The position numbers and the translations under genes were made by a program. From a bacterium (GTDB lineage: Bacteria > Zixibacteria > MSB-5A5 > WJJR01): a stretch of DNA of 64,000 bases. The notes below the pieces were generated by a model that worked only from the letters and a program-made list of their open reading frames with translations, was not told the origin of the DNA and made no database searches. Positions 1 to 64,000 of the stretch are shown in pieces. The first letter of the stretch is position 1. Each line of letters opens with the position of its first letter. The DNA lies in the NCBI GenBank assembly GCA_021813505.1, contig JAKAKI010000038.1:651-64650 (forward strand), written 5' to 3'.

Positions 1-1227
1 GTGCTGGCCGAGAGTCTCTTTCATCAGAGTGGAGCCAGCCATCAGATCGACCGCTTCGATCAGCGACGATGGCAGCGCCGCGATACCGCGTTTCTTGCGG
101 GTGGTCTCATCCATGTGGAAGATGTTCTCTTCGATCGGTTCCGGGAGGGTGTAGCCTTTGTCGACGCCGTCGAGACCGGCGGCGAGCATGCACGCAAACG
201 CCAGATACGGATTGCAGGCCGGATCGGCGGAGCGCAACTCGATGCGCGTCGCCTTTTCCTTGCCGACGCGGTACATCGGCACGCGGATCAAAGACGAACG
301 GTTCCGGCGTCCCCAGGAAATGTAGACCGGGGCTTCGTAGCCGACGACGAGCCGCTTGTAGGAATTGACCCACTGGTTCAAGACGAGCGTCATGGAGCGG
401 ACATGCGTGAGAATCCCGGCCATGAAGGAGCGCGCCATGGCAGAGAGGTGGTAGGGATCGCTGGGATCGAAAAAGGCATTCTTGTCACCCTTGAACAGCG
501 ACATGTGCGTGTGCATGCCGGAGCCGTTTTGCCCAGAGATCGGCTTGGGCATGAAGCTGGCATAAGCGCCGGATTCGAGCGCCAATTCCTTGACCACAAA
601 ACGGTAGAGCATGGCGAAGTCACCCATGACCAGTGCTTCCTGATAGCGCAAGTCGATTTCATGCTGCGAGGGTGCGACCTCGTGGTGTGAGCACTCGACC
701 GGAATACCGATCGCTTCGAGGGAGACGACGGCTTTCTTGCGCAGCTTGGTACCTTCGTCCACGGTGGAGTAGTCGAAGTAGCCGTCGTGATCGAGAAGCT
801 CGGTGCCGTGGGCATTGCGGAAATAGAAATACTCGATCTCGGGACCGCAATTGAAGGTGAGGCCACGGTCGGAGGCTTTCTTCAACGCGCGTTTCAACAC
901 GTTGCGCGGGTCGCCCGAATATGGCGTACCGTCGGGGTTGTAGATGTCGCAGAACATCAACGCGACCTTCTCCCCTGCGATCTCCCATGGGATCACGCGG
1001 AACGAGCGCAAGTCGGGCATCGCCATGAGGTCGGATTCCTCGATCCGGACAAAACCCTCGACGGAGGAACCATCGAAGCCCTGCCCTTCCTCGAGCACTG
1101 TGTCCATTTCACTGCGCGTGATGGACATTCCCTTCATTTGGCCGAGAATGTCGGTGAACAAAAGGCGTACATAACGGACTTTGTTAACGTCCAATAGCTC
1201 CAATACACTTTCCTTGGTTTTGACCAT
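1..1227 (-). CDS. glnA: glutamine synthetase type I, 3' end runs off window start (409 N-terminal codons present)
   Basis: Manual minus-strand translation from ATG at 1225-1227 (MVKTKESVLELLDVNKVRYVRLLFTDILGQMKGMSITRSEMD...) stays open to position 1. It shows GS hallmarks (GPEIEYF, MPKPISGQNGSGMHTHMS, NRSSLIRVP). It is absent from the ORF track only because no stop lies inside the window. Confidence 0.9.
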   Translation of the reverse strand, partial: MVKTKESVLELLDVNKVRYVRLLFTDILGQMKGMSITRSEMDTVLEEGQGFDGSSVEGFVRIEESDLMAMPDLRSFRVIPWEIAGEKVALMFCDIYNPDGTPYSGDPRNVLKRALKKASDRGLTFNCGPEIEYFYFRNAHGTELLDHDGYFDYSTVDEGTKLRKKAVVSLEAIGIPVECSHHEVAPSQHEIDLRYQEALVMGDFAMLYRFVVKELALESGAYASFMPKPISGQNGSGMHTHMSLFKGDKNAFFDPSDPYHLSAMARSFMAGILTHVRSMTLVLNQWVNSYKRLVVGYEAPVYISWGRRNRSSLIRVPMYRVGKEKATRIELRSADPACNPYLAFACMLAAGLDGVDKGYTLPEPIEENIFHMDETTRKKRGIAALPSSLIEAVDLMAGSTLMKETLGQH

Positions 1228-1711
1228 AACTGCCTCGCTTTTTTGCTTCGAACGGTTCCTGAAAAAGCCGGAAAAGAAGGGGCAAGTGGTTGGAAGTCAA
1301 TGGGAAAATGCGAGATGCCGAGACCGAACGTAAGATCTCCATGCCGAGGACGCATAAGCTATTGTTACACAAGACAATCTAGCTATTGGCCGGGTGAACG
1401 CGGCCTCCCGACCTGGGGACGTCTCGGGTTGCCGCTATATCTCATTGCAGTACAAAAGCTTCGTGGATCGGCCTCTCTGGCTTCACTTGAGATGAAGGTG
1501 CTCCTGACCACACTCGCTGTCTTTCCCGCGGAAGGGGGATACAATCGCACTCCGGCAGACTGGATCCCCGCCTTCGCGGGGATGACAACCGGGGAGCCGC
1601 TCGCGAATACTGACGGGGGAAATCTCGTGTCGCCGTACCCGACCCATTGCGAACAAGGGGCTTTCGGCCCCCTGGGTCGCGATGCTATTCCGAAGTGACT
1701 GTTGATCGGTT

Positions 1712-1745
1712 GACCAAAGAAAAGGGTGGGCAAAGCCCACCCCTA
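1712..1745 (-). terminator. intrinsic terminator-like hairpin GGGTGGGCAAAGCCCACCC followed by U-rich tract on minus-strand transcript
   Basis: Perfect 7-bp stem/5-nt loop at 1724-1743. It lies 9 nt past the stop of the stomatin-like gene (1755). The minus-strand RNA reads hairpin then UUUUCUUU. It is a member of the GGTGGGC-N3-5-GCCCACC repeat family. Confidence 0.55.
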
Positions 1746-1754
1746 CCACGGTTA

Positions 1755-2537
1755 TCAGGTCGTCTTCGGTGAGTCCTCAGCGATGTACTTCTGTGCCGCT
1801 TTGATGAATGGTGTGATCATGTCGAGCGGCAGCGGGAAGATCGTGGTGGAGTTCTTCTCCGCGGCGATTTCGGTCAGAGTTTGTAAGTAACGAAGCTGCA
1901 GAGTTGCCGGGTTTTGGCTCATGATTTGGGCGGCGGCCGCTAGTTTTTCGGCGGCCTGGTGCTCGCCTTCGGCGTGAATGACCTTGGCGCGGCGTTCGCG
2001 CTCGGCTTCGGCCTGGCGGGCGATGGCGCGCTGCATTTCGACCGGCAGATCGACGTTCTTTACCTCGACGACAGAGACCTTGATGCCCCATGGCTCAGTC
2101 TGATCGTCGATGATCTGCGCCAGCTTCTGATTGATCTTGTCGCGTGTCGAAAGGAGGTCATCAAGTTCGAACTGGCCGAGGATTGAGCGCAGTGTCGTTT
2201 GGGCGATCTGCGACGTGGCCATCATGTAGTTTTCGACGTTGACGATGGCTTTGTTCGCATCCATGACCCGGAAATAGAGGACGGCGTTGACTTTGATTGT
2301 CACGTTGTCCCGCGTGATGACGTCTTGCGGCGGAACGTCGAAGGTGATGGTCCGCAAATCGACGCGCTGCATTTTGTCGACGATCGGGATCAGGAAGATA
2401 ATCCCCGGGCCTTTGGCGCCGATCAGGCGGCCCAGCCGGAAAATCACACCGCGCTCGTACTCTTTGAGGACGCGAATGGCGTTGGCCAGGATAAACAGGG
2501 CGACGAGTACAACGGTCAATGTTCCGATTTGCGGCAT
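1755..2537 (-). CDS. SPFH/band-7 stomatin-like membrane protein (stomatin/prohibitin homolog)
   Basis: 260-aa ORF with N-terminal TM helix, SPFH core ([21 protein letters not shown]...[17 protein letters not shown]) and a coiled-coil Ala/Glu-rich C-terminus. Adjacent to an NfeD partner as in canonical operons. Confidence 0.85.
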
Positions 2538-2546
2538 GCATCCCTC

Positions 2547-3827
2547 CTATTCAACAGGCTTAACTGTTAGAACCATTCCGTTCTTGGCGATGACTTGGAC
2601 TCGGGCGCCGTCGGCAACTGGCACGGTGGTGCTCGCCTGCCAGTATTCGCCGGCGACATAGATCATTCCGGTGGCGTCGAATGATGATTTGGCATGGCCG
2701 ATCTGCCCGATCAGTCCTTCGTCGCCGGTCACGGGTCTGCGGCTGCGCGCTTTGAGCGCCAGTGCCATCGCGAGGATGAAGAACGCCACGACCGTGCCGA
2801 CCATGGCGAGAATGACGGTCAGCGAAATGCGTGCGCCGGGTTCGGCAGAATCGATCAGCATGACAGACCCGATGACCATCGCAATCGCGCCCCCGATCGT
2901 CAGCAGTCCGTGACTGACGATCTTCAACTCCAGAATGAATAGCAGAATCGCGAGGCCGATCAGCGCAAGGCCGGCGTAATTGATCGGCAGCGTTTGCAGG
3001 GAATAGAATCCAAGAATCAGGCAGATGGCGCCAACAACACCGGGGAAGATCGCGCCGGGATGGTAGAGTTCCATCAGGATTCCAAGCCAGCCGATGGACA
3101 TCAGAATATAGGCAATGTTCGGATTGGTGAGCACGGACAGGACCCGCTCCCGCCAGGTCATCTCAGTGCGTTGGACATTGGCACCTTTGGTATTGAGCTT
3201 GACGTCGCCGCGCGGAAGATTGGTCGTACGGTCCTGCAGCGAATCGAGCAGGTCGTCGATGTTGCTCGCGACAAAGTTAACGACATGGGAGTCGACAGCC
3301 GCGTCGGCAGTGATCGATTCGGAGTGACGGACGGCCCGTTCGGCCCAGTCGGCGTTGCGTCCGCGGCGCAGTGCCAGGGCGCGGATATTGGCGGCCGCAT
3401 CGCTCTCGGCTTTGACCGACATGACCGAGTCCATTTTCCCTTCCAGCATCACCGGGTGAGCGGCGCCGGCATTCGTGCCAGGCGCCATGACGGCAAAGTG
3501 GGCGGAGATCAGAATGAAGATGCCGGCGGAGGTGGCGCTGGCGCCCGAGGGGGCAACGTAGACGATCACCGGGATATTGGCATTAAGGATCGACTGCGTG
3601 ATCTCCTTCGTGGTGGTCATGAGACCGCCCGGTGTGTCGAGCTCGATAATCAGCGCTTCTGCGCCGGTGTCCTCGGCGTCCTTGATCGCACCATCAATGA
3701 CCATTTGCGTGACGGGACCGATGGGTCCGTCAACTGTGATGACCTCGACAGTCGCTGCGGGTGCCGCGACGGTCTGGAGGGCGAACACCGATATCGCCCA
3801 GAGGACGACGATCATTCCCCGTTTCAT
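2547..3827 (-). CDS. NfeD-family membrane-bound ClpP-class serine protease (stomatin operon partner)
   Basis: Signal peptide MKRGMIVVLWAISVFALQ, ClpP-like domain (LIIELDTPGGLMTTTKEI...PSGASATSAGIFIL), multiple TM helices and a C-terminal OB-fold. Start chosen at internal ATG (MKRG); the ORF track start further upstream is a TTG. Confidence 0.8.
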   Translation of the reverse strand: MKRGMIVVLWAISVFALQTVAAPAATVEVITVDGPIGPVTQMVIDGAIKDAEDTGAEALIIELDTPGGLMTTTKEITQSILNANIPVIVYVAPSGASATSAGIFILISAHFAVMAPGTNAGAAHPVMLEGKMDSVMSVKAESDAAANIRALALRRGRNADWAERAVRHSESITADAAVDSHVVNFVASNIDDLLDSLQDRTTNLPRGDVKLNTKGANVQRTEMTWRERVLSVLTNPNIAYILMSIGWLGILMELYHPGAIFPGVVGAICLILGFYSLQTLPINYAGLALIGLAILLFILELKIVSHGLLTIGGAIAMVIGSVMLIDSAEPGARISLTVILAMVGTVVAFFILAMALALKARSRRPVTGDEGLIGQIGHAKSSFDATGMIYVAGEYWQASTTVPVADGARVQVIAKNGMVLTVKPVE

Positions 3828-4077
3828 GGCTGCCACGCAGGTAGAATCGGCATTTGCCGGTGGGGCGTCAACCAAAAAGGGGGGGGCAAAGTTGTGCAAT
3901 CCATCGACGATTTGGCCCTGAAAGGGGCATCTAATTCAGCCTAGGCCGGAGGGGCGTGTTGAAGAAGTCCCCTGAAGAGCAGCGGGAGTTGTGTAAGGGG
4001 GAGATTGCTTCGGCGCAAAGAGCCGCGCCTCGCAACGACATCTGACATGTCGTTGGCAATGCAAAGGCACTGTTGTC

Positions 4078-4122
4078 GTTGCGAGGAGCGTCTCCGCCGA
4101 AGGCGGAGGGAGCGACGAAGCA
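4078..4122. repeat. 45-bp conserved palindromic motif TTGCGAGGAGCGTCTCCGCCGAAGGCGGAGGGAGCGACGAAGCAA (copy 1 of 2 identical copies)
   Basis: Identical 45-mer recurs at 55909-55953. Core hairpin CTCCGCC-GAA-GGCGGAG. Embedded in a 470-bp hairpin-rich intergenic region (3900-4373). Confidence 0.8.
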
Positions 4123-4208
4123 ACCTCCCCCCTACGCAACTACCGCGACGTTGGGGACAAGTTCTTCAACAGGCCCCGGAAGCTTGGGTCGGTTTGCGCG
4201 AAAAGAGT

Positions 4209-4287
4209 CAGCCCTGAAAGGGCGATCTTACGTGTCCGCCCAGGCTTCGGCGTGGGCGCAACGGGATTAGCACGCCCTTTCAGGGTT
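4209..4287. repeat. long-range inverted repeat AGCCCTGAAAGGGCG...CGCCCTTTCAGGG enclosing a CCCAGGCTTCGGCGTGGGC hairpin
   Basis: Same architecture recurs at 10900-11020. Read directly from sequence. Confidence 0.7.
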
Positions 4288-4373
4288 ATGTCAATAAGGG
4301 TTCGTATACCCTGGGCTGCGCCTGGGGCCACCTTTTATCGCCCCTTGGGACTCTCATTCCTCACCTGACCACG

Positions 4374-5972
4374 TCATTCCTCGGCGTCAAAGACTCGCAT
4401 CCCGTCGACGAAGGTCATGGCCACGTTCGTGTCGAAGATCTTCTTCGGTGGACAGATCAGGATATTGCGGTCGAGGACGACCAGGTCGGCGAGCATGCCG
4501 GGACGGATCATACCGCGTGTCGTGGCGTCGCCGGCGGCCAGGGCGGCACCGGCGGTGAATCCCCAGATCGCCTCCCAGGGTGTCAGATGCTCTTTCGGGT
4601 ACCAAGACCCACGGCGGTCGTCGGGGCGGGAACGGTATACCGCAGCGCCGATTCCCGAAAGAGGAGCCAGCGGCTCTATGGGCGCATCGGAGCCGAAGCC
4701 CATGGGGACACCCTGATTCCAGAGTGAGCGCAATGCGAACGCCCGGCTGGCGCGCTTGCCCCAATGCTGATCGGCGTAATCACGGTCCGTGAGCAAATGG
4801 GATGGCTGCATCGAAGCGATGATACCACAGTTGCGAATCTTGTCGAGTCCGGTTTTGTCGATCAGTTGCAAGTGTTCGATTCTGGGCGGCTGCGCGTTCG
4901 GGAACCGGCTCCGATTCTTGGAGAGGACCTCGATCGCCTGCAGGACCGCGGCATCGCCAATCGCGTGGACGCACACCGAGAGACCGTGGCGGGTGGCGCG
5001 CTTCACGATCCGGTCGAATGCCGAATTCTCCAGCCGACAGACACCGAGATTCTCGCGGTCAGAGGTGTAGGGTTTCAGCATCCACGCCGTCTGGGATCCG
5101 AGGGCGCCATCGAGGAAGATTTTGACGCCACCGATCTTCAGCCAACAGTCTCCCATACCGGAGCGAAGCCGGGCAATGATGGCGGCCTCCATGTTGTCCA
5201 ATGGAATGGTCTTCCAAACGCGGAGACGCAGACGGTGCTTGTCGCGCAAACCCTGAAAGGCGCGTAGCGCGGCGGCGTCCCCCATGTCGCCGATCGCGGC
5301 GACCCCTTGGGCATGAGCGGTCTTCTGTGACGTCTCGATGAGTTGCTCCGAGCGGCGTTGCGAGAGTTTCGGAAACACCCGGAGGACTGGGCGGTAGGCT
5401 GTCTCCTGGAGGATTCCAGTGGGCTGGCCGTCGGCTCCCCGCAGGATTCTCCCCCCTTCGGGATCAGGCGTTGCGGTGGTAATTCCCGCACGCTTGAGCG
5501 CAACAGAATTGACCCACAACGAGTGCTCATCGTGGCTGAAGAAGGCGGCAGGCCGGTCCGGGAGAATCTTGTCCAGATGCTGCTTGGTCGGCCACTTCCC
5601 CCCCCAGAGGTTGACATCGAACCCGTCGCCGATCACCCAACCATGATTCCCGTGGCTTTGTGAGACATGCGCGGCGATGCGGCCGAGCGCGGCTCCCAGA
5701 GACGGTGCACCACGGAGATTCACTTTGAACAGGGTGAGTGCGAAAAAGAGAAAGTGGGTGTGGCAGTCGGAGAAGGCGGGTAAGAGCAGACGGCCCTTGA
5801 GATCGACCGGCTTTGCCCGGCGGTATTCCGTCGGTGCATCTCCCTGGCGGCCCACCCAGACGATTTCATTGCCTTTGGTGATGACTTCGCCGGCGACGGC
5901 ATCATAGGGGTCCATGGTGACGATGGAGCCGTTGAAGAAGCGGTATGAGGGGGATTTGTCACGAGTGGACAT
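4374..5972 (-). CDS. amidohydrolase-3 family metal-dependent hydrolase (YtcJ-like)
   Basis: ~530 aa with an HxH-type metal motif (FSDCHTHFLF) and the Amidohydro_3 pattern (KIFLDGALGSQTAW, VHAIGD, GSDAPIEP). Start placed at internal ATG MSTRDKSPSYRFFNGS. Confidence 0.7.
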   Translation of the reverse strand: MSTRDKSPSYRFFNGSIVTMDPYDAVAGEVITKGNEIVWVGRQGDAPTEYRRAKPVDLKGRLLLPAFSDCHTHFLFFALTLFKVNLRGAPSLGAALGRIAAHVSQSHGNHGWVIGDGFDVNLWGGKWPTKQHLDKILPDRPAAFFSHDEHSLWVNSVALKRAGITTATPDPEGGRILRGADGQPTGILQETAYRPVLRVFPKLSQRRSEQLIETSQKTAHAQGVAAIGDMGDAAALRAFQGLRDKHRLRLRVWKTIPLDNMEAAIIARLRSGMGDCWLKIGGVKIFLDGALGSQTAWMLKPYTSDRENLGVCRLENSAFDRIVKRATRHGLSVCVHAIGDAAVLQAIEVLSKNRSRFPNAQPPRIEHLQLIDKTGLDKIRNCGIIASMQPSHLLTDRDYADQHWGKRASRAFALRSLWNQGVPMGFGSDAPIEPLAPLSGIGAAVYRSRPDDRRGSWYPKEHLTPWEAIWGFTAGAALAAGDATTRGMIRPGMLADLVVLDRNILICPPKKIFDTNVAMTFVDGMRVFDAEE

Positions 5973-6137
5973 GGGGTGTCTCCGAGTTCGGGTATTACGG
6001 TTCGTTAATAAAACGTGGAAGAACGCATGCAAAGGCGTCGCCCTTTCGCCAACCCGGGCGGCCACACCGGGCCGCCCCTACCATCGTGATCGTACGTAGC
6101 GGCGGCCCTGTGTGGCCGCCCATTTGAACGCGAGATG

Positions 6138-8018
6138 TCATCTTGATGCGTTCGTTGCCAAGACGCGTACGTCTCCCTCACGCCGGGTAATGCCCTCGCG
6201 GTCGAGGGCTTCAAGAATGGGAACGGCGTATCGCCGCGACGTGTTGAGCAGATCGCGCAGTTGCGCTGCCGACATTTCTTTTGATTCGACCAGGAATGTG
6301 ACGATCGAATCCCGAATACGATCAAAAGTCAGCTTGGGGAAAACGACCCCGTCGCCAAGTTGGACGAGTTGCTCCGAGGCGATCCAGAATGCGAGGATGG
6401 CGCGCGCATTATCACTCGTAGATTCCAGTTCGGGCCGTGTCGGCGGTTGGTATCCACCGGCGTCGATGTTTTTCCAGAGCCGGTCGGCTTCGGCCTTCCA
6501 GGCCTGGGGCAATTGCGGGGTATGGTCCGGAAGGTGATAGGCTTCGCCGGTCCGCGACACACTGCCGTCTTTCAGAAGCAGGGAAGCGATCTCGCCCATG
6601 GGTTCACCGGGCATGGCGGCATGCTCCTGCCATTCTGCAAGATTGAGTCCGGGCGAGTATGAGTTCGCTTCATGCCAATTCGAGAGCGCGGTCAGTAGCC
6701 GTGATTTCGAATCCTCAAGCCATGGAGGGTAGAGAATCCAGTCACCGGCGATAATCGCTTCACGCGCTCCTATGGCAGCCGCCAGATCACGCTCGATCTC
6801 TTCGCGGTTGTATGGACCATGTCGTAAGAACCGCGAACGCGACGCATACCCGTGCTTTTGTAGCTCGGATGTGCGATAGGCTTCAATCGTACCAGTCAAA
6901 CGAGCGCGGAGACGACCGGCCAAGCCGGTGTCCTTGCGGGTTTGACGTGTGCCACCGACATCGAGAATGATGCCGCCTCCGATAGTTACACCGGGGGTCG
7001 GCCAGCGCAGAACGAAGCGGTCGCGCAGGCGGGCTTTGACCGGATGGTCGAGCCGTAATTCGCACAGTCCATGGTGGCGGGGCGGGATTTCGGATTGCTC
7101 CAATGGATACGCGGCGCCCTCAGGCTCGGCGGTTCCCACCATCACGAGAACACGGCGGCCATGTTCCAGCGGGTGTGTCGAATCGGCGAGGACATGGACA
7201 TCGGCCCACAAGCGGTCCACGGTTTCGGAATCGGAATCGAGAACCAGGCAATGACCGCGTTTCAAGTCGGCGGTCTCAATCCCGGCAAGATTGATCGCGA
7301 CCCGCTGGCCGGGCGGAGCGACTGGGACGGCGCGGCCATGTGTCTGCAGTTCGCGCACACGGACTTTCATCTCGCCGGGCACCACGACGAGCGATTGGCC
7401 GGTGGACAATTGTCCTTCCGTCAATGTTCCGGTCACGACAGCACCGCGTCCGGCGATGGTAAAAGCACGATCGATGTAGAGGCGTGGTTTCCCGATGTCC
7501 GGGCGGTGCGGCAAGGCTCCAATCAAGTCTCCAATTGCTGACTTGAGTTCTGGAATTCCCCTCCCCGAGAGCGAGTCGACTGTGATCAGGGCTGAGTCGG
7601 CCAGAAACGATCCGGCCAGGTGCTGACGGATGTCATCCCCGACCAATACCAGCCAGTCGGGATCGACCAGATCCGATTTGGTGACAACGATGATCCCGTG
7701 TGTGACACCCAGATACTGAAGAATCGCCAGATGCTCGGCCGACTGCGGCATCCAGCCGTCATCGGCCGCCACCACAAAGAGAACAAAGTCGATCGCGCCG
7801 ACGCCGGCGATCATGTTCTTTACGAATCGCTCGTGTCCGGGGACATCGACAATGCCGACGGTGTCGCCCGACGTTGTTGTCATCCAGGCGAATCCCAGGT
7901 CAATGGTCAGGCCGCGCGCTTTTTCTTCCGGGAGCCGGTCGGGATCGATTCCGGACAGGGCAATCACCAGAGATGATTTCCCATGGTCGACGTGGCCGGC
8001 GGTTCCGAGAACATACAT
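6138..8018 (-). CDS. selB: selenocysteine-specific translation elongation factor SelB
   Basis: Starts [17 protein letters not shown] (G1 box). G3/G4 motifs DVPGHERF and TKSDL. Long winged-helix C-terminal extension typical of bacterial SelB. ATG at 8016-8018 verified; the upstream 65 codons in the ORF track are an alternative-start artefact. Confidence 0.9.
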
Positions 8019-8252
8019 GGCGCGGAATGATACGATAAGAATGTGGCGACTGACAGAAGGAATGACGGGCCTGGCAGAATGGGCGTGTTCGAAAAGCCCG
8101 ACGACCGCTCTCAGTGTGCATTGCGGTGGCGGGGAGGGCGATCCGCCGCGGCGGACTGCCGAGCCATGTTTCCGCGCGGAAAGGAGGCTCGGCAGGAGCC
8201 TCGCCCTCCCCACTGCTGACGCGATATTAAAACCGATTGACTGAGTGTTTCA

Positions 8253-8304
8253 GCACGGGCAGGGTGCCCGTGCATTCATCGACGGTGGGCGGAGCCCGCC
8301 CTAC
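8253..8304. repeat. paired REP-like hairpins GCACGGGCAGGGTGCCCGTGC + GGTGGGCGGAGCCCGCCCTAC
   Basis: Two perfect or near-perfect palindromes between selA stop and selB start. Both families recur at 63111-63303. Confidence 0.75.
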
Positions 8305-9659
8305 AAGAAGCGGACGAGATCGGCGAAATCGCGGGGGAACATGGTGCGTACGGACAGATGGAAACGGCCATCGGAGACGGTGCCGATGATCGGCGGAGTG
8401 AACTGGCGGGCCCGGGTGGCGAGCTCGTCGGCGGATGGCGGGGGATTGAAACGGATGCCCCAGCCATCGATCGTCCTTTCGGGCGCGCTGCCGCCTCCGA
8501 ATGTGTCTTTGGTTGGCACTACTTCGACATTCCACCCTGCCTTCTGGGCCGCGTCAGCCAGATGTTCGGCGCGACTCTTCAGAAGGTCGAGCGGCATTGC
8601 CAGCATTTGGTAGAGCGGGATTGCGTCCGCGGCTTTCCCGGAGCGATGGGCGGCGACAACATACTCCAATGCGAGCAGCGCCGATTTATCCGGGCGGAGT
8701 GCACGGTAGAATGGATCGGTGCGGAGCCGCTCGACCAGCGCTGACTTGCCGATGATTATTCCGGCCTGGGGACCACCGAAGAGCTTATCGCCCGAGGCGG
8801 TGACCAGATCGACACCGGTCGCAACGGCCGCGTGGAGGGTCGGTTCCGCGCTGAATTCACACACAATGCCAGGACCGATGGCACCTGAGCCCAAGTCCCA
8901 AACTACGGGGATATTCTTGGAAGCGGCCAATGCCGCAAGTGCTTTTGGATCGACCTCGTCAACAAACCCGGACTGGATGAAATTGGAGCGATGGACCTTG
9001 AGAATCAGTGCGGTCTGGGGCCCGCAGGCTTTCTCGTAGTCGGACGCGGTGGTTTGATTCGTCGTCCCGATCTCGCGGAGGACTGCGCCGCTGCGGGCGA
9101 GAATCTCCGGGATGCGGAAGCCGCCGCCGATCTGCACCAACTCACCACGGGAGATGATCACCTCGCGGTTCCATGCCAGCGCGCTCAACACCAGATACAC
9201 CGCTGCGGCATTGTTGTTGACGACCAGGGCCGATTCGGCGCCGGCGAGTGCGGCGAGTTCGGTTTCCACCGCGCGGCCACGTTTGCCGCGCTCACCTTTC
9301 TCCAGATCGTATTCGAGCGAGACATACGACGTGAGGTTGGCGCTGACTCGCTCCAGCAGGTCATGCCCCCACGGCGCTCGTCCCAAGTTGGTGTGCAGGA
9401 GCACACCGGTGCCATTAATGACCCGTTGAGGGAACTTGCGACGGTGGCTCTCAACGCGAGCCAGGACGCCCTTGATGATGTTGGTGGCATCGGGCCAGCT
9501 CTGTGCCGAGCCGATGCGCTTGCGCAGACCGTCCAATTCGGCACGGATACAATCGAGGACAGCGGCGCGTCCTGCCGAATCGAGCACTGCCGCCAAATCC
9601 GGGTGATTCAGCAGGACTTCAACTGATGGAGGACGTGAGGATGTTGGTGGCTCGGCCAT
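8301..9659 (-). CDS. selA: L-seryl-tRNA(Sec) selenium transferase SelA
   Basis: 452 aa from MAEPPTSS. PLP-fold with a KLFGGPQAGII lysine motif and SelA-type N-terminal domain. Sits between selB and tRNA-Sec. Confidence 0.9.
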   Translation of the reverse strand: MAEPPTSSRPPSVEVLLNHPDLAAVLDSAGRAAVLDCIRAELDGLRKRIGSAQSWPDATNIIKGVLARVESHRRKFPQRVINGTGVLLHTNLGRAPWGHDLLERVSANLTSYVSLEYDLEKGERGKRGRAVETELAALAGAESALVVNNNAAAVYLVLSALAWNREVIISRGELVQIGGGFRIPEILARSGAVLREIGTTNQTTASDYEKACGPQTALILKVHRSNFIQSGFVDEVDPKALAALAASKNIPVVWDLGSGAIGPGIVCEFSAEPTLHAAVATGVDLVTASGDKLFGGPQAGIIIGKSALVERLRTDPFYRALRPDKSALLALEYVVAAHRSGKAADAIPLYQMLAMPLDLLKSRAEHLADAAQKAGWNVEVVPTKDTFGGGSAPERTIDGWGIRFNPPPSADELATRARQFTPPIIGTVSDGRFHLSVRTMFPRDFADLVRFL

Positions 9660-9686
9660 GGTCGTGAGAACATCCTTTTGAAACAA

Positions 9687-9783
9687 AGCGGAAGGGGTGG
9701 GAATCGAACCCACCGCGACCGACCCGAAGCCGACCGCCTACGGATTTGAAGTCCGCGCCGGCCACCAGACCGAATCCGCTTCC
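9687..9783 (-). tRNA. selC: tRNA-Sec (anticodon UCA)
   Basis: Minus-strand RNA GGAAGCGGATTCGGTCTGGTGGCCGGCGCGGACTTCAAATCCGTAGGCGGTCGGCTTCGGGTCGGTCGCGGTGGGTTCGATTCCCACCCCTTCCGC. Anticodon loop CU-UCA-AA; 6-bp D-stem with 4-nt D-loop; long variable arm; GGTTCGATTCC T-loop. 27 nt upstream of selA. Acceptor pairing could not be fully resolved by eye, so ends are +/- 3 nt. Confidence 0.75.
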
Positions 9784-9894
9784 GGGGGGAATATACAAAA
9801 AGGTTGAGGTCCCTGCCGCAAGTTTGGGGCGATCAGTTTGTCGGGAAATGGCGGCGCGTTGAAGTGCGGTGGCGGGATCGTTCCCGCAAGCACC

Positions 9895-9956
9895 GGTGGG
9901 CGGAGCCCACCCTACTACGAGTTTTGTGCGAGACAAGCAGGGTGGGCCGTGCCCAC
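9895..9956. repeat. two REP-like hairpins GGTGGGCGGAGCCCACCCTAC and GGGTGGGCCGTGCCCACC
   Basis: Same palindrome family as 1724-1743, 8284-8304, 63188-63252. Confidence 0.75.
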
Positions 9957-10015
9957 CTTTCTCCTCCATCGATCAGGGGCCCGCGGGTTTCTCAACACGC
10001 CCCGGAGTTCGTGGA

Positions 10016-10741
10016 TTAGATCGAGGCAACAGTCATCGTCATCGGGTCCTCGATCTCAATTGATTCGCGAATGACGAAGGCTTCGGCGTAGGGCTTGCGA
10101 ATGAGCTGGCCCATGCGGCGGGCATCGATCGTGATCAGCTCGAAGATATCGACGCCGGGCTGATAGATCGATGATGCGCCTTCCTTGGTTCCGAATTGGG
10201 AGGTGTAGGCGCGCACGGCGGCGAGCTTACGGTCCAGTTGTTTAGTGATTTCGACGACAATCGAGAATGGCGGCTGCCGGGAAAAGGCTGAGTAAAGAAT
10301 CTTGTGGGGCCGGTGTGGCTCGCCGGGCAAATCCAGTTTTTTGAGGCCGGCCATGAAGCAGGCATCGTAGGCAATCTCTCCGGCGACGCGGTGATCGGGG
10401 TGGCGCTGCTCACGATGAGGCAGGATTACCAAACGCGGGCGAAGGCGGCGAATCGCCTCGGCAACGGCCAAGCGATTGGGAAGCGTGTTCTCCAGCTTGG
10501 CATCGGGCATTCCGAGGTTTTCGCGATGGGTCAATCCCAGGACCTTTGCGGCAGCGGCGGCTTCGGCGGCGCGATCCTCGGCGGTGCCACGGGTGCCCAT
10601 CTCCCCTGCCGTCAAATCGACGATTCCGGTTTTGTATCCCAAGTCAGCCAGTTTGAGCAGAAGGCCGCCGCAGGTTATTTCGATATCGTCGCGGTGGGCG
10701 GCCAAGGCGAGAGCGTCGATGGTTGGTGAGGTTTGAGTCAT
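10016..10741 (-). CDS. bshB1: PIG-L/LmbE-family N-acetylglucosaminyl-malate deacetylase (bacillithiol biosynthesis BshB1)
   Basis: 241 aa; LmbE motifs (ALALAAHRDDIEITCGGLLLK, HPDH). Immediately downstream of bshA and bshC on the same strand. Confidence 0.75.
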   Translation of the reverse strand: MTQTSPTIDALALAAHRDDIEITCGGLLLKLADLGYKTGIVDLTAGEMGTRGTAEDRAAEAAAAAKVLGLTHRENLGMPDAKLENTLPNRLAVAEAIRRLRPRLVILPHREQRHPDHRVAGEIAYDACFMAGLKKLDLPGEPHRPHKILYSAFSRQPPFSIVVEITKQLDRKLAAVRAYTSQFGTKEGASSIYQPGVDIFELITIDARRMGQLIRKPYAEAFVIRESIEIEDPMTMTVASI

Positions 10742-10842
10742 TGATTCAGCCTTTGCTTGTGATAGTGAGTATGAATTGAGCCGTCAGTAAGAGCCCCGAA
10801 ACAGGCGTCAAGAGTCCCGAATGGCTCGTCGAAAGCCCCGAA

Positions 10843-11020
10843 GGGGCGCACTATCTCAGCCCAGGGCGAAGCCCTGGGTACCCGGTTCCAGATATGATCA
10901 AAGCCCTGAAAGGGCGTCCTACATCATGCCTAACAAGGTTGATTTGCGAGTTCATTAGGTCGCCCTTTCAGGGCTCTTTCTTTTCGACGTTTCTGACCCA
11001 GGCCTTCGGCCTGGGCTGAG
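10843..11020. repeat. cluster of GC-rich hairpins (GCCCCGAAGGGGC; CCCAGGGCGAAGCCCTGGG; AAAGCCCTGAAAGGGCG...CGCCCTTTCAGGGCT; CCCAGGCCTTCGGCCTGGG)
   Basis: Direct inspection. Shares the CCCTGAAAGGGCG inverted pair and the CCCAGGC-TTCG-GCCTGGG hairpin with 4209-4287. Confidence 0.7.
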
Positions 11021-11091
11021 TTATTGTGCCCTTTGAGGGCAAAACACTAGGTGCGCTCTCCTCAGGGTCCTTCCTGAAGCGGGCGGCCTTC

Positions 11092-12237
11092 TCAGGCTCG
11101 CTCCTGGAGCAACCGGTAATACACATCCTCATACAAGGGCACGACGGCATCGGCGGTGAAATTGTCCTGGACGGATTTCAGGCCGTTCTCGCGGAGGCGT
11201 CCGGACAATTCGGGATTGGTCAGGATTTGGAAGAGCCGTTCACCGCCGGCTTCGTACTCGTCTGGACCGACTAGGAAGCCGGTCTTGCCATCCTGGATCA
11301 GTTCGGGAACACCGCCGACTTTGGAGGCGACCACCGGCACGCCGCAAGCCATGGCCTCGAGCGCCGCCAACCCGAAGGCTTCGTAGTGCGATGGCAGAAG
11401 AAACGCATCGGCGGCGCACAGGATCTCGTCGACATCCTCGCGATTGCCGAGAAACTTTACATCGGCGGCCACATCGAGCGACTTGGCGAGCGAAAACGCC
11501 TCGGCGGTTTGCGGTCCATCGCCGATCAACAGGAGTTTCGCAGGGAGCCGCTGCCGGAGTCGGGCGAACATGTGAATCACCCCGGGGATATTCTTTACGG
11601 CGCGGAAATTCGAAAGGTGCGCCACGACCTTCTCCCCTTCCGGAGCATACTTATGGCGGCATTGACCGGCTGGTCGTGCATGGAATCGGTCTGTATCAAC
11701 GAAATTACGGATCACTTCGATCGGACGGGATGTCCCGAACACACTGATTGTCTTATTGCGCAGATACTCGGATACGGCGGTCACGCCGTCGACGGCATCG
11801 ATTGAGAACCGGGTGATCTCGTAAAACGAACGGTCGGAGCCGACCAGCGTGATGTCGGTTCCGTGAAGTGTGCACAGTGTCTTCGGGGCATTCTCTCGCA
11901 TCGATTGGCGCGCGAGATAGGCGGAGATGGCGAATGGGAGCGCGTAATGGACGTGCAAAATGTCCAACCCGAATTGCTGTGACACCTCGATCATCTTCGA
12001 TGCCAAGGACAGGGTGTATGGCGGATACTTGAAGAGTGGGTAATCGGGCGTCTCGACTTCGTGGAAATACAACTCTGTCTTGAATCGATCCAGCCGGTAT
12101 GGCAACGCGTGACTGATGAAGTGGACCTCGTGGCCGCGCATCGCCAGCTTGGCACCGAGTTCGGTGGCGAGAATTCCCGATCCCCCGGGGACGGGGTAGC
12201 AGGTGATCGCGATACGCAGGGGGCGGCGGGTCATCAT
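11092..12237 (-). CDS. bshA: GT4 glycosyltransferase N-acetyl-alpha-D-glucosaminyl L-malate synthase (BshA)
   Basis: 381 aa. N-terminus LRIAITCYPVPGGSGILATELGAKLAMRGHEVHFIS and core TLHGTDITLVG...EAFGLAALEAMACGVPVVASKVGGVPE closely match characterised BshA. Confidence 0.85.
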   Translation of the reverse strand: MMTRRPLRIAITCYPVPGGSGILATELGAKLAMRGHEVHFISHALPYRLDRFKTELYFHEVETPDYPLFKYPPYTLSLASKMIEVSQQFGLDILHVHYALPFAISAYLARQSMRENAPKTLCTLHGTDITLVGSDRSFYEITRFSIDAVDGVTAVSEYLRNKTISVFGTSRPIEVIRNFVDTDRFHARPAGQCRHKYAPEGEKVVAHLSNFRAVKNIPGVIHMFARLRQRLPAKLLLIGDGPQTAEAFSLAKSLDVAADVKFLGNREDVDEILCAADAFLLPSHYEAFGLAALEAMACGVPVVASKVGGVPELIQDGKTGFLVGPDEYEAGGERLFQILTNPELSGRLRENGLKSVQDNFTADAVVPLYEDVYYRLLQERA

Positions 12238-12388
12238 TCCGAGGTCATTCCCGAAAGTCGTGAGAGCTGACGGGAGGGGAAGGCTCCCGCCGAGCCATTT
12301 TCCCGCGCGGTGAAGAGGATCGGCAGGAGCCTCGCCATCCCTCGAAACGCGGTCGGCAATTCAATGCAGCTCAGGGTAGTCGATTTCG

Positions 12389-14020
12389 TCATGGTTCGAT
12401 GATCTGGTGATCGGGGGTGCCGATCTTGAGTTGGTCACGGGCACGACCGATGAAATCGAATCCGTATTTGTTTAGATAGTAGGGAATTCCGAAAACGCGC
12501 TCCTGCGGCTTGCCTTCGGGATACAGGTGCGACGCCAGCTTGTAGAACTTGGCGCGGATCTCGTCGCCTTTGCGCTTGTGGGCTTGAAAGACCTTCTTCT
12601 CGAGGTTATCCCAGGCCATGGCAATTCGTCCGGAGGATTGCTCGAAGGTCATCTCCAGCGTGGGTTCGAAACCGATGACCTCGGCTTTGAGCCGCGCGAG
12701 GCGTTCTTCCCAGTCGGCGCGGCTTTCCTGGAATTGCTGCTCCAGCGTCATCGGAAACGAGCGTTCGAAGTGGCGGTTGATCACCGCTTCGATATCGCCG
12801 AAGAATTCGGAGACCTCATGGCCGAGCGCCTCGACGGCATTGCGATTCTTGCGTTCGACAATGGTCGCTGAGGATCGGGGGAGCACAATCGGCATTTGTA
12901 CGTCGAACCGATCAAAGAGCGCGCGCGACTGCGCCCAATAGGCGATCTCGGATGGACCGCAGACGGCGGTGATGACGGGAAAAAGATACGACTGGGCAAC
13001 CGGACGAAACAGCACGCCCGGAGAGAAGTCTGCAGGGCTTGCCTCCAGACGGCGGAGCCAGGCAACGCGTGAGAGCGGCTCTGGATTCGGCTCAATCGAA
13101 AGATGGCCATCGGCGGAGGACTTCAGCGCGTGACGGCCTTGTTCGGTTACAAACAGATGAGTGTGCAGTTTGGGATGCTCGACTTGTTGATGATAACCGG
13201 CTTCTTCGAGACGTTGATTGATCTCCGCAAGTGCGGAGGCGGTTTCATCACTGCCCGAAAGCTCCTGCGCAAAGAGCGGTTTCCAGCGCTGCTTGGCCGC
13301 CGGATCGGCGGGATTGAACATGACCATCCCGAACGGACCGAGCAATCGGGCCAGCCACCGGCCGAAGGCATCGACCATGTTTCGCCCCGGCGCGTAGTCC
13401 TGTTCGAGGGCGTCGAAAACCGATGCGGAGAATTCGGTCTCCAATTGCGCCGACCGCATCTCGGCGATGACCTTGCGGACAGAGTCACCTAAAAGGACCT
13501 GCGAGATCGGGGTTCGATCCGGCAGCCCATCGATGTCGATGCGCGGACAACGGACCTTGTTTTCCAGATCGGGGAAACCGGTCCAGCGGACCTCATCGAA
13601 ATCGTGGTCATCGGCCGCGATCCAGAAGATCGGGACGACAGGACGGTTCAGGGTGGTGCGAAGCCGCTGCGCCCAACCGAGCAGAGTGAGCGCTTTGTAG
13701 ACCGTGTAAAGCGGCCCTCCGAACAATCCAGCTTGCTGGCCGGTGAAGGCGGCCACGGCGCCGGGCTGTGCCAATTCCTCGGCCGCGTGAATCGCGGCAG
13801 ACGGCGCACCGAGCTTCTGGTTTTGCTCGACCAGAAGCTGAGTGATTCCCACGCGATCGGAGGCGGCGCAGTCCACGCGGCGGGCACAGGCCTCGAATGC
13901 CGCCGGTGTGGGGTGTGGCCAGGAAAAGAACCGTCCGGTGCGGTCGGGATCGTAGAGCGCGTCGAGATAGAGTCGTCGCCGACCGGGGATTTTTGAGGCT
14001 GGGATGGTGTGGGCGCTCAT
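12389..14020 (-). CDS. bshC: bacillithiol biosynthesis cysteine-adding enzyme BshC
   Basis: 543 aa, the size and N-terminal pattern of the BshC (YllA) family. Completes a bshC-bshA-bshB1 co-oriented cluster. Confidence 0.7.
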   Translation of the reverse strand: MSAHTIPASKIPGRRRLYLDALYDPDRTGRFFSWPHPTPAAFEACARRVDCAASDRVGITQLLVEQNQKLGAPSAAIHAAEELAQPGAVAAFTGQQAGLFGGPLYTVYKALTLLGWAQRLRTTLNRPVVPIFWIAADDHDFDEVRWTGFPDLENKVRCPRIDIDGLPDRTPISQVLLGDSVRKVIAEMRSAQLETEFSASVFDALEQDYAPGRNMVDAFGRWLARLLGPFGMVMFNPADPAAKQRWKPLFAQELSGSDETASALAEINQRLEEAGYHQQVEHPKLHTHLFVTEQGRHALKSSADGHLSIEPNPEPLSRVAWLRRLEASPADFSPGVLFRPVAQSYLFPVITAVCGPSEIAYWAQSRALFDRFDVQMPIVLPRSSATIVERKNRNAVEALGHEVSEFFGDIEAVINRHFERSFPMTLEQQFQESRADWEERLARLKAEVIGFEPTLEMTFEQSSGRIAMAWDNLEKKVFQAHKRKGDEIRAKFYKLASHLYPEGKPQERVFGIPYYLNKYGFDFIGRARDQLKIGTPDHQIIEP

Positions 14021-14281
14021 ATGGGCCTGCAGTGTGCCGGTAAAGCGAATGCAGTATCAATTTACGTACAATCCGGCTGGGACGATGAGGATTTCTCGCG
14101 GGCGGGAGGCGACTGTGAACGAGTGAGTCGCGCCGCGCCCTCACCCCCGACCCCTCTCTCCCGGAGGGAGAGGGGAGATTCCTGCCGCGAACACAAACGC
14201 CTGACCGCACGGCATTCGGCCCCCCTTCCTCTGGGAGAGGGCTGCGGTGAGGGCGCCTCCGCGTGCCAGAGTCTAATCAGG

Positions 14282-17200
14282 CTACGCCGTCTTCTTGCGA
14301 CGAAGCACCTTTGACGTCAGGTCATCAAGCAGCGTGTAGACGACCGGCACCACAATCAATGTGAGCATTGTCGAAGAGATCAGGCCGCCGATGACCGCGC
14401 GGGCCATGGGGGCGCGAAGTTCGGCGCCGGGGCCGATAGCCAACGCCAGTGGCAGCATGCCGAAGATCATGGCCAGCGTGGTCATCAGAATCGGGCGCAG
14501 GCGGATCGGGCCGGCGGCGAGGATCGCTTCCGTGCGGCTCTCCCCCCGTTCCCGGGCCTGCCGGATGAAATCGACCAGAAGAATCGCGTTCTTGGTTACC
14601 AGACCCATGAGAAGCACCACGCCGATGAATGACATGATCGACAGTGCGCTGCCGAAGAAGAAGAGTCCGAAGAGCGCCCCGACCAAGGCCATGGGCAGCG
14701 AGAGCATAATGGCGAAGGGATCGCGGAAGCTCTCGTATTGCGAAGCCAGAACGAAGTAGATGAAGATGATCCCCAGGAACAGCGCGACGAGAATGTAGCC
14801 AAACGATTCCTGCTGAATCTCGGCCTCACCGGTGGCGGTGATACTGTAGCCGGGCGGTGTCGGGATATTCTGGGTTTTTTTGAACGCAGCGTCACGCACG
14901 TCGCCGGCGAACGCGCCGGAGGCGATATTGCCGGAGATGAGGACCTCGCGCCGCTTGTCGTAGCGCCGAATCTCGGTGGGGCCACCGCGCTGATCAAGGC
15001 GGGCGACTTCTTTGAGCGGCACGAAGAAGTGCTCGCGGCCCGGGATATCGCGGCTGCTGCGGATATTCAGATTCTCGATCGCCCAGGCGCTGGATCGATC
15101 CTCCGCGGCGAGGCGCAGGCGAACCTTATACTCCTCGTCACCCTCTTTGTAGGTCGTGGCGTCATCGCCATCGACCAGAATGCGGAGGCTGGACGCGATC
15201 TGCGCCATGGAGAGACCGAGTTCGCTGGCACGATCACGGTCAACAACGATCTGGGCCTCAGGACGCGCGCCAACCAGGGAATTGCGCACATCACGGGCGC
15301 CGGGTACGGTACGTGTAGACTCCTCGACGGCCGCCGCCAGACGTCGCAACACTCTCAGGTCGTCACCCTGGATCGAGAGATTGATCGGTTTGTTGTGACC
15401 TCCCTCGGACGGTTCAGTCGCGAAGCTCAGATACAGGCCTGGGACGTTCTTCAAGTGATCCCGGATGGCGGTCAGCAAGGCGAACACACTTCGTTCGCGT
15501 TCGGTCTTCGGTGTCAGTTTGACGGTGATGGTGCCCTCGTTGACCTGCTGCTGACCGGAGCCGATGGCCGTGTAGATGCCGGTGACCTCGGGGAACTCGT
15601 GGATCTTCTGTTCGATTCCGCCAATGAGCCGTTCGGTTTCGAATAGGGTCGTCCCCGGTGCTGCCTCGAAGTCGACGAAGAACTGAGCCTCATCACGCAA
15701 CGGTATGAACTCGGTGCCAACGAACGGAATCAGCGCGAAGCTGGAAACAAACCCAAGGATGGCAATCAGCAACGTGGCGAGTCGATGGCGCAACGACCAT
15801 GACAGCGCACCCTTGTACAGATTCTTCAGCCACTCGAATCGCTTATAGAAAGCCAGTTCAAAGCGGTTCAGCCAGCGCGCCCCAAACCACTTTGTGCTAT
15901 GATGCTCCTCTTCTTCGGGACGGGACACCAAACGCGAGAACAGCATCGGTGTCAAAGTGAACGCAACGAATAACGAGACCATGACCGCCACGGTGACGGT
16001 GAGTCCGAACTCGAAGAAGAACCGGCCCACGATCCCACCCATGAATGCCACGGGCAGGAACACGGCCACGATGGTAAACGTCGTCGCCATGACCGCCAAG
16101 CCGATTTCTGCGGTCCCTTTGGCGGCAGCGGAGTGGGCATCGGCGCCTCCGTGATAATTCCTGTAGATGTTTTCGACCACGACGATGGCATCGTCGATGA
16201 GAAGTCCGACAGCGATCGACATGCCCAGCAGGCTCATGAAGTTGATCGTGAAGCCCAGAAGGTACATGAATGTGAATGTGGAGATAATCGACGTGGGAAT
16301 TGCGAGCGCCGAAATGAGTGTGGTGCGCCAGTTGTACAAGAACAGGAAGATGACCAGGACAGCGAGCGCACCGCCATAGTAGATATTGACCATGACGTCA
16401 TCAACCGCATCGCGGATGAAGGTCGAATTGTCGGAGGCGACTTCGATGGAGATGTCGCCCGGCAGTTCGGATTTCAGTTTGGCGATACGGTCCCGGATGT
16501 CATCAGCCACGCGCACAGTATTGGCGCCAGATTGGCGAACTATGTCGAGCGCCACTGCCTCAGCCCCGTTATAGCGGGAGAAGCTGCGCTGCTCCTTGAC
16601 ACCATCGGAGATGGTGGCCAGATCGGAAAGCCGCACTGGGGAGCCGAGCCGGTGGGCAACGACCAGATTGCCAAACTCCCGCCAGTTGGAGAACTTGCCC
16701 AAAGTCCGCAAGGTCAGCTCAGTGCTTCCCTGATCGATTCGTCCCGTAGGGAATTCGATATTCGCCATCTTGATGGCGCCTTGAACTTCCTGGACCGACA
16801 CGGCGAATGCATCGAGACGACGCGAATCAAGCGAGACTTGAATCTCGCGCTCGGCGCCGCCAACAACTTGGACCGCCCCCACGCCGGTGATGGATTCCAG
16901 GCGGCGTTTGATGATGTCCTTGGTCATCGTCGTGATTTCTTTGAGGGGACGATGGCCGGAAACCACGAGGGACATAATCGGTGCAGTGGCGGGGTCGAAG
17001 CGCTGGATGATCGGTTCCTTTGCGTCATCGGGGAGCTCGGCGAGAATGATCGATATCTTCTCGCGCACTTCGAGGGCTTTGTCGGCGGGCTTCTCCCCCA
17101 GCTCAAACTGGGCCACGACCTGGGAGAGCCCCTCGGTGGACGTCGAGGTCAGGTGTTTCAATCCAGAAATTGTATTGATTTGATCCTCGATCTTCTTGGT

Positions 17201-17388
17201 GATCTCCGATTCGACGGCCTCCGGTCCGGCGCCGGGGTAGGCAGTTAGGACGACGATGAATGGGAAGTTGACGTCGGGGAACAAGTCGACAGACATCCGA
17301 GTGTAGGAGAAGACGCCCAGCACCATCAACGCCAGGATGATCATGACGGTGAAGACGGGGCGTTTGATCGCGGTATCGGCAAGTATCA
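14282..17388 (-). CDS. RND efflux transporter permease (AcrB/HAE1 family)
   Basis: 1035 aa from ATG at 17388 (MILADTAIKRPVFTVMIILALMVLGVF) with GGAG SD upstream. 12-TM RND topology and large periplasmic loops. Confidence 0.9.
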
Positions 17389-17414
17389 TTTCATGGTCCT
17401 CGATTGCGAGTTCA

Positions 17415-18446
17415 TTACTCGGCCACCGGATTAACCTTTGTGCCGTCCTGCAGGTTGTTCTGGCCGAGCGTGACAACCTGATCGCCGGCCTGCAACCCGG
17501 AGACGACTTCAACGAGCTTGCCGGACTCCACACCGGACGAGATCGCCTGGAAGTGGGCTACGGAGTCGCGGACCAGGTAGGTGCCGATGCCCGACTCGCG
17601 ATACACGAGAGCATCGCGCGGGATGCACACGACTTGATTGCGGCGCTCCAGTTCAATGGTGGCACCAACAAACATCCCCGGCAACAACTGATGGTCCAGA
17701 TTCGGCGCGAGAATTTCCACGGAGAGGGAGCGCGAGCCGGGATCGGCGGAGGATGAAATCTCATCGACCCACCCAGCGCCGACGAGTGTCGTATCCTGTT
17801 CTGAACGGATACGCACCTGCTGGCCCTTCGTGAGATCCTTGGATTCGTATACTGAAACATCAAGCAGGATGCGGACCGTATCGACGGCGGCGATCAAAGC
17901 CATCGGCTCACCCATTCCGGCCTGACGTCCGACGCGGGCATAGACCTCGGTGACCACGCCGCTGATCGGCGCGGTCAGGACGGCGGCGTCGCGGGCAGCT
18001 TCGTAATTGGCGCGGGCAACTTCGAACGCGGTCTTGTGCGCGTCACGCTCGATTTCGCTGACGGCTCCCTGCTGCAACAGGCGGTCGAATTTCTCTGAGG
18101 TCTTCTTGGCATCCTCATAGACAGCGCGGGCCTGGCGCACCGATGAACCGGGGCCGTTTTCGTCGAAGGTGATCAAGGGAGCGTTGGCGCGGATCGTGCT
18201 CCCCTCTTTTGCGTGAATGGAAACAATGGTCTCCGGAATACGCGCGTAAACTTTTGCCTGGCGGATACCCTCGACGGTCCCTGTATACGATCTGGTCCGT
18301 TGCAGGTCAGCGCGCGCAGCGGTGGCGACAACGACTGGCACACGGTCGTCGCCGTTGACCTTGGCCTTTTCACTAGAGCATCCGGGAGTGAACAACAAAA
18401 GCGCGGCACCCAGGACAGTCAGGGATTGTATTCGATCAGATCTCAT
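17415..18446 (-). CDS. RND efflux membrane fusion (periplasmic adaptor) lipoprotein
   Basis: Lipobox LLLFTPGCSS. Biotinyl-like/beta-barrel MFP pattern (AVLTAPISGVVTEVYARVG). Confidence 0.85.
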   Translation of the reverse strand: MRSDRIQSLTVLGAALLLFTPGCSSEKAKVNGDDRVPVVVATAARADLQRTRSYTGTVEGIRQAKVYARIPETIVSIHAKEGSTIRANAPLITFDENGPGSSVRQARAVYEDAKKTSEKFDRLLQQGAVSEIERDAHKTAFEVARANYEAARDAAVLTAPISGVVTEVYARVGRQAGMGEPMALIAAVDTVRILLDVSVYESKDLTKGQQVRIRSEQDTTLVGAGWVDEISSSADPGSRSLSVEILAPNLDHQLLPGMFVGATIELERRNQVVCIPRDALVYRESGIGTYLVRDSVAHFQAISSGVESGKLVEVVSGLQAGDQVVTLGQNNLQDGTKVNPVAE

Positions 18447-18492
18447 TTGCCTTGCCACATCTGGCTCCTTCGCTATAACCTCAAAGAGAATC

Positions 18493-19851
18493 CTATTCCA
18501 TTCCGACTGAGCTCAACACCGGTTCGCCCATGGCCCGACGCCACTGCGCGCGTGCCACGAGACGGTCATGGCGGGCGGTCTGGGCATAGATGCGCGCGGT
18601 GGTCAACTCCAGCTGGGCATCAAGAACCTCAAGCTGGGTTCCAACCCCCGACTCATAGCGCACGTTGGCGACTTGCAGACCGCGTTCGGCCTGGGCGACC
18701 GTTTCCTTCTGTGCCTCGAGCCGCTGGGTCGCTTCATGGAAATAATTGCGCGCCTGCTCGACTTCGAGGGCGACTCCCTTGAGCAGCGCCTCGCGACGGT
18801 AACGCGCTTGCGAGAGGTCCACTTTGGCAAGACCGACATTACCCGAACGGCGGAAACCATCGAAAATCGGGTATGAAACCAGGACCATTCCGAGCCACGA
18901 CTTGGAAACTTCTCCGGGACGGTATTTGAACTGGTCGGTTTGCGTCTGCCAGTTAAACATCCCCTTCAATTTCAGACTGGGCCAATAGTCGGCTTGCGCC
19001 GACTGCACACCATTGCCGAGAATCTTGACCTCGTACTCCGAGGCACGGACGTCGGGACGATGCCGCCGCGCATCAGCCACCAGTTGCTCCAGCGAATTCG
19101 ACTCCCAACTGGACGAATCAGGTTCGGAGTCCTGCAGTTCGATCCCGGTTCCGGAGGGGATGCCTATAATCGTGCGCAAACGCGAATCCGCAAGCTCACG
19201 GTTGTTCTGCGCCGATATCAGCGGTGGACGAAGGTTCGAGAGACGGACTTGCGCGCGCAGGTGGTCGTATTCGGAGACCAGTCCCTGGGCGAACTTTTTA
19301 TCGACGACGGCGAAGTTCTCTTCGGCCAGCGATAGTGATTGCTGGGAGACATCCACCAGCCGGCGAGCCAGGAGGGCATCGAAAAACGCCTGGGCGACCT
19401 CTGTCTCCAGATCCAATCGTGCCTGTGAGACCATTTCGTTGGTCATGCCGTGGTAGCTGCGCGCGGCGGCCCAGGCGGCAAAAACGCGTCCACCCTCCCA
19501 GAGGGACTGTTCGACCGATACGCCCCAGCTCGCAGTATGCCGCGTGCCGAATTGCACGGTCATCGGCACGTCGTTGAAGATGATCCGGTTCACGGCCAGT
19601 TTGAAGTTCCGCGTGTAGGATCCGTCGAATCGGATGTCCGGGAGAATTCCGGACCGCGCCTGCTTGATCCGGGCATCGGCGCGATCCTGCTCCGCCTGGG
19701 TGATGCGATACCGCTCGTTGGTTTCCAGTCCGCGCTTGATGGCATCGGACAGGGTCAGTGGCTGCTGCGCCGAGGCCGCTGCGGCCATCAACAAACCGAA
19801 GGTGATTGGTAACACCCAACGCAGCATCTTTTGTGCAACTGTTTGTCTCAT
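18493..19851 (-). CDS. TolC-family outer membrane efflux protein
   Basis: Signal peptide MRQTVAQKMLRWVLPITFGLLMAAAASAQQ, then two OEP repeats (LSLADAIKRGLETNERYRI...). Confidence 0.85.
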   Translation of the reverse strand: MRQTVAQKMLRWVLPITFGLLMAAAASAQQPLTLSDAIKRGLETNERYRITQAEQDRADARIKQARSGILPDIRFDGSYTRNFKLAVNRIIFNDVPMTVQFGTRHTASWGVSVEQSLWEGGRVFAAWAAARSYHGMTNEMVSQARLDLETEVAQAFFDALLARRLVDVSQQSLSLAEENFAVVDKKFAQGLVSEYDHLRAQVRLSNLRPPLISAQNNRELADSRLRTIIGIPSGTGIELQDSEPDSSSWESNSLEQLVADARRHRPDVRASEYEVKILGNGVQSAQADYWPSLKLKGMFNWQTQTDQFKYRPGEVSKSWLGMVLVSYPIFDGFRRSGNVGLAKVDLSQARYRREALLKGVALEVEQARNYFHEATQRLEAQKETVAQAERGLQVANVRYESGVGTQLEVLDAQLELTTARIYAQTARHDRLVARAQWRRAMGEPVLSSVGME

Positions 19852-19867
19852 CCTGTATTTCCCGGCT

Positions 19868-20548
19868 TTATGCTTTGGCTCTTGTCGCTGTGGCAACGAT
19901 ACCTTCGAAGAACACCGATACAATCATTTCCGTCTGCGCCCGAACCGTTTTGGCCGGGAGCGGCGGGACCATATTCATCACGTAGTAATCATGCACGATG
20001 CCGATGAACATCTTCGCCAAAATCATCGGATCAGAGCGGCGGATCAGGCGGCGGCGCATGGCCGATTTGAAGAGCTGTGCAAGCGGTTCCGCCACCATCT
20101 GGATTCGCGCGTGAATCTGGCCGATGGGGCAGGCAACGCCCTCCAGCTCCGGCCTAACCCACTCGCTCATCATCATCCGGCAAAAATCGAAATTGGCTTC
20201 GTAGTACGCAATCATCCGCTTGACATATTCTGTCAGCGCCTCGCGGATCGGCAGATCCATGACACTGACCTCACGCGCGATGGCGGTGACATCGTCCAGG
20301 AGGTCGGCGATAGCGGCGGAGAACAGGGTTTCTTTGCTTTCGAAGTAGTTGTAGACCGTACCCTTGCCAAATCCGGCGCGCTCGGCGATTTCTTCCAGGG
20401 TGGCATTGGCAAAGCCCTTCTCCGCAAAGACGGCACGGGCGGCGTGCACGATTTCGTGTCGCCGGGCGCTGCGTTCGCGCTCCTTGCGCGCCTTTGCTCC
20501 CGCGGAGCGGGGTCTCACATTGGCAGCGACGGCGGTTCGGGACGGCAT
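19868..20548 (-). CDS. TetR/AcrR family transcriptional repressor
   Basis: HTH IVHAARAVFAEKGFANATLEEIAERAGFGKGTVYNYF. First gene of the tetR-tolC-mfp-RND operon; ATG at 20546-20548 verified. Confidence 0.85.
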   Translation of the reverse strand: MPSRTAVAANVRPRSAGAKARKERERSARRHEIVHAARAVFAEKGFANATLEEIAERAGFGKGTVYNYFESKETLFSAAIADLLDDVTAIAREVSVMDLPIREALTEYVKRMIAYYEANFDFCRMMMSEWVRPELEGVACPIGQIHARIQMVAEPLAQLFKSAMRRRLIRRSDPMILAKMFIGIVHDYYVMNMVPPLPAKTVRAQTEMIVSVFFEGIVATATRAKA

Positions 20549-20599
20549 AGGACTCCGCGGTCAGAAAGTGACCGTTGGGTCAACTTAACGATTGGACGG

Positions 20600-20615
20600 T
20601 TTGCATAGTTGCAAA
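20600..20615. promoter_or_regulatory. candidate TetR operator palindrome TTTGCA-TAGT-TGCAAA
   Basis: Perfect 6-bp inverted repeat 52 bp upstream of tetR start, in the divergent promoter region with the + strand gene at 20721. Confidence 0.4.
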
Positions 20616-20720
20616 AAAGAATTGGAAGTTGTCACAAACTCGAAAGAGCCGTTTTGAGCTCACACGTGAGAATCAGGCGGTTGGGCTTGCGAATTCCACG
20701 GATCATGCTTTATTTAGTAT

Positions 20721-21761
20721 GTGAGCATTGGACGCGCGGAATTTCGTCATATTCTATTCAAAATCGCAGCCCTCGCTTTGGCAATGGTTTTGACGGTACC
20801 GGCCAGAGCCAGCCTGGTCAGTCCGTACGAACAGGCCTCGGACGCTCGGGAGACATTTGCCGGCGGTCAGGAATTCCTGGAACGCGTGGAGGCGCCCGGA
20901 GGCGATCAAGTCGCAGATTGGCCACAAACGACAGCGGCGGCGCTGGCCAGCGAATCGGATGAACCCGTATTGAACGCTCCGGGCGTCGGGACACCGCGCA
21001 AATCAGGACCGTTTCTGGTAGCTGGCGGCTCGAAGCTTGGCCCTCTCCCCGGTCGGGGCCGCTTTCTGCTTTGGACAGGATTCAGTGCGGCAGCCTGTGT
21101 GGAGGCATTCCGCCAGTCGCAGGCATCGTGGGGAGCCTCGAAGGGGAAGTTTCATCTCAAGGCCGATTTCAAAGAGGATGGCCTCGCGATGACGGATGAA
21201 GTCTCGCATTTGTTTGTCGCCTACCGGCTGAGCCGGGTCATCGAGGGTGGATATCGCTGGAGCGGAATGGAGGCACATCAGGCCCGTCTGTGGGGCTCGG
21301 CAGAGGCCTGGTTGCTGACGTTCCTGGTGGAATACCCGATTGATGCATACAATCCTCAGCAGGGTTTCGGCGTCTCCGATCTGATCTTCAACACGATCGG
21401 CACGGCGGCGGCATATGCCCATTCGGCGATGGCCAATCCGCGCTGGGACATCAAGGTTTCGGTCAAGCCCCGCTTCTTCAATGGTGATGGACGGATCGTC
21501 GCCTACAATAACCGTCAGTATGACGATTTCGTCTACTGGATCACGTACAGACCAATTCAGAACCGATACGTTCCGCTGCTTCTCGGCGCCGGGTACTCGA
21601 CGGCGCATGTCACCGCGCACGGTCCGGTCAAAGAGCTTCGGCTAGGCGTGGGCACGACGCTCGAAGAGCTCGGAGCGCTGATCGGTCCCAGGACGGAACG
21701 ATTCCTGCGGCCGCTGAACTTCTTCTTCTTCAATCTTGCGGCAACGATCTCGTGGCGGTGA
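20721..21761 (+). CDS. hypothetical secreted protein (signal peptide; DUF2279-like?)
   Basis: 346-aa ORF with N-terminal signal (ILFKIAALALAMVLTVPARA). No recognisable catalytic motif. Confidence 0.5.
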   Translation: MSIGRAEFRHILFKIAALALAMVLTVPARASLVSPYEQASDARETFAGGQEFLERVEAPGGDQVADWPQTTAAALASESDEPVLNAPGVGTPRKSGPFLVAGGSKLGPLPGRGRFLLWTGFSAAACVEAFRQSQASWGASKGKFHLKADFKEDGLAMTDEVSHLFVAYRLSRVIEGGYRWSGMEAHQARLWGSAEAWLLTFLVEYPIDAYNPQQGFGVSDLIFNTIGTAAAYAHSAMANPRWDIKVSVKPRFFNGDGRIVAYNNRQYDDFVYWITYRPIQNRYVPLLLGAGYSTAHVTAHGPVKELRLGVGTTLEELGALIGPRTERFLRPLNFFFFNLAATISWR

Positions 21762-21811
21762 CGGCTTGGCCGATTACCTCATGAGAATCATGGGAAGAAC
21801 GGGAGATATGA

Positions 21812-21841
21812 AGAGGCGGGAATCTTTCGGTTCCCGCCTCT
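21812..21841. terminator. bidirectional hairpin AGAGGCGGGAA-tctttcgg-TTCCCGCCTCT between convergent genes
   Basis: 10-bp perfect stem located between the stop of 20721..21761 (+) and the stop of the giant gene (21866, -). Confidence 0.55.
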
Positions 21842-21865
21842 GTGATTACTGCTTTGGCTTCCTGA

Positions 21866-24800
21866 CTATCGCTTCGGACATGGATCGCAGAGGGGCTTGC
21901 CCTGACTGAAGATGTAGGACGTTACGGCATCGACATCCTTGCGGTTCACGACTCCGTCACAGTTCACGTCGCAGCGCTGGATCGCCGGGCAGGCGCCGGT
22001 GTCATTCAGCTTCTCAGCCTCGAAAACTACAGTGCACAGAATCGCCAGGTCGCTCACCGATACCTGACCATCGGTATCGATGTCGCCCGGTGCCGGGCAC
22101 CGGCACGGATCCAACGCCATGGCGGTCATCGGCACGCTATTGGACAGTGCCGAGAGTGACCCGCCACTGCAGTTCGTTCCATCCATCCGGATGCGCACAG
22201 TCAGCGACCACTTCCACGTGTTTCCGCACACCGATTGGCACTGCACCGTCGCGCGCACGTCTTCGTTGACGGTCGGCGTGTAAACCCAATACCCGCCTAT
22301 CAGCGTTCCCAAACCTCCAGAGACATAGCAGTCGACCAGCCCAATGGCGTTTGCATATAGAGGTATCATGATCGGGATCGACGGACAGGCATGTACGGTC
22401 GTGTCAAGGACCGGCTTGCAGACCGGCTTCAGGTTATCCCGTACAAAGGAGACTGTAAACGTCCCCTCGCAGAACGCCCCGCACGAATCGGTGCAACGGA
22501 TCGTCACGGTCACCGTGTCCGGGCCGTACGGCGTGTAGTTCCAGTTGCCACGCGACGAAATCTTACCCGGTCCCGACACGATCGTGCACGACTTGAAGTT
22601 GCCGTTCGCGTCAGTCGCACTCACCGGCAGACTGATCGTTGTCGGAATGCACTGCATGATGGTTGTGTCACGAGGCAGGTTGCATATCGGCGCGATATTG
22701 CCCTCGCACGGCGGAATCAACGACCGGTAGAGGATTGTCACACGGAACTGCGAACTGCAACTGTCGCACGCATCACGGCAACGGATTTCGACCAATACTG
22801 AGGTGTCCTTCGGCGCCGACCATGTGAAGCACCACTGGCCACCGGATAACGTTCCCGCACCGCTGATCTTGGTGCAGGTTACCGCGTCTCCGTCCACATC
22901 TGTACCACTCACCGGCAGACAGATCGTCACCGGTACAGTGGTCGTTGTGATTGAGGTGTCATGCGGCACGACGCAGACCGGCGGGTTGTTCGGCGTCTTC
23001 GTGACCAGCGCCACGTCCGTAGCCATACAGCCGTTTGCCGGATTGGTGACTGTCAACGTGTACGTCCCCGCTGCGTCCACGATCGGCGTGGCTGTCGTCG
23101 GACCCGACACGATGTGACCGCCGTTCGTCGCCGCCCAGCTGAAGGTGGCGCCCGGCGTGCTCGACGCACCCGACAGCGCAATCTGCGTCACCGTGCAGGT
23201 CAGAGCCTTGTCCGGTCCCGCATCCGCGTTCGGCAGTGTGTTGTCAAGGGTCACGGTAGCCGCGTCGCTGGCCTTACAACCGGTCGCCGTCACGGTCACC
23301 GTCAGAGTGTAGGTTCCCGGCTGGTCCACCAACGGCGTCGCCGTTGTGCCACCTGAAACGATGTGTCCACCAGCGGAGGCAACCCACGAGAAGGTCACGC
23401 CCGGAGTGCTGGACGAACCACTCAAGTTGATCTGTGTGACCGAGCAATTGAGCACCTTGTCGACACCGGCGCTCACGTTCGGAGTTGTCGCGTTTCGCGT
23501 CACCAGTGCCACGTCGGTCGCAGTACAGCCGTTGGTTGGATTGGTCACGGTCAGCGTGTACGTCCCCGGCTGATCCACCAGCGGGGTCGCCGTGTTTGCT
23601 CCCGAGACGATATGGCCACCCGCCGAAGCCACCCACGAGAACGTCGCTCCCGGAGTGCTCGACGAACCACTCAGGTTGATCTGCGTCACCGAGCAGGTCA
23701 GCACCTTGTCGGCGCCCGCGTCCGCATTCGGCGCCGTGTTGTTGCGGGTCACCGAGGCGACATCGGTCGCGGTACAGCCATTGGCCGGATTCGTGACCGT
23801 CAGCGTGTACGTGCCCGGCTGGTCGATCAGCGGTGTCGCCGTCGAACCACCCGAGACGATGTGACCGCCCGCCGACGCCACCCAGGAGAATGTCGCTCCG
23901 GGCGTCGAGGACGATCCGGAGAGATTCAACTGGGTTGCGGTGCAGGTCAGAATCTTGTCGGCACCGGCATTCGCGTTCGGCGCCGTGTTATTCAAGGTGA
24001 CCAATGCCACGTCGGTCGCTTTGCAACCGTTCGTGGGATTCGTCACGGTCAGAGTGTATGTCCCCGCCGCATCCACCGTCGGTGTGGCCGTTGTGCCGCC
24101 CGAGACGATGTGGCCACCTGCGGTTGCCACCCAGGTGAAGGTGACCCCGGGTGTCGAGGAGGATCCCGAGAGATTCAATTGCGTCACGGTGCAGGTCAGC
24201 ACCTTGTCGGTACCGGCGTTCGCGTTGGGCACCGCGTTGCTCTGCACGATCGTCGCCGCACACGAATCCTTGCAGCCATTCGGCAGGAAGGTCACGACGA
24301 CCCACTTTTGACCCGGTGTGTCATAGCGTGCGCACGATGTACCCTGTCCGGACAGAGGCGCCGGACGCCAGAGATACCTCACTATCGGGGTGGTCGATTT
24401 TCCGGCATCGAACCACTGCACGCAGGCACTTGCTTGCAGGCTGTCGCAGGTCAGCGTGTCGCCAAAACACTGGAGTCCCGGTTTGAAGATATCCTGCGAG
24501 ATCGTCGCCTCGCATGAATCCTTGCAGCCCGTCGCCAGAATCGTCACGACGACTTTCTTTTGACCCGGAGTGTCGTAACGGGCCCAAGGTGTGCCCTGTC
24601 CTGAAACCGGTGCCGGGCTCCAGAAATAGCTCAATCCATTCAGAGCTTTCCCGGCAGGCAGTGAGACCGAAGCCGTTGCCAGGACACTGTCGCAAGTCAG
24701 CACATCACCGGTGCAGCGAAGCTCAGGCTTGACGGTATTCTGTGTAATCTCCGTCGAACACGAGTCGGTGCAACCGTTCGCCAGATCCGTCACGACGGCC

Positions 24801-27800
24801 CACTTCGTCCCAGGGGCATTGTATCGTGCCCACGGTGTCCCCTGTCCGCTCACTGGAGATGGCTTCCACACGATGTTGTGCGTCCCGTTCATCTTCAGGC
24901 CCGGTGTTGTCAATGTGACGCTTGCGGTCGCCAGCAGGCTGTCACAGGTCAGTTCATCTCCGGAGCAGCGCAGCGACGGCTTCTCAATGTTCTGCGTGAT
25001 CACGGCCGAACACGAATCCTTACAACCGGTCGCCAGCACTGTTACGACCACCCACTTCGTCCCGGGTGAATCGTAACGCGCACTGGGAGTGCCCTGGCCA
25101 CTGATCGGCGCGGGGCTCCAGAGGTAGGAGTACGGCGACGGATTCGGATCCTTCCCTCGTCCCGGGAAAGTGACCGTTGCCGATCCCAGCAGGCTGTCGC
25201 AGGTCAGTTCATCGCCGGAGCAACTCAAGAGCGGCTTGTCGATGCTTTGCGTGATCGTCGCTTCGCAGGAGTCTTTGCAGCCCGTCGGCAGGTACGTCAC
25301 GACGACCTTCTTCTGGCCGGGCGTGTCGTACCGCGCGTTCATTGTTCCCTGTCCCGATATCGGCGCTGGCGTCCACAGGAAGGTGTATGGTTGGATCGCC
25401 TGAGAACCGGCGGTCGGGAAGATCACTGACGCTGTCGCCAGGAGGCTATCGCACGTCAGTTCGTCACCCGAGCAGGTGAACTCAGGTTTGAACTTGTTTT
25501 CCACCACGTCCACCGTGCACGTGTCCTTACAACCCGTCGCGAGAATCGTGACCACGACATGCTTGATTCCCGGCGTGTCGTAGACGGCCTGAGTCGTCCC
25601 TTGGCCCGACAAGGGCGAGGGATCCCAGAAGTAGCTGACGCCGACACTCGGGCCGGAGTTCACCCACGCGGTCGCCTGCAAATGCGCACACGTGATCGTG
25701 TCGGCTCCGCAACTGATTTCCGGACGGCGGATGTTTTGCGTGATTGTCGCTTGGCACGAGTCTTTGCAACCGGTCGCGGTGTACATCACGACCACTTTCT
25801 TCGGACCCGGTGTGTCGTAACGCGCCCACTGCGTTCCCTGGCCGCTGACCGGTTCCGGAGTCCACAAATAGGTCACGCCATTGGACGTCTTGCCCAGGTT
25901 GAACGACACCGACGCGGTCGCCAGCAGGCTGTCGCACGTCAGCTCATCGCCGTGACAACTGATCGACGGCTTGATGATGTTCTGTGTGATCACGGACGAG
26001 CAGGAGTCTTTGCAGCCCGTCGGCATGTAGGTCACGACTACCCACTTGGTGCCCGGTGTGTCGTAACGCGCTTCGGGTGTCCCCTGGCCACTGTTCGGAG
26101 ACGGACTCCAGAGGTAGCTCCACACCGGCCCCATCGCCTTTTGCGCCGATGGGAGTGTCACCGTCGCGGATGCGAGCAGACTGTCGCAGGTCAGCTCATC
26201 GCCATTGCAGGTCAAGATCGGTTTGACGATGTCCTGCGTGATCTCCGCCGAACAGGAGTCTTTGCAGCCCGACGGCGTGTAGGTTACTACGACCCACTTG
26301 GTTCCCGGCGTGTTGTAACGCGCATCCGGGGTTCCCTGGCCGGACAACGGCTCAGGGGTCCAGTGGAAGGTGAACGGGAACGGAATCTTTGACCCGGCCG
26401 TCCCCAACTGCACGGAGGCAGTCGCTTCCAGACTGTCGCAGGTCAGTTGGTCGCCCGAACAGGAGAGGACGGGCTTGTATATGTTTTGCTGGACGTCGAC
26501 GGTGCAGGAATCCTTGCAACCAGTCGCCAGAATCGTCACAATGACTTTCTTCGGACCCGGCGTGTCGTAGACGGCCTGAGTCGTCCCCTGGCCCGACAAG
26601 GGCGAGGGATCCCAGAAGTAGCTGACGCCGACATTGGGACTCGAGTTCGCCCACGCGGTCGCCTGCGGATGCGCACACGTGATCGTGTCGGCCCCGCAAC
26701 TGATTTCCGGACGCCGGATGTTCTGCGTGATCGTCGCGTCGCACGAGTCCTTGCAACCGGTGGCGGTGTACGTTACGACGACCTTCTTCGAACCCGGTGT
26801 GTCGTAACGCGCCCACTGCGTTCCCTGGCCGCTGACCGGTTCCGGAGTCCACAGATACGTCACGCCGTTTAAGGTCTTGCTTGGATCAAACGACACCGAT
26901 GCGGTCGCCAGCAGGCTGTCGCACGTCAGCTCATCGCCGTGACAACTGATCGACGGCTTGATGATGTTCTGCGTGATCACGGACGAGCAGGAGTCTTTGC
27001 AGCCCGTCGGCATGTAGGTCACGACTACCCACTTGGTGCCCGGTGTGTCGTAACGCGCTTCGGGTGTCCCCTGGCCACTGTTCGGAGACGGACTCCAGAG
27101 GTAGCTCCACACCGGCCCCATCGCCTTTTGCGCCGATGGGAGTGTCACCGTCGCGGATGCGAGCAGACTGTCGCAGGTCAGCTCATCGCCATTGCAGGTC
27201 AAGATCGGTTTGACGATGTCCTGCGTGATCTCCGCCGAACAGGAGTCTTTGCAGCCCGACGGCGTGTAGGTTACTACGACCCACTTGGTTCCCGGCGTGT
27301 TGTAACGCGCATCCGGGGTTCCCTGGCCGGACAACGGCTCAGGGGTCCAGTGGAAGGTGAACGGGAACGGAATCTTTGACCCGGCCGTCCCCAACTGCAC
27401 GGAGGCAGTCGCTTCCAGACTGTCGCAGGTCAGTTGGTCGCCCGAACAGGAGAGGACGGGCTTGTATATGTTTTGCTGGACGTCGACGGTGCAGGAATCC
27501 TTGCAACCAGTCGCCAGAATCGTCACAATGACTTTCTTCGGACCCGGCGTGTCGTAGACGGCCTGAGTCGTCCCCTGGCCCGACAAGGGCGAGGGATCCC
27601 AGAAGTAGCTGACGCCGACATTGGGACTCGAGTTCGCCCACGCGGTCGCCTGCGGATGCGCACACGTGATCGTGTCGGCCCCGCAACTGATTTCCGGACG
27701 CCGGATGTTCTGCGTGATCGTCGCGTCGCACGAGTCCTTGCAACCGGTGGCGGTGTACGTTACGACGACCTTCTTCGAACCCGGTGTGTCGTAACGCGCC

Positions 27801-30175
27801 CACTGCGTTCCCTGACCACTGACCGGTTCCGGAGTCCACAGATACGTCACGCCGTTTAAGGTCTTGCTTGGATCAAACGACACCGATGCGGTCGCCAGCA
27901 GGCTGTCGCACGTCAGCTCATCGCCGGTGCAACTGATCGACGGCTTGATGATGTTCTGCGTGATCACGGACGAGCAGGAGTCTTTGCAGCCGGTCAGCGA
28001 GTTGGTCACTACCACCCACTTGGTACCTGGAGTGTTGTATCTCGCGAACGGCGTTCCCTGGCCACTCAACGGCTCCGGCGTCCAGTGGAATGTGTAGGTG
28101 ACCGGGATCTTAGATTGCCCGACCAGTGCCACGGAGGCGGATGCCTCTGTGCTGTCGCACGTGAGTTCGTCTCCAGAACAGTTCAACACCGGTTTGGCGA
28201 TGTTTTGCTGCACATCCACGGTGCATGTGTCTTTGCAACCCGAACTCAGGATCGTCACTACGACACGCTTGACTCCCGGCGAGCCATACACCGCCTGTGT
28301 TGTTCCCTGGCCGCTGATCGGCGCCGGCTCCCAAAGGTAGCCCACGCCTTCGCTTGGGTTTGACGTCACCCACGCCGTTGCCTGAGGCCTCGCGCAGGTG
28401 ATTGTGTCGGCTCCGCAGCTCACTTCCGGCTTACGGATGTTCTGCGTGATCGTGGCCTCGCACGAATCCTTGCAGCCGTTGGCGAGAATCGTGACAACGA
28501 CCTTTTTGGAACCGGGTGTGTCGTAACGGGCGAATCGCGTCCCCTGTCCGCTGATCGGGGTGGGACTCCAGAGATAGCTGACCCCCTCCGAGGGGTTCGA
28601 CGTCACTGCCGCGGTGGCGAGCAGGCTGTCGCAGGTCAATTCATCCCCGGTGCAAACCAGCGCGGGTTTGCGCTGATCGACCGTGACCAGTGCGGAATCC
28701 ATCGCCTTGCAGCCATTTGCCGGATTCGTTACCGTTAGAATGTACTTTCCTCCAGCATCGACAAGCGGCGTTGAGGTCGTACCTCCCGAGACGATGTGGC
28801 CGCCCTCGGTTGCGAGCCAACTGAATGTGACAGACGGAGTCGTGGAGGAGCCGGAAAGGGTCACCATAGTCTCTGAGCAGGTGATGACCTTGTCGGCGCC
28901 GGCATTCGCGTTCGGCAGTGTGATATTGCGGGTTACGAGGGCCGTATCGACGGCGGTGCAGATACAACTGACACCTTCCACCGAGGCCGTTAGATTCGAG
29001 CTGTCAAAGCCGCCGGCCTTGCTGGAGCTTGAACTGCCGAATGACCGGGTCACGGTCAGAATGTAAGTCCCCGGAGCATCGACGATGGGGGTCAGCGTGT
29101 TTGCACCGCTGACGATGTGTCCGCCCCCTGTTGCTGTCCAATGGTAGGTGCTATTCGGTGTGGAGGATGATCCTTCGAGCATAAGCTGGGTTTTATCGCA
29201 GGTCAGAACCTTGTCGGGACCGGCATCCGCTTCTGCGCCGAGATTCAAGTTGACGCTTATCGGATCAACGAAGTCCTTCAATTCCGCGGTTGGCGAATCG
29301 GACGACTTGGTGCGAATGAACACGACCGGCACGGCGATGCAGGGATTCAGATTCTTGAGCAGCTTCGTCATGTTGAGGGCGGCTTCGCCGAATGCGTTCT
29401 TCACGTATGTCGTGCTGCCGAACGCTCCGAACGGCACCCATACGGCCGAGTCGATGTTCGCCGCGGTGTACGCGGCGCCGGAGGGCGGTGTGTAGTTATG
29501 GTACTTGAATCCTGAAGGCGCGCCGCCATCGGCCTCCCAGCGCTGAACCTTGAAAATAGCCTGCGAGCCGCCATTGCTCAAATCGATGGTGATCAGGATG
29601 TCGCCGACGGTGCGTCCGCCATTGGGTCCAAGGGAGGTGAATGTGGAGTCAGGGTTCTTGACGAGCGAATTCTGGAGAAACTCGAAATCGATATAGCTCG
29701 TGCCGGTGACGGACTTGCGGTCGCCGGCGACCATCACCCAAATATTCCCGGATCCATCAACGAGCCAACTGAACAGCGCGTTATTGATGTCATCCTTCGG
29801 GGGAACGCTTCCCGCCTTCCACGTGTAGGTGTTGGGATTATCGCTGACCTTCTGGCTGGCGGCGCCGAAGACAGTCAAGTCTGCCCCGCCGTACCCATCC
29901 AGGCTGTGATAGGTCTTGGTCGGATCCACTGGAATGCCGGTGTTCGTGAGAACCGCCGTGGATGCCGCGTTGGCACCGGGCACCCAATCATTGGTGGTGC
30001 CATATGGCACACCACTGGGTGACCTGGAGAGAAGGTTCCCATCGATTCCGAATCCGGCCGCAACGCCGGGGCCTTGCGCGAAGGCGCCGGTGGTGAGGAC
30101 CAGAAACGGTATGAACGCGGTGAGCGTGGTCCGAACCGTGGACCGGATGATCCGGGGAATGTACGGGCAGGTCAT
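21866..30175 (-). CDS. giant repeat-rich cell-surface protein (2769 aa): signal peptide, ~290-aa N-terminal domain, 2 PKD-like repeats, 18 four-cysteine ~82-aa repeats, 5 PKD-like repeats, Ig-like modules, C-terminal dockerin-like EF-hand pair
   Basis: Single uninterrupted ORF. Start at ATG (MTCPYIPRIIRS...signal FIPFLVLTTGAFAQG) with GGAG SD. PKD-like units NANAGxDKVLTCxVTQxNLSGSSSTPGxTFSWVAxAGGHIVSGGxTATPxVDxxGTYTLTVTNPxNGC. Four-Cys units C.GDxLTCDSLxATASV...Y.W.PxPxSGQGT..ARYDTPGxKxVVVT...GCKDSC...ITQNI.KP. C-terminus GDIDTDGQVSVSDLAIL...CDVNCDGVVNRKDVDAVTSYIF. Confidence 0.85.
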   Translation of the reverse strand: MTCPYIPRIIRSTVRTTLTAFIPFLVLTTGAFAQGPGVAAGFGIDGNLLSRSPSGVPYGTTNDWVPGANAASTAVLTNTGIPVDPTKTYHSLDGYGGADLTVFGAASQKVSDNPNTYTWKAGSVPPKDDINNALFSWLVDGSGNIWVMVAGDRKSVTGTSYIDFEFLQNSLVKNPDSTFTSLGPNGGRTVGDILITIDLSNGGSQAIFKVQRWEADGGAPSGFKYHNYTPPSGAAYTAANIDSAVWVPFGAFGSTTYVKNAFGEAALNMTKLLKNLNPCIAVPVVFIRTKSSDSPTAELKDFVDPISVNLNLGAEADAGPDKVLTCDKTQLMLEGSSSTPNSTYHWTATGGGHIVSGANTLTPIVDAPGTYILTVTRSFGSSSSSKAGGFDSSNLTASVEGVSCICTAVDTALVTRNITLPNANAGADKVITCSETMVTLSGSSTTPSVTFSWLATEGGHIVSGGTTSTPLVDAGGKYILTVTNPANGCKAMDSALVTVDQRKPALVCTGDELTCDSLLATAAVTSNPSEGVSYLWSPTPISGQGTRFARYDTPGSKKVVVTILANGCKDSCEATITQNIRKPEVSCGADTITCARPQATAWVTSNPSEGVGYLWEPAPISGQGTTQAVYGSPGVKRVVVTILSSGCKDTCTVDVQQNIAKPVLNCSGDELTCDSTEASASVALVGQSKIPVTYTFHWTPEPLSGQGTPFARYNTPGTKWVVVTNSLTGCKDSCSSVITQNIIKPSISCTGDELTCDSLLATASVSFDPSKTLNGVTYLWTPEPVSGQGTQWARYDTPGSKKVVVTYTATGCKDSCDATITQNIRRPEISCGADTITCAHPQATAWANSSPNVGVSYFWDPSPLSGQGTTQAVYDTPGPKKVIVTILATGCKDSCTVDVQQNIYKPVLSCSGDQLTCDSLEATASVQLGTAGSKIPFPFTFHWTPEPLSGQGTPDARYNTPGTKWVVVTYTPSGCKDSCSAEITQDIVKPILTCNGDELTCDSLLASATVTLPSAQKAMGPVWSYLWSPSPNSGQGTPEARYDTPGTKWVVVTYMPTGCKDSCSSVITQNIIKPSISCHGDELTCDSLLATASVSFDPSKTLNGVTYLWTPEPVSGQGTQWARYDTPGSKKVVVTYTATGCKDSCDATITQNIRRPEISCGADTITCAHPQATAWANSSPNVGVSYFWDPSPLSGQGTTQAVYDTPGPKKVIVTILATGCKDSCTVDVQQNIYKPVLSCSGDQLTCDSLEATASVQLGTAGSKIPFPFTFHWTPEPLSGQGTPDARYNTPGTKWVVVTYTPSGCKDSCSAEITQDIVKPILTCNGDELTCDSLLASATVTLPSAQKAMGPVWSYLWSPSPNSGQGTPEARYDTPGTKWVVVTYMPTGCKDSCSSVITQNIIKPSISCHGDELTCDSLLATASVSFNLGKTSNGVTYLWTPEPVSGQGTQWARYDTPGPKKVVVMYTATGCKDSCQATITQNIRRPEISCGADTITCAHLQATAWVNSGPSVGVSYFWDPSPLSGQGTTQAVYDTPGIKHVVVTILATGCKDTCTVDVVENKFKPEFTCSGDELTCDSLLATASVIFPTAGSQAIQPYTFLWTPAPISGQGTMNARYDTPGQKKVVVTYLPTGCKDSCEATITQSIDKPLLSCSGDELTCDSLLGSATVTFPGRGKDPNPSPYSYLWSPAPISGQGTPSARYDSPGTKWVVVTVLATGCKDSCSAVITQNIEKPSLRCSGDELTCDSLLATASVTLTTPGLKMNGTHNIVWKPSPVSGQGTPWARYNAPGTKWAVVTDLANGCTDSCSTEITQNTVKPELRCTGDVLTCDSVLATASVSLPAGKALNGLSYFWSPAPVSGQGTPWARYDTPGQKKVVVTILATGCKDSCEATISQDIFKPGLQCFGDTLTCDSLQASACVQWFDAGKSTTPIVRYLWRPAPLSGQGTSCARYDTPGQKWVVVTFLPNGCKDSCAATIVQSNAVPNANAGTDKVLTCTVTQLNLSGSSSTPGVTFTWVATAGGHIVSGGTTATPTVDAAGTYTLTVTNPTNGCKATDVALVTLNNTAPNANAGADKILTCTATQLNLSGSSSTPGATFSWVASAGGHIVSGGSTATPLIDQPGTYTLTVTNPANGCTATDVASVTRNNTAPNADAGADKVLTCSVTQINLSGSSSTPGATFSWVASAGGHIVSGANTATPLVDQPGTYTLTVTNPTNGCTATDVALVTRNATTPNVSAGVDKVLNCSVTQINLSGSSSTPGVTFSWVASAGGHIVSGGTTATPLVDQPGTYTLTVTVTATGCKASDAATVTLDNTLPNADAGPDKALTCTVTQIALSGASSTPGATFSWAATNGGHIVSGPTTATPIVDAAGTYTLTVTNPANGCMATDVALVTKTPNNPPVCVVPHDTSITTTTVPVTICLPVSGTDVDGDAVTCTKISGAGTLSGGQWCFTWSAPKDTSVLVEIRCRDACDSCSSQFRVTILYRSLIPPCEGNIAPICNLPRDTTIMQCIPTTISLPVSATDANGNFKSCTIVSGPGKISSRGNWNYTPYGPDTVTVTIRCTDSCGAFCEGTFTVSFVRDNLKPVCKPVLDTTVHACPSIPIMIPLYANAIGLVDCYVSGGLGTLIGGYWVYTPTVNEDVRATVQCQSVCGNTWKWSLTVRIRMDGTNCSGGSLSALSNSVPMTAMALDPCRCPAPGDIDTDGQVSVSDLAILCTVVFEAEKLNDTGACPAIQRCDVNCDGVVNRKDVDAVTSYIFSQGKPLCDPCPKR
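25950..27860 (-). repeat. near-perfect tandem duplication of a 987-bp (329-codon, four-domain) super-repeat inside the giant gene
   Basis: ORF-track fragments are identical or 1-2 aa different at a constant +987 offset: 26352..26852 vs 27339..27839; 26370..26570 vs 27357..27557; 26447..26872 vs 27434..27859; tail of 25559..26392 vs 26939..27379. A third, diverged copy follows (to ~28.4 kb) and a diverged copy precedes (~25.0-25.9 kb). Confidence 0.9.
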
Positions 30176-30594
30176 AACAACTCCTTTGAAGCGATACGCT
30201 CCTGTACCTATGAATTCAGAATCACCAATCGTTGCTCTCCGAGTGGCGGACCAGGGACACGATGTTGACCTGATGGCATGCAAGATCACGCAACTTCAAC
30301 CCCGGCGAGACGGGGCTACCCTTCCGCCGCGAGTGAAAACTCAATGCCTGGACAGGATTCCCGATTCGGACCGGCGGAATCGACCGGCCCGAGGTCCCAG
30401 CATCGCGATCCCCGCATTTAGTATATCGTCATTACCGGAAAAACTGTGCGCCAATCAGTTCTGCCAATCTGCCGATACCCATTTTGTGACGAACTGAGCG
30501 GTACAATTCAGACACGACAGATATCGTTATCGGTCTTGGCGTTATGGAGCGCAGGATTCGCAGGCCGACAGTGGGGGATTTCTCCCATACAGAC

Positions 30595-30624
30595 CGAGGC
30601 GGGGATTTTTGATCCCCGCCTCGG
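30595..30624. terminator. hairpin CGAGGCGGGGAT-TTTTG-ATCCCCGCCTCG between the two giant genes
   Basis: 11-bp perfect stem 27 bp past the stop (30651) of the upstream giant gene. Stem sequence related to the 21812 hairpin (GAGGCGGG...). No clean U-tract. Confidence 0.45.
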
Positions 30625-30650
30625 AAGTTACTGCTATCGTCGTGATCGGA

Positions 30651-33600
30651 TTACCGTTTCGGACACGGATCGCACAACGATTTCCCCTGGCGGAACATGT
30701 ATGATGTCAGGGCGTCAACGTCCTTGCGATCCACGATGCCGTCGCAGTTCACGTCGCAACGCTGGATCTCCGGACAGGAGCCAGTTGTAGTGACTGTCTC
30801 GACTCTGTAGATAACGTTGCACAAAACCGCCAGATCGCTCACCGACACCTGGCCGTCGGCATCGATGTCACCCGGCGCCGGACAGCGGCAAGGATCGGGA
30901 GCTGATGCTGTCATTGGCATGCTGACCGATGGATCGGTTGCAATGGCCGACGCACAGTTACCGTCCATCCGGACACGCACGGTCAGTGACCACTTCCACG
31001 ACTTCCCGCAGAAGGACTGGCACTGCACAGTTACCCGAACGTCCTCGTTCACCGTCGGCACGTACACCCAGAATCCGTCCGCCAATGCTCCCGGACCGGC
31101 TACTATATACGCGTTGACCATTCCGACGGCGTTTGCGTACAGTGGAATCGTGATCGGGATCTCGGCGCACGCATGTACGGTCGTGTCAAGGACCGGCTTG
31201 CAGACCGGCTTCAGGTTATCCCGCACGAAAGAAACTGTAAACGTCCCCTCGCAGAACGCCCCGCACGAATCGGTGCAACGGATCGTCACCGTCACCGTGT
31301 CCGGGCCGTAAGGCGTGTAGTTCCAGTTGCCGCGCGACGAAATCGTGCCGGGACCGGAGATGATCTTACACGACTTGAAGTTTCCGTTCGCGTCGGTGGC
31401 CGAAAGCTTCAGGCTCACGGTTGTCGGGATGCACTGCACAATCGTCGTGTCATGCGGAAGATTGCATTCCGGTGCGATGTTTCCTTCGCATGGGGATACC
31501 GGCGACTGATAGAGGATTGTCACACGGAACTGCGAACTGCAACTGTCACACGCATCGCGGCAGCGGACTCCGACCAATACTGAGGTGTCCTTCGGCGCGC
31601 TCCATGTGAAGCACCACTGGCCGCCCGACAGCGTACCCGCACCGCTGATCTTGGTGCAGGTTACCGCGTCTCCGTCCACATCTGTACCACTCACTGGCAG
31701 ACAGATCGTCACCGGTACCGTGGTCGTTGTGATCGACGTGTCATGCGGCACCACGCACACCGGCGGGTTGTTCGGCGTCTTCGTGACCAGCGCCACGTCC
31801 GTAGCCATACAGCCGTTTGCCGGATTGGTGACTGTCAACGTGTACGTCCCCGCTGCGTCCACGATCGGCGTGGCTGTCGTCGGACCCGACACGATGTGAC
31901 CGCCGTTCGTCGCCGCCCAACTGAAGGTGGCGCCCGGCGTGCTCGACGCACCCGACAGCGCAATCTGCGTGATCGTACAGGTCAGGGCCTTGTCCGGTCC
32001 CGCATCCGCGTTCGGCAGCGTGTTGTCAAGGGTCACGGTAGCCGCGTCGCTGGCCTTACAACCGGTCGCCGTCACGGTCACCGTCAGGGTGTACGTGCCC
32101 GCCTGGTCCACCAACGGCGTCGCCGTTGTGCCACCCGAGACGATATGCCCGCCACCGGAAGCGACCCAGTTGAAGGTAACTCCCTGTGTCGTCGAAGATC
32201 CGGAGAGGTTGATCGAAGTTACCGAGCAATTGAGCACCTTGTCGACACCGGCGCTCACGTTCGGGGTTGTCGCGTTTCGGGTCACCAGTGCCACGTCGGT
32301 CGCAGTACAGCCGTTGGTTGGATTGGTCACGGTCAGCGTGTACGTCCCCGGCTGATCCACCAGCGGGGTCGCTGTGTTCCCACCCGAGACGATATGGCCA
32401 CCCGCCGAAGCCACCCAGGAGAAGGTCACGCCCGGGGTGCTCGACGATCCACTCAGGTTGATCTGTGTCACCGAGCAGGTCAGCACCTTGTCGGCGCCTG
32501 CATCCGCGTTCGGTGTCGTGTTGTTGCGGGTCACCGAGGCGACATCGGTCGCGGTACAGCCGTTGGCTGGATTCGTCACCGTCAGCGTGTACGTGCCCGG
32601 CTGGTCAATCAGCGGTGTCGCCGTCGAACCACCCGAGACGATGTGGCCGCCCGCCGACGCCACCCAGGAGAATGTCGCTCCGGGCGTCGAGGACGATCCG
32701 GAGAGATTCAACTGGGTTGCGGTGCAGGTCAGAATCTTGTCGGCACCGGCGTTCGCGTTCGGTGGAGTGTTGTTTAAAGTAACCAATGCCACATCGGACG
32801 CCTTGCAACCGTTCGTAGGATTGGTCACGGTCAGCGTGTATGTCCCCGCCGCATCCACCGTCGGGGTGGCCGTTGTGCCGCCCGAGACGATGTGGCCACC
32901 CGCCGATGCCACCCAGTTGAAGGTGACCCCGGGTGTCGAGGAGGATCCCGAGAGATTCAATTGCGTCACGGTGCAGGTCAGCACCTTGTCGGTACCCGCG
33001 TTCGCATTTGGCACTGCGTTGCTCTGCACGATCGTCGCCGCACACGAATCCTTGCAACCGTTCGGCAGGAAGGTCACGATCGCCCACTTCTGTCCAGGCG
33101 TGTCATACCGTGCGCACGCCGTTCCCTGACCAGAGACCGGCTCGGGACGCCACTGGTAACTCAGGATTGGCGTGGACGTCTTCGAGGCATCGAACCAGTA
33201 CACGCAGGCAGTTCCCTGCAGACTGTCGCAGGTCAGCGTGTCGCCGAAACACTGCAATTCCGGTTTGAAGATATTCTGCGTGATTGTGGCAGCGCACGAG
33301 TCCTTGCAACCCGTTTCCGGAATGGTGATGATCACCCACTTCGTCCCCGGGGTGTCATAGCGCGCAAAGGGCGTGCCCTGACCGCTTACCGGTGACGGTT
33401 TCCACAAGTAGCTAAAGCCATTCAGTGCCTTGCCTGATTGCGGCAGATTCACTGAGGCTGTGGCCAGCACGCTGTCGCAGGTCAATTCGTCACCCGAACA
33501 GCCGAATTCCGGTGTCCTGGCGTTTTGCATGATCTCGGCGGAACATGAGTCTTTGCAGCCCGACGCCAGATCCGTCACAACCACCCACTTCGTGCCCGGC

Positions 33601-36600
33601 GTGTCGTAGCGGGCAAATGGCGTTCCCTGACCGCTCAACGGCGCAGGACTCCACACGATAATCACTGTGCCATTTGTCTTCTGGCCGGGCGCACCGATCG
33701 TGACACTCGCTGTCGCCTGCAGACTGTCGCAGGTCAGAACGTCACCCGAACAACTCAGGGACGGCTTCTCGATCTTCTGCGTGATCACGGCCGAACACGA
33801 GTCTTTGCAGCCTGTCTCCAGAACCGTTACCACAACCCACTTCGTGCCGGGACTGTCGTAACGTGCATTGGGTGTTCCCTGGCCGCTAATCGGCGCCGGA
33901 CTCCAGACATAAGAGTATACTGCCGGATTCGGATTCTTCGCCTGCTCGATGAAGTTTACCGAGGCGGACGCCAGGAGGCTGTCGCAGGTGAGTTCATCAC
34001 CGGAGCAGCTCAAGAACGGCTTGTCGATACTTTGAGTGATCGTCGCTTCGCACGAGTCCTTGCAGCCAGTCGGTCCGTACGTCACCACCACTTTCTTCTG
34101 ACCCGGCGTATCGTAACGTGCCCACGGCGTCCCCTGGCCGCTGATCGGCTCCGGACTCCATACGATGAGGAACGGAATGAACGCCTGCGATCCCGCACTC
34201 GGGAATTGCAGCGACGCGGTCGCCAGCAGGCTGTCGCAGGTCAATTCATCACCTGAGCAGATGAATTGCGGTTTGTACAAGTTCTCCTGGATGTCCACGG
34301 TGCAGGTGTCTTTGCAGCCGGATTCCAGAATCGTTACCACAACACGCTTAATTCCTGGTGTGTCGTAAACGGCCTGCGTCGTCCCCTGGCCCGACAATGG
34401 CGCCGGATCCCAGAAGTAGCTGACGCCCACGCTCGGGCCTGAGTTCACCCAGGCGGTCGCGTGTGGATGCGCGCACGTGATTGTATCCGCGCCGCATGCG
34501 ACTTCCGGGCGCCGCGTGTTCTGCGTGATGTTCGCTTCGCACGAGTCCTTGCAGCCCGTGGCGGTGAACGTCACGACGACTTTCTTCCAACCCGGCGCAT
34601 CGTAACGCGCCCACTGAGTTCCCTGGCCGCTGATCGGTTCGGGGGCCCACAGGTACGTCACGCCATTTAGTATCTTGCTTGGGTCAAACGACACCGACGC
34701 GGTCGCCAGCAGGCTGTCGCACGTCAGTTCGTCGCCATGACAACTGATCGACGGCTTGATGATGTTCTGCGTGATCACGGACGAGCAGGAGTCTTTGCAC
34801 CCTGTCGGTAGATACGTCACGACGACCCACTTAGTGCCCGGTGTGTCGTATCTCGCAAACGGAGTTCCCTGGCCACTGATCGGCGCCGGGCTCCAGAAAT
34901 AGCCCCACACATCGACGAGCAGCTTCTGCGCGTCGGTCAGATTGACCGTCGCCGAGGCCAGCAGGCTGTCGCAGGTCAGCTCATCACCGGAACAGCTTAG
35001 CAGCGGCTTGATGACATCCTGCGCGATCTCCGCCGAACACGAGTCCTTGCAACCCGACGGCGTATAGGTCACCACCACCCACTTGGTCCCCGGTGTATTG
35101 TAACGCGCCTCCTGTGTCCCCTGGCCGGAAATCGGCTCGGGAGTCCAGTAGAAGGTGAACGGGAACGGAATCTTCGATGCGGCCGACACCAACTGCACGG
35201 AGGCGGTCGCTTCCAGGCTATCGCAGGTCAATTGGTCACCCGAGCAGGAAAGGACAGGCTTGTATATGTTTTGCTGAACGTCGACGAGGCAGCTGTCTTT
35301 GCATCCCGTGGCCAGAATGGTCACAACGACAACTTTGATACCGGGGGTGTCGTAAACGGCCTGCGTGGTTCCCTGGCCGGTGATCGGAGCCGGATTCCAG
35401 AAGTAGCTCACACCTTCACTGGGACTCGAGTTCACCCAGGCGGTCGCCTGCGGATGCACACACGTGATCGTGTCGGCTCCGCAACTGATCTCCGGACGGC
35501 GGGTGTTCTGCGTGATCGTCGCTTCGCAAGAGTCTTTGCAGCCGGTTGGCGTGTAGGTCACGACGACCTTCTTCGGACCCGGGGTATCATAACGCGCCCA
35601 CGGCGTTCCCTGGCCACTCAACGGATCAGGCGACCAGAAGAAAGTGAGCGGCGGCGGAATCTTGGCGTCATCCAGTACGATGCTCACCGAAGCAGTCGCC
35701 TGCAGGCTGTCACAGGTCAATTCGTCACCGGCGCAGAGCAGTTTGGGTTTGTAGGTATCTTGAACGATGTCAACGCTGCAACTGTCTTTGCAACCGGTCG
35801 CGGCAATCGTCACGGTCACCCACTTGATGCCGGGGGAGTCGTAGACGGCCTGGCTGGTTCCCTGCCCGCTCACTGGGGCCGGATTCCAGAAGTAAGTGAT
35901 GCCTTCGACGACACTCGATTGGACTGTGGCAGTCGCCTGCAGTTTGTTGCAGGTGATTGAATCGGCGTGACAGCTCAGCTCCGGCTTGGCGATATGCTGC
36001 GTGATTTCGGCTTCGCAGGAGTCCTTGCAGCCAGAATCGAGGACGGTCACCACGACCTTCTTAAATCCCGGCGTGTCATAACGCGCCAGGTTGGTCCCCT
36101 GGCCGCTCACGGGCGCGGGCGTCCAGAAGTAACTGATGTTGGTCAGCGACTTGGATTGCCCGCCCAGTAACACCGAAGCGGTGGCCAGAAGGCTGTCGCA
36201 GGTCAGATCATCACCGGAGCAGATCGGGACCGGCTTAACAGCGTTTTGCTCGACTATCGCCTCGCACGAATCCTTGCAACCGCTGCTCAGGATCGTCACG
36301 ACGACTTTCTTGGCGCCGGGCGCGTTGTACAGAGCGTGCGAAGAGCCCTGGCCGGAAAGCGGCGCGGGGTCCCAATTGTAGCTGACCGGCTCGGTGATAT
36401 TCGTGCTGACCGAGACACTCGCCATGACCGTGTTGCAGGTCAGGGTGTCGCCCGTGCAGGTCAGATTCGGCTTGCGGATATTCTGGGTGATTGTCGCTTC
36501 ACACGAATCAACGCAGCCATTGGCCGGGTTGGTGACAATTACCCACTTGGATCCCGGAGAATCGTAGCGGGCAATCGCCGTACCCTGGCCGCTGACCGGC

Positions 36601-39600
36601 GCGGGTTTCCATTCATAGGTGACACCGACCGCCGGATTGGAGATCACCGAAGCTGTCGCCAGGAGACTGTCGCAAGTCAGGTCATCTCCCGCGCAAGTCA
36701 ACACCGGCTTGGTGCGGTCGATCGTGACGAGCGCTGTGTCGTAGGCACTACAGTGAGTTTCAGGATTCGTCACCATGAGGACATAGGTACCGGCAGCGTC
36801 CACGATCGGAGAGGGGCTCGAGGCTCCCGACACGATGTGGCCACCGGAGTACGCGCTCCAGCTAAAGTTCACACCTGGAGTCGAGGAGGAGCCGTGCAAT
36901 GTGTCCAGCGTATTGGCACAGGTCAGGACCTGGTCCGCACCGGCGTTGACGTTGGGTCTGCTGATATCCCGCGTGACCAATGCTCCATCGGTCGCGGTAC
37001 AACCGTTGGCCGGATCCGTCACTGTCAGCGTGTAGGTTCCGGGGGCGTCAACCAGCGGCGAGGCCGTGGTTGAGCCGGAGACGATGTGTCCGCCATTGGA
37101 GGCCAGCCAACTGAAGGCGGCTCCCGGCGTGGTGGAGGATCCTGAGAGGTTGACTTGAGACACTTCGCAATTGAGGAACTTGTCCGGGCCGGCATTCGCA
37201 TTCGGCTTGGAAACATTGGACGTGACCAGTGCCGTGTCGAGCTTGGTGCAGCCGTTGGCGGGATTTGTCACGGTGAGGACATACGTGCCCGCGGAATCGA
37301 CCAGCGGGGTCGCAGTGCTGCCACCGGAAACTATATGGCCGCCATCGTAGGCCGCCCAACTGAAGGTGGCACTCGGAGTGCTCGATGATCCCGCAAGATT
37401 GACCTGCACCACTATGCAATTGAGAACTTTGTCCGGACCGGCATTGGCGTTGGGAGGCGCGGTATTCGCTGTGACCAGCGCGGTATCTGCCTTCGTACAG
37501 CCATTGGCCGGGTTCGTCACGGTCAGCACATAAGTTCCGGCCGCATCCACCAGAGGCGATGCGGTCGTGCCGCCGGAGACGATATGCCCACCGGCAAACG
37601 CGCCCCAACTGAATGTCGCACCGGGCGTGCTGGAGGAACCGGACAGATTGATCTGAGTCACCAGACAGGTAAGGACTTTGTCGGCACCGGCGTTGGCATT
37701 CGGCTTGGCCGTGTCCACCGTTACAAGCGCCGTATCTTTCTTCGTGCAACCATTGGCCGGATCGGTCACGGTCAGGATATAGGTTCCGGCCGCGTCGACC
37801 AGCGGGGTTGCAGTGGAGCCACCCGACACGATGTGCCCACCCGCCGCCACCGCCCAGGAGAATGTCGCCGACGGCGTGGTTGACGAACCATCGAGATTAA
37901 CCTGAGTGACAGTGCACGTGAGAACCTTGTCCGGACCCGCGTTGGCATTCGGCTTGGCCGTGTTGACGGTGACCAATGCCGTGTCCTTATCGGTACAGCT
38001 ATTGGAAGGATCGGTAACGGTCAAAACGTAGGTGCCGGCCGCATCGACTGTCGGAGTGGCGGTCGAGCCGCCGGAGACGATGTGACCGCCGCCGGTTGCC
38101 GTCCAGGAGAAGTTGATTCCGGGGGGCGTCGACGAACCCGAGAGCTGGACCTGCGACACGAGGCAAGTCAGGGCCTTGTCTGGACCAGCATTCGCAATGG
38201 TCGGGCAAATCGGGAAGGCATGATGGCCGATGGGCGCGTTGGACGGAGTCGCAACGGTATGTTCACCATCTGAGGCCGTGAAATAGTATTGAATGCTATC
38301 GCCGGAGCAAAGCAACTGACTGGCCGGCACCGTTGCGCAGAACGTGCTGTCCGTTCGCGTGGTCGCAACTGATGTGTATGATGTTGGACCATTTCGATAG
38401 AACAAGTTCACGGTCAGCGACGCGAGCGGCGTGTCTTTGTCTGTGACCCAGGCACAAAGCTGGACATTGGTCTTGGCCTTCTGGCAGATATTGTCCAGCG
38501 CAATGGTTGGCGGCGTGCGCTTGATGACCGGCGGGGCCTTTTCGCAATAATCGCCCGTGTCGCACGGTGCGCAGGTCAAATCAGCATTCTGATGGCAGAC
38601 GACAACCTGGTGGCAATCGCCGTCGGGGATTGTATCGATGCTGTTGTAGCAGATTTTGTAGCGTGTGCACAAGCGTTCCTTGATCGCGTCGTAGATCGAA
38701 TCGAGTTCCGCGCCGCTGGGGGCATGGAAGTGCGAACCACCGGATCCATTCGACAGCGAGACCAGATAGTGCGGATCAAAGTCGCTGCCCAGACTGATGG
38801 TATAGATCGGGATTCCGGCACCGAGTGCGAGACCGACGATCAGAGTCGAGTCATCGGTGAATCCGTTGTTAGGCTGGCTGCCGTTCAAGCCGTTCGGCGT
38901 GGCCGAAGTCCCGCAGTTCTGGCTTTCGTTTTCCAGACCATCGGTGAGGGCGATGACCGCCTTGCTGCCGAGTTCGGTCGTGGTCAGGCTGACGCCCTTC
39001 CAGGTGCCGTCGAAGAAGGCTGTCCTGCCGCTGGCGGACAGGCTATTAATGCCGGAGATGAGAAGCGCCGTGTCGCTGGTGAAATTCTGGACAACGGTGT
39101 AGCAGTCTGAGAACTTGACGATCGCCGTGCGATCATAGATCGACATCGCCCGCACGAACCGGCGTGCGGCATCCTTGGCTGCGGTAATCTTGCTGTTCGT
39201 GCCCATGCTGCCCGACACGTCAATCACCAGACAGGTTGACGTGCGGCACGAATCGCCGGTAAGCTCCTGAATCGTAAACTCGCTCATCCGGAAGCCGTCC
39301 TGGTAGACGCAGAAGCTATCTGCCGGGAGGTGGGGGATTGGAAGCCCGTTGGGATCGAGCACTTCAACGTAGGTGCAAATGAGCGGGAACAAACTCGCGT
39401 CGATCGACCCCAGGAAGACATCGGAGACGCCATTGACGCTTGCCGGCGAGAGAATGGAGGTGACTTTTGCCGCGGTGGTCAACGTGGGGCGTTGCTCGAC
39501 CATGTACGGGTCATCGGGCGTGCCAAGGTTGATCATCTTCTTCTCACTGGGGGCCGCGCCCAGGGCGATGACCGAAAGCGATATGGCCGCCAGGATCGCG

Positions 39601-39671
39601 CGAATGATCCATCCCAAGCGGGAGATTCCGCGCCGACCGTTCGGGGTGTACGACTTGTACAATTGCGACAT
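30651..39671 (-). CDS. giant repeat-rich cell-surface protein (3006 aa): signal anchor, VWA domain, 6 PKD-like repeats, 15 four-cysteine ~82-aa repeats, 5 PKD-like repeats, Ig-like modules, dockerin-like C-terminus
   Basis: Single ORF. ATG with GAGGAG SD. N-terminus MSQLYKSY...WIIRAILAAISLSVIALGAA. VWA/MIDAS CLVIDVSGSMG...AIVKFSD...IALTDGLEN. C-terminal ~800 codons nearly identical in nucleotide sequence to the neighbouring giant gene. Confidence 0.85.
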   Translation of the reverse strand: MSQLYKSYTPNGRRGISRLGWIIRAILAAISLSVIALGAAPSEKKMINLGTPDDPYMVEQRPTLTTAAKVTSILSPASVNGVSDVFLGSIDASLFPLICTYVEVLDPNGLPIPHLPADSFCVYQDGFRMSEFTIQELTGDSCRTSTCLVIDVSGSMGTNSKITAAKDAARRFVRAMSIYDRTAIVKFSDCYTVVQNFTSDTALLISGINSLSASGRTAFFDGTWKGVSLTTTELGSKAVIALTDGLENESQNCGTSATPNGLNGSQPNNGFTDDSTLIVGLALGAGIPIYTISLGSDFDPHYLVSLSNGSGGSHFHAPSGAELDSIYDAIKERLCTRYKICYNSIDTIPDGDCHQVVVCHQNADLTCAPCDTGDYCEKAPPVIKRTPPTIALDNICQKAKTNVQLCAWVTDKDTPLASLTVNLFYRNGPTSYTSVATTRTDSTFCATVPASQLLCSGDSIQYYFTASDGEHTVATPSNAPIGHHAFPICPTIANAGPDKALTCLVSQVQLSGSSTPPGINFSWTATGGGHIVSGGSTATPTVDAAGTYVLTVTDPSNSCTDKDTALVTVNTAKPNANAGPDKVLTCTVTQVNLDGSSTTPSATFSWAVAAGGHIVSGGSTATPLVDAAGTYILTVTDPANGCTKKDTALVTVDTAKPNANAGADKVLTCLVTQINLSGSSSTPGATFSWGAFAGGHIVSGGTTASPLVDAAGTYVLTVTNPANGCTKADTALVTANTAPPNANAGPDKVLNCIVVQVNLAGSSSTPSATFSWAAYDGGHIVSGGSTATPLVDSAGTYVLTVTNPANGCTKLDTALVTSNVSKPNANAGPDKFLNCEVSQVNLSGSSTTPGAAFSWLASNGGHIVSGSTTASPLVDAPGTYTLTVTDPANGCTATDGALVTRDISRPNVNAGADQVLTCANTLDTLHGSSSTPGVNFSWSAYSGGHIVSGASSPSPIVDAAGTYVLMVTNPETHCSAYDTALVTIDRTKPVLTCAGDDLTCDSLLATASVISNPAVGVTYEWKPAPVSGQGTAIARYDSPGSKWVIVTNPANGCVDSCEATITQNIRKPNLTCTGDTLTCNTVMASVSVSTNITEPVSYNWDPAPLSGQGSSHALYNAPGAKKVVVTILSSGCKDSCEAIVEQNAVKPVPICSGDDLTCDSLLATASVLLGGQSKSLTNISYFWTPAPVSGQGTNLARYDTPGFKKVVVTVLDSGCKDSCEAEITQHIAKPELSCHADSITCNKLQATATVQSSVVEGITYFWNPAPVSGQGTSQAVYDSPGIKWVTVTIAATGCKDSCSVDIVQDTYKPKLLCAGDELTCDSLQATASVSIVLDDAKIPPPLTFFWSPDPLSGQGTPWARYDTPGPKKVVVTYTPTGCKDSCEATITQNTRRPEISCGADTITCVHPQATAWVNSSPSEGVSYFWNPAPITGQGTTQAVYDTPGIKVVVVTILATGCKDSCLVDVQQNIYKPVLSCSGDQLTCDSLEATASVQLVSAASKIPFPFTFYWTPEPISGQGTQEARYNTPGTKWVVVTYTPSGCKDSCSAEIAQDVIKPLLSCSGDELTCDSLLASATVNLTDAQKLLVDVWGYFWSPAPISGQGTPFARYDTPGTKWVVVTYLPTGCKDSCSSVITQNIIKPSISCHGDELTCDSLLATASVSFDPSKILNGVTYLWAPEPISGQGTQWARYDAPGWKKVVVTFTATGCKDSCEANITQNTRRPEVACGADTITCAHPHATAWVNSGPSVGVSYFWDPAPLSGQGTTQAVYDTPGIKRVVVTILESGCKDTCTVDIQENLYKPQFICSGDELTCDSLLATASLQFPSAGSQAFIPFLIVWSPEPISGQGTPWARYDTPGQKKVVVTYGPTGCKDSCEATITQSIDKPFLSCSGDELTCDSLLASASVNFIEQAKNPNPAVYSYVWSPAPISGQGTPNARYDSPGTKWVVVTVLETGCKDSCSAVITQKIEKPSLSCSGDVLTCDSLQATASVTIGAPGQKTNGTVIIVWSPAPLSGQGTPFARYDTPGTKWVVVTDLASGCKDSCSAEIMQNARTPEFGCSGDELTCDSVLATASVNLPQSGKALNGFSYLWKPSPVSGQGTPFARYDTPGTKWVIITIPETGCKDSCAATITQNIFKPELQCFGDTLTCDSLQGTACVYWFDASKTSTPILSYQWRPEPVSGQGTACARYDTPGQKWAIVTFLPNGCKDSCAATIVQSNAVPNANAGTDKVLTCTVTQLNLSGSSSTPGVTFNWVASAGGHIVSGGTTATPTVDAAGTYTLTVTNPTNGCKASDVALVTLNNTPPNANAGADKILTCTATQLNLSGSSSTPGATFSWVASAGGHIVSGGSTATPLIDQPGTYTLTVTNPANGCTATDVASVTRNNTTPNADAGADKVLTCSVTQINLSGSSSTPGVTFSWVASAGGHIVSGGNTATPLVDQPGTYTLTVTNPTNGCTATDVALVTRNATTPNVSAGVDKVLNCSVTSINLSGSSTTQGVTFNWVASGGGHIVSGGTTATPLVDQAGTYTLTVTVTATGCKASDAATVTLDNTLPNADAGPDKALTCTITQIALSGASSTPGATFSWAATNGGHIVSGPTTATPIVDAAGTYTLTVTNPANGCMATDVALVTKTPNNPPVCVVPHDTSITTTTVPVTICLPVSGTDVDGDAVTCTKISGAGTLSGGQWCFTWSAPKDTSVLVGVRCRDACDSCSSQFRVTILYQSPVSPCEGNIAPECNLPHDTTIVQCIPTTVSLKLSATDANGNFKSCKIISGPGTISSRGNWNYTPYGPDTVTVTIRCTDSCGAFCEGTFTVSFVRDNLKPVCKPVLDTTVHACAEIPITIPLYANAVGMVNAYIVAGPGALADGFWVYVPTVNEDVRVTVQCQSFCGKSWKWSLTVRVRMDGNCASAIATDPSVSMPMTASAPDPCRCPAPGDIDADGQVSVSDLAVLCNVIYRVETVTTTGSCPEIQRCDVNCDGIVDRKDVDALTSYMFRQGKSLCDPCPKR

Positions 39672-40665
39672 AGCAACTCCTCAGTTGATTATGGTAAATG
39701 TCAGCTACGTTATTTCGTGGCGAATGGCAAAACGAGTTTATTGCTATGAGTTACACACGATGTCCGTGCCAGTACGGCACCTCCTGCCGCACACATCCAC
39801 TCCCCGTGGAGCGCTCGACCGGACGAGGGTATAATCTCAGAGAACCACCATCCAAACTCTTCTTGAACATGATTTGCAAGATCGCCTATTCCCCCAGTTT
39901 GTCAAGGGGTAAACGTCTGGTCGCCGAAAGATCGCAAGCCACGGGTCTTCATCCTCCACCTTCAGCCCGTGAAAGGCGATGGGACAACTCTGCTTTAGTC
40001 CCGCTTGGTCGCCCGGCCACCCACTTTTAATCTATATCGACAATCGCCGCAGAACCACTTCCTGTTCGAGATCTTATGAAAAAGTTGACAAGGTGATCGG
40101 CGTCGTCCAGACCACGATCGGTCCACGCTCTTGGCGGTAAGACTGGGAGTCTTGGCGTAAATCGGTCGACTGGAAGGCGCCTCAGGTAACTCGATGTCGG
40201 TTGATGCAATACGTGCATGGCGCGGCATAATCGCTTGAAATCCAATGTGTTATGATTACGCCTAACGACTGGTCTCGATCCGGGGTCGTCTATCACAGAG
40301 ATTCCAATGCGTCAGCGACTGATGCACCAGCGTGCATACTTTCGCGCGTCGGGCCATCCGAAGATTGAATGGAACTGATGGTCAAGTTCAAATCGTGGAG
40401 CCTTTCGACTTTGTGGCAAAACTTTGGCAAACGAGTGCGGCCTGTCGCTAATGCCCACTGCCGGTTCCGCCTGAGGTCCAATCCTCAGAATGCCACTGAG
40501 TGGTATCAATGACTTCTCCAGATGCCAACGGGACCCTGCCTTTGTTCTCAATAGCATGGCGGCTGTCCTGGCCAGATTCCGTGGAGCGCGGTGCTGCGTT
40601 CGCCGCACCATTCTCGTATAATCGCCTAAGGTGCCGGACGGGATGGCCGGCATGGCAACCGAGTA

Positions 40666-41661
40666 ATGGGTGTATGGCGGGGCGCAATGACGACTTCACA
40701 TTCTGACGAGTCCACCAACTTCCCGATCGCGGTCGAGGGCCTTTGTCATAAGTACGAAGACCGTATCGCACTGACTGACGTCAGTTTCTCGGTGGGGAGC
40801 GGGGAATTGTTTGGGATCGTCGGTCCCAATGGCGGTGGCAAGACGACCACTTTCAAGATACTGACCACCCTGCTTCGACCGACCGGGGGACGGGCTTCGG
40901 TCTGGGGTCTGGATGTCGTCGGGCAGCGCGATCAGGTTCGGCACCTAATTGGAGTGGTTTTTCAGTCGCCTGCCCTGGATGTCAAACTGACGGTTAGAGA
41001 AAACCTGCTCCACCACGGTCACCTGTATGGTCTGGCGGGGCGTGACTTGAAGACCCGGATCGACGGCTGCCTGGAGCGCCTGAGTCTGACCGACCGGTCG
41101 CGCGATCTGGTCGAAAAGCTGTCCGGAGGGTTGCGACGCCGGGTCGAATTGGCGAAAGCCCTGATGTCTCGTCCCAAAGTTCTGCTGATGGATGAGCCGA
41201 CCGCCGGCCTGGATCCGGGCGCGCGCGATACGTTCTGGAATCTGATCAATCGCATGCGGACAGAATCCGGGATGACCGTTGTGCACACGACGCATCATCT
41301 CGAGGAAGCGGAGCTTTGCGACCGGATCGCGGTATTCGACCGCGGGCGACTGGTGGGATTGGACAGTCCGGGTAAGCTACGGGCCGAGATCGCTGGCGAG
41401 GTGGTCACTCTGCGGGGTTCCGATCTGTCTGCGATCGATGAACAGCTTCGCAAGAAGCTGGGAGTAGAAACTCAATTGGCCGGTGATTGCGTTCGTGTTC
41501 TGACGGGCGACGGCCATGCATTCGCGGCAAAGGCCCGCGAAGTGTTGGGCGGGATTCTTGACAGTATCAGCATTGCGCGGCCGTCGCTGGCGGACGTATT
41601 CCGGCAGCGCAGCGGCCATGATTTCGCCGGGGAGGCCGACGTGATGGAGGCGAAGGAATGA
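40666..41661 (+). CDS. ABC transporter ATP-binding protein (ABC-2/DrrA-CcmA type)
   Basis: Walker A GPNGGGKTT, signature LSGGLRRR, Walker B LLMDEPTAGLD, H-loop. Alternative in-frame ATG at 40687. Stop overlaps the permease start (ATGA). Confidence 0.85.
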   Translation: MGVWRGAMTTSHSDESTNFPIAVEGLCHKYEDRIALTDVSFSVGSGELFGIVGPNGGGKTTTFKILTTLLRPTGGRASVWGLDVVGQRDQVRHLIGVVFQSPALDVKLTVRENLLHHGHLYGLAGRDLKTRIDGCLERLSLTDRSRDLVEKLSGGLRRRVELAKALMSRPKVLLMDEPTAGLDPGARDTFWNLINRMRTESGMTVVHTTHHLEEAELCDRIAVFDRGRLVGLDSPGKLRAEIAGEVVTLRGSDLSAIDEQLRKKLGVETQLAGDCVRVLTGDGHAFAAKAREVLGGILDSISIARPSLADVFRQRSGHDFAGEADVMEAKE

Positions 41662-42530
41662 ATCCGTTGGCGGCAGTGCCTGAACTAACTGCGGCGGCAC
41701 CACGGCCGGCGGTGCCAACCCCGTCACTGGAACTGACGCATCCACGTCCGTGGCTGGTGGTCGGGACGCTGTTGCAACGGGAGTTTGTGCGATTTATCCG
41801 CCAGCGGCATCGGGTCTTTGGCGCGCTCGGTCAACCGCTGATATTTCTGGTCTTGTTCGGTGCGGGGTTGCACGGATCGTTCCGCAATCCTCTGGTTGCC
41901 ACAGAGCACACGTACTTTGAGTATTTCTTCCCTGGGACGCTGATTCTGATCCTTCTATTCACGGCCATCTTTGCGACCATCTCGATCATTGAGGACCGGC
42001 GGGAGGGGTTCCTGCAATCGGTTCTGGTTGCCCCGGCGCCACGTTGGACTATTGCCCTGGGGAAGATGCTGGGAACCGGGTCACTGGCCGTTTCGCAGGT
42101 GATCCTGTTTATGATCATCGCCCCATTAGTCGGGATTCCATTTGACCTTTTGGGCTGGGCGGGGGCGGTCGCAGTGATGGCTGTTATCGCGCTGGCACTC
42201 ACCGGGCTGGGATTTATGCTGGCCTGGTCGATGGATTCGGCGCAGGGGTACCACGCAATCATGAATGTCGCTTTGATCCCGATGTGGCTTCTTTCGGGGG
42301 CCTTCTTCCCTGCTTCGGGTGCGACCGGGTGGATGCGCGCAATCATGTTGGGGAATCCGCTGACCTACGGGACAGCAGCCGTGCGCCACATGCTCTATTT
42401 GCATAATCCCGCGATGACAGCGGGGCTGCCGTCGCTGGCGGTCAGCCTTGGGGTAACCGCCCTCTTCGCCGCCGCAGCCTTTGCCGGGGCGGTGTGGATT
42501 ACGGGCGTCCATTTCAAAAAGCACCAGTAA
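41658..42530 (+). CDS. ABC-2 type transporter permease
   Basis: 290 aa, 6 predicted TM segments, translationally coupled to the ATPase. Confidence 0.8.
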   Translation: MNPLAAVPELTAAAPRPAVPTPSLELTHPRPWLVVGTLLQREFVRFIRQRHRVFGALGQPLIFLVLFGAGLHGSFRNPLVATEHTYFEYFFPGTLILILLFTAIFATISIIEDRREGFLQSVLVAPAPRWTIALGKMLGTGSLAVSQVILFMIIAPLVGIPFDLLGWAGAVAVMAVIALALTGLGFMLAWSMDSAQGYHAIMNVALIPMWLLSGAFFPASGATGWMRAIMLGNPLTYGTAAVRHMLYLHNPAMTAGLPSLAVSLGVTALFAAAAFAGAVWITGVHFKKHQ

Positions 42531-42640
42531 AGGCGCTCGCTCTTGCGGGTGACCGTTTCTGTATAACGCGTTGGCCGGCGACCACGACGCAGTTGTTACA
42601 AGACCGCCATAGCTGAAGTCGAGAGATTGTTAATTCAGGT

Positions 42641-42774
42641 ACCACGGACAAGGAAAGTCGAGCGGCTTTTCTGCTCGGTCTTTCTTGTCCGTGTCTTTAC
42701 TTCGGTTGTCAGAAGAAGGCACGGACAAGCGGATTCTCCAAAGAACCGGAGAATCCGCTTGTCCGTGGCACCCT
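42641..42774 (-). repeat. MITE-like 134-bp element (copy A, inverted relative to copy B) with CACGGACAAG/CTTGTCCGTG hairpin modules
   Basis: Reverse complement aligns along its whole length with 46959-47093 (about 85-90 % identity by eye). Internal perfect hairpin GCCACGGACAAGCGGATTC...GAATCCGCTTGTCCGTGGC. Confidence 0.75.
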
Positions 42775-43224
42775 GCTGGAGAACTGTGCATTTCAACAAT
42801 TCCTGCAACGTGGAAGCCAAGGTTCCCAGTTGGCCTGCAAGGGTGCCACACTCGCAAGTCTGATAGGCCGGGCAGGAGTGCCCGGCCTACCAATGTCGGA
42901 ATCTACCAGTACGCCCCACGCTTGTCAGATCGAGTTCATGCCCCAACCAGCGCCTGCGACGGGTTCCCACCGGCAAGATTCACTGTTTCAGAATTCTTCG
43001 GAAAACCGGGAATAAGACAGCGCTGAAAGTGTATTAGGGGTGTCGTAACTGGGTGCCGGGACGGCGCAGTGACCGGGTTAGTGGTCAGAATCGATGTGCC
43101 CCTTCCCCGCTCGAGCACTTGGTTGGCTCGAAGAATTCATGCACAGGTCCGGATACACTCGGGCCGGTCGTTAAATCCGTTGGGACTTCACACGGAGTGT
43201 GAAGTTGGGGAAAGGACGGTTGAC

Positions 43225-44508
43225 ATGAAGAAATTCGCCTGGCCGGCCGTAGCGCTGGTCCTCCTGTGGGCTGGCGCAACGTACGCGGGGAATCCTCCCG
43301 CGGCGAATTGGGAGTCCATTCTGGCGTCATGGTCGGCGCCCGACATCATCCTGCCCCGGGCTGCCTCGGGGGACTACTCGGTGATCGTTGAATCGAAAGA
43401 TGTTCGCGCCGGGGATTCGGCACGGATCGGCATCTACCTCAAAAATGAGCAGCCGCTCGGCTCGCTGGTGATCCCGTTGGTCATTCGGTCGATCGACCCG
43501 GGGGCGTTCTGCACTTCGGCCATCCCCTCATTTGACCACACGGCAAGGATCAATGGCTATCTCAACGGGATCTACAATGGCGAGGTCATCTGGCCAGAAA
43601 TCATCAATCCCTGGCCCGACCATCCCGGGATCGGCGCACCCAGACCGCTGGACTACCTCTCCCCTGACTTCATTCTGTTCGCGAAGGGGAGGATTCTGTC
43701 TGACAACAATCTCCCAGCGGGAGATGACGGTGTTCCCGGCTCCGGCCAACCATCAATCGTCATCGATATTGTCGCGAACACCATCGCCGGACGGTTTGAA
43801 ATCGACACGGCGATGATCGCACCGGCCAATCATATCATATTCGTGTTGGGGCAAGGTGTATCCTCAGTGGGCATCGTGCCGGAGTTCACCAGGGGAGTCA
43901 TCACGATCCTTGGCGATGACGTCGCGATCGGCACCGAGGATTCTCTCGACACAGGCAGTGCGCCGACAGACACCGCCACTACCGACCCCGCAGTCGACAC
44001 TGGCGACGCGGATTCGACAGCCGGTGAAATTACCGGAGACATCGCACCACCGGCAGAGGATTCGACTTCGAGCCAGGATACCACTTCCTCGGAGCCAGCA
44101 GAGGTGACGAGACTTATCGACAAAGGACATTTCGTGATCGCTTCGGATGAAGACAGTGGCCAGAATCCGACATCCGTTATCAAAAGCAAAGGAACGGCCG
44201 GACACTCACCGGCGACTGAAAACGCGGTAACGAAGGTGTCCCTCTGCTCGAATTTCCCGAACCCATTCAACGCCGGAACTTCGATTCGGTATGCGGTGAC
44301 TGAGCACACGACGGTTGACGTGTCGGTCTATAACCTGCTGGGACAAAAAGTAGCGACAATCGCTGAGGGTTCACGGTCACCGGGCGAGTATTTCGCAATT
44401 TGGAACGCCGCCGATGGCCATGGCAGTCAGGTGGCATCGGGTATCTACTTTTATCGCGTGCAGAGCGGCAGCCGGACGGAAGTGGGCAAAATGATGCTGA
44501 TCCGGTAG
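43225..44508 (+). CDS. secreted protein with C-terminal T9SS (Por) type-A sorting domain
   Basis: Signal peptide MKKFAWPAVALVLLWAGATYAG. Acidic Thr/Asp/Ser low-complexity linker. C-terminal ~85 aa KVSLCSNFPNPFNAGTSIRYAVTEHTTVDVSVYNLLGQKVATIAEG...SGIYFYRVQSGSRTEVGKMMLIR matches the T9SS CTD consensus. Confidence 0.8.
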   Translation: MKKFAWPAVALVLLWAGATYAGNPPAANWESILASWSAPDIILPRAASGDYSVIVESKDVRAGDSARIGIYLKNEQPLGSLVIPLVIRSIDPGAFCTSAIPSFDHTARINGYLNGIYNGEVIWPEIINPWPDHPGIGAPRPLDYLSPDFILFAKGRILSDNNLPAGDDGVPGSGQPSIVIDIVANTIAGRFEIDTAMIAPANHIIFVLGQGVSSVGIVPEFTRGVITILGDDVAIGTEDSLDTGSAPTDTATTDPAVDTGDADSTAGEITGDIAPPAEDSTSSQDTTSSEPAEVTRLIDKGHFVIASDEDSGQNPTSVIKSKGTAGHSPATENAVTKVSLCSNFPNPFNAGTSIRYAVTEHTTVDVSVYNLLGQKVATIAEGSRSPGEYFAIWNAADGHGSQVASGIYFYRVQSGSRTEVGKMMLIR

Positions 44509-44554
44509 GTGGACTTCCCAAACCTGCCTCCGGGATGGTGGGTTTGTGGCGCAG

Positions 44555-44598
44555 AAGGCGGCCTTTACTCCTCCGGGCCGCCTTTGTCTTTTTCGCTT
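44555..44598 (+). terminator. rho-independent terminator AAGGCGGCC-loop-GGCCGCCTT followed by TTTGTCTTTTTCGCTTT
   Basis: 9-bp GC stem plus T-rich tail, 47 nt after the stop of the T9SS-cargo gene. Confidence 0.6.
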
Positions 44599-44739
44599 TG
44601 ACCTCCCACAGGTGCGGCCTTGACCCTGATCACCGGGTGCAGTATGCTCTGCCCCAATGGTAACCGCCGGTGGCGGATACTCGACGATCCGGGTGTGGAT
44701 TGTGGGAATAATAGCGAAGTCGACAAAGGAGAGAGCACG

Positions 44740-46875
44740 ATGCTCCGCAGGATTGGGTCAGTTCGGCTGCCGTCGGCAGCGGCGCTTGGGGCGCTGTTGC
44801 TGGCCGGATCATCCGTCAGCTTTGGACAGGACGCCATGAGGCCGCCGGTTGCACAGATCATCCCCAAAATCGATACGGTCAACGGCGACGTCCGCACCGA
44901 CAACTATTTCTGGCTGCGCGAGAAGACGAGTCCCGAGGTGATCAATTACCTCGAAGCCGAAAACGCGTACACCGAAAGTGTGTTGAAACACACGGAAGCG
45001 TTGCAGAAGACGCTCTATGATGAAATGCTCTCCCGCATCAAGGAAACGGACCTGGATGTGCCGGAGAAGAACGGGGATTACTATTACTACACGCGCACGG
45101 AAGAAGGAAAGCAGTATCCGATCCGCTGCCGCAAGCAGGGCAGCCTGGATGCGCCGGAGGAGGTCCTGCTCGATCCCAATGCCCTCGGGCAGGGGCACAA
45201 GTTCTTCGATATCGGCGTGTTCAAGGTCAGCGACGATCATACCATGCTGGCCTATTCCGTCGATACGACCGGCTCTGAGGAATACACTCTGTACTTCAAA
45301 GATCTCCGGAACAATGCCACATTCAAGGATGAGCTTCGCAACACGTCGACCGGAGTGGAGTGGGCCGCCGACAATCGAACGGTCTTCTACAACACGCTCG
45401 ACTCCGCAAAGCGTCCGTACAAGCTCTTCCGCCACATGCTGGGCGCCAGCCAGAAGAATGATGTCCTGATCTATCATGAGGCCGACGAGGCGTACTTTCT
45501 CGACGTATCGAAGACCCGCAGCCATGCGTATCTGTTGATCACGCTGGAGAGCCAGACAACATCCGAGGTGCGCTATCTGGCGGCGGACAACCCAAAGGGG
45601 GAATTCAAAGTCCTTCAGCCGCGCAAACACGAGATGGAGTACCACGTCGATCATCACGGCGACGATTTTTACATCGTGACCAACGACCGGGCACGCAATT
45701 TCCGATTGATGAAGGCGCCCGTGGCCGATCCCGGGATGGCGAATTGGAGCGAAGTGATCGCGGGACGGGATGCGGTGAAGCTCGACGACATCGATGCCTT
45801 CGCGGATCATCTGGTGGTCTATGAGCGTGAGGGCGGACTCAAGAAGATCCGCATCCGCAGTTTCAACTCAAACGAAGACTTCTACGTGGATTTCGCGGAG
45901 CCGGTGTACACGTACTCGCCCGCGCGGAATCCCGAATTCAATACGAATCTTTTGCGGTTCACCTATACATCGCTGGTGACACCGCGGTCGGTGTACGACT
46001 ACGACATGACGGCCAAGACACGCGAGCTGAAAAAGCAGTACAAGGTTCTCGGCGGATACGATCCGTCGAAATACACGTCCGAACGCATCTTCGCCAAGGC
46101 CCCGGATGGCACGGGGGTGCCGATCTCACTCGTGTACAAGAAGGGCATGAAGCGCGACGGGTCCAATCCGCTCTTGCTTTACGGCTACGGTGCCTACGGC
46201 ATCAGCTCCGATCCGAACTTTTCGTCCAACCGGCTCAGCCTTCTGGACCGCGGTTTCATCTACGCCATCGCCCATATCCGCGGCGGCGGTGAGATGGGGC
46301 GGCCATGGTATGACGACGGCAAGCTGTTGCACAAGAAGAACACGTTCACCGACTTCATCGCCTGCGCCGAGCATCTGATCGACGAGAAATACACATCGAC
46401 ACCGAAGCTGGTCATCAATGGCGGCAGCGCCGGCGGTCTGCTGATGGGTGCCGTGGTGACCATGCGGCCCGATCTGTTCGGAGTCGTGGTGGCGAAAGTG
46501 CCGTTTGTCGACGTGGTCAACACCATGCTCGACGAGTCGATCCCTCTGACCGTGATCGAGTTTGAGGAATGGGGCAATCCCAAAGAGAAGAAGTTCTACA
46601 ATTACATGAAGTCGTACTCCCCGTACGACAATGTCACGGCGAAGCCATACCCGACAATGTTGATCACCGCCGGGTTGAACGACCCGCGCGTGGGGTATTG
46701 GGAACCCGCCAAGTTCACTGCGAAGTTGCGCACCATGAAACAAGACGACAATCTCCTCCTCTTGAAAGTCAACATGGGCGCGGGCCACGGCGGGTCATCG
46801 GGGCGGTATGACTACCTGAAAGAGATCGCGCTGGATTACGCGTTTATCCTCGATCGGCTGGGATTGGCGAAGTAG
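44740..46875 (+). CDS. ptrB: S9A prolyl oligopeptidase family, oligopeptidase B (protease II)-like, with signal peptide
   Basis: ATG with AAAGGAGAGAG SD. Signal MLRRIGSVRLPSAAALGALLLAGSSVSFG. Beta-propeller N-domain; catalytic GGSAGGLLMGAV serine motif plus downstream Asp/His region (NDPRVGYWEPAKF...GAGHGG). Confidence 0.85.
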   Translation: MLRRIGSVRLPSAAALGALLLAGSSVSFGQDAMRPPVAQIIPKIDTVNGDVRTDNYFWLREKTSPEVINYLEAENAYTESVLKHTEALQKTLYDEMLSRIKETDLDVPEKNGDYYYYTRTEEGKQYPIRCRKQGSLDAPEEVLLDPNALGQGHKFFDIGVFKVSDDHTMLAYSVDTTGSEEYTLYFKDLRNNATFKDELRNTSTGVEWAADNRTVFYNTLDSAKRPYKLFRHMLGASQKNDVLIYHEADEAYFLDVSKTRSHAYLLITLESQTTSEVRYLAADNPKGEFKVLQPRKHEMEYHVDHHGDDFYIVTNDRARNFRLMKAPVADPGMANWSEVIAGRDAVKLDDIDAFADHLVVYEREGGLKKIRIRSFNSNEDFYVDFAEPVYTYSPARNPEFNTNLLRFTYTSLVTPRSVYDYDMTAKTRELKKQYKVLGGYDPSKYTSERIFAKAPDGTGVPISLVYKKGMKRDGSNPLLLYGYGAYGISSDPNFSSNRLSLLDRGFIYAIAHIRGGGEMGRPWYDDGKLLHKKNTFTDFIACAEHLIDEKYTSTPKLVINGGSAGGLLMGAVVTMRPDLFGVVVAKVPFVDVVNTMLDESIPLTVIEFEEWGNPKEKKFYNYMKSYSPYDNVTAKPYPTMLITAGLNDPRVGYWEPAKFTAKLRTMKQDDNLLLLKVNMGAGHGGSSGRYDYLKEIALDYAFILDRLGLAK

Positions 46876-46958
46876 GACGCGCGGGTGGCAAGGTCATCCT
46901 GCACGCGCGTCGATGCCCAACCAGATAGGAACTGCTAAGCAACCAAGCTCACCATCGG

Positions 46959-47093
46959 GGTGCCACGGACAAGCAGATTCACCGGCCCTTTGGAGAATCT
47001 GCTTGTCCGTGCCTTCTATACAGAAGCAGAAGAAAGACACGGACAAGAAAGACCGAGCAAAGAACCACTCGATCTTCCTTGTCCGTGGCACCC
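46959..47093 (+). repeat. MITE-like 135-bp element (copy B) with perfect 15-bp terminal inverted repeats GGTGCCACGGACAAG...CTTGTCCGTGGCACC
   Basis: Terminal inverted repeats and two internal hairpins read directly. Lies between the convergent ptrB and gltS-like genes. Confidence 0.75.
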
Positions 47094-47290
47094 GAATGGT
47101 CGGGCATTCACCTGATCGGTCGGGTATTCCAGCACGCCCGATTGCTTGGGCACCCGCATGGGCAAGATTCCCATGTTACCAACGAATTAAAAATACCGAT
47201 GGCGGGTACGTTGGACCCGCCATCACTGCGTCCCTCTCGGAGACTGGGCCGATTACAATCAGTCCCCGCCGGGATATCGAAGACCGATGA

Positions 47291-48946
47291 TCAGTTCGGC
47301 CGCACTGGCATCGCAGATCCCGCCGACTTGGGATCGCCCAACTGCGATTTGCCCCGGTGGCCGTTGCCGCCGAAGATCTGGTCGACGGCCTCTTTATCGA
47401 CGTCCATGATGTACGGGATGCCACTGACCTTGGCGGCTTCCGGTGTGAGGGCAGCAAGGTCGTCGCGCGACATATACTCGAGAGCAAAGCGGCGGCTGCC
47501 GGCCATGAGCTGGCGCAGGCCCTGAGCGAGACGTTCGTAGTACGTGTACAGCCCGATCGCTCCGGGCGGGAGGCGGTCGAACGCGTCATCGCCAAGTTCC
47601 TTGCGCAGATCGCTCGCCGTAACGAAGATCTGATCGATCGTATCACCGAACCGTTCGACGTAGACAGGCAGTTGCTGATCTCGAATCGCCTGGCCGATGG
47701 TCTTGCCGACCATCGCGGCAGCAATTGGGGAGCGGGCCATGCCGACCAGCTTCACGAATGGAGCGCCCATTGCCAAACCCTTGAATATCTGATCTTCAAA
47801 CGTGAATCCGCCAGCAACCGCGAGAGTCGGAACGTGCTGTCCTGCCGCTTGCAGACGGGTGGCATACTGGTGAAGCAGCGAATGCAGCTCCAGCGGTGGG
47901 ACACCCCATTCATTCATCATCCGCCACGGGCTCATCCCGGTTCCGCCACCGGCACCATCGACGGTCAGCAGATCGATACCATAGCGGGAGGAGAAGACAA
48001 TGGCGCGGGCCAGATCGACCGGCCGATAGGCGCCGGTCTTGAGGAAGATGTACTTGGCGCCGATCTTGCGGAGGTTTTCGACCGCCTGCGCGAACGCATC
48101 CTCGGTCACCATGCCGACACGCGAGTGGCGTTCGAATTCCTTGAAGGCGCCGTGCTCGAAGGCCCGGATGACATTCGGGTCGGTGGGATTCGGCATGACG
48201 ATGTAACCGCGTTCGTAGAGCATCTGCGCTTTCTTCAAGTTCCGGATCTTGACCTCGCCACCGATGTCTTTGGCGCCCTGTCCCCACTTCATCTCCACGC
48301 ATTCGACACCCAGCTTTTCGATGGCGTATTGGTGTACGCCGAGCCGGGTGTCTTCGATATTGGACTGGACGATGATGGCGCCGTAACCGTCGCGCTGATG
48401 ATCTTTGAAGAGATTGACGCGGCGCTTGAGGTCGACCGTGTCAATGACCCGGCCGTCGCGGATAATCGATTCCACGTCCATCCCGGCAACGTTCTCGCCA
48501 ATCGTCAATCCGGTTCCCGCGAGCGCGGAGCCGATGGCCAGGCCCTCCCAATTGTTCTTGGCGATGTCGGTCGAGCCGATGCCGGGAATGATCCAGGGAT
48601 AGCGGAACTTGAGCTTCTTGTCATGTCCAAAGCGGACCTCGAGACTGACCGCCGGGAAGATGGCCTTGTCGGAATCGGCCGCCACACCGAATGCGCCGGC
48701 CGCGGTGCCCATGATGTTGAGGTGCGAATAATCGAGCGGGTAGTCCTTCTCGGCCGCGGTCGTGATGACGCCGAACGGCTGGGGATAGATCACCTCGTGC
48801 CCCCGGAAGGCCGATTTCCCGATTTCGCACATGCCGATACACCCGTCGACGCAGGTCACGCACATTCCCGAGGTGTGCACGATCGAACCTTCGGTCCGGT
48901 TCTTCGTCAGGGTTGCTGCCGACGTATTGATTCTGGACAGTGACAT
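47291..48946 (-). CDS. archaeal-type glutamate synthase large-subunit homolog (FMN-binding GltS domain 2 with N-terminal Cys-rich Fe-S region)
   Basis: 551 aa from ATG (MSLSRINT) with AAAGGAG SD. Cys cluster CVTCVDGCIGMCEIG. TIM-barrel GltS_FMN hallmarks (LKTGAYRPVDLARAI, DGAGGGTGMSPWRMMNEWGVP, VAGGFTFEDQIFKGLAMGA). Confidence 0.75.
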   Translation of the reverse strand: MSLSRINTSAATLTKNRTEGSIVHTSGMCVTCVDGCIGMCEIGKSAFRGHEVIYPQPFGVITTAAEKDYPLDYSHLNIMGTAAGAFGVAADSDKAIFPAVSLEVRFGHDKKLKFRYPWIIPGIGSTDIAKNNWEGLAIGSALAGTGLTIGENVAGMDVESIIRDGRVIDTVDLKRRVNLFKDHQRDGYGAIIVQSNIEDTRLGVHQYAIEKLGVECVEMKWGQGAKDIGGEVKIRNLKKAQMLYERGYIVMPNPTDPNVIRAFEHGAFKEFERHSRVGMVTEDAFAQAVENLRKIGAKYIFLKTGAYRPVDLARAIVFSSRYGIDLLTVDGAGGGTGMSPWRMMNEWGVPPLELHSLLHQYATRLQAAGQHVPTLAVAGGFTFEDQIFKGLAMGAPFVKLVGMARSPIAAAMVGKTIGQAIRDQQLPVYVERFGDTIDQIFVTASDLRKELGDDAFDRLPPGAIGLYTYYERLAQGLRQLMAGSRRFALEYMSRDDLAALTPEAAKVSGIPYIMDVDKEAVDQIFGGNGHRGKSQLGDPKSAGSAMPVRPN

Positions 48947-49030
48947 CTTACTCGCTCCTTTCAACCGTCAATGATTTCATCATCATAGCCTATGCGATCA
49001 TTCCCGTGTGGCATGCGTGGCCGGACGGCC

Positions 49031-49708
49031 TCAGTCTTTCTTGATCTCGCAAGCGACACACGGTGTCATGTAACACATCATATCATCGAACTGCGGCTTG
49101 TCGACGCAGGGCGGCTCCAGATTACCGCAACCGCCGCAGATCGCCTTCTCCGGCTGGTTATAGGTGCAACGAAGCTGGCAGGCCGGGCAGACGTAGATAC
49201 ATCCACCGCAGAGACGGCAGACTTCGGATTTGGCATCGAACGGCGTGCCGAGGCTGCGATGCTCGCCACGGCCACGGAAACCGATCGCGTGGGCCATCAT
49301 CTGTTCGGAACACATGCGCAGGCACAGCCCGCAGAGAATGCAATCCTCGTGTTCCTGCCGGAAACGCTGCTGCCGTACGCCATGCTCGGAGGCGAGATCC
49401 TGAATGACCTTCGATTGCGGGCAGGTGGCGAGCAGCAATTCGATCACCATCTTGCGTGCCTTGACTACACGCGCCGAGGAGGTGCGTACAATCAGACCCG
49501 CTTCGGCCGGATAGGTGCAGGAGCTGACGAGCCGCGACTTGGGGCTCTCGCCAATCTCCACAACACACAACCGGCAGGCGCCGTACGGCGATAGGCCCTC
49601 CATGTGGCAGAGCGTGGGAATCGGAAAGCCGAGAAACTTGGCGGCTTCGAGGACGGTTGTCCCTTCCTCTACGGTGACATTCAATCCGTTAATCTTCAGA
49701 GTGATCAC
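49031..49708 (-). CDS. 2Fe-2S / 4Fe-4S ferredoxin-domain protein (NuoG N-terminal / HndD-BfuA-like fragment)
   Basis: GTG start with GGAGGGAG SD. VITLKINGLNVTVEEGTTVLEAAKFLGFPIPTLCH (2Fe-2S fold) followed by His-ligated and CxxCxxCxxxCP 4Fe-4S motifs. Start overlaps the stop of the upstream gene (GTGA). Confidence 0.75.
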   Translation of the reverse strand: MITLKINGLNVTVEEGTTVLEAAKFLGFPIPTLCHMEGLSPYGACRLCVVEIGESPKSRLVSSCTYPAEAGLIVRTSSARVVKARKMVIELLLATCPQSKVIQDLASEHGVRQQRFRQEHEDCILCGLCLRMCSEQMMAHAIGFRGRGEHRSLGTPFDAKSEVCRLCGGCIYVCPACQLRCTYNQPEKAICGGCGNLEPPCVDKPQFDDMMCYMTPCVACEIKKD

Positions 49709-52700
49709 AGGGCAACTCCCTCCACGACCGAGACCTCGGCGTTGGTCTTCGATGGCTGGGTGAATTCGAGATCGCAACGCAGGCAACGTCCGGCCTCACG
49801 GCGCGCGTCCTCGGTGGACAGGGTTCCGTCGACTTCGGCGAAGCTGCGCCTCCGGGCCTCGACAGCAACGTGGGGCGCAACGGCGCGGTGGCCGTTGCCA
49901 TTCCCGTCTCCAGGAGGCCCAACCGGTTCGACGTAAATGTGCGGCAGACGGGCAGTCCCCGGCTGGCGAAGAGTCGTGCCGGAGAGATACCGGTCGATCA
50001 TTACCGCGGCCTTCTTCCCTGCCGCCACCGCATCGATCACTGTGTTGGGTCCGGTCACCACATCCCCGGCGGCGAAGACTCCGGGGCGATTGGTCAGAAG
50101 AGTCGCCGGATCGGCATTAACCGTGCCGAACTTGCTCATCTCGATCAAGCTGGAGCTGGCGGCGCGGATGCAGTCGGTGTCGGATCCCTCGCTGATGGCG
50201 ACGATCAAGGTATCCAGCGAGGCGGTGAACTCGGTTCCGGGAACTGGTTCCGGCTGGGGCCGGCCACTGGCATCGCGAGGGCCGAGTTTATTCCGGAGGA
50301 ATTCCACCCCCGTCAGGCGGCCATCTTTCGCGAGGATTCGCATCGGTGTGACCAACGGTTCGAGGATGACGCCTTCCTCGATGGCGGCTTCGATTTCTTC
50401 GGCAAAAGCCGGCATCTCCGCCCGGGTGCGGCGGTAGAAGAGTGTGACGCTTTTGACTTCTTTCTGCCGGAGCGCCAAGCGAGCGGCGTCGACGGCCGAG
50501 TTCCCACCGCCAATGACACCCACGTGGCCACGCGCCAGAGCGAATCCCCCGGTATTGAATGCTCTCAGGAATTCGATGGACGGATAGATGCCGGGAGTGT
50601 CCTCACCGGGGAGTCCCAGGCGCAGGCTCTTGTGCGCGCCGATCGCGATCAGCACCGCCTTGTAGCCATCCGACTGGAGACTGTCGATGGTGAAGTCTCG
50701 TCCGAGGGCGGCGTTGCAGCGCACTTCGATATTCTCATCGAGGATCGATTCGATTTCTTTGCGAATCACATCGGGTGGCAGGCGGTAGGCCGGGATGGCG
50801 CTGTAGAGCATGCCGCCGGGTTTGGCGGCCTGCTCGAAAATGGTCGAGCGATAGCCGCGCAATGAGAGGTGATGCGCCGCGGTCAGCCCCGCGGGGCCGG
50901 AACCGATGATCGCGACCTTTGGCGAATTGGAGTCCGGATACGCGGTCCGCAGTGGCCGATACGTTGACGGATCGACGCGATCAGTTACGAAGCGCTTGAG
51001 GGCACGAATCGCAATCGCCTCTCCCCCGTGCTCGCCGGCCCGGCAATGCTCTTCGCAGGGATGATTGCACACACGGGAACAAACCGACGGGAAGGGATTG
51101 GCTTCGCGAATCACACGGTAGGCTTCCTCGTACTCGCCACGCCGGATGTGGGCGACATAGCGCCACGCCTCGGTGCCCGCAGGACAGGCCGACTGGCACG
51201 GCGCCCCGACCAGATCCTTGCAGACGTGGGCATCGCACTTCTTGTCCCAAACGTGGCGTTCGCACTCCTCGCGGAAATAGCGCAACGTGCTGAGCACCGG
51301 GTTGGGTGCGGACTGCCCGAGGCCGCACATGGTTGTGTCCTTGACCGTGGTGGCAAGTTCTTCGAGCAAATCGAGCTGGTCGAGAGTCCCCTTGCCTTTC
51401 GAAATGTCCTCGAGGATTTCGTACATGCGTTGCGTGCCCTTGCGGCAGGTGAAGCACTTGCCGCAGGACTCATCTTTCAAGAACGACATGAAGTACTTGG
51501 CGACGTCCACCATGCAGGTGCGTTCGTCCATGACGATCATGCCGCCGGAACCCATGATCGAACCGGCCTTGGTCAGGCTGTCGTAATCGATGGGAAGGTC
51601 AAACATCCTCGCCGGAATGCATCCGCCGGAGGGACCGCCGGTTTGCACGGCCTTGATCTTTGCGCTTCCAACCTGCCCGCCACCGATTTCATAGACGACA
51701 TCCCGGATCTTTATGCCGAGAGGGACCTCAACCAAGCCGGTACTCTTGATCTTGCCGACGAGCGAAAAGATCTTCGTACCGGTGTTGCCGGGCACGCCGA
51801 TTTTTGCGAATTCTGCTCCGCCGCGGTTGATGATCACCGGGATGTTCGCCAGCGTTTCGACGTTATTGATACACGTCGGATGTCCGTCGATTCCCTTGTG
51901 AATCGGATACGGCGGGCGCTGGCGGGGCTCTCCGAGTTTGCCCTCAACTGACTTTATCAGCGCTGTTTCCTCGCCGCATACGAAAGCGCCGGCGCCGCGC
52001 ACGATGGACATATTGAACCTCAGATCGGATCCGAGAATCCTGTCGCCGAGCAATCCCAGTTCGGTGGCGTGCTTGATGGCGATGTAGGAATGCTTGACGG
52101 CGAGAGGGTATTCGCTGCGTACGTAGATGATGCCTTCGGTCGCGCCGATCGCGATTCCGGCGATGATCATCCCCTCGAGGATCGCGTGCGGGTTGCCCTC
52201 GAGAAGGCTTCGATCCATATAGGCACCCGGATCGCCCTCGTCGGCGTTGCAAACGACGAACTTCTGCTCGTCTTTCCGGCCGGAGGTGCGGGCGAGGCGC
52301 CACTTTTGTCCGGTGGGAAATCCCGCGCCGCCACGTCCGCGCAGACCCGAGGCAATGACTTCCTGAATGATCGCATCCGGATCGGGGCTGGAGAGGACTT
52401 TCTCAAGAGCAGTGTATCCCCCCAACGCCAGGTAGTCGCGAATCCGAATGGGGTCGAGCTTTTCGTTGCTCCCCAAAATCGTCCGTGTCTGCTTCTCGAA
52501 GAAGGGAATGTCGTTTTGGGAGTACCGCGGGCGCCCGTCCCGGGCGTCCTTGTAGATTAGTTGTTCGTCAACGTAATCTCCGAGAACCGCGTCGATAACG
52601 CGAGGCACATCTTCCATGCGCAACTTCGGATAGAGCTGGCGTCCGGGTTGCACCAGGATGAAAGGATCCATTTCGCAGAATCCCTGGCACCCGGTGATTC

Positions 52701-52896
52701 GCAGACCGAGACGGTCCTGTATGCCGCGTTCAAGCAGGACGCGCTTGATCACGCGGATGATATCGTTGGAACCACTGGCCTGTCCGCCGGTCCCAGCACA
52801 GACAACCAATGTGGGCCGGTCGTACCGGATGGTCTGCTCGCTGTAGATGTCCTGCCGAAAGCGCGCAAGATCCTGTACCGATTGAAGCCTCATCAT
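49705..52896 (-). CDS. fusion of NuoF-type NADH-binding FMN/4Fe-4S flavoprotein (with N-terminal thioredoxin-like 2Fe-2S domain) and GltD/NfnB-type FAD/NAD(P) oxidoreductase
   Basis: NuoF motifs GRGGAGFPTGQKW, ESCGKCFTCRKG. GltD-like part VAIIGSGPAGLTAAHHLSLRGYRSTIFEQAAKPGGML with two CxxCxxCxxxCP clusters before it. ATGA overlap with the upstream nuoE-like gene. Confidence 0.8.
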   Translation of the reverse strand: MMRLQSVQDLARFRQDIYSEQTIRYDRPTLVVCAGTGGQASGSNDIIRVIKRVLLERGIQDRLGLRITGCQGFCEMDPFILVQPGRQLYPKLRMEDVPRVIDAVLGDYVDEQLIYKDARDGRPRYSQNDIPFFEKQTRTILGSNEKLDPIRIRDYLALGGYTALEKVLSSPDPDAIIQEVIASGLRGRGGAGFPTGQKWRLARTSGRKDEQKFVVCNADEGDPGAYMDRSLLEGNPHAILEGMIIAGIAIGATEGIIYVRSEYPLAVKHSYIAIKHATELGLLGDRILGSDLRFNMSIVRGAGAFVCGEETALIKSVEGKLGEPRQRPPYPIHKGIDGHPTCINNVETLANIPVIINRGGAEFAKIGVPGNTGTKIFSLVGKIKSTGLVEVPLGIKIRDVVYEIGGGQVGSAKIKAVQTGGPSGGCIPARMFDLPIDYDSLTKAGSIMGSGGMIVMDERTCMVDVAKYFMSFLKDESCGKCFTCRKGTQRMYEILEDISKGKGTLDQLDLLEELATTVKDTTMCGLGQSAPNPVLSTLRYFREECERHVWDKKCDAHVCKDLVGAPCQSACPAGTEAWRYVAHIRRGEYEEAYRVIREANPFPSVCSRVCNHPCEEHCRAGEHGGEAIAIRALKRFVTDRVDPSTYRPLRTAYPDSNSPKVAIIGSGPAGLTAAHHLSLRGYRSTIFEQAAKPGGMLYSAIPAYRLPPDVIRKEIESILDENIEVRCNAALGRDFTIDSLQSDGYKAVLIAIGAHKSLRLGLPGEDTPGIYPSIEFLRAFNTGGFALARGHVGVIGGGNSAVDAARLALRQKEVKSVTLFYRRTRAEMPAFAEEIEAAIEEGVILEPLVTPMRILAKDGRLTGVEFLRNKLGPRDASGRPQPEPVPGTEFTASLDTLIVAISEGSDTDCIRAASSSLIEMSKFGTVNADPATLLTNRPGVFAAGDVVTGPNTVIDAVAAGKKAAVMIDRYLSGTTLRQPGTARLPHIYVEPVGPPGDGNGNGHRAVAPHVAVEARRRSFAEVDGTLSTEDARREAGRCLRCDLEFTQPSKTNAEVSVVEGVAL

Positions 52897-53834
52897 GATG
52901 CGCTTCCCCTCTCTGGAGCATTAAAGGCCGCCGTGGCGCCTGACCGGCCGGAATCGAGATCCAGCGTATGTGACGGACAACCGCGGCGGGAACAGAATTG
53001 CACAATCCCCCCACCCGTGATGCCGAGAGGTACCATCGGTGCGTCGCAGTCATTGCAATGGACGGGCCCCGCCAAATCGTGGTCACAATTCGGGCAGCGA
53101 AAACTCGTGATGCTGTCGTTTGGGAAAAGCGTATCCGTCACCGAATGGACGCTCCCGTAGAGGCGGGACAGATTGATCCAGCCGCTTTGCCCATCGGCGT
53201 TACCGCGCAATCGAATAGAGGCCTGGCCATCAACAAGGTGTGCCTCATCCAAAAGAGAGTGCCCACAGCGCGGGCACTGGACATTGAGCGGAAAGATGCG
53301 TTCGTCATGCAGCGCATCGTCGGCTTCCGAGCCGCGGATCGCTTTCGCGATGATGGGCTCCACCTTGGCCACACCAACGTTGGGATTGTAGCGGCCGTCG
53401 ACGACCACGATCGGGCCGAGCGCACAGGCCCCCAGGCAATTGACCGTTTCCAAAGTGAATTCCCGGTCCGTAGTGGTCGCGCCGGGATTGATTCCGAGGC
53501 GCCGCTTTAACTCCTCGACCACGCCGGGCGCCCCCCGGACATGGCAGGCGGTGCCGACGCAGGCGGATACCAGATGACGGCCGCGAGGGCTGAGACTAAA
53601 CGCGCGGTAGAAGGTCGCCACGCTATAGATGTCCACTAGCGACCGGCGGCTCTTCAGCGCCACTGCCTCAAGCGCCCCCCTCGACAGATATCCGTATTTC
53701 TGCTGAATATCCTCCAGAACCGAGATGAGTGCGCCGCGGCGGTCAGCATGCTTCTCGACAACACGAGCTACTTCTTCTGCAATCATGTCTTCCTCACCGA
53801 TGAAGTCGAACTTAGCGTTCCAATAGGCAAACAT
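52893..53834 (-). CDS. NuoE/HoxE-type thioredoxin-like [2Fe-2S] ferredoxin with C-terminal Cys-rich (4x CxxC) extension
   Basis: Core CVGTACHVRGA...CLGACALGPIVVVDG. C-terminal CPRCGH...CPNCDH...CNDCDAPM...CSRRGCPSH. Start uncertain (ATG at ~53834 MFAYW or ~53786 MIAEEV). Confidence 0.7.
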   Translation of the reverse strand: MFAYWNAKFDFIGEEDMIAEEVARVVEKHADRRGALISVLEDIQQKYGYLSRGALEAVALKSRRSLVDIYSVATFYRAFSLSPRGRHLVSACVGTACHVRGAPGVVEELKRRLGINPGATTTDREFTLETVNCLGACALGPIVVVDGRYNPNVGVAKVEPIIAKAIRGSEADDALHDERIFPLNVQCPRCGHSLLDEAHLVDGQASIRLRGNADGQSGWINLSRLYGSVHSVTDTLFPNDSITSFRCPNCDHDLAGPVHCNDCDAPMVPLGITGGGIVQFCSRRGCPSHTLDLDSGRSGATAAFNAPERGSAS

Positions 53835-54060
53835 TCTTAGCGATACTTCTCGCAGTGCCAGACACCGCCCAGCGGCTTGGCGTCGCTGCAGGTGAAGCGA
53901 TCCTTGCAATCGCGGCAGAGACCGTTGAACCCCTCACTCGGCTGCCGATCTTGCCGCCGCGGGGTGGTCCCTTTTTTCCCTTCGGGCTTGCCCTTCGGAC
54001 TCATTGTCAGCAATCCCTGCGCGACCCCAATTGGCCGCGCATCCTCCGCTCCCGAAACGG

Positions 54061-54082
54061 GGCAACCATCATGCCGTCAAGG
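54061..54082 (-). promoter_or_regulatory. candidate sigma-54 (-24/-12) promoter CGGCAT-N5-TTGCC upstream of the nuoE-like operon
   Basis: Minus-strand reading of 54061-54082 gives GACGGCATGATGGTTGCC with GG and GC spaced exactly as in TGGCAC-N5-TTGCA. ~230 nt upstream of the operon start and directly downstream of a sigma-54 activator gene. Confidence 0.3.
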
Positions 54083-54316
54083 CCATATGGATCAGACAAT
54101 TGGGTATTCTTTGTCACTTGGAGTGGCGCGAGAGAAATACGGTCAAATTCCCCGAATGAAAAGTGAGATTATGACTGATGAGTCGTCTAATCTCTATGAC
54201 AGCAGCGTCAGACAGTAATGCTGAGAATCACCCGGAAATGCGGGGAATTCGGAATCGGCGGGGAGGAACTACCCGGTGGACTGGGTCGACGAAGTGGACG
54301 GAGTGGACTTAGTGGA

Positions 54317-55672
54317 CTATGGCTCGTCGGGGGCACCCGAGAGTTTGAGTTTCTCGCGGAGGGTCTTGCGGTCGATGCCGAGGATTTCGGCGGCGCGCGT
54401 CTTGTTGCCGTCAACCGACGCCACGACATTGCGAATGTGGTCGGCCTCGACTTCGGCGAGTGTGCGGTGAACCCCGCTTTCGCGAAGCGCGCGGAATCGC
54501 ATCAGCGACGGCAGATCCGGCACTTCGATCAGGTCCCCCTCGCTCATGACGACCAGCCTTTGGATCACGTTTTCCAGTTCACGCACATTGCCGGGCCAGT
54601 AGTAGTTGCGCAGGACATCGAGGGCATCCTCGGAGAATCGAGGTGCAGGACGGCCCTGCTCGCCGGCGAATTTCTCGGCGAAGTAACGAATCAACAGAAT
54701 GATGTCATCGCCCCGATCGCGGAGCGGCGGGATGGAGATCGTGATGACATTGAGCCTAAAGTAGAGATCCTCCCGAAACGTCCCCTTCTTCACCAGCCCA
54801 AAGAGGTCTTTGTTGGTCGCGGCCAGGATGCGAACATCGACTTTGCGACTCTTGGTGTCGCCAACGAGACAGACATGCTTGTCCTGCAGGACGCGCAGGA
54901 GCTTGACCTGCATTGCCAGGCTGGTTTCGCTGATTTCGTCCAGGAAGATCGTGCCCCCGTCCGCAGTCTGGAAGAATCCGGCGCGTGTCTCGGTGGCACC
55001 AGTGAACGCCCCTTTGAGGTGGCCGAAGAGTTCGCTCTCAAGAAGTGTTTCCGGGATTCCACCGCAATTGACGGCGACAAACGGGGCTGCCCCCCTGGGG
55101 CTCCCGTAGTGGATAGCACGTGCCAGCAGTTCCTTGCCGGTGCCACTCTCCCCGGTGATCAGGACAGTGGCGGCAGTGCCCGCTGCTTTGGTGACCGCAG
55201 CGAATACGTTTTGCATCGCCTCCGAGGCAGCGATGAATCCGTGCTTGGAGGCCGGAGACTGTGCAATGGCCAGTTGCTGCGCGCGCAACGCCGGCAGGCG
55301 ATCCAAGGCGCGGCCGACCGCGGCCAGCAGTTCATCAGCACTGAATGGTTTTGCCAGGTACTCCTCGGCCCCTGCCTTGACCGCAGCGACCGCCCCTTCG
55401 ATGGAAGCGTAGCCGGTGATCATCATGACTTCGGTGGTCTTGAAGTTCTCCCGGACATGGCGCACCAGATCCAAGCCGGGAGAACTCGGCATTTTCTGAT
55501 CAGTGATCACCAAATCGACGCGGCAGCCTTCGAGGAGCTTGACCGCCTCCGCAACGCCGGGAGCGGTCAGGACACGGAATCCCGCTGGGGAGAGATTGCG
55601 GCGGATGACCTCGAGTGTGTCGGGGGAATCATCCACGACGAGGATGGTTGTCTTCGCGGCAGTTGAGGACAA
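54317..55672 (-). CDS. sigma-54-dependent Fis-family response regulator (NtrC-like enhancer-binding protein)
   Basis: Receiver domain (ILVVDDSPDTL...DLVITDQKMP). AAA+ sigma-54 interaction domain with GAFTGA (GHLKGAFTGATE), Walker A GESGTGKE, and C-terminal Fis HTH. Confidence 0.9.
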   Translation of the reverse strand: MSSTAAKTTILVVDDSPDTLEVIRRNLSPAGFRVLTAPGVAEAVKLLEGCRVDLVITDQKMPSSPGLDLVRHVRENFKTTEVMMITGYASIEGAVAAVKAGAEEYLAKPFSADELLAAVGRALDRLPALRAQQLAIAQSPASKHGFIAASEAMQNVFAAVTKAAGTAATVLITGESGTGKELLARAIHYGSPRGAAPFVAVNCGGIPETLLESELFGHLKGAFTGATETRAGFFQTADGGTIFLDEISETSLAMQVKLLRVLQDKHVCLVGDTKSRKVDVRILAATNKDLFGLVKKGTFREDLYFRLNVITISIPPLRDRGDDIILLIRYFAEKFAGEQGRPAPRFSEDALDVLRNYYWPGNVRELENVIQRLVVMSEGDLIEVPDLPSLMRFRALRESGVHRTLAEVEADHIRNVVASVDGNKTRAAEILGIDRKTLREKLKLSGAPDEP

Positions 55673-55908
55673 ATTGCTGAATCTCCGGGATTGGAATCAG
55701 AATCCACTCACAATCCCCAGGACCAGTTTACAATATATTGGGAGGCTGAACAACCACCCAGCATGGGTTCATGACAACGCCATGGCCACGATGCCGTGCT
55801 GAAGTAGCCCGAGCAATTGAGACGCTATCAAAACAGCGAGGCGGAGATTGCTTCGCTCCGCTCGCTGTGACCTCGCGAGTATCCCGGAGCTAATTGTGTC
55901 CCATGTCA

Positions 55909-55953
55909 TTGCGAGGAGCGTCTCCGCCGAAGGCGGAGGGAGCGACGAAGCAA
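55909..55953. repeat. second identical copy of the 45-bp TTGCGAGGAGCGTCTCCGCCGAAGGCGGAGGGAGCGACGAAGCAA motif
   Basis: Exact match to 4078-4122. Located upstream of the sigma-54 activator gene. Confidence 0.8.
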
Positions 55954-56070
55954 TATCGTGCGTCCCCTGTTCCAGAATACGATTGGCAGGCTTCTTCAGC
56001 AGGCCCATGAGGGGCGCGGACTGCCTCGTTCCCGAATCGCGGGCAGGGAGATGGTTGGAATGAGGTCGGA

Positions 56071-57690
56071 CTACTTCAACCGGATCAGTTGGCTTTCTTT
56101 CGCGGGATCGTGGAGGACGACGGCATCAACACCATCGGCAATCAACTGGGCCTTCTCGGTGGGTCCGAATTCCTGCCAGGTCTTTATGGTATCGATCAGG
56201 CCGGTCGCGGTCTGGGAGTGATGCGCAAGGTACCCGTTGACGGCCTTGCGCTCATGCACAGTCTGCCAATACAGATACCAGTTACAGATTTGCAGTTTCT
56301 CCGAAATGGGCAGTTCACAGATTACTTTGATGGTTGAATCGGCTTTGATCTGCTCATAGACAGCGGGAACGTCCATCCGCGAAAGCTCGATCGGCCCCCG
56401 GATGTAGAGAGCGTAGATCGCAACGGCGAGCAGCAACTCCCCGGCGCTCAAGATCACCAGCCGAAGGAGGCGGCCGATGCGGCGCTGGGTGTAGGCGATA
56501 ACGGCTGCGAAACCAATGCCGATCAGAACCGCCAAACAAAGCTGGGCAACGATCACAAAGCGTGCCGGGGTGCGTGACAGGCTGAAGTACGGGACGATGC
56601 CGTACAACCATCGATACGGCAGCCAGCCGTCGAGATAGATTCGGTCCCCGATTGCCAGACTCGGCCCCAATGACAGAATCAGGAATATTCCGGCCAGCGC
56701 GGCCCATCTGTGCCGGTACTTGTGCGCCGTGTAGAGGAGCGCCGCCACCGCGAGGCCGATGATCAGCCAACCAAGGAAGACCTCGCCCGGCTCCGGCTGC
56801 TGCATACGGCTGGCGGGAACGATGAAGTCGGGAAGGCTGGCGGACCGGGGAATGCTGTCCCGCCAGGTCAGCGGCCAGGCAGCGCGCGCGTGCTTCAGGC
56901 TTATCAAGAGCGGAAGCGCCAACGGAATCGTCGCGAACGCGCCTAACAATCCACGCCAGATCAATCGCCAACGTTCGGGGTGAGCCCAGATATGTCTTAC
57001 CGAGACTAGCAGGTAAAGGACCAGAAAACTGCCGACCTGCATGGCATTGGTCAGCGAGGAATACAGTTGGATGGTGAAGAAGACGCCCGCCCAGATCAGA
57101 TCGGACCACCGCGAAGTATCGAGAAAGCGCAGCGAGAAATAGATCGCCAGAACCCCCCAACCGAGAAACAGCAGATTGAGATGCTCCAGATGAAACAGGA
57201 AGTAGGGCGAGAAGGTGAAAACCAAACTGCCGGCGAAGGCCGCCAGGCTGTAGCCGGTGACATACCGAATGAGGGCAAACGAGGCCAGCCCGCCTACCAC
57301 AAATGACAGGAGGACAAATAGATTGTAAAGCAAGGGGGCGTTGATGGGGATTCCGCTGACCGACGATACGAAGATCGCCAGGATGTTGGTGAACAGGCAG
57401 GAGTGGTGGGCAAGTTCGGTTCCATAGGGAAAATACATGACGTCGGTCCAGAATGGGGACTGATGGAGCTGGAGGAGGGCGGCCTTTGTCCACCAAAAGA
57501 ACCAGATGAATTGGCACTGATCGCCGGAGCCACTGCCACGAGGCGTGAAGTGGAGGGCATTGGCGAGCAGAGGGCGTGTGGCGATGATTGCCAGAAGCGA
57601 ATAAGTCGCGCAGAGCCCACCCCACAGGAGGATCGAACGCCGGAGTTGACGAACGCGAGGGTGCGGGGGGGGGGATTCCGATATTACCAT
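56071..57690 (-). CDS. polytopic integral membrane protein, GT-C/YfhO-like (function unknown)
   Basis: 539 aa from ATG (MVISESPPPHPRV) with GGAG SD. >10 hydrophobic helices; Trp/Phe-rich loops. C10 homopolymer inside codons 6-9. Confidence 0.6.
   Translation of the reverse strand: MVISESPPPHPRVRQLRRSILLWGGLCATYSLLAIIATRPLLANALHFTPRGSGSGDQCQFIWFFWWTKAALLQLHQSPFWTDVMYFPYGTELAHHSCLFTNILAIFVSSVSGIPINAPLLYNLFVLLSFVVGGLASFALIRYVTGYSLAAFAGSLVFTFSPYFLFHLEHLNLLFLGWGVLAIYFSLRFLDTSRWSDLIWAGVFFTIQLYSSLTNAMQVGSFLVLYLLVSVRHIWAHPERWRLIWRGLLGAFATIPLALPLLISLKHARAAWPLTWRDSIPRSASLPDFIVPASRMQQPEPGEVFLGWLIIGLAVAALLYTAHKYRHRWAALAGIFLILSLGPSLAIGDRIYLDGWLPYRWLYGIVPYFSLSRTPARFVIVAQLCLAVLIGIGFAAVIAYTQRRIGRLLRLVILSAGELLLAVAIYALYIRGPIELSRMDVPAVYEQIKADSTIKVICELPISEKLQICNWYLYWQTVHERKAVNGYLAHHSQTATGLIDTIKTWQEFGPTEKAQLIADGVDAVVLHDPAKESQLIRLK
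57665..57674 (-). other. 10-nt poly(C) tract (coding strand) near the 5' end of the membrane-protein gene
   Basis: + strand reads GCGGGGGGGGGGATT; encodes SPPP. Confidence 0.8.
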
Positions 57691-57918
57691 CGTGCTCCGG
57701 AAGACATCTGCGAGTTTGTGGGCAGAGTCCACCCAACAGCTCGGTTCCACTCGGTGAGCATGATGTTCATGTTCGATTCCATTTGCGGATATGTACGCGC
57801 GGCGTCGCGGACATCTCCGAAGCCTCGCACCGAGGGCGGGCAAATCCCGCCGCTATAACTGGGCTCGCACAGCGGACGGTGAAGCGTGCACGGCCATCCG
57901 CAGAATACTCAGGAAAAC

Positions 57919-58008
57919 TGGTGCCGGAGGCCGGACTTGAACCGGCACGCCCCATACGGGACAAGGGATTTTAAGTCCCTGGCGTCTGCCATTCCGCCAC
58001 TCCGGCGC
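57919..58008 (-). tRNA. tRNA-Leu (anticodon UAA), CCA encoded
   Basis: GCGCCGGAGTGGCGGAATGGCAGACGCCAGGGACTTAAAATCCCTTGTCCCGTATGGGGCGTGCCGGTTCAAGTCCGGCCTCCGGCACCA; anticodon loop CU-UAA-AA; long variable arm. Confidence 0.85.
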
Positions 58009-58090
58009 TGACGGACGAAACGCAAACGGGCGGCGCCCAGCAAGCGATTCCCCATCCGACAGGGGCTTGACGATTTCGAAGGATTGAAAA

Positions 58091-58162
<72 letters not shown>

Positions 58163-58241
58163 GTCGAAGTACCTGCCACTACTGGTAAAATCGGTGCCGA
58201 TGGGCTGAAAGTCAAATACGACCCCAACCCCTTGCCTGCCA

Positions 58242-58260
58242 ACAAAAAACCCGGCTCGGG
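58242..58260 (-). terminator. weak terminator-like hairpin CCCGAGCCGGG + UUUUUUG downstream of tRNA-Gly
   Basis: Minus-strand reads CCCGAGCCGGGTTTTTTGTT. Short 4-bp stem. Confidence 0.35.
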
Positions 58261-58305
58261 AGCGCGCCACCCTGTGGCGCATGGAGACCGGACCGAGATT
58301 TAAAG

Positions 58306-58379
58306 AGCGGGAAACGGGATTCGAACCCGCGACATTCACCTTGGCAAGGTGACGCTCTAGCCAACTGAGCTATTCCCGC
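58306..58379 (-). tRNA. tRNA-Gly (anticodon GCC)
   Basis: GCGGGAATAGCTCAGTTGGCTAGAGCGTCACCTTGCCAAGGTGAATGTCGCGGGTTCGAATCCCGTTTCCCGCT; anticodon loop UU-GCC-AA. Confidence 0.85.
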
Positions 58380-58470
58380 CTCACCTGGGCCTACTATAGC
58401 GCCAGAAGGGATGTCTGTCAACCCAGATTTATTTGGTGGCCTTGCGAACGCGGTTTGCCGGGGAGAATTC

Positions 58471-60378
58471 CTACCAGAATCCGATCAGCCACGGGGCCAG
58501 CCGACTCAGATGGCGGGCGACTCCCTGCAATTGCGCCGTATCGTGTTTGGCGTTGTAGACGGTCGCCTTCTCCCACCAAGCCATGACGGCAAACGAGTCA
58601 ATGGCCAGGGCGGAGTCGGCATAATCGAGAGCCAGATCGTTCGCCCCCTGTTTGCGAAGCACGTCGGCCATGAACATGTAAGGAAGCGGGAAATCTCCCG
58701 GGCCATTCCGTTGGATGGCATAGAATCGATCGAACGACTCTTTCGACTTGTCGTTGATCATGAGATTCAGGGCATCGTTGACATCATGGGCCAGTTGAAT
58801 GGTTGGCCAGACTTCGTCCGGACCGGTATAGACGCCCTTCCGTTTGGAAATGGCGAGCATCTTGCTCCCCCCTTTGGGGGCAAACAGAATCGTGTAGTAA
58901 TTCCGACGGTACTTCTTGTGAAGCAAAAGCGCCCGCTCGGCCGGGGCCGATGGTTTATGGCCGGTTGAGAAGAGAATGTAGTCCGGGTCCTGGCTGAGCA
59001 GGTACGATGCGTTGAAGTTGCGTTCCCGCCAGGTGGAGACGTTTCCGGGAACAGACTCCGGGTGCCGGGCGATGGTCGAATCGGTCAAGCCGAGCATGTC
59101 GATCACCCGATGACCCAGCAGATCGAACGACATCTTGCCGATGGTCGACACCGCCAGGGAGAAGTTGGATTTGTCGACCTCGGTCAGATTGCGGGAGACT
59201 TCGGACATCTTGCTCACCAGAGCCAGTTCCATGTCCCGGATGCGGGCGAGAGAATCGGCGGGGCCAAGCATGGTCCATGCAGCCATCGCCAGTCCCGCCG
59301 CTGTGGTCACCCAAGGTGCCATCCTACCGCCGATGAACCGATTGAACACCCACCCTAAAGAGACGAGCACCGAGACCGCCAGGAGGACTGTGCCGGGCAC
59401 AAAGAAACGATGTGCCTTGAGCACATCCCCACCCACGAAGACGATGTAGGCAGTGTACACCAGCCAGATTGCGGGAATCGCCCGCCAGCGCCGGGGCAGG
59501 ATGCGCAGCGAGAAGATGGCAAGAAGGGCCGCGGCGCCGAAGAACCCGTACTGGCGAAGATAGAGCCAGGCGTAATCGAATCCACTTTGGAGGTACTCCA
59601 GACCCAGTCCGGTCTTGGCATAGAACGGATTGGGCAAGAACGATCCGTAGTACCAGACTTTGAAGATGGCGAACGGGACAAGCAAAACGATTCCGGAGGC
59701 CAAGCGGATAGCGTTCCGCAGACCTTCTCCCCAAACCCACTCGGCCAGTACCAACAGGCCCCAGATCAGGGCTCCCTCGGGACGGCTCAAACAGGCAATC
59801 GTCAACGCGGGGATGGTCAGCCACGATCTTCGGACCCACCACCAAACCGCAAGGCAGGTCCAGAACGCAAACCACGCGGTTTCCAATCCGGACACCGACC
59901 AGTAGGCAATCGAGCCGTTCCCCGCGACCAGAAGGGCCGCGGCGATGGCTGCCCCGACGCCGTTTCCCCAGCGAAGCTCCTGCCAGGCGGCACGGACCCA
60001 AAGACCGGTCAGGATGATAAGTCCCAGTCCGGATGCGATCCCCAAAACCTTGGCGACAGGATCAAAGGCAAAGTTGAGGCTGCCAGCCAGGACGAGCAGG
60101 ATGACCCAAAGGAAATTGGTGTACCCCTCGACGTGCTCACCGGCATTGAAGACCAGCCCATCACCGCGAAGCGCATTGGCGGCGTAGCGGTAGGAGATGA
60201 AGGCGTCGTCCTGGGTAAACCAGAGATTGCTCACTTGATAAATATAAACCGCGCACGCGGCGATTAGCCCGATAGCCAGAATCAGCTTTTCTGAGGGGAA
60301 ACTGCGGGCCCGCAGTCGCACGGCGTCCGGGGTTCTTCCTGCAGACGGCCGTCTCCCGGACTTGGTCGGTTTGGCCAT
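58471..60378 (-). CDS. GT-C-fold-like polytopic membrane protein with conserved N-terminal DD motif ([39 protein letters not shown]) and C-terminal soluble TPR-like domain; putative glycosyltransferase
   Basis: 635 aa. ~12 TM helices then a ~180-aa soluble C-terminal domain. Stop verified (…APWLIGFW*). Confidence 0.65.
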   Translation of the reverse strand: MAKPTKSGRRPSAGRTPDAVRLRARSFPSEKLILAIGLIAACAVYIYQVSNLWFTQDDAFISYRYAANALRGDGLVFNAGEHVEGYTNFLWVILLVLAGSLNFAFDPVAKVLGIASGLGLIILTGLWVRAAWQELRWGNGVGAAIAAALLVAGNGSIAYWSVSGLETAWFAFWTCLAVWWWVRRSWLTIPALTIACLSRPEGALIWGLLVLAEWVWGEGLRNAIRLASGIVLLVPFAIFKVWYYGSFLPNPFYAKTGLGLEYLQSGFDYAWLYLRQYGFFGAAALLAIFSLRILPRRWRAIPAIWLVYTAYIVFVGGDVLKAHRFFVPGTVLLAVSVLVSLGWVFNRFIGGRMAPWVTTAAGLAMAAWTMLGPADSLARIRDMELALVSKMSEVSRNLTEVDKSNFSLAVSTIGKMSFDLLGHRVIDMLGLTDSTIARHPESVPGNVSTWRERNFNASYLLSQDPDYILFSTGHKPSAPAERALLLHKKYRRNYYTILFAPKGGSKMLAISKRKGVYTGPDEVWPTIQLAHDVNDALNLMINDKSKESFDRFYAIQRNGPGDFPLPYMFMADVLRKQGANDLALDYADSALAIDSFAVMAWWEKATVYNAKHDTAQLQGVARHLSRLAPWLIGFW

Positions 60379-60503
60379 GACGTATCAAGACCCAGCGGCG
60401 CCTTGTTGCTCCGGCTGGGAAAGCCAAGGAAAGCAAACGGTGGCCGGGTTGCAACGGTGAAGCGCGAATGAAGCGGCAGCAGAATCGAGATGCTGGGATG
60501 CCG

Positions 60504-61297
60504 TTAGTACGATCCCAGTAACCAGGGGGCGAGCTTGCGCAGTTGGGCTTGGGTCGCTTCGAGACGCGCGGTGTCTTGTTGTTCGTGATAGATGACCGCC
60601 TTTTCCCACCAGGCCATGACGGCAAACGAATCGATCGCAATCGCCTCATCGGCGTACTGCAGCGCCAGTTCCTTGGCGCCCTGGCTGCGGAGGATTTCCG
60701 CGATGATCATGTCCGGAAAGGGAAAATCTCGCGGTCCTTCCTGTCGGAGGCGGGACAGGAGGTCGTACGATTCTTTGGACTTGTCGGTGATGAGCAGGTT
60801 GATCGCATCATGGATATCCAGTGCGAGCTGGCTCGACGGCCAGACCTCATCCAGCCCCTGAAAAGTGCCTTTGCGGCGGGAGATTACCTGCATTGTCGCA
60901 CCGGCCACGCGTGGCGGGTACATTCCGGCGGTACTTCTTGTGCAGCACCAGCGCCCGTGAAGTTAGTGTACCCCTCAACCTTCTCCCCCGCGTTGAAAAC
61001 CAGCCCATCGCCACGCAGCGCATCGGCCGCGTAGCGGTACGAGATGAAAGCGTCATCCTGGGTAAACCAGAAGTCTCGGACTTGATACAGGAAGAGCGCA
61101 ATCGCCAGCAGAAGGCCGATTCCCCAAAGCCAATCCTGGTTCGAAAGCCGCCGCGTACGCGACTGTGAACCGACGTGCGATCTTTCGAATGGTGATACCG
61201 ACCCGTGGCTATTCGCTCTGGTCATGGCTTGGCGGCAGGAGTAATTCCGTGCTGTATCCCGCAGTGCCAAGGAAGCAAACCCAACGGTATCGAGCAA
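60504..61297 (-). pseudogene. internally deleted remnant paralog of the 58471..60378 gene (N-terminal ~110 codons fused out of frame to C-terminal ~150 codons)
   Basis: ORF 60884..61297 encodes ...[44 protein letters not shown] (matches the N-terminus of the full gene). ORF 60504..60923 encodes ...GLDEVWPSSQLALDIHDAINLLITDKSKESYD...FAVMAWWEKAVIYHEQQDTARL...LAPWLLGSY (matches its C-terminus). The two are in different frames. Nucleotide matches to 60100-60378 and 58471-58930. Junction near 60950. Confidence 0.75.
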
Positions 61298-61353
61298 TTA
61301 CGAACAACGCCGCGAATGCACGGGGTGAGGCGAGGATCCTGGATTGAGAGTCC

Positions 61354-62970
61354 TCAGGACACAGCGGCAGAGACCGGCTCATGGTGGACATGGCGCAGCC
61401 CGGTCGTTTCGGTGTTGATCCACGGGAAGGACTGCGTGGTCAACACCTCGATGAAGATGTTCACAAGATTGGGGTCGAATTGGGTGCCGGCGCAGTCCTG
61501 GAGTTCCTTGCGGGCGTCCTCCCAGGTGCCGGCCGTTCGATAGGGCCGGTCCGACGTCACCGCGTCAAACGTGTCCACCACCGCGAGGATTCGGCCTTCG
61601 ATGGGGATCTTGTCCCCTGCCAACCCCGTCGGGTATCCCTTGCCGTCATAGCGCTCGTGATGGTAATACACGTACGGTACCGCCGGTTTCAGAAAGGGAA
61701 CATCCTGAATGATGGTCGCGCCGATTTCGGGATGACGCTTCATCAATTCAAACTCTTCCGGGGTCAGCGGGGCCGGCTTGTTGAGGATGTGGTCGGGCAC
61801 ACCGATCTTCCCGATATCGTGAAGGGTGCATCCGATCCACAGATCGAAGAGCTGCTCGACACCCCAGCCCAGACGGCGGGCAATCGCCTGTGCCAGAACC
61901 TTGACGCGGTCGGTGTGGCCGCGCGTGTAGGGGTCACGCGTTTCAATCGCGTTGGCCAGCGCCGCCACGGTGTCCATGTAGGCACTTTGGACGTTCTTGT
62001 AGAGGCGGGAGTTCTCGATGGCGATGGCGGCCTGGGCGGCGGTGATTTCAATCGACCGCATCGTGCCTTCGCTGCAAGGGCCGGCGTTTGATTTGCGGAT
62101 CAGATTCAGTACGCCGATGACGGAGCCTTTGGCGATCAGGGGCTGGCAGATGAGATCGTGTTCGCGGAGCCCGCTTTCGAACATGTCGGTCTGGCGTCCG
62201 CTGAGCACGATGGTGCGTCCGGTGGCCAGACCGGTTTGAACCGCCGGCGTGACGCCCTTGAGGAATTCGAGGTAGGTGGGATTGTGTGTCAGTTCATTCT
62301 CGCCGTCCATGACCTGCAACTGCAGGGCGGGACGCGATCCTGTGCGCAGGAGAATCGATGCCGCCTGGACGGAGAATTCGCGCCGCACGGTTTCGATGAC
62401 CATGCTCAGCAATTGGTCGAGTTCCAAAGTTGATCCGATCGCACGAACCAGCTCGGAGATGGCGACTTGTTCCCGCAACTGCATGTTTTCGCGGCGCATG
62501 CGTCCGCGTTCCAGCGCGCGGCGCACTGTCGTGATCAGGTGCTGGACTTTGAATGGCTTAAGCAGATAATCGTCGACACCAAGTTGCATCGCCTCGATGG
62601 CGGTTTCGACGGTCGGGTAGCCGGTGATGAGAATGGAGATGAGATCGGGCTGGTGAATGTGTCCGGCACGAATCACATCGACACCGCTGGCATCTTCCAG
62701 CATGAGATCGGTCAACAGCAGCGCGATGGGCTGAGATGACAGGATGCGCTCGGCCTCTGCGCCATCGCCGGTCGCCACGACCTTGAGGCCCATTTCATGT
62801 TCGAGACATTCCCGTAACAGGCGCCGTAGAAGCGGATCATCATCCACGACGAGGACTGTCCCGACAGAGGAGTTCATCGGGCGCGATGACAGGGACAGGT
62901 CAGTCATTTCACCAGTAGTATCGGGTGTTGAAACAGGACTGTTCAGCGATACATTCGGCAATTGACTCAT
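61354..62970 (-). CDS. response regulator with receiver, GAF and HD-GYP (c-di-GMP phosphodiesterase) domains
   Basis: Receiver VLVVDDDPLLRRLL...LLLTDLMLEDASG. HD-GYP motifs HTDRV...LHDIGKIGVPD...HHERYDGKGYP. Confidence 0.9.
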   Translation of the reverse strand: MSQLPNVSLNSPVSTPDTTGEMTDLSLSSRPMNSSVGTVLVVDDDPLLRRLLRECLEHEMGLKVVATGDGAEAERILSSQPIALLLTDLMLEDASGVDVIRAGHIHQPDLISILITGYPTVETAIEAMQLGVDDYLLKPFKVQHLITTVRRALERGRMRRENMQLREQVAISELVRAIGSTLELDQLLSMVIETVRREFSVQAASILLRTGSRPALQLQVMDGENELTHNPTYLEFLKGVTPAVQTGLATGRTIVLSGRQTDMFESGLREHDLICQPLIAKGSVIGVLNLIRKSNAGPCSEGTMRSIEITAAQAAIAIENSRLYKNVQSAYMDTVAALANAIETRDPYTRGHTDRVKVLAQAIARRLGWGVEQLFDLWIGCTLHDIGKIGVPDHILNKPAPLTPEEFELMKRHPEIGATIIQDVPFLKPAVPYVYYHHERYDGKGYPTGLAGDKIPIEGRILAVVDTFDAVTSDRPYRTAGTWEDARKELQDCAGTQFDPNLVNIFIEVLTTQSFPWINTETTGLRHVHHEPVSAAVS

Positions 62971-63110
62971 TTCCGCGAAGTTGTTTGAGAGGTAATGACG
63001 GACCGGCCGAATCGCATTGCGCCAGTCACAAAAGTGAAGCGAATTGCGGTGTGCGTGAGTTGCACAGAGAGCAGCGCGAGAGCAATGTCCGTGCCGGGAT
63101 GAATCGCGAC

Positions 63111-63303
63111 GGTAGCATGGGTAGCATGGGCATCCTGCCCATGCAGTTCCGGCGGCAGGGCGTGTTGACTACATCGCACCAGAACTGGTAGGGTGGGCTT
63201 TGCCCACCTATCTTCCCCGCGCGAATGGGACGGTGGGCGGAGCCCACCCTACATGCATCCGGACATACCCAAATGCATGGGCAGGATGCCCATGCTACCA
63301 TGC
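63111..63303. repeat. nested palindromic repeat cluster: GCATGGGCATCCTGCCCATGC / GTAGGGTGGGCTTTGCCCACCTA / GGTGGGCGGAGCCCACCCTAC / GCATGGGCAGGATGCCCATGC arranged symmetrically
   Basis: Direct reading. Outer arms TAGCATGGGCATCCTGCCCATGC (63122-63144) and GCATGGGCAGGATGCCCATGCTA (63275-63297) are reverse complements. Inner arms are the GGTGGGC-N3-GCCCACC hairpins. Lies between cobA stop and HD-GYP gene start. Confidence 0.8.
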
Positions 63304-63316
63304 GGTGGCACGTTCT

Positions 63317-63874
63317 CTAGTAGTCGATGCCCTTTTGGGCCAGTTCGCCCTTCTGGTAGGGGTGTTTGATCTCGCGCATCTCGGTGACCAGATCAGCGGC
63401 CTCGAGAACCTCGGGCGGCGCCCCACGTCCAGTGAGAACCAGATGCACACTTGCAGGTTTTTGCGCGATCAGTGCAAGGAGATCGTTGGCGGTCAGGAAA
63501 CCAAGCTGGCAGCCGACGAAGACCTCGTCGAGAATCACAACATGATATTTCCCGGAGACAATCTCTGTTTTGACATCCTCGAGGGCGTGGAGGGCGGCCT
63601 GCCGGTGGACCTCGCGCGGTTTCTTGTCATCGACGATTCCGACAAACCCCTCCCCTCTTTGGCGGAGTTCGACATAAGGCTCGAGGCGTTTGATGCCATC
63701 CAGTTCGCCGTAATGCCATGATCCCTTGATGAACTGCCAGATGAGGGTTCGCAGGTTATAGCCGGTGGCGCGGATGCACATGCCGAGTGCCGCGGTAGTC
63801 TTGCCTTTGCCGTCGCCGGTGTAGCAGATCACGAGGCCTTTGCGGACTTGGATTTTCGGTGGGTCGAGTTGCAT
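63317..63874 (-). CDS. cobA: cob(I)yrinic acid a,c-diamide / cob(I)alamin adenosyltransferase (CobA/CobO/BtuR family)
   Basis: P-loop CYTGDGKGKTTAALG. Family motifs LDEVFVGCQLGFL, VLTGRGAPPEVLEAADLVTEMREIKHPY. Start at internal ATG MQLDPPKIQVRKG. Confidence 0.85.
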   Translation of the reverse strand: MQLDPPKIQVRKGLVICYTGDGKGKTTAALGMCIRATGYNLRTLIWQFIKGSWHYGELDGIKRLEPYVELRQRGEGFVGIVDDKKPREVHRQAALHALEDVKTEIVSGKYHVVILDEVFVGCQLGFLTANDLLALIAQKPASVHLVLTGRGAPPEVLEAADLVTEMREIKHPYQKGELAQKGIDY

Positions 63875-64000
63875 GAGGGCTCCTTCAGTGTGCGCCAAGA
63901 ATGCAGTGGGCGGAGCACGCCTCCAAGGGGAATCTGAGCCCTCCTGATTGTGATTCGTTCACGGCGCGATCACGCACGGCCGTCGCCGCTGTCTTTCCCC

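Follow-up and report, generated by a model that had tools for sequence, protein, structure and literature searches.

A Bfu-type redox operon joined to a divergent FMN protein

Within the window, the 64,000-nt stretch of bacterial DNA analysed here, we identified a five-gene operon that we tentatively interpret, at somewhat under an even chance, as an uncharacterised Bfu-type NADH/NADPH-driven 2-oxoglutarate reductive aminase. What supports this interpretation directly is the domain content of the genes, their coupling, their synteny across the family, the enrichment of sigma-54 promoters, and the nitrogen genes that accompany relatives. The five gene products would form one soluble iron-sulfur flavoenzyme complex, in which a HydBC/Bfu-type core (NuoE-like [2Fe-2S] plus NuoF-like FMN/[4Fe-4S]) would accept hydride from NADH. 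An NfnA/StnC-type GltD module, which replaces the C-terminal ferredoxin domain of the NuoF-like subunit in the window lineage, would add a second FAD site that is probably NADPH-specific. Electrons might then pass through the small BfuA-like ferredoxin to the N-terminal four-Cys site of the FMN protein and on to its FMN, where the imine of 2-oxoglutarate and ammonia would be reduced to glutamate without a glutaminase domain, with ammonia rather than glutamine as the putative nitrogen donor. Expression would require sigma-54 and an NtrC-family response regulator.

Table 1. Features of the operon and its flanks, in window coordinates
Feature	Position	Strand	Evidence or remark
NtrC-family sigma-54 activator	54317..55672	-	Pfam REC + Sigma54_activat (AAA+) + HTH_8; GAFTGA in translation
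Candidate sigma-54 promoter cGGCAtgatggTTGCc	54061..54076	-	57 nt 5' of small ORF
Cys-rich small ORF, 55 aa	53837..54004	-	One GLCxxCx5Cx13CEKY unit
BfuC/HydC/NuoE-like [2Fe-2S] subunit	52893..53834/53909	-	Pfam 2Fe-2S_thioredx, E 4.5e-43
BfuB/HydB-like NADH-FMN subunit fused to NfnA/StnC-type GltD module	49705..52896	-	Complex1_51K, NADH_4Fe-4S, Fer4_20, Pyr_redox_2
Mini-BfuA ferredoxin, 225 aa	49031..49708	-	Fer2_4 + Fer4_7; Pfam
Divergent GltS-like FMN TIM-barrel subunit	47291..48946	-	PF01645; N-terminal CxxCxxxCxxxC
Intrinsic-terminator-like hairpin + T-run	47197..47225	-	66 nt past FMN gene stop

Operon architecture, regulation and distribution

The operon genes and the activator all lie on the minus strand, and the operon's gene calls are identical in an NCBI MAG record. 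Direct reading confirmed the four coupled genes of the initial annotation with their 4-nt overlaps (ATGA at 52893-52896, GTGA at 49705-49708), and Pfam and NCBIfam agreed with all of its domain calls, subunit by subunit. That annotation was right that the four genes are coupled and overlooked a fifth, the Cys-rich small ORF, whose stop is spaced 2 nt from the NuoE-like ATG. In about 30 of 31 loci a homologue of this ORF separates the regulator from the NuoE-like gene; these homologues usually span 95-123 aa and two repeat units, compared with the single unit in the window. No Pfam family matched the ORF. For the FMN gene the most probable start is the ATG at 48946, which is preceded by an AAGGAG site, and not the TTG at 48964. 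The analysis supports a single conserved, translationally coupled unit of five genes with a sigma-54 activator.

The activator sits directly 5' of the operon on the same strand, as initially described, and shares 61-73% identity with the operon-upstream regulators of 39 related loci. No histidine kinase is adjacent to it, making it an orphan here; in relatives a GAF-HisKA-HATPase kinase comes before the regulator gene. The candidate promoter departs from TGGCAC-N5-TTGCW at three positions and alone is not significant. Sigma-54 promoters are enriched 5' of the operon in relatives, with sites of at most two mismatches in 32 of 51 upstream regions (63%), against 6.9% of shuffles.

In essentially all of 80 genome loci, drawn from more than 12 bacterial phyla, the genes follow the order NuoE-NuoF(-GltD)-ferredoxin-FMN. 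Two versions exist: about three quarters encode NuoF-GltD, a fusion found in 48 of 68 full-length relatives, and about a quarter encode NuoF with a ferredoxin domain and no GltD module. The reported absence of a GltB amidotransferase and a GXGXG domain from the window was borne out, and neither domain was found in 168 of 170 related loci, nor in the operon or within ~9 kb of it at the 80 subfamily-a loci.

Redox subunits resemble electron-bifurcating Bfu enzymes

By sequence comparison, electron-bifurcating Bfu enzymes (HydB, NfnABC/Stn, WOR-Bfu) are the nearest counterparts of the redox subunits, which upholds the Bfu/Stn-like character first proposed for them. The NuoF part lies nearest to bifurcating HydB/NfnB/StnB, scoring 635 bits against HydB (7q4v_B) and ~340 bits against complex I NuoF, and retains the H-x6-C-x4-C hinge motif. 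The NuoE-like subunit best matches HydC (8a6t_C) and NiFe-Bfu C (7t2r_C) in the PDB and carries a Cys-rich C-terminal extension of ~130 aa with eight invariant Cys (55/55). The GltD part, with features of two [4Fe-4S] clusters, FAD and an NAD(P)H site, is of NfnA/StnC type (best matches 9n5u_A, 9bov_A and 8oh5_C; 330 bits against NfnA, 207 bits against A. brasilense GltD). In the PDB the ferredoxin is matched best by 9mqx_A, the BfuA of WOR-Bfu (247 aa); the [2Fe-2S] and two [4Fe-4S] motifs of the ferredoxin plus eight further Cys are conserved in 68 of 68 sequences. The N-terminal [2Fe-2S] site of BfuB keeps three of four Cys in the window and only two are invariant family-wide. Bifurcation is thus still only a candidate property, since the window BfuB has neither the C-terminal ferredoxin domain nor the full N-terminal Cys set, two features used to define bifurcating Bfu enzymes.

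Such affinities might also fit what is chiefly a rearranged Stn/Nfn-Bfu transhydrogenase, in which the NuoE/NuoF-GltD/ferredoxin trio balances NADH, NADPH and ferredoxin, for instance to supply NADPH to a co-encoded NADP-type glutamate dehydrogenase (GDH), and the FMN protein serves as an accessory electron outlet or regulator and does not itself make glutamate. The GltD module nearest to NfnA/StnC of Nfn-Bfu, the BfuB and BfuC parts nearest to bifurcating cores, an NADP-type GDH in the operon at 12 loci, and the discussion of the GltS-like FMN protein CD0828 of C. difficile as an electron-transfer partner and not a glutamate synthase (PMC11980386) all point this way. We nevertheless consider it quite improbable: conservation is highest in the FMN protein (~80%, compared with 55-65% for GltD), which is present throughout, the GltD module is entirely absent from a quarter of operons, and where present it occupies the ferredoxin-domain place on BfuB, as opposed to BfuA in Stn/Nfn.

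The FMN subunit forms a family separate from GltB

The FMN protein, presumed to be the catalytic subunit of the complex, was initially annotated as an archaeal-type glutamate-synthase subunit, an assignment that did not hold: a tblastn search with the E. coli GltB FMN domain did not find it, its family profile found no GltS in the PDB, and it lacks the 3Fe-4S Cys motif of GltS. We rejected archaeal-type GltB as its identity; it forms a tight, separate clade with ~80% identity across many phyla. Four N-terminal Cys are invariant (79/79). The window protein matches PF01645 weakly (55.7 bits) and over residues 287-406 only; 62 of 62 sampled members of three subfamilies match PF01645 (best 6e-19), the sole significant family by sequence, with other FMN-barrel families far weaker. 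A conserved K-x2-Q-G-A-K-x2-G-G motif resembles the 2-oxoglutarate/FMN site of GltS, and its QGAK lines up by eye with E. coli GltB. Foldseek placed GltS (1ofd/1llw) in the top matches, with the highest query-normalised TM-score and, at 15-19%, higher identities than other families among the matches listed.

Two loci (L091 and L150) carry a complete canonical GltS directly beside a sister-clade paralogue of the FMN gene, so the original equation of the operon with glutamate synthase does not follow, and the FMN family may have an activity related to, yet distinct from, glutamate synthesis. These two loci also count against the aminase reading, as do the missing 3Fe-4S motif and the lack of a glutaminase or GXGXG domain in the operon.

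A split GltS that uses glutamine through a free-standing class-II amidotransferase of GltS type has precedent in archaeal and some bacterial enzymes divided into separate ORFs, one such set adjoining the paralogue in L091, and Geobacter studies treat GSU1239 as GOGAT. We regard it as very unlikely, given that an amidotransferase gene is not a recurrent neighbour at any of the 80 subfamily-a loci, that the 3Fe-4S site is gone from the FMN subunit, and that the strict conservation of this subunit's additional N- and C-terminal segments points to another architecture.

Gene neighbourhoods link the family to nitrogen metabolism

Gene context in relatives and Geobacter annotation support a nitrogen or glutamate role. 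An NADP-type GDH lies inside or flush with the operon at 12 of 80 loci, and one locus (L093) reads P-II, glnA, amt, regulator, FMN paralogue, NuoE, NuoF, ferredoxin, FMN. The sister clade neighbours glnA/GS, amt, P-II, GDH, carAB, canonical GltS and GAF-sigma-54 activators. In G. sulfurreducens, GSU1235-1239, matched to the operon by annotation and gene order, appears as a GOGAT operon that has a predicted RpoN promoter upstream (PMC2725144), and GSU1239 rises together with glnA (PMC6964889). The nitrogen-assimilation role proposed earlier draws its support from these relatives; the glnA cited for it is present in the window (7-1203, minus strand) and says little, as it lies ~46 kb from the operon and is truncated at the window edge. 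This distance, the lack of a kinase and the three-mismatch promoter are points within the window against the aminase reading. GDH adjacency, also counted against that reading, is equally compatible with assimilation and with the breakdown of glutamate.

The FMN subunit could instead act on another small substrate (for example 2-oxoglutarate/2-hydroxyglutarate, a different 2-oxo or imino acid, or a stress-related compound), with the operon catabolic or detoxifying and its nitrogen neighbours reflecting shared metabolites and not the formation of glutamate. In structure searches FMN-dependent 2-hydroxy-acid oxidases/dehydrogenases and IDI-2 rank as high as GltS or higher, PF01645 relatives in Firmicutes adjoin DUF134, NifX-like, MinD-ferredoxin ATPase and rubrerythrin genes and not nitrogen genes, a nitroreductase gene lies inside one cluster (L002), and the canonical GltS enzymes noted above coexist with the paralogue. 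Specific enrichment of GS, GDH, Amt, P-II, carAB and GAF-sigma-54 activators among the neighbours, the exclusive PF01645 signal and the conserved GltS-like QGAK motif weigh against this alternative, to which we give a minor, roughly one-in-four, share of belief.

Comparison with known systems

The pairing with an FMN subunit had been called undescribed, and in the Bfu classification paper we indeed found a partner of this kind in none of the Bfu classes; we found no biochemical study of the operon in the literature. Nfn-Bfu/StnABC (T. sibiricus and C. saccharolyticus NfnABC; S. ovata Stn) shares the BfuC-like [2Fe-2S], BfuB-like NADH/FMN and NfnL/GltD-type FAD/2x[4Fe-4S] components and is among the best PDB matches for the NuoF part. 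In the operon, however, GltD sits at the BfuB C-terminus in place of the B3/B4 ferredoxin domain and is not fused to BfuA, BfuA is cut to 225 aa, and an FMN TIM-barrel subunit and a small Cys-rich protein are added. HydABC [FeFe]-hydrogenase supplies, through its BfuBC core, the top-scoring PDB relatives of the NuoF and NuoE parts and has the hinge motif in common with the operon BfuB, whereas the operon lacks an H-cluster subunit, has the incomplete N-terminal [2Fe-2S] site and, in about three quarters of the family, a replaced ferredoxin domain. WOR-Bfu (WorABCSL, Type 2 Bfu) likewise combines BfuABC, including a short BfuA, with separate catalytic subunit(s), but its partner is a tungstopterin aldehyde oxidoreductase and the operon's an FMN barrel.

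NADPH-GltBD and split archaeal-type GltS share the PF01645 barrel, a GltD-type FAD/Fe-S donor, the QGAK-type motif and, in the operon's relatives, the GS, Amt and P-II gene association. They differ in their Ntn glutaminase, GXGXG domain and 3Fe-4S motif, in place of which the operon has the N-terminal four-Cys site, and sequence similarity is confined to ~120 residues. GSU1235-GSU1239, for which we found no enzymology in the literature, comprises by annotation five genes in the same order: two hypothetical proteins, a pyridine nucleotide-disulphide oxidoreductase, an Fe-S protein and a glutamate synthase-related protein (PMC2725144). Compared by description, C. difficile CD0828 (rubredoxin-GltS-like, rbr operon) differs in its rubredoxin fusion, oxidative-stress operon and lack of a Bfu module, and resembles the FMN subunit in being a stand-alone GltS-like FMN protein of ~500 aa that carries a metal-Cys domain at its N-terminus and lacks a glutaminase (PMC11980386).

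A conserved operon with a fixed gene order

The operon described in the initial annotation exists: each of its domain calls held up in Pfam and NCBIfam searches, and the ATGA and GTGA gene overlaps were confirmed by direct reading of the sequence. The genes named there were all recovered, and one had been overlooked, a 55-aa Cys-rich ORF whose stop is separated by a 2-nt gap from the ATG of the NuoE-like gene. The region holds six genes in total, all on the minus strand (table below). AAGGAG precedes the ATG at 48946 of the gene for the FMN protein, a divergent PF01645 (GltS-like) product, and a hairpin with a T-run lies 3' of its stop. Past this terminator, the convergent intergenic region contains a long imperfect 20-pair hairpin (47039-47086, minus strand). 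The window sequence is matched by the MAG contig GCA_027457265.1, and its 90%-identity protein cluster includes a member annotated as Zixibacteria.

Genes of the operon region in the window, and number of related loci (out of 80) in which each was recovered by unbiased ORF clustering
Feature	Coordinates	Strand	Basis or position	Loci
Sigma-54 activator, REC/AAA+/HTH_8	54317-55672	-	Pfam/NCBIfam; GAFTGA seen in translation	55 (regulator/kinase)
Cys-rich ORF, 55 aa	53837-54004	-	Between activator and NuoE-like gene	
NuoE/HydC-like [2Fe-2S] protein with Cys-rich tail (BfuC)	52893-53834	-	Pfam/NCBIfam	61 (NuoE-like)
NuoF-like FMN/[4Fe-4S] + GltD-type Fer4_20/FAD fusion, 1063 aa (BfuB)	49705-52896	-	Pfam/NCBIfam	79 (NuoF-like)
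Ferredoxin, 225 aa, [2Fe-2S] + 2x[4Fe-4S] (BfuA)	49031-49708	-	Pfam/NCBIfam	72
PF01645 FMN protein, 551 aa	47291-48946	-	Pfam/NCBIfam	80

The database contains more than 8000 relatives of the FMN protein, the best 120 of which share 79-90% identity and come from Acidobacteriota, Planctomycetota, KSB1, Zixibacteria, WOR-3, Eremiobacterota and Thermodesulfobacteriota. Scanning species-representative genomes gave at least 600 matches, from which we kept 80 loci; tblastn with the window proteins as queries revealed the order NuoE, NuoF, ferredoxin, FMN protein to be identical wherever the contig was long enough. Identity of about 80% over more than 12 phyla marks the protein, judged by its sequence, as a strongly constrained enzyme, whatever its reaction. 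Because of the strict synteny and coupling, the operon products very likely form a single multi-subunit enzyme. One Phycisphaerales chromosome has an additional gene, of the nitroreductase family, separating the sigma-54 regulator from the NuoE-like gene (L002:4755-5798), and ORF clustering places this neighbour in three loci.

Redox subunits compared with Bfu enzymes

We named the redox subunits BfuA, BfuB and BfuC after their Bfu homologues. BfuB of the window combines Complex1_51K and NADH_4Fe-4S domains, equivalent to a NuoF-like FMN/NADH site with the B1 [4Fe-4S] cluster, and its Cys478/481/484/524 are invariant (48/48). The NuoF part matches bifurcating BfuB proteins best in PDB, with A. 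woodii HydB on top (635 bits) and NiFe-Bfu B, T. kivui HydB, NfnB, WOR-Bfu B and StnB at 560-630 bits versus ~340 bits for complex I NuoF, and the H-x6-C-x4-C hinge motif is kept in the alignment. At the N-terminal [2Fe-2S] site (B5) the window has C33, G38, C70 and C74, so that one of the four Cys is lost, and across the family only C70 and C74 are invariant. This incomplete set is not disqualifying, since Zn occupies the B5 site of the T. sibiricus enzyme, which nevertheless bifurcates (PMC12018979).

The C-terminal 2x[4Fe-4S] ferredoxin domain of BfuB (B3/B4) is replaced in the window by a GltD-type Fer4_20 + FAD module, which scores highest against T. sibiricus NfnA (330 bits), C. saccharolyticus NfnA (324) and StnC (287), and lower against T. 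maritima NfnB (271), P. furiosus NfnL (234) and A. brasilense GltD (207). Both architectures occur among 68 full-length relatives, 48 being NuoF-GltD fusions and 20 ending in 2x[4Fe-4S]. The latter, ferredoxin-domain variant has the Bfu-core clusters B1, B3/B4 and C1, its B5 site keeping at most three of four Cys; in the window variant the predicted ferredoxin exit is exchanged for a putative NADPH module.

BfuC conserves all four Cys of its [2Fe-2S] site (C1) in 54-55 of 55 sequences and finds HydC and BfuC as its best PDB matches. The ferredoxin comprises Fer2_4 and Fer4_7, with 9mqx_A, the 247-aa BfuA of WOR-Bfu, as top match; a motif for a His-ligated cluster is not present in it. Eight extra invariant Cys accompany its three recognisable clusters at the C-terminal end (49031-49180), and the C-terminal third of the NuoE-like protein (52893-53300) carries another eight, 100% conserved, as CxxC...CxxC and CxxC...Cx4C. 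These residues imply additional putative metal sites outside any Pfam model. The Bfu-like module proposed at the outset is upheld for the B1, C1 and BfuA features; the window's BfuB is without the B3/B4 domain and the full B5 set.

The FMN subunit compared with glutamate synthase

The FMN protein matches PF01645 significantly but partially (55.7 bits versus a cut-off of 20.4; residues 287-406 only), and 62/62 sampled family members hit this model, versus 1e-4 at best for FMN_dh, NMO and IMPDH. From these matches it is predicted to be an FMN (beta/alpha)8 barrel whose closest sequence family is GltS. Relatives detectable at E < 1e-3 number 1078 among 1.84 billion cluster representatives. A PDB sequence search with the protein alone returned nothing relevant, and the family profile recovered no GltS chain from PDB even at E = 10. 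The FMN domain of E. coli GltB, used as a tblastn query (E < 1e-5), detected no member of subfamilies a, b or c, the three clades of the FMN protein, in 170 related loci or the window; its sole FMN-domain match was a canonical GltS gene at locus L091. The subunit had been called archaeal-type, and the tblastn result together with the GltS-free PDB profile search speaks against an archaeal-type GltB. With hhalign, 85 columns only were aligned at 67% probability. An AlphaFold model from the 80%-identical clade alone was unusable (pLDDT 50); input from three subfamilies raised the pLDDT to 81.8.

The only invariant Cys form an N-terminal C-x2-C-x3-C-x3-C; the GltS [3Fe-4S] motif C-x5-C-x4-C after the GGTG strand is absent, with no Cys in that region. 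K220, Q223, A225, K226 and G230 are invariant across the three subfamilies, and this stretch, which lies outside the hhalign alignment, matches by eye E. coli GltB 'IKVAQGAKPGEGGQ', which makes it a candidate counterpart of the 2-oxoglutarate/FMN-site motif K..QGAK..GG..R of GltS. In agreement with the reported lack of both, neither an Ntn (class II) glutamine amidotransferase domain nor the C-terminal GXGXG beta-helix domain was found in searches of the window, its operon included, or of any subfamily-a locus.

Regulation and nitrogen-linked neighbourhoods

Pfam places the activator in the NtrC family, as REC, an AAA+ sigma-54 interaction domain with GAFTGA and a Fis-type HTH were all found, and it scores below every NCBIfam equivalog cut-off (AtoC 425/714, NtrC 414/558). 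Relatives have a GAF-HisKA-HATPase kinase upstream of the regulator; the window has no such gene before it. With GG/GC fixed and at most two mismatches allowed, sigma-54 promoter-like sites lie upstream in 32/51 loci versus 6.9% of shuffles; the strict consensus was not found in the window, where a 3-mismatch site (54061-54076) is the only candidate. The small Cys-rich ORF recurs in ~30 of the 31 spacers examined, typically with two GLCxxCx5Cx12-14CEE[YF] repeats, and matches no Pfam family. The long regulator-NuoE spacer was also considered as a possible site of a riboswitch or leader RNA; this was rejected, as Rfam was blank and the spacer contains this ORF.

In subfamily a, to which the window belongs, one neighbour alone recurs beyond the operon genes themselves: a glutamate dehydrogenase (GDH; 12/80 loci) of the ELFV family and NADP type. 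In L032 and L062 (Scalindua rubra) it follows the small ORF and precedes the NuoE-like gene; elsewhere it sits immediately 5' of the NuoE-like gene or straight after the FMN gene. The sister clade, subfamily c (50% identical; 81 metagenome loci), neighbours BfuB/BfuC/BfuA-like genes (11 loci), NfnAB-like PyrK+GltD pairs (7), GAF-sigma-54 activators (7), glutamine synthetase (6), carAB (6) and GDH (4). At locus L093 the order is P-II, band-7, glnA, amt, HTH/cupin regulator, FMN(c), NuoE, NuoF, ferredoxin and an a-like FMN gene 66% identical to that of the window; in a Firestonebacteria locus (L090) it is amt, P-II, glnA ... glnA, FMN(c), purF-like, carA, carB. FMN(c) also adjoins a complete canonical GltS in two loci, split and archaeal-type in L091 and as gltB with gltD in L150. 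Two paralogous GltS-like FMN genes per cluster were observed at L093:6995-13917 and also at L170 and L146, a pairing that hints at a hetero-oligomer or two linked reactions.

Subfamily b (Firmicutes, 42% identical) lies beside DUF134, NifX-like and MinD-ferredoxin ATPase genes, or alone. One example, from Sedimentibacter sp. MB31-C6 (L087:6691-11940), places the FMN-protein gene in a DUF134/Nitro_FeMo-Co (NifX-like) cluster that also has a MinD-type ATPase with a ferredoxin insert, with rubrerythrin nearby; this context is distinct from the nitrogen-linked one.

Other genes of the window

A glutamine synthetase gene (7-1203, minus strand), 57-62% identical to the GS of related loci, is cut by the left window edge. 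This is the true glnA; the ORF at 8301-9713, considered for that role, is SelA and was rejected. SelA adjoins SelB (6138-8213, both minus strand), and the organism therefore uses selenocysteine. Consecutive PIG-L deacetylase, GT4 glycosyltransferase and BshC genes (10016-14020, minus strand) look like a putative bacillithiol biosynthesis cluster, BshB/BshA/BshC. Two giant neighbouring minus-strand ORFs (21866-30289, 2807 aa; 30651-39671, 3006 aa) with Ig_7/PKD/VWA/dockerin domains are recent paralogues, since they have common identical 16-mers at a constant 8782-nt offset (e.g. 23146/31928, 23507/32289). The response regulator encoded at 61354-62970 (minus strand) contains a GAF domain and an HD-GYP-type domain (HD_5); it may be a c-di-GMP phosphodiesterase and appears to have no relation to the operon.

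Discussion

The best-supported functional statement is that the complex would act in central nitrogen/glutamate metabolism. As its reaction we favour an NAD(P)H-driven reductive amination of 2-oxoglutarate with free ammonia, which would agree with the motif resembling that of GltS, with the absence of a glutaminase and with the genes nearby; this reading is weakened by the distance of the FMN protein from GltS and by the coexistence of canonical GltS in two loci. If it is correct, many anaerobes (Zixibacteria, Planctomycetota including anammox Scalindua, Ignavibacteria, Acidobacteriota, syntrophs and probably Geobacter) would assimilate ammonia by a previously unrecognised iron-sulfur flavoenzyme, with glutamate synthesis tied directly to NADH/NADPH/ferredoxin pools. 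Metabolic reconstructions, which either pass over the gene or give it the default label GOGAT, would change, and a flavin-substrate class would be added to the Bfu family.

We consider improbable a reading in which the complex works as an electron-bifurcating, flavin-based glutamate synthase. Under such a scheme, the BfuB flavin would oxidise NADH and send one branch downhill via BfuA to the GltS-like FMN site, where 2-oxoglutarate and ammonia would be reduced to glutamate (about -130 mV); the drop along this branch would pay for the uphill one, ending at ferredoxin in the ferredoxin-domain variant and at NADP+, via the fused GltD module, in the window variant. Under nitrogen limitation, assimilating ammonia would in this case generate low-potential reductant rather than cost ATP, and the complex would found a Bfu class of its own as well as a fourth glutamate synthase type, one that works without a glutaminase. 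The overall interpretation first offered for the operon is partly supported: a nitrogen role is backed by the gene neighbourhoods of relatives, the FMN subunit is not an archaeal-type GltB, and the complex may or may not bifurcate.

What is new here is a widespread Bfu-type module joined to a GltS-like flavoprotein, for which we found no biochemical characterisation. The literature searched gave no enzymology of this enzyme, no characterisation of a Bfu-GltS enzyme, a NuoF-GltD fusion or an ammonia-dependent GltS, and no assay of glutamine- or ammonia-dependent glutamate formation for the family. In G. sulfurreducens, an RpoN regulon study predicted an RpoN promoter upstream of operon GSU1235-1239 (PMC2725144), and GSU1239 is up together with glnA in one transcriptome (PMC6964889); GSU1235-1239 resembles the window operon in gene order and annotation, the two features compared.

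The Bfu classification distinguishes hydrogenase, Fdh, Nfn, F420, Wor, Bam, Codh, Por, Mbh, Nuo and Rub classes plus 17 clades without assigned function; a GltS-type partner is not named in that paper, and its supplement text has no relevant entry. In Bfu structures, C1 and the BfuB C-terminal B3/B4 clusters reduce ferredoxin, and BfuA passes the electrons of the third substrate to B1 (PMC12018979). By homology to this layout, we infer that the GltD module would occupy the low-potential exit and the FMN protein would end the BfuA branch. The arrangement differs from that of Stn and Nfn-Bfu, where the NfnL/GltD NADPH module is carried on BfuA (StnC) and followed by a formate-dehydrogenase-like domain, whereas here it is carried on BfuB, and the 225-aa BfuA is without a formate-dehydrogenase-like domain.
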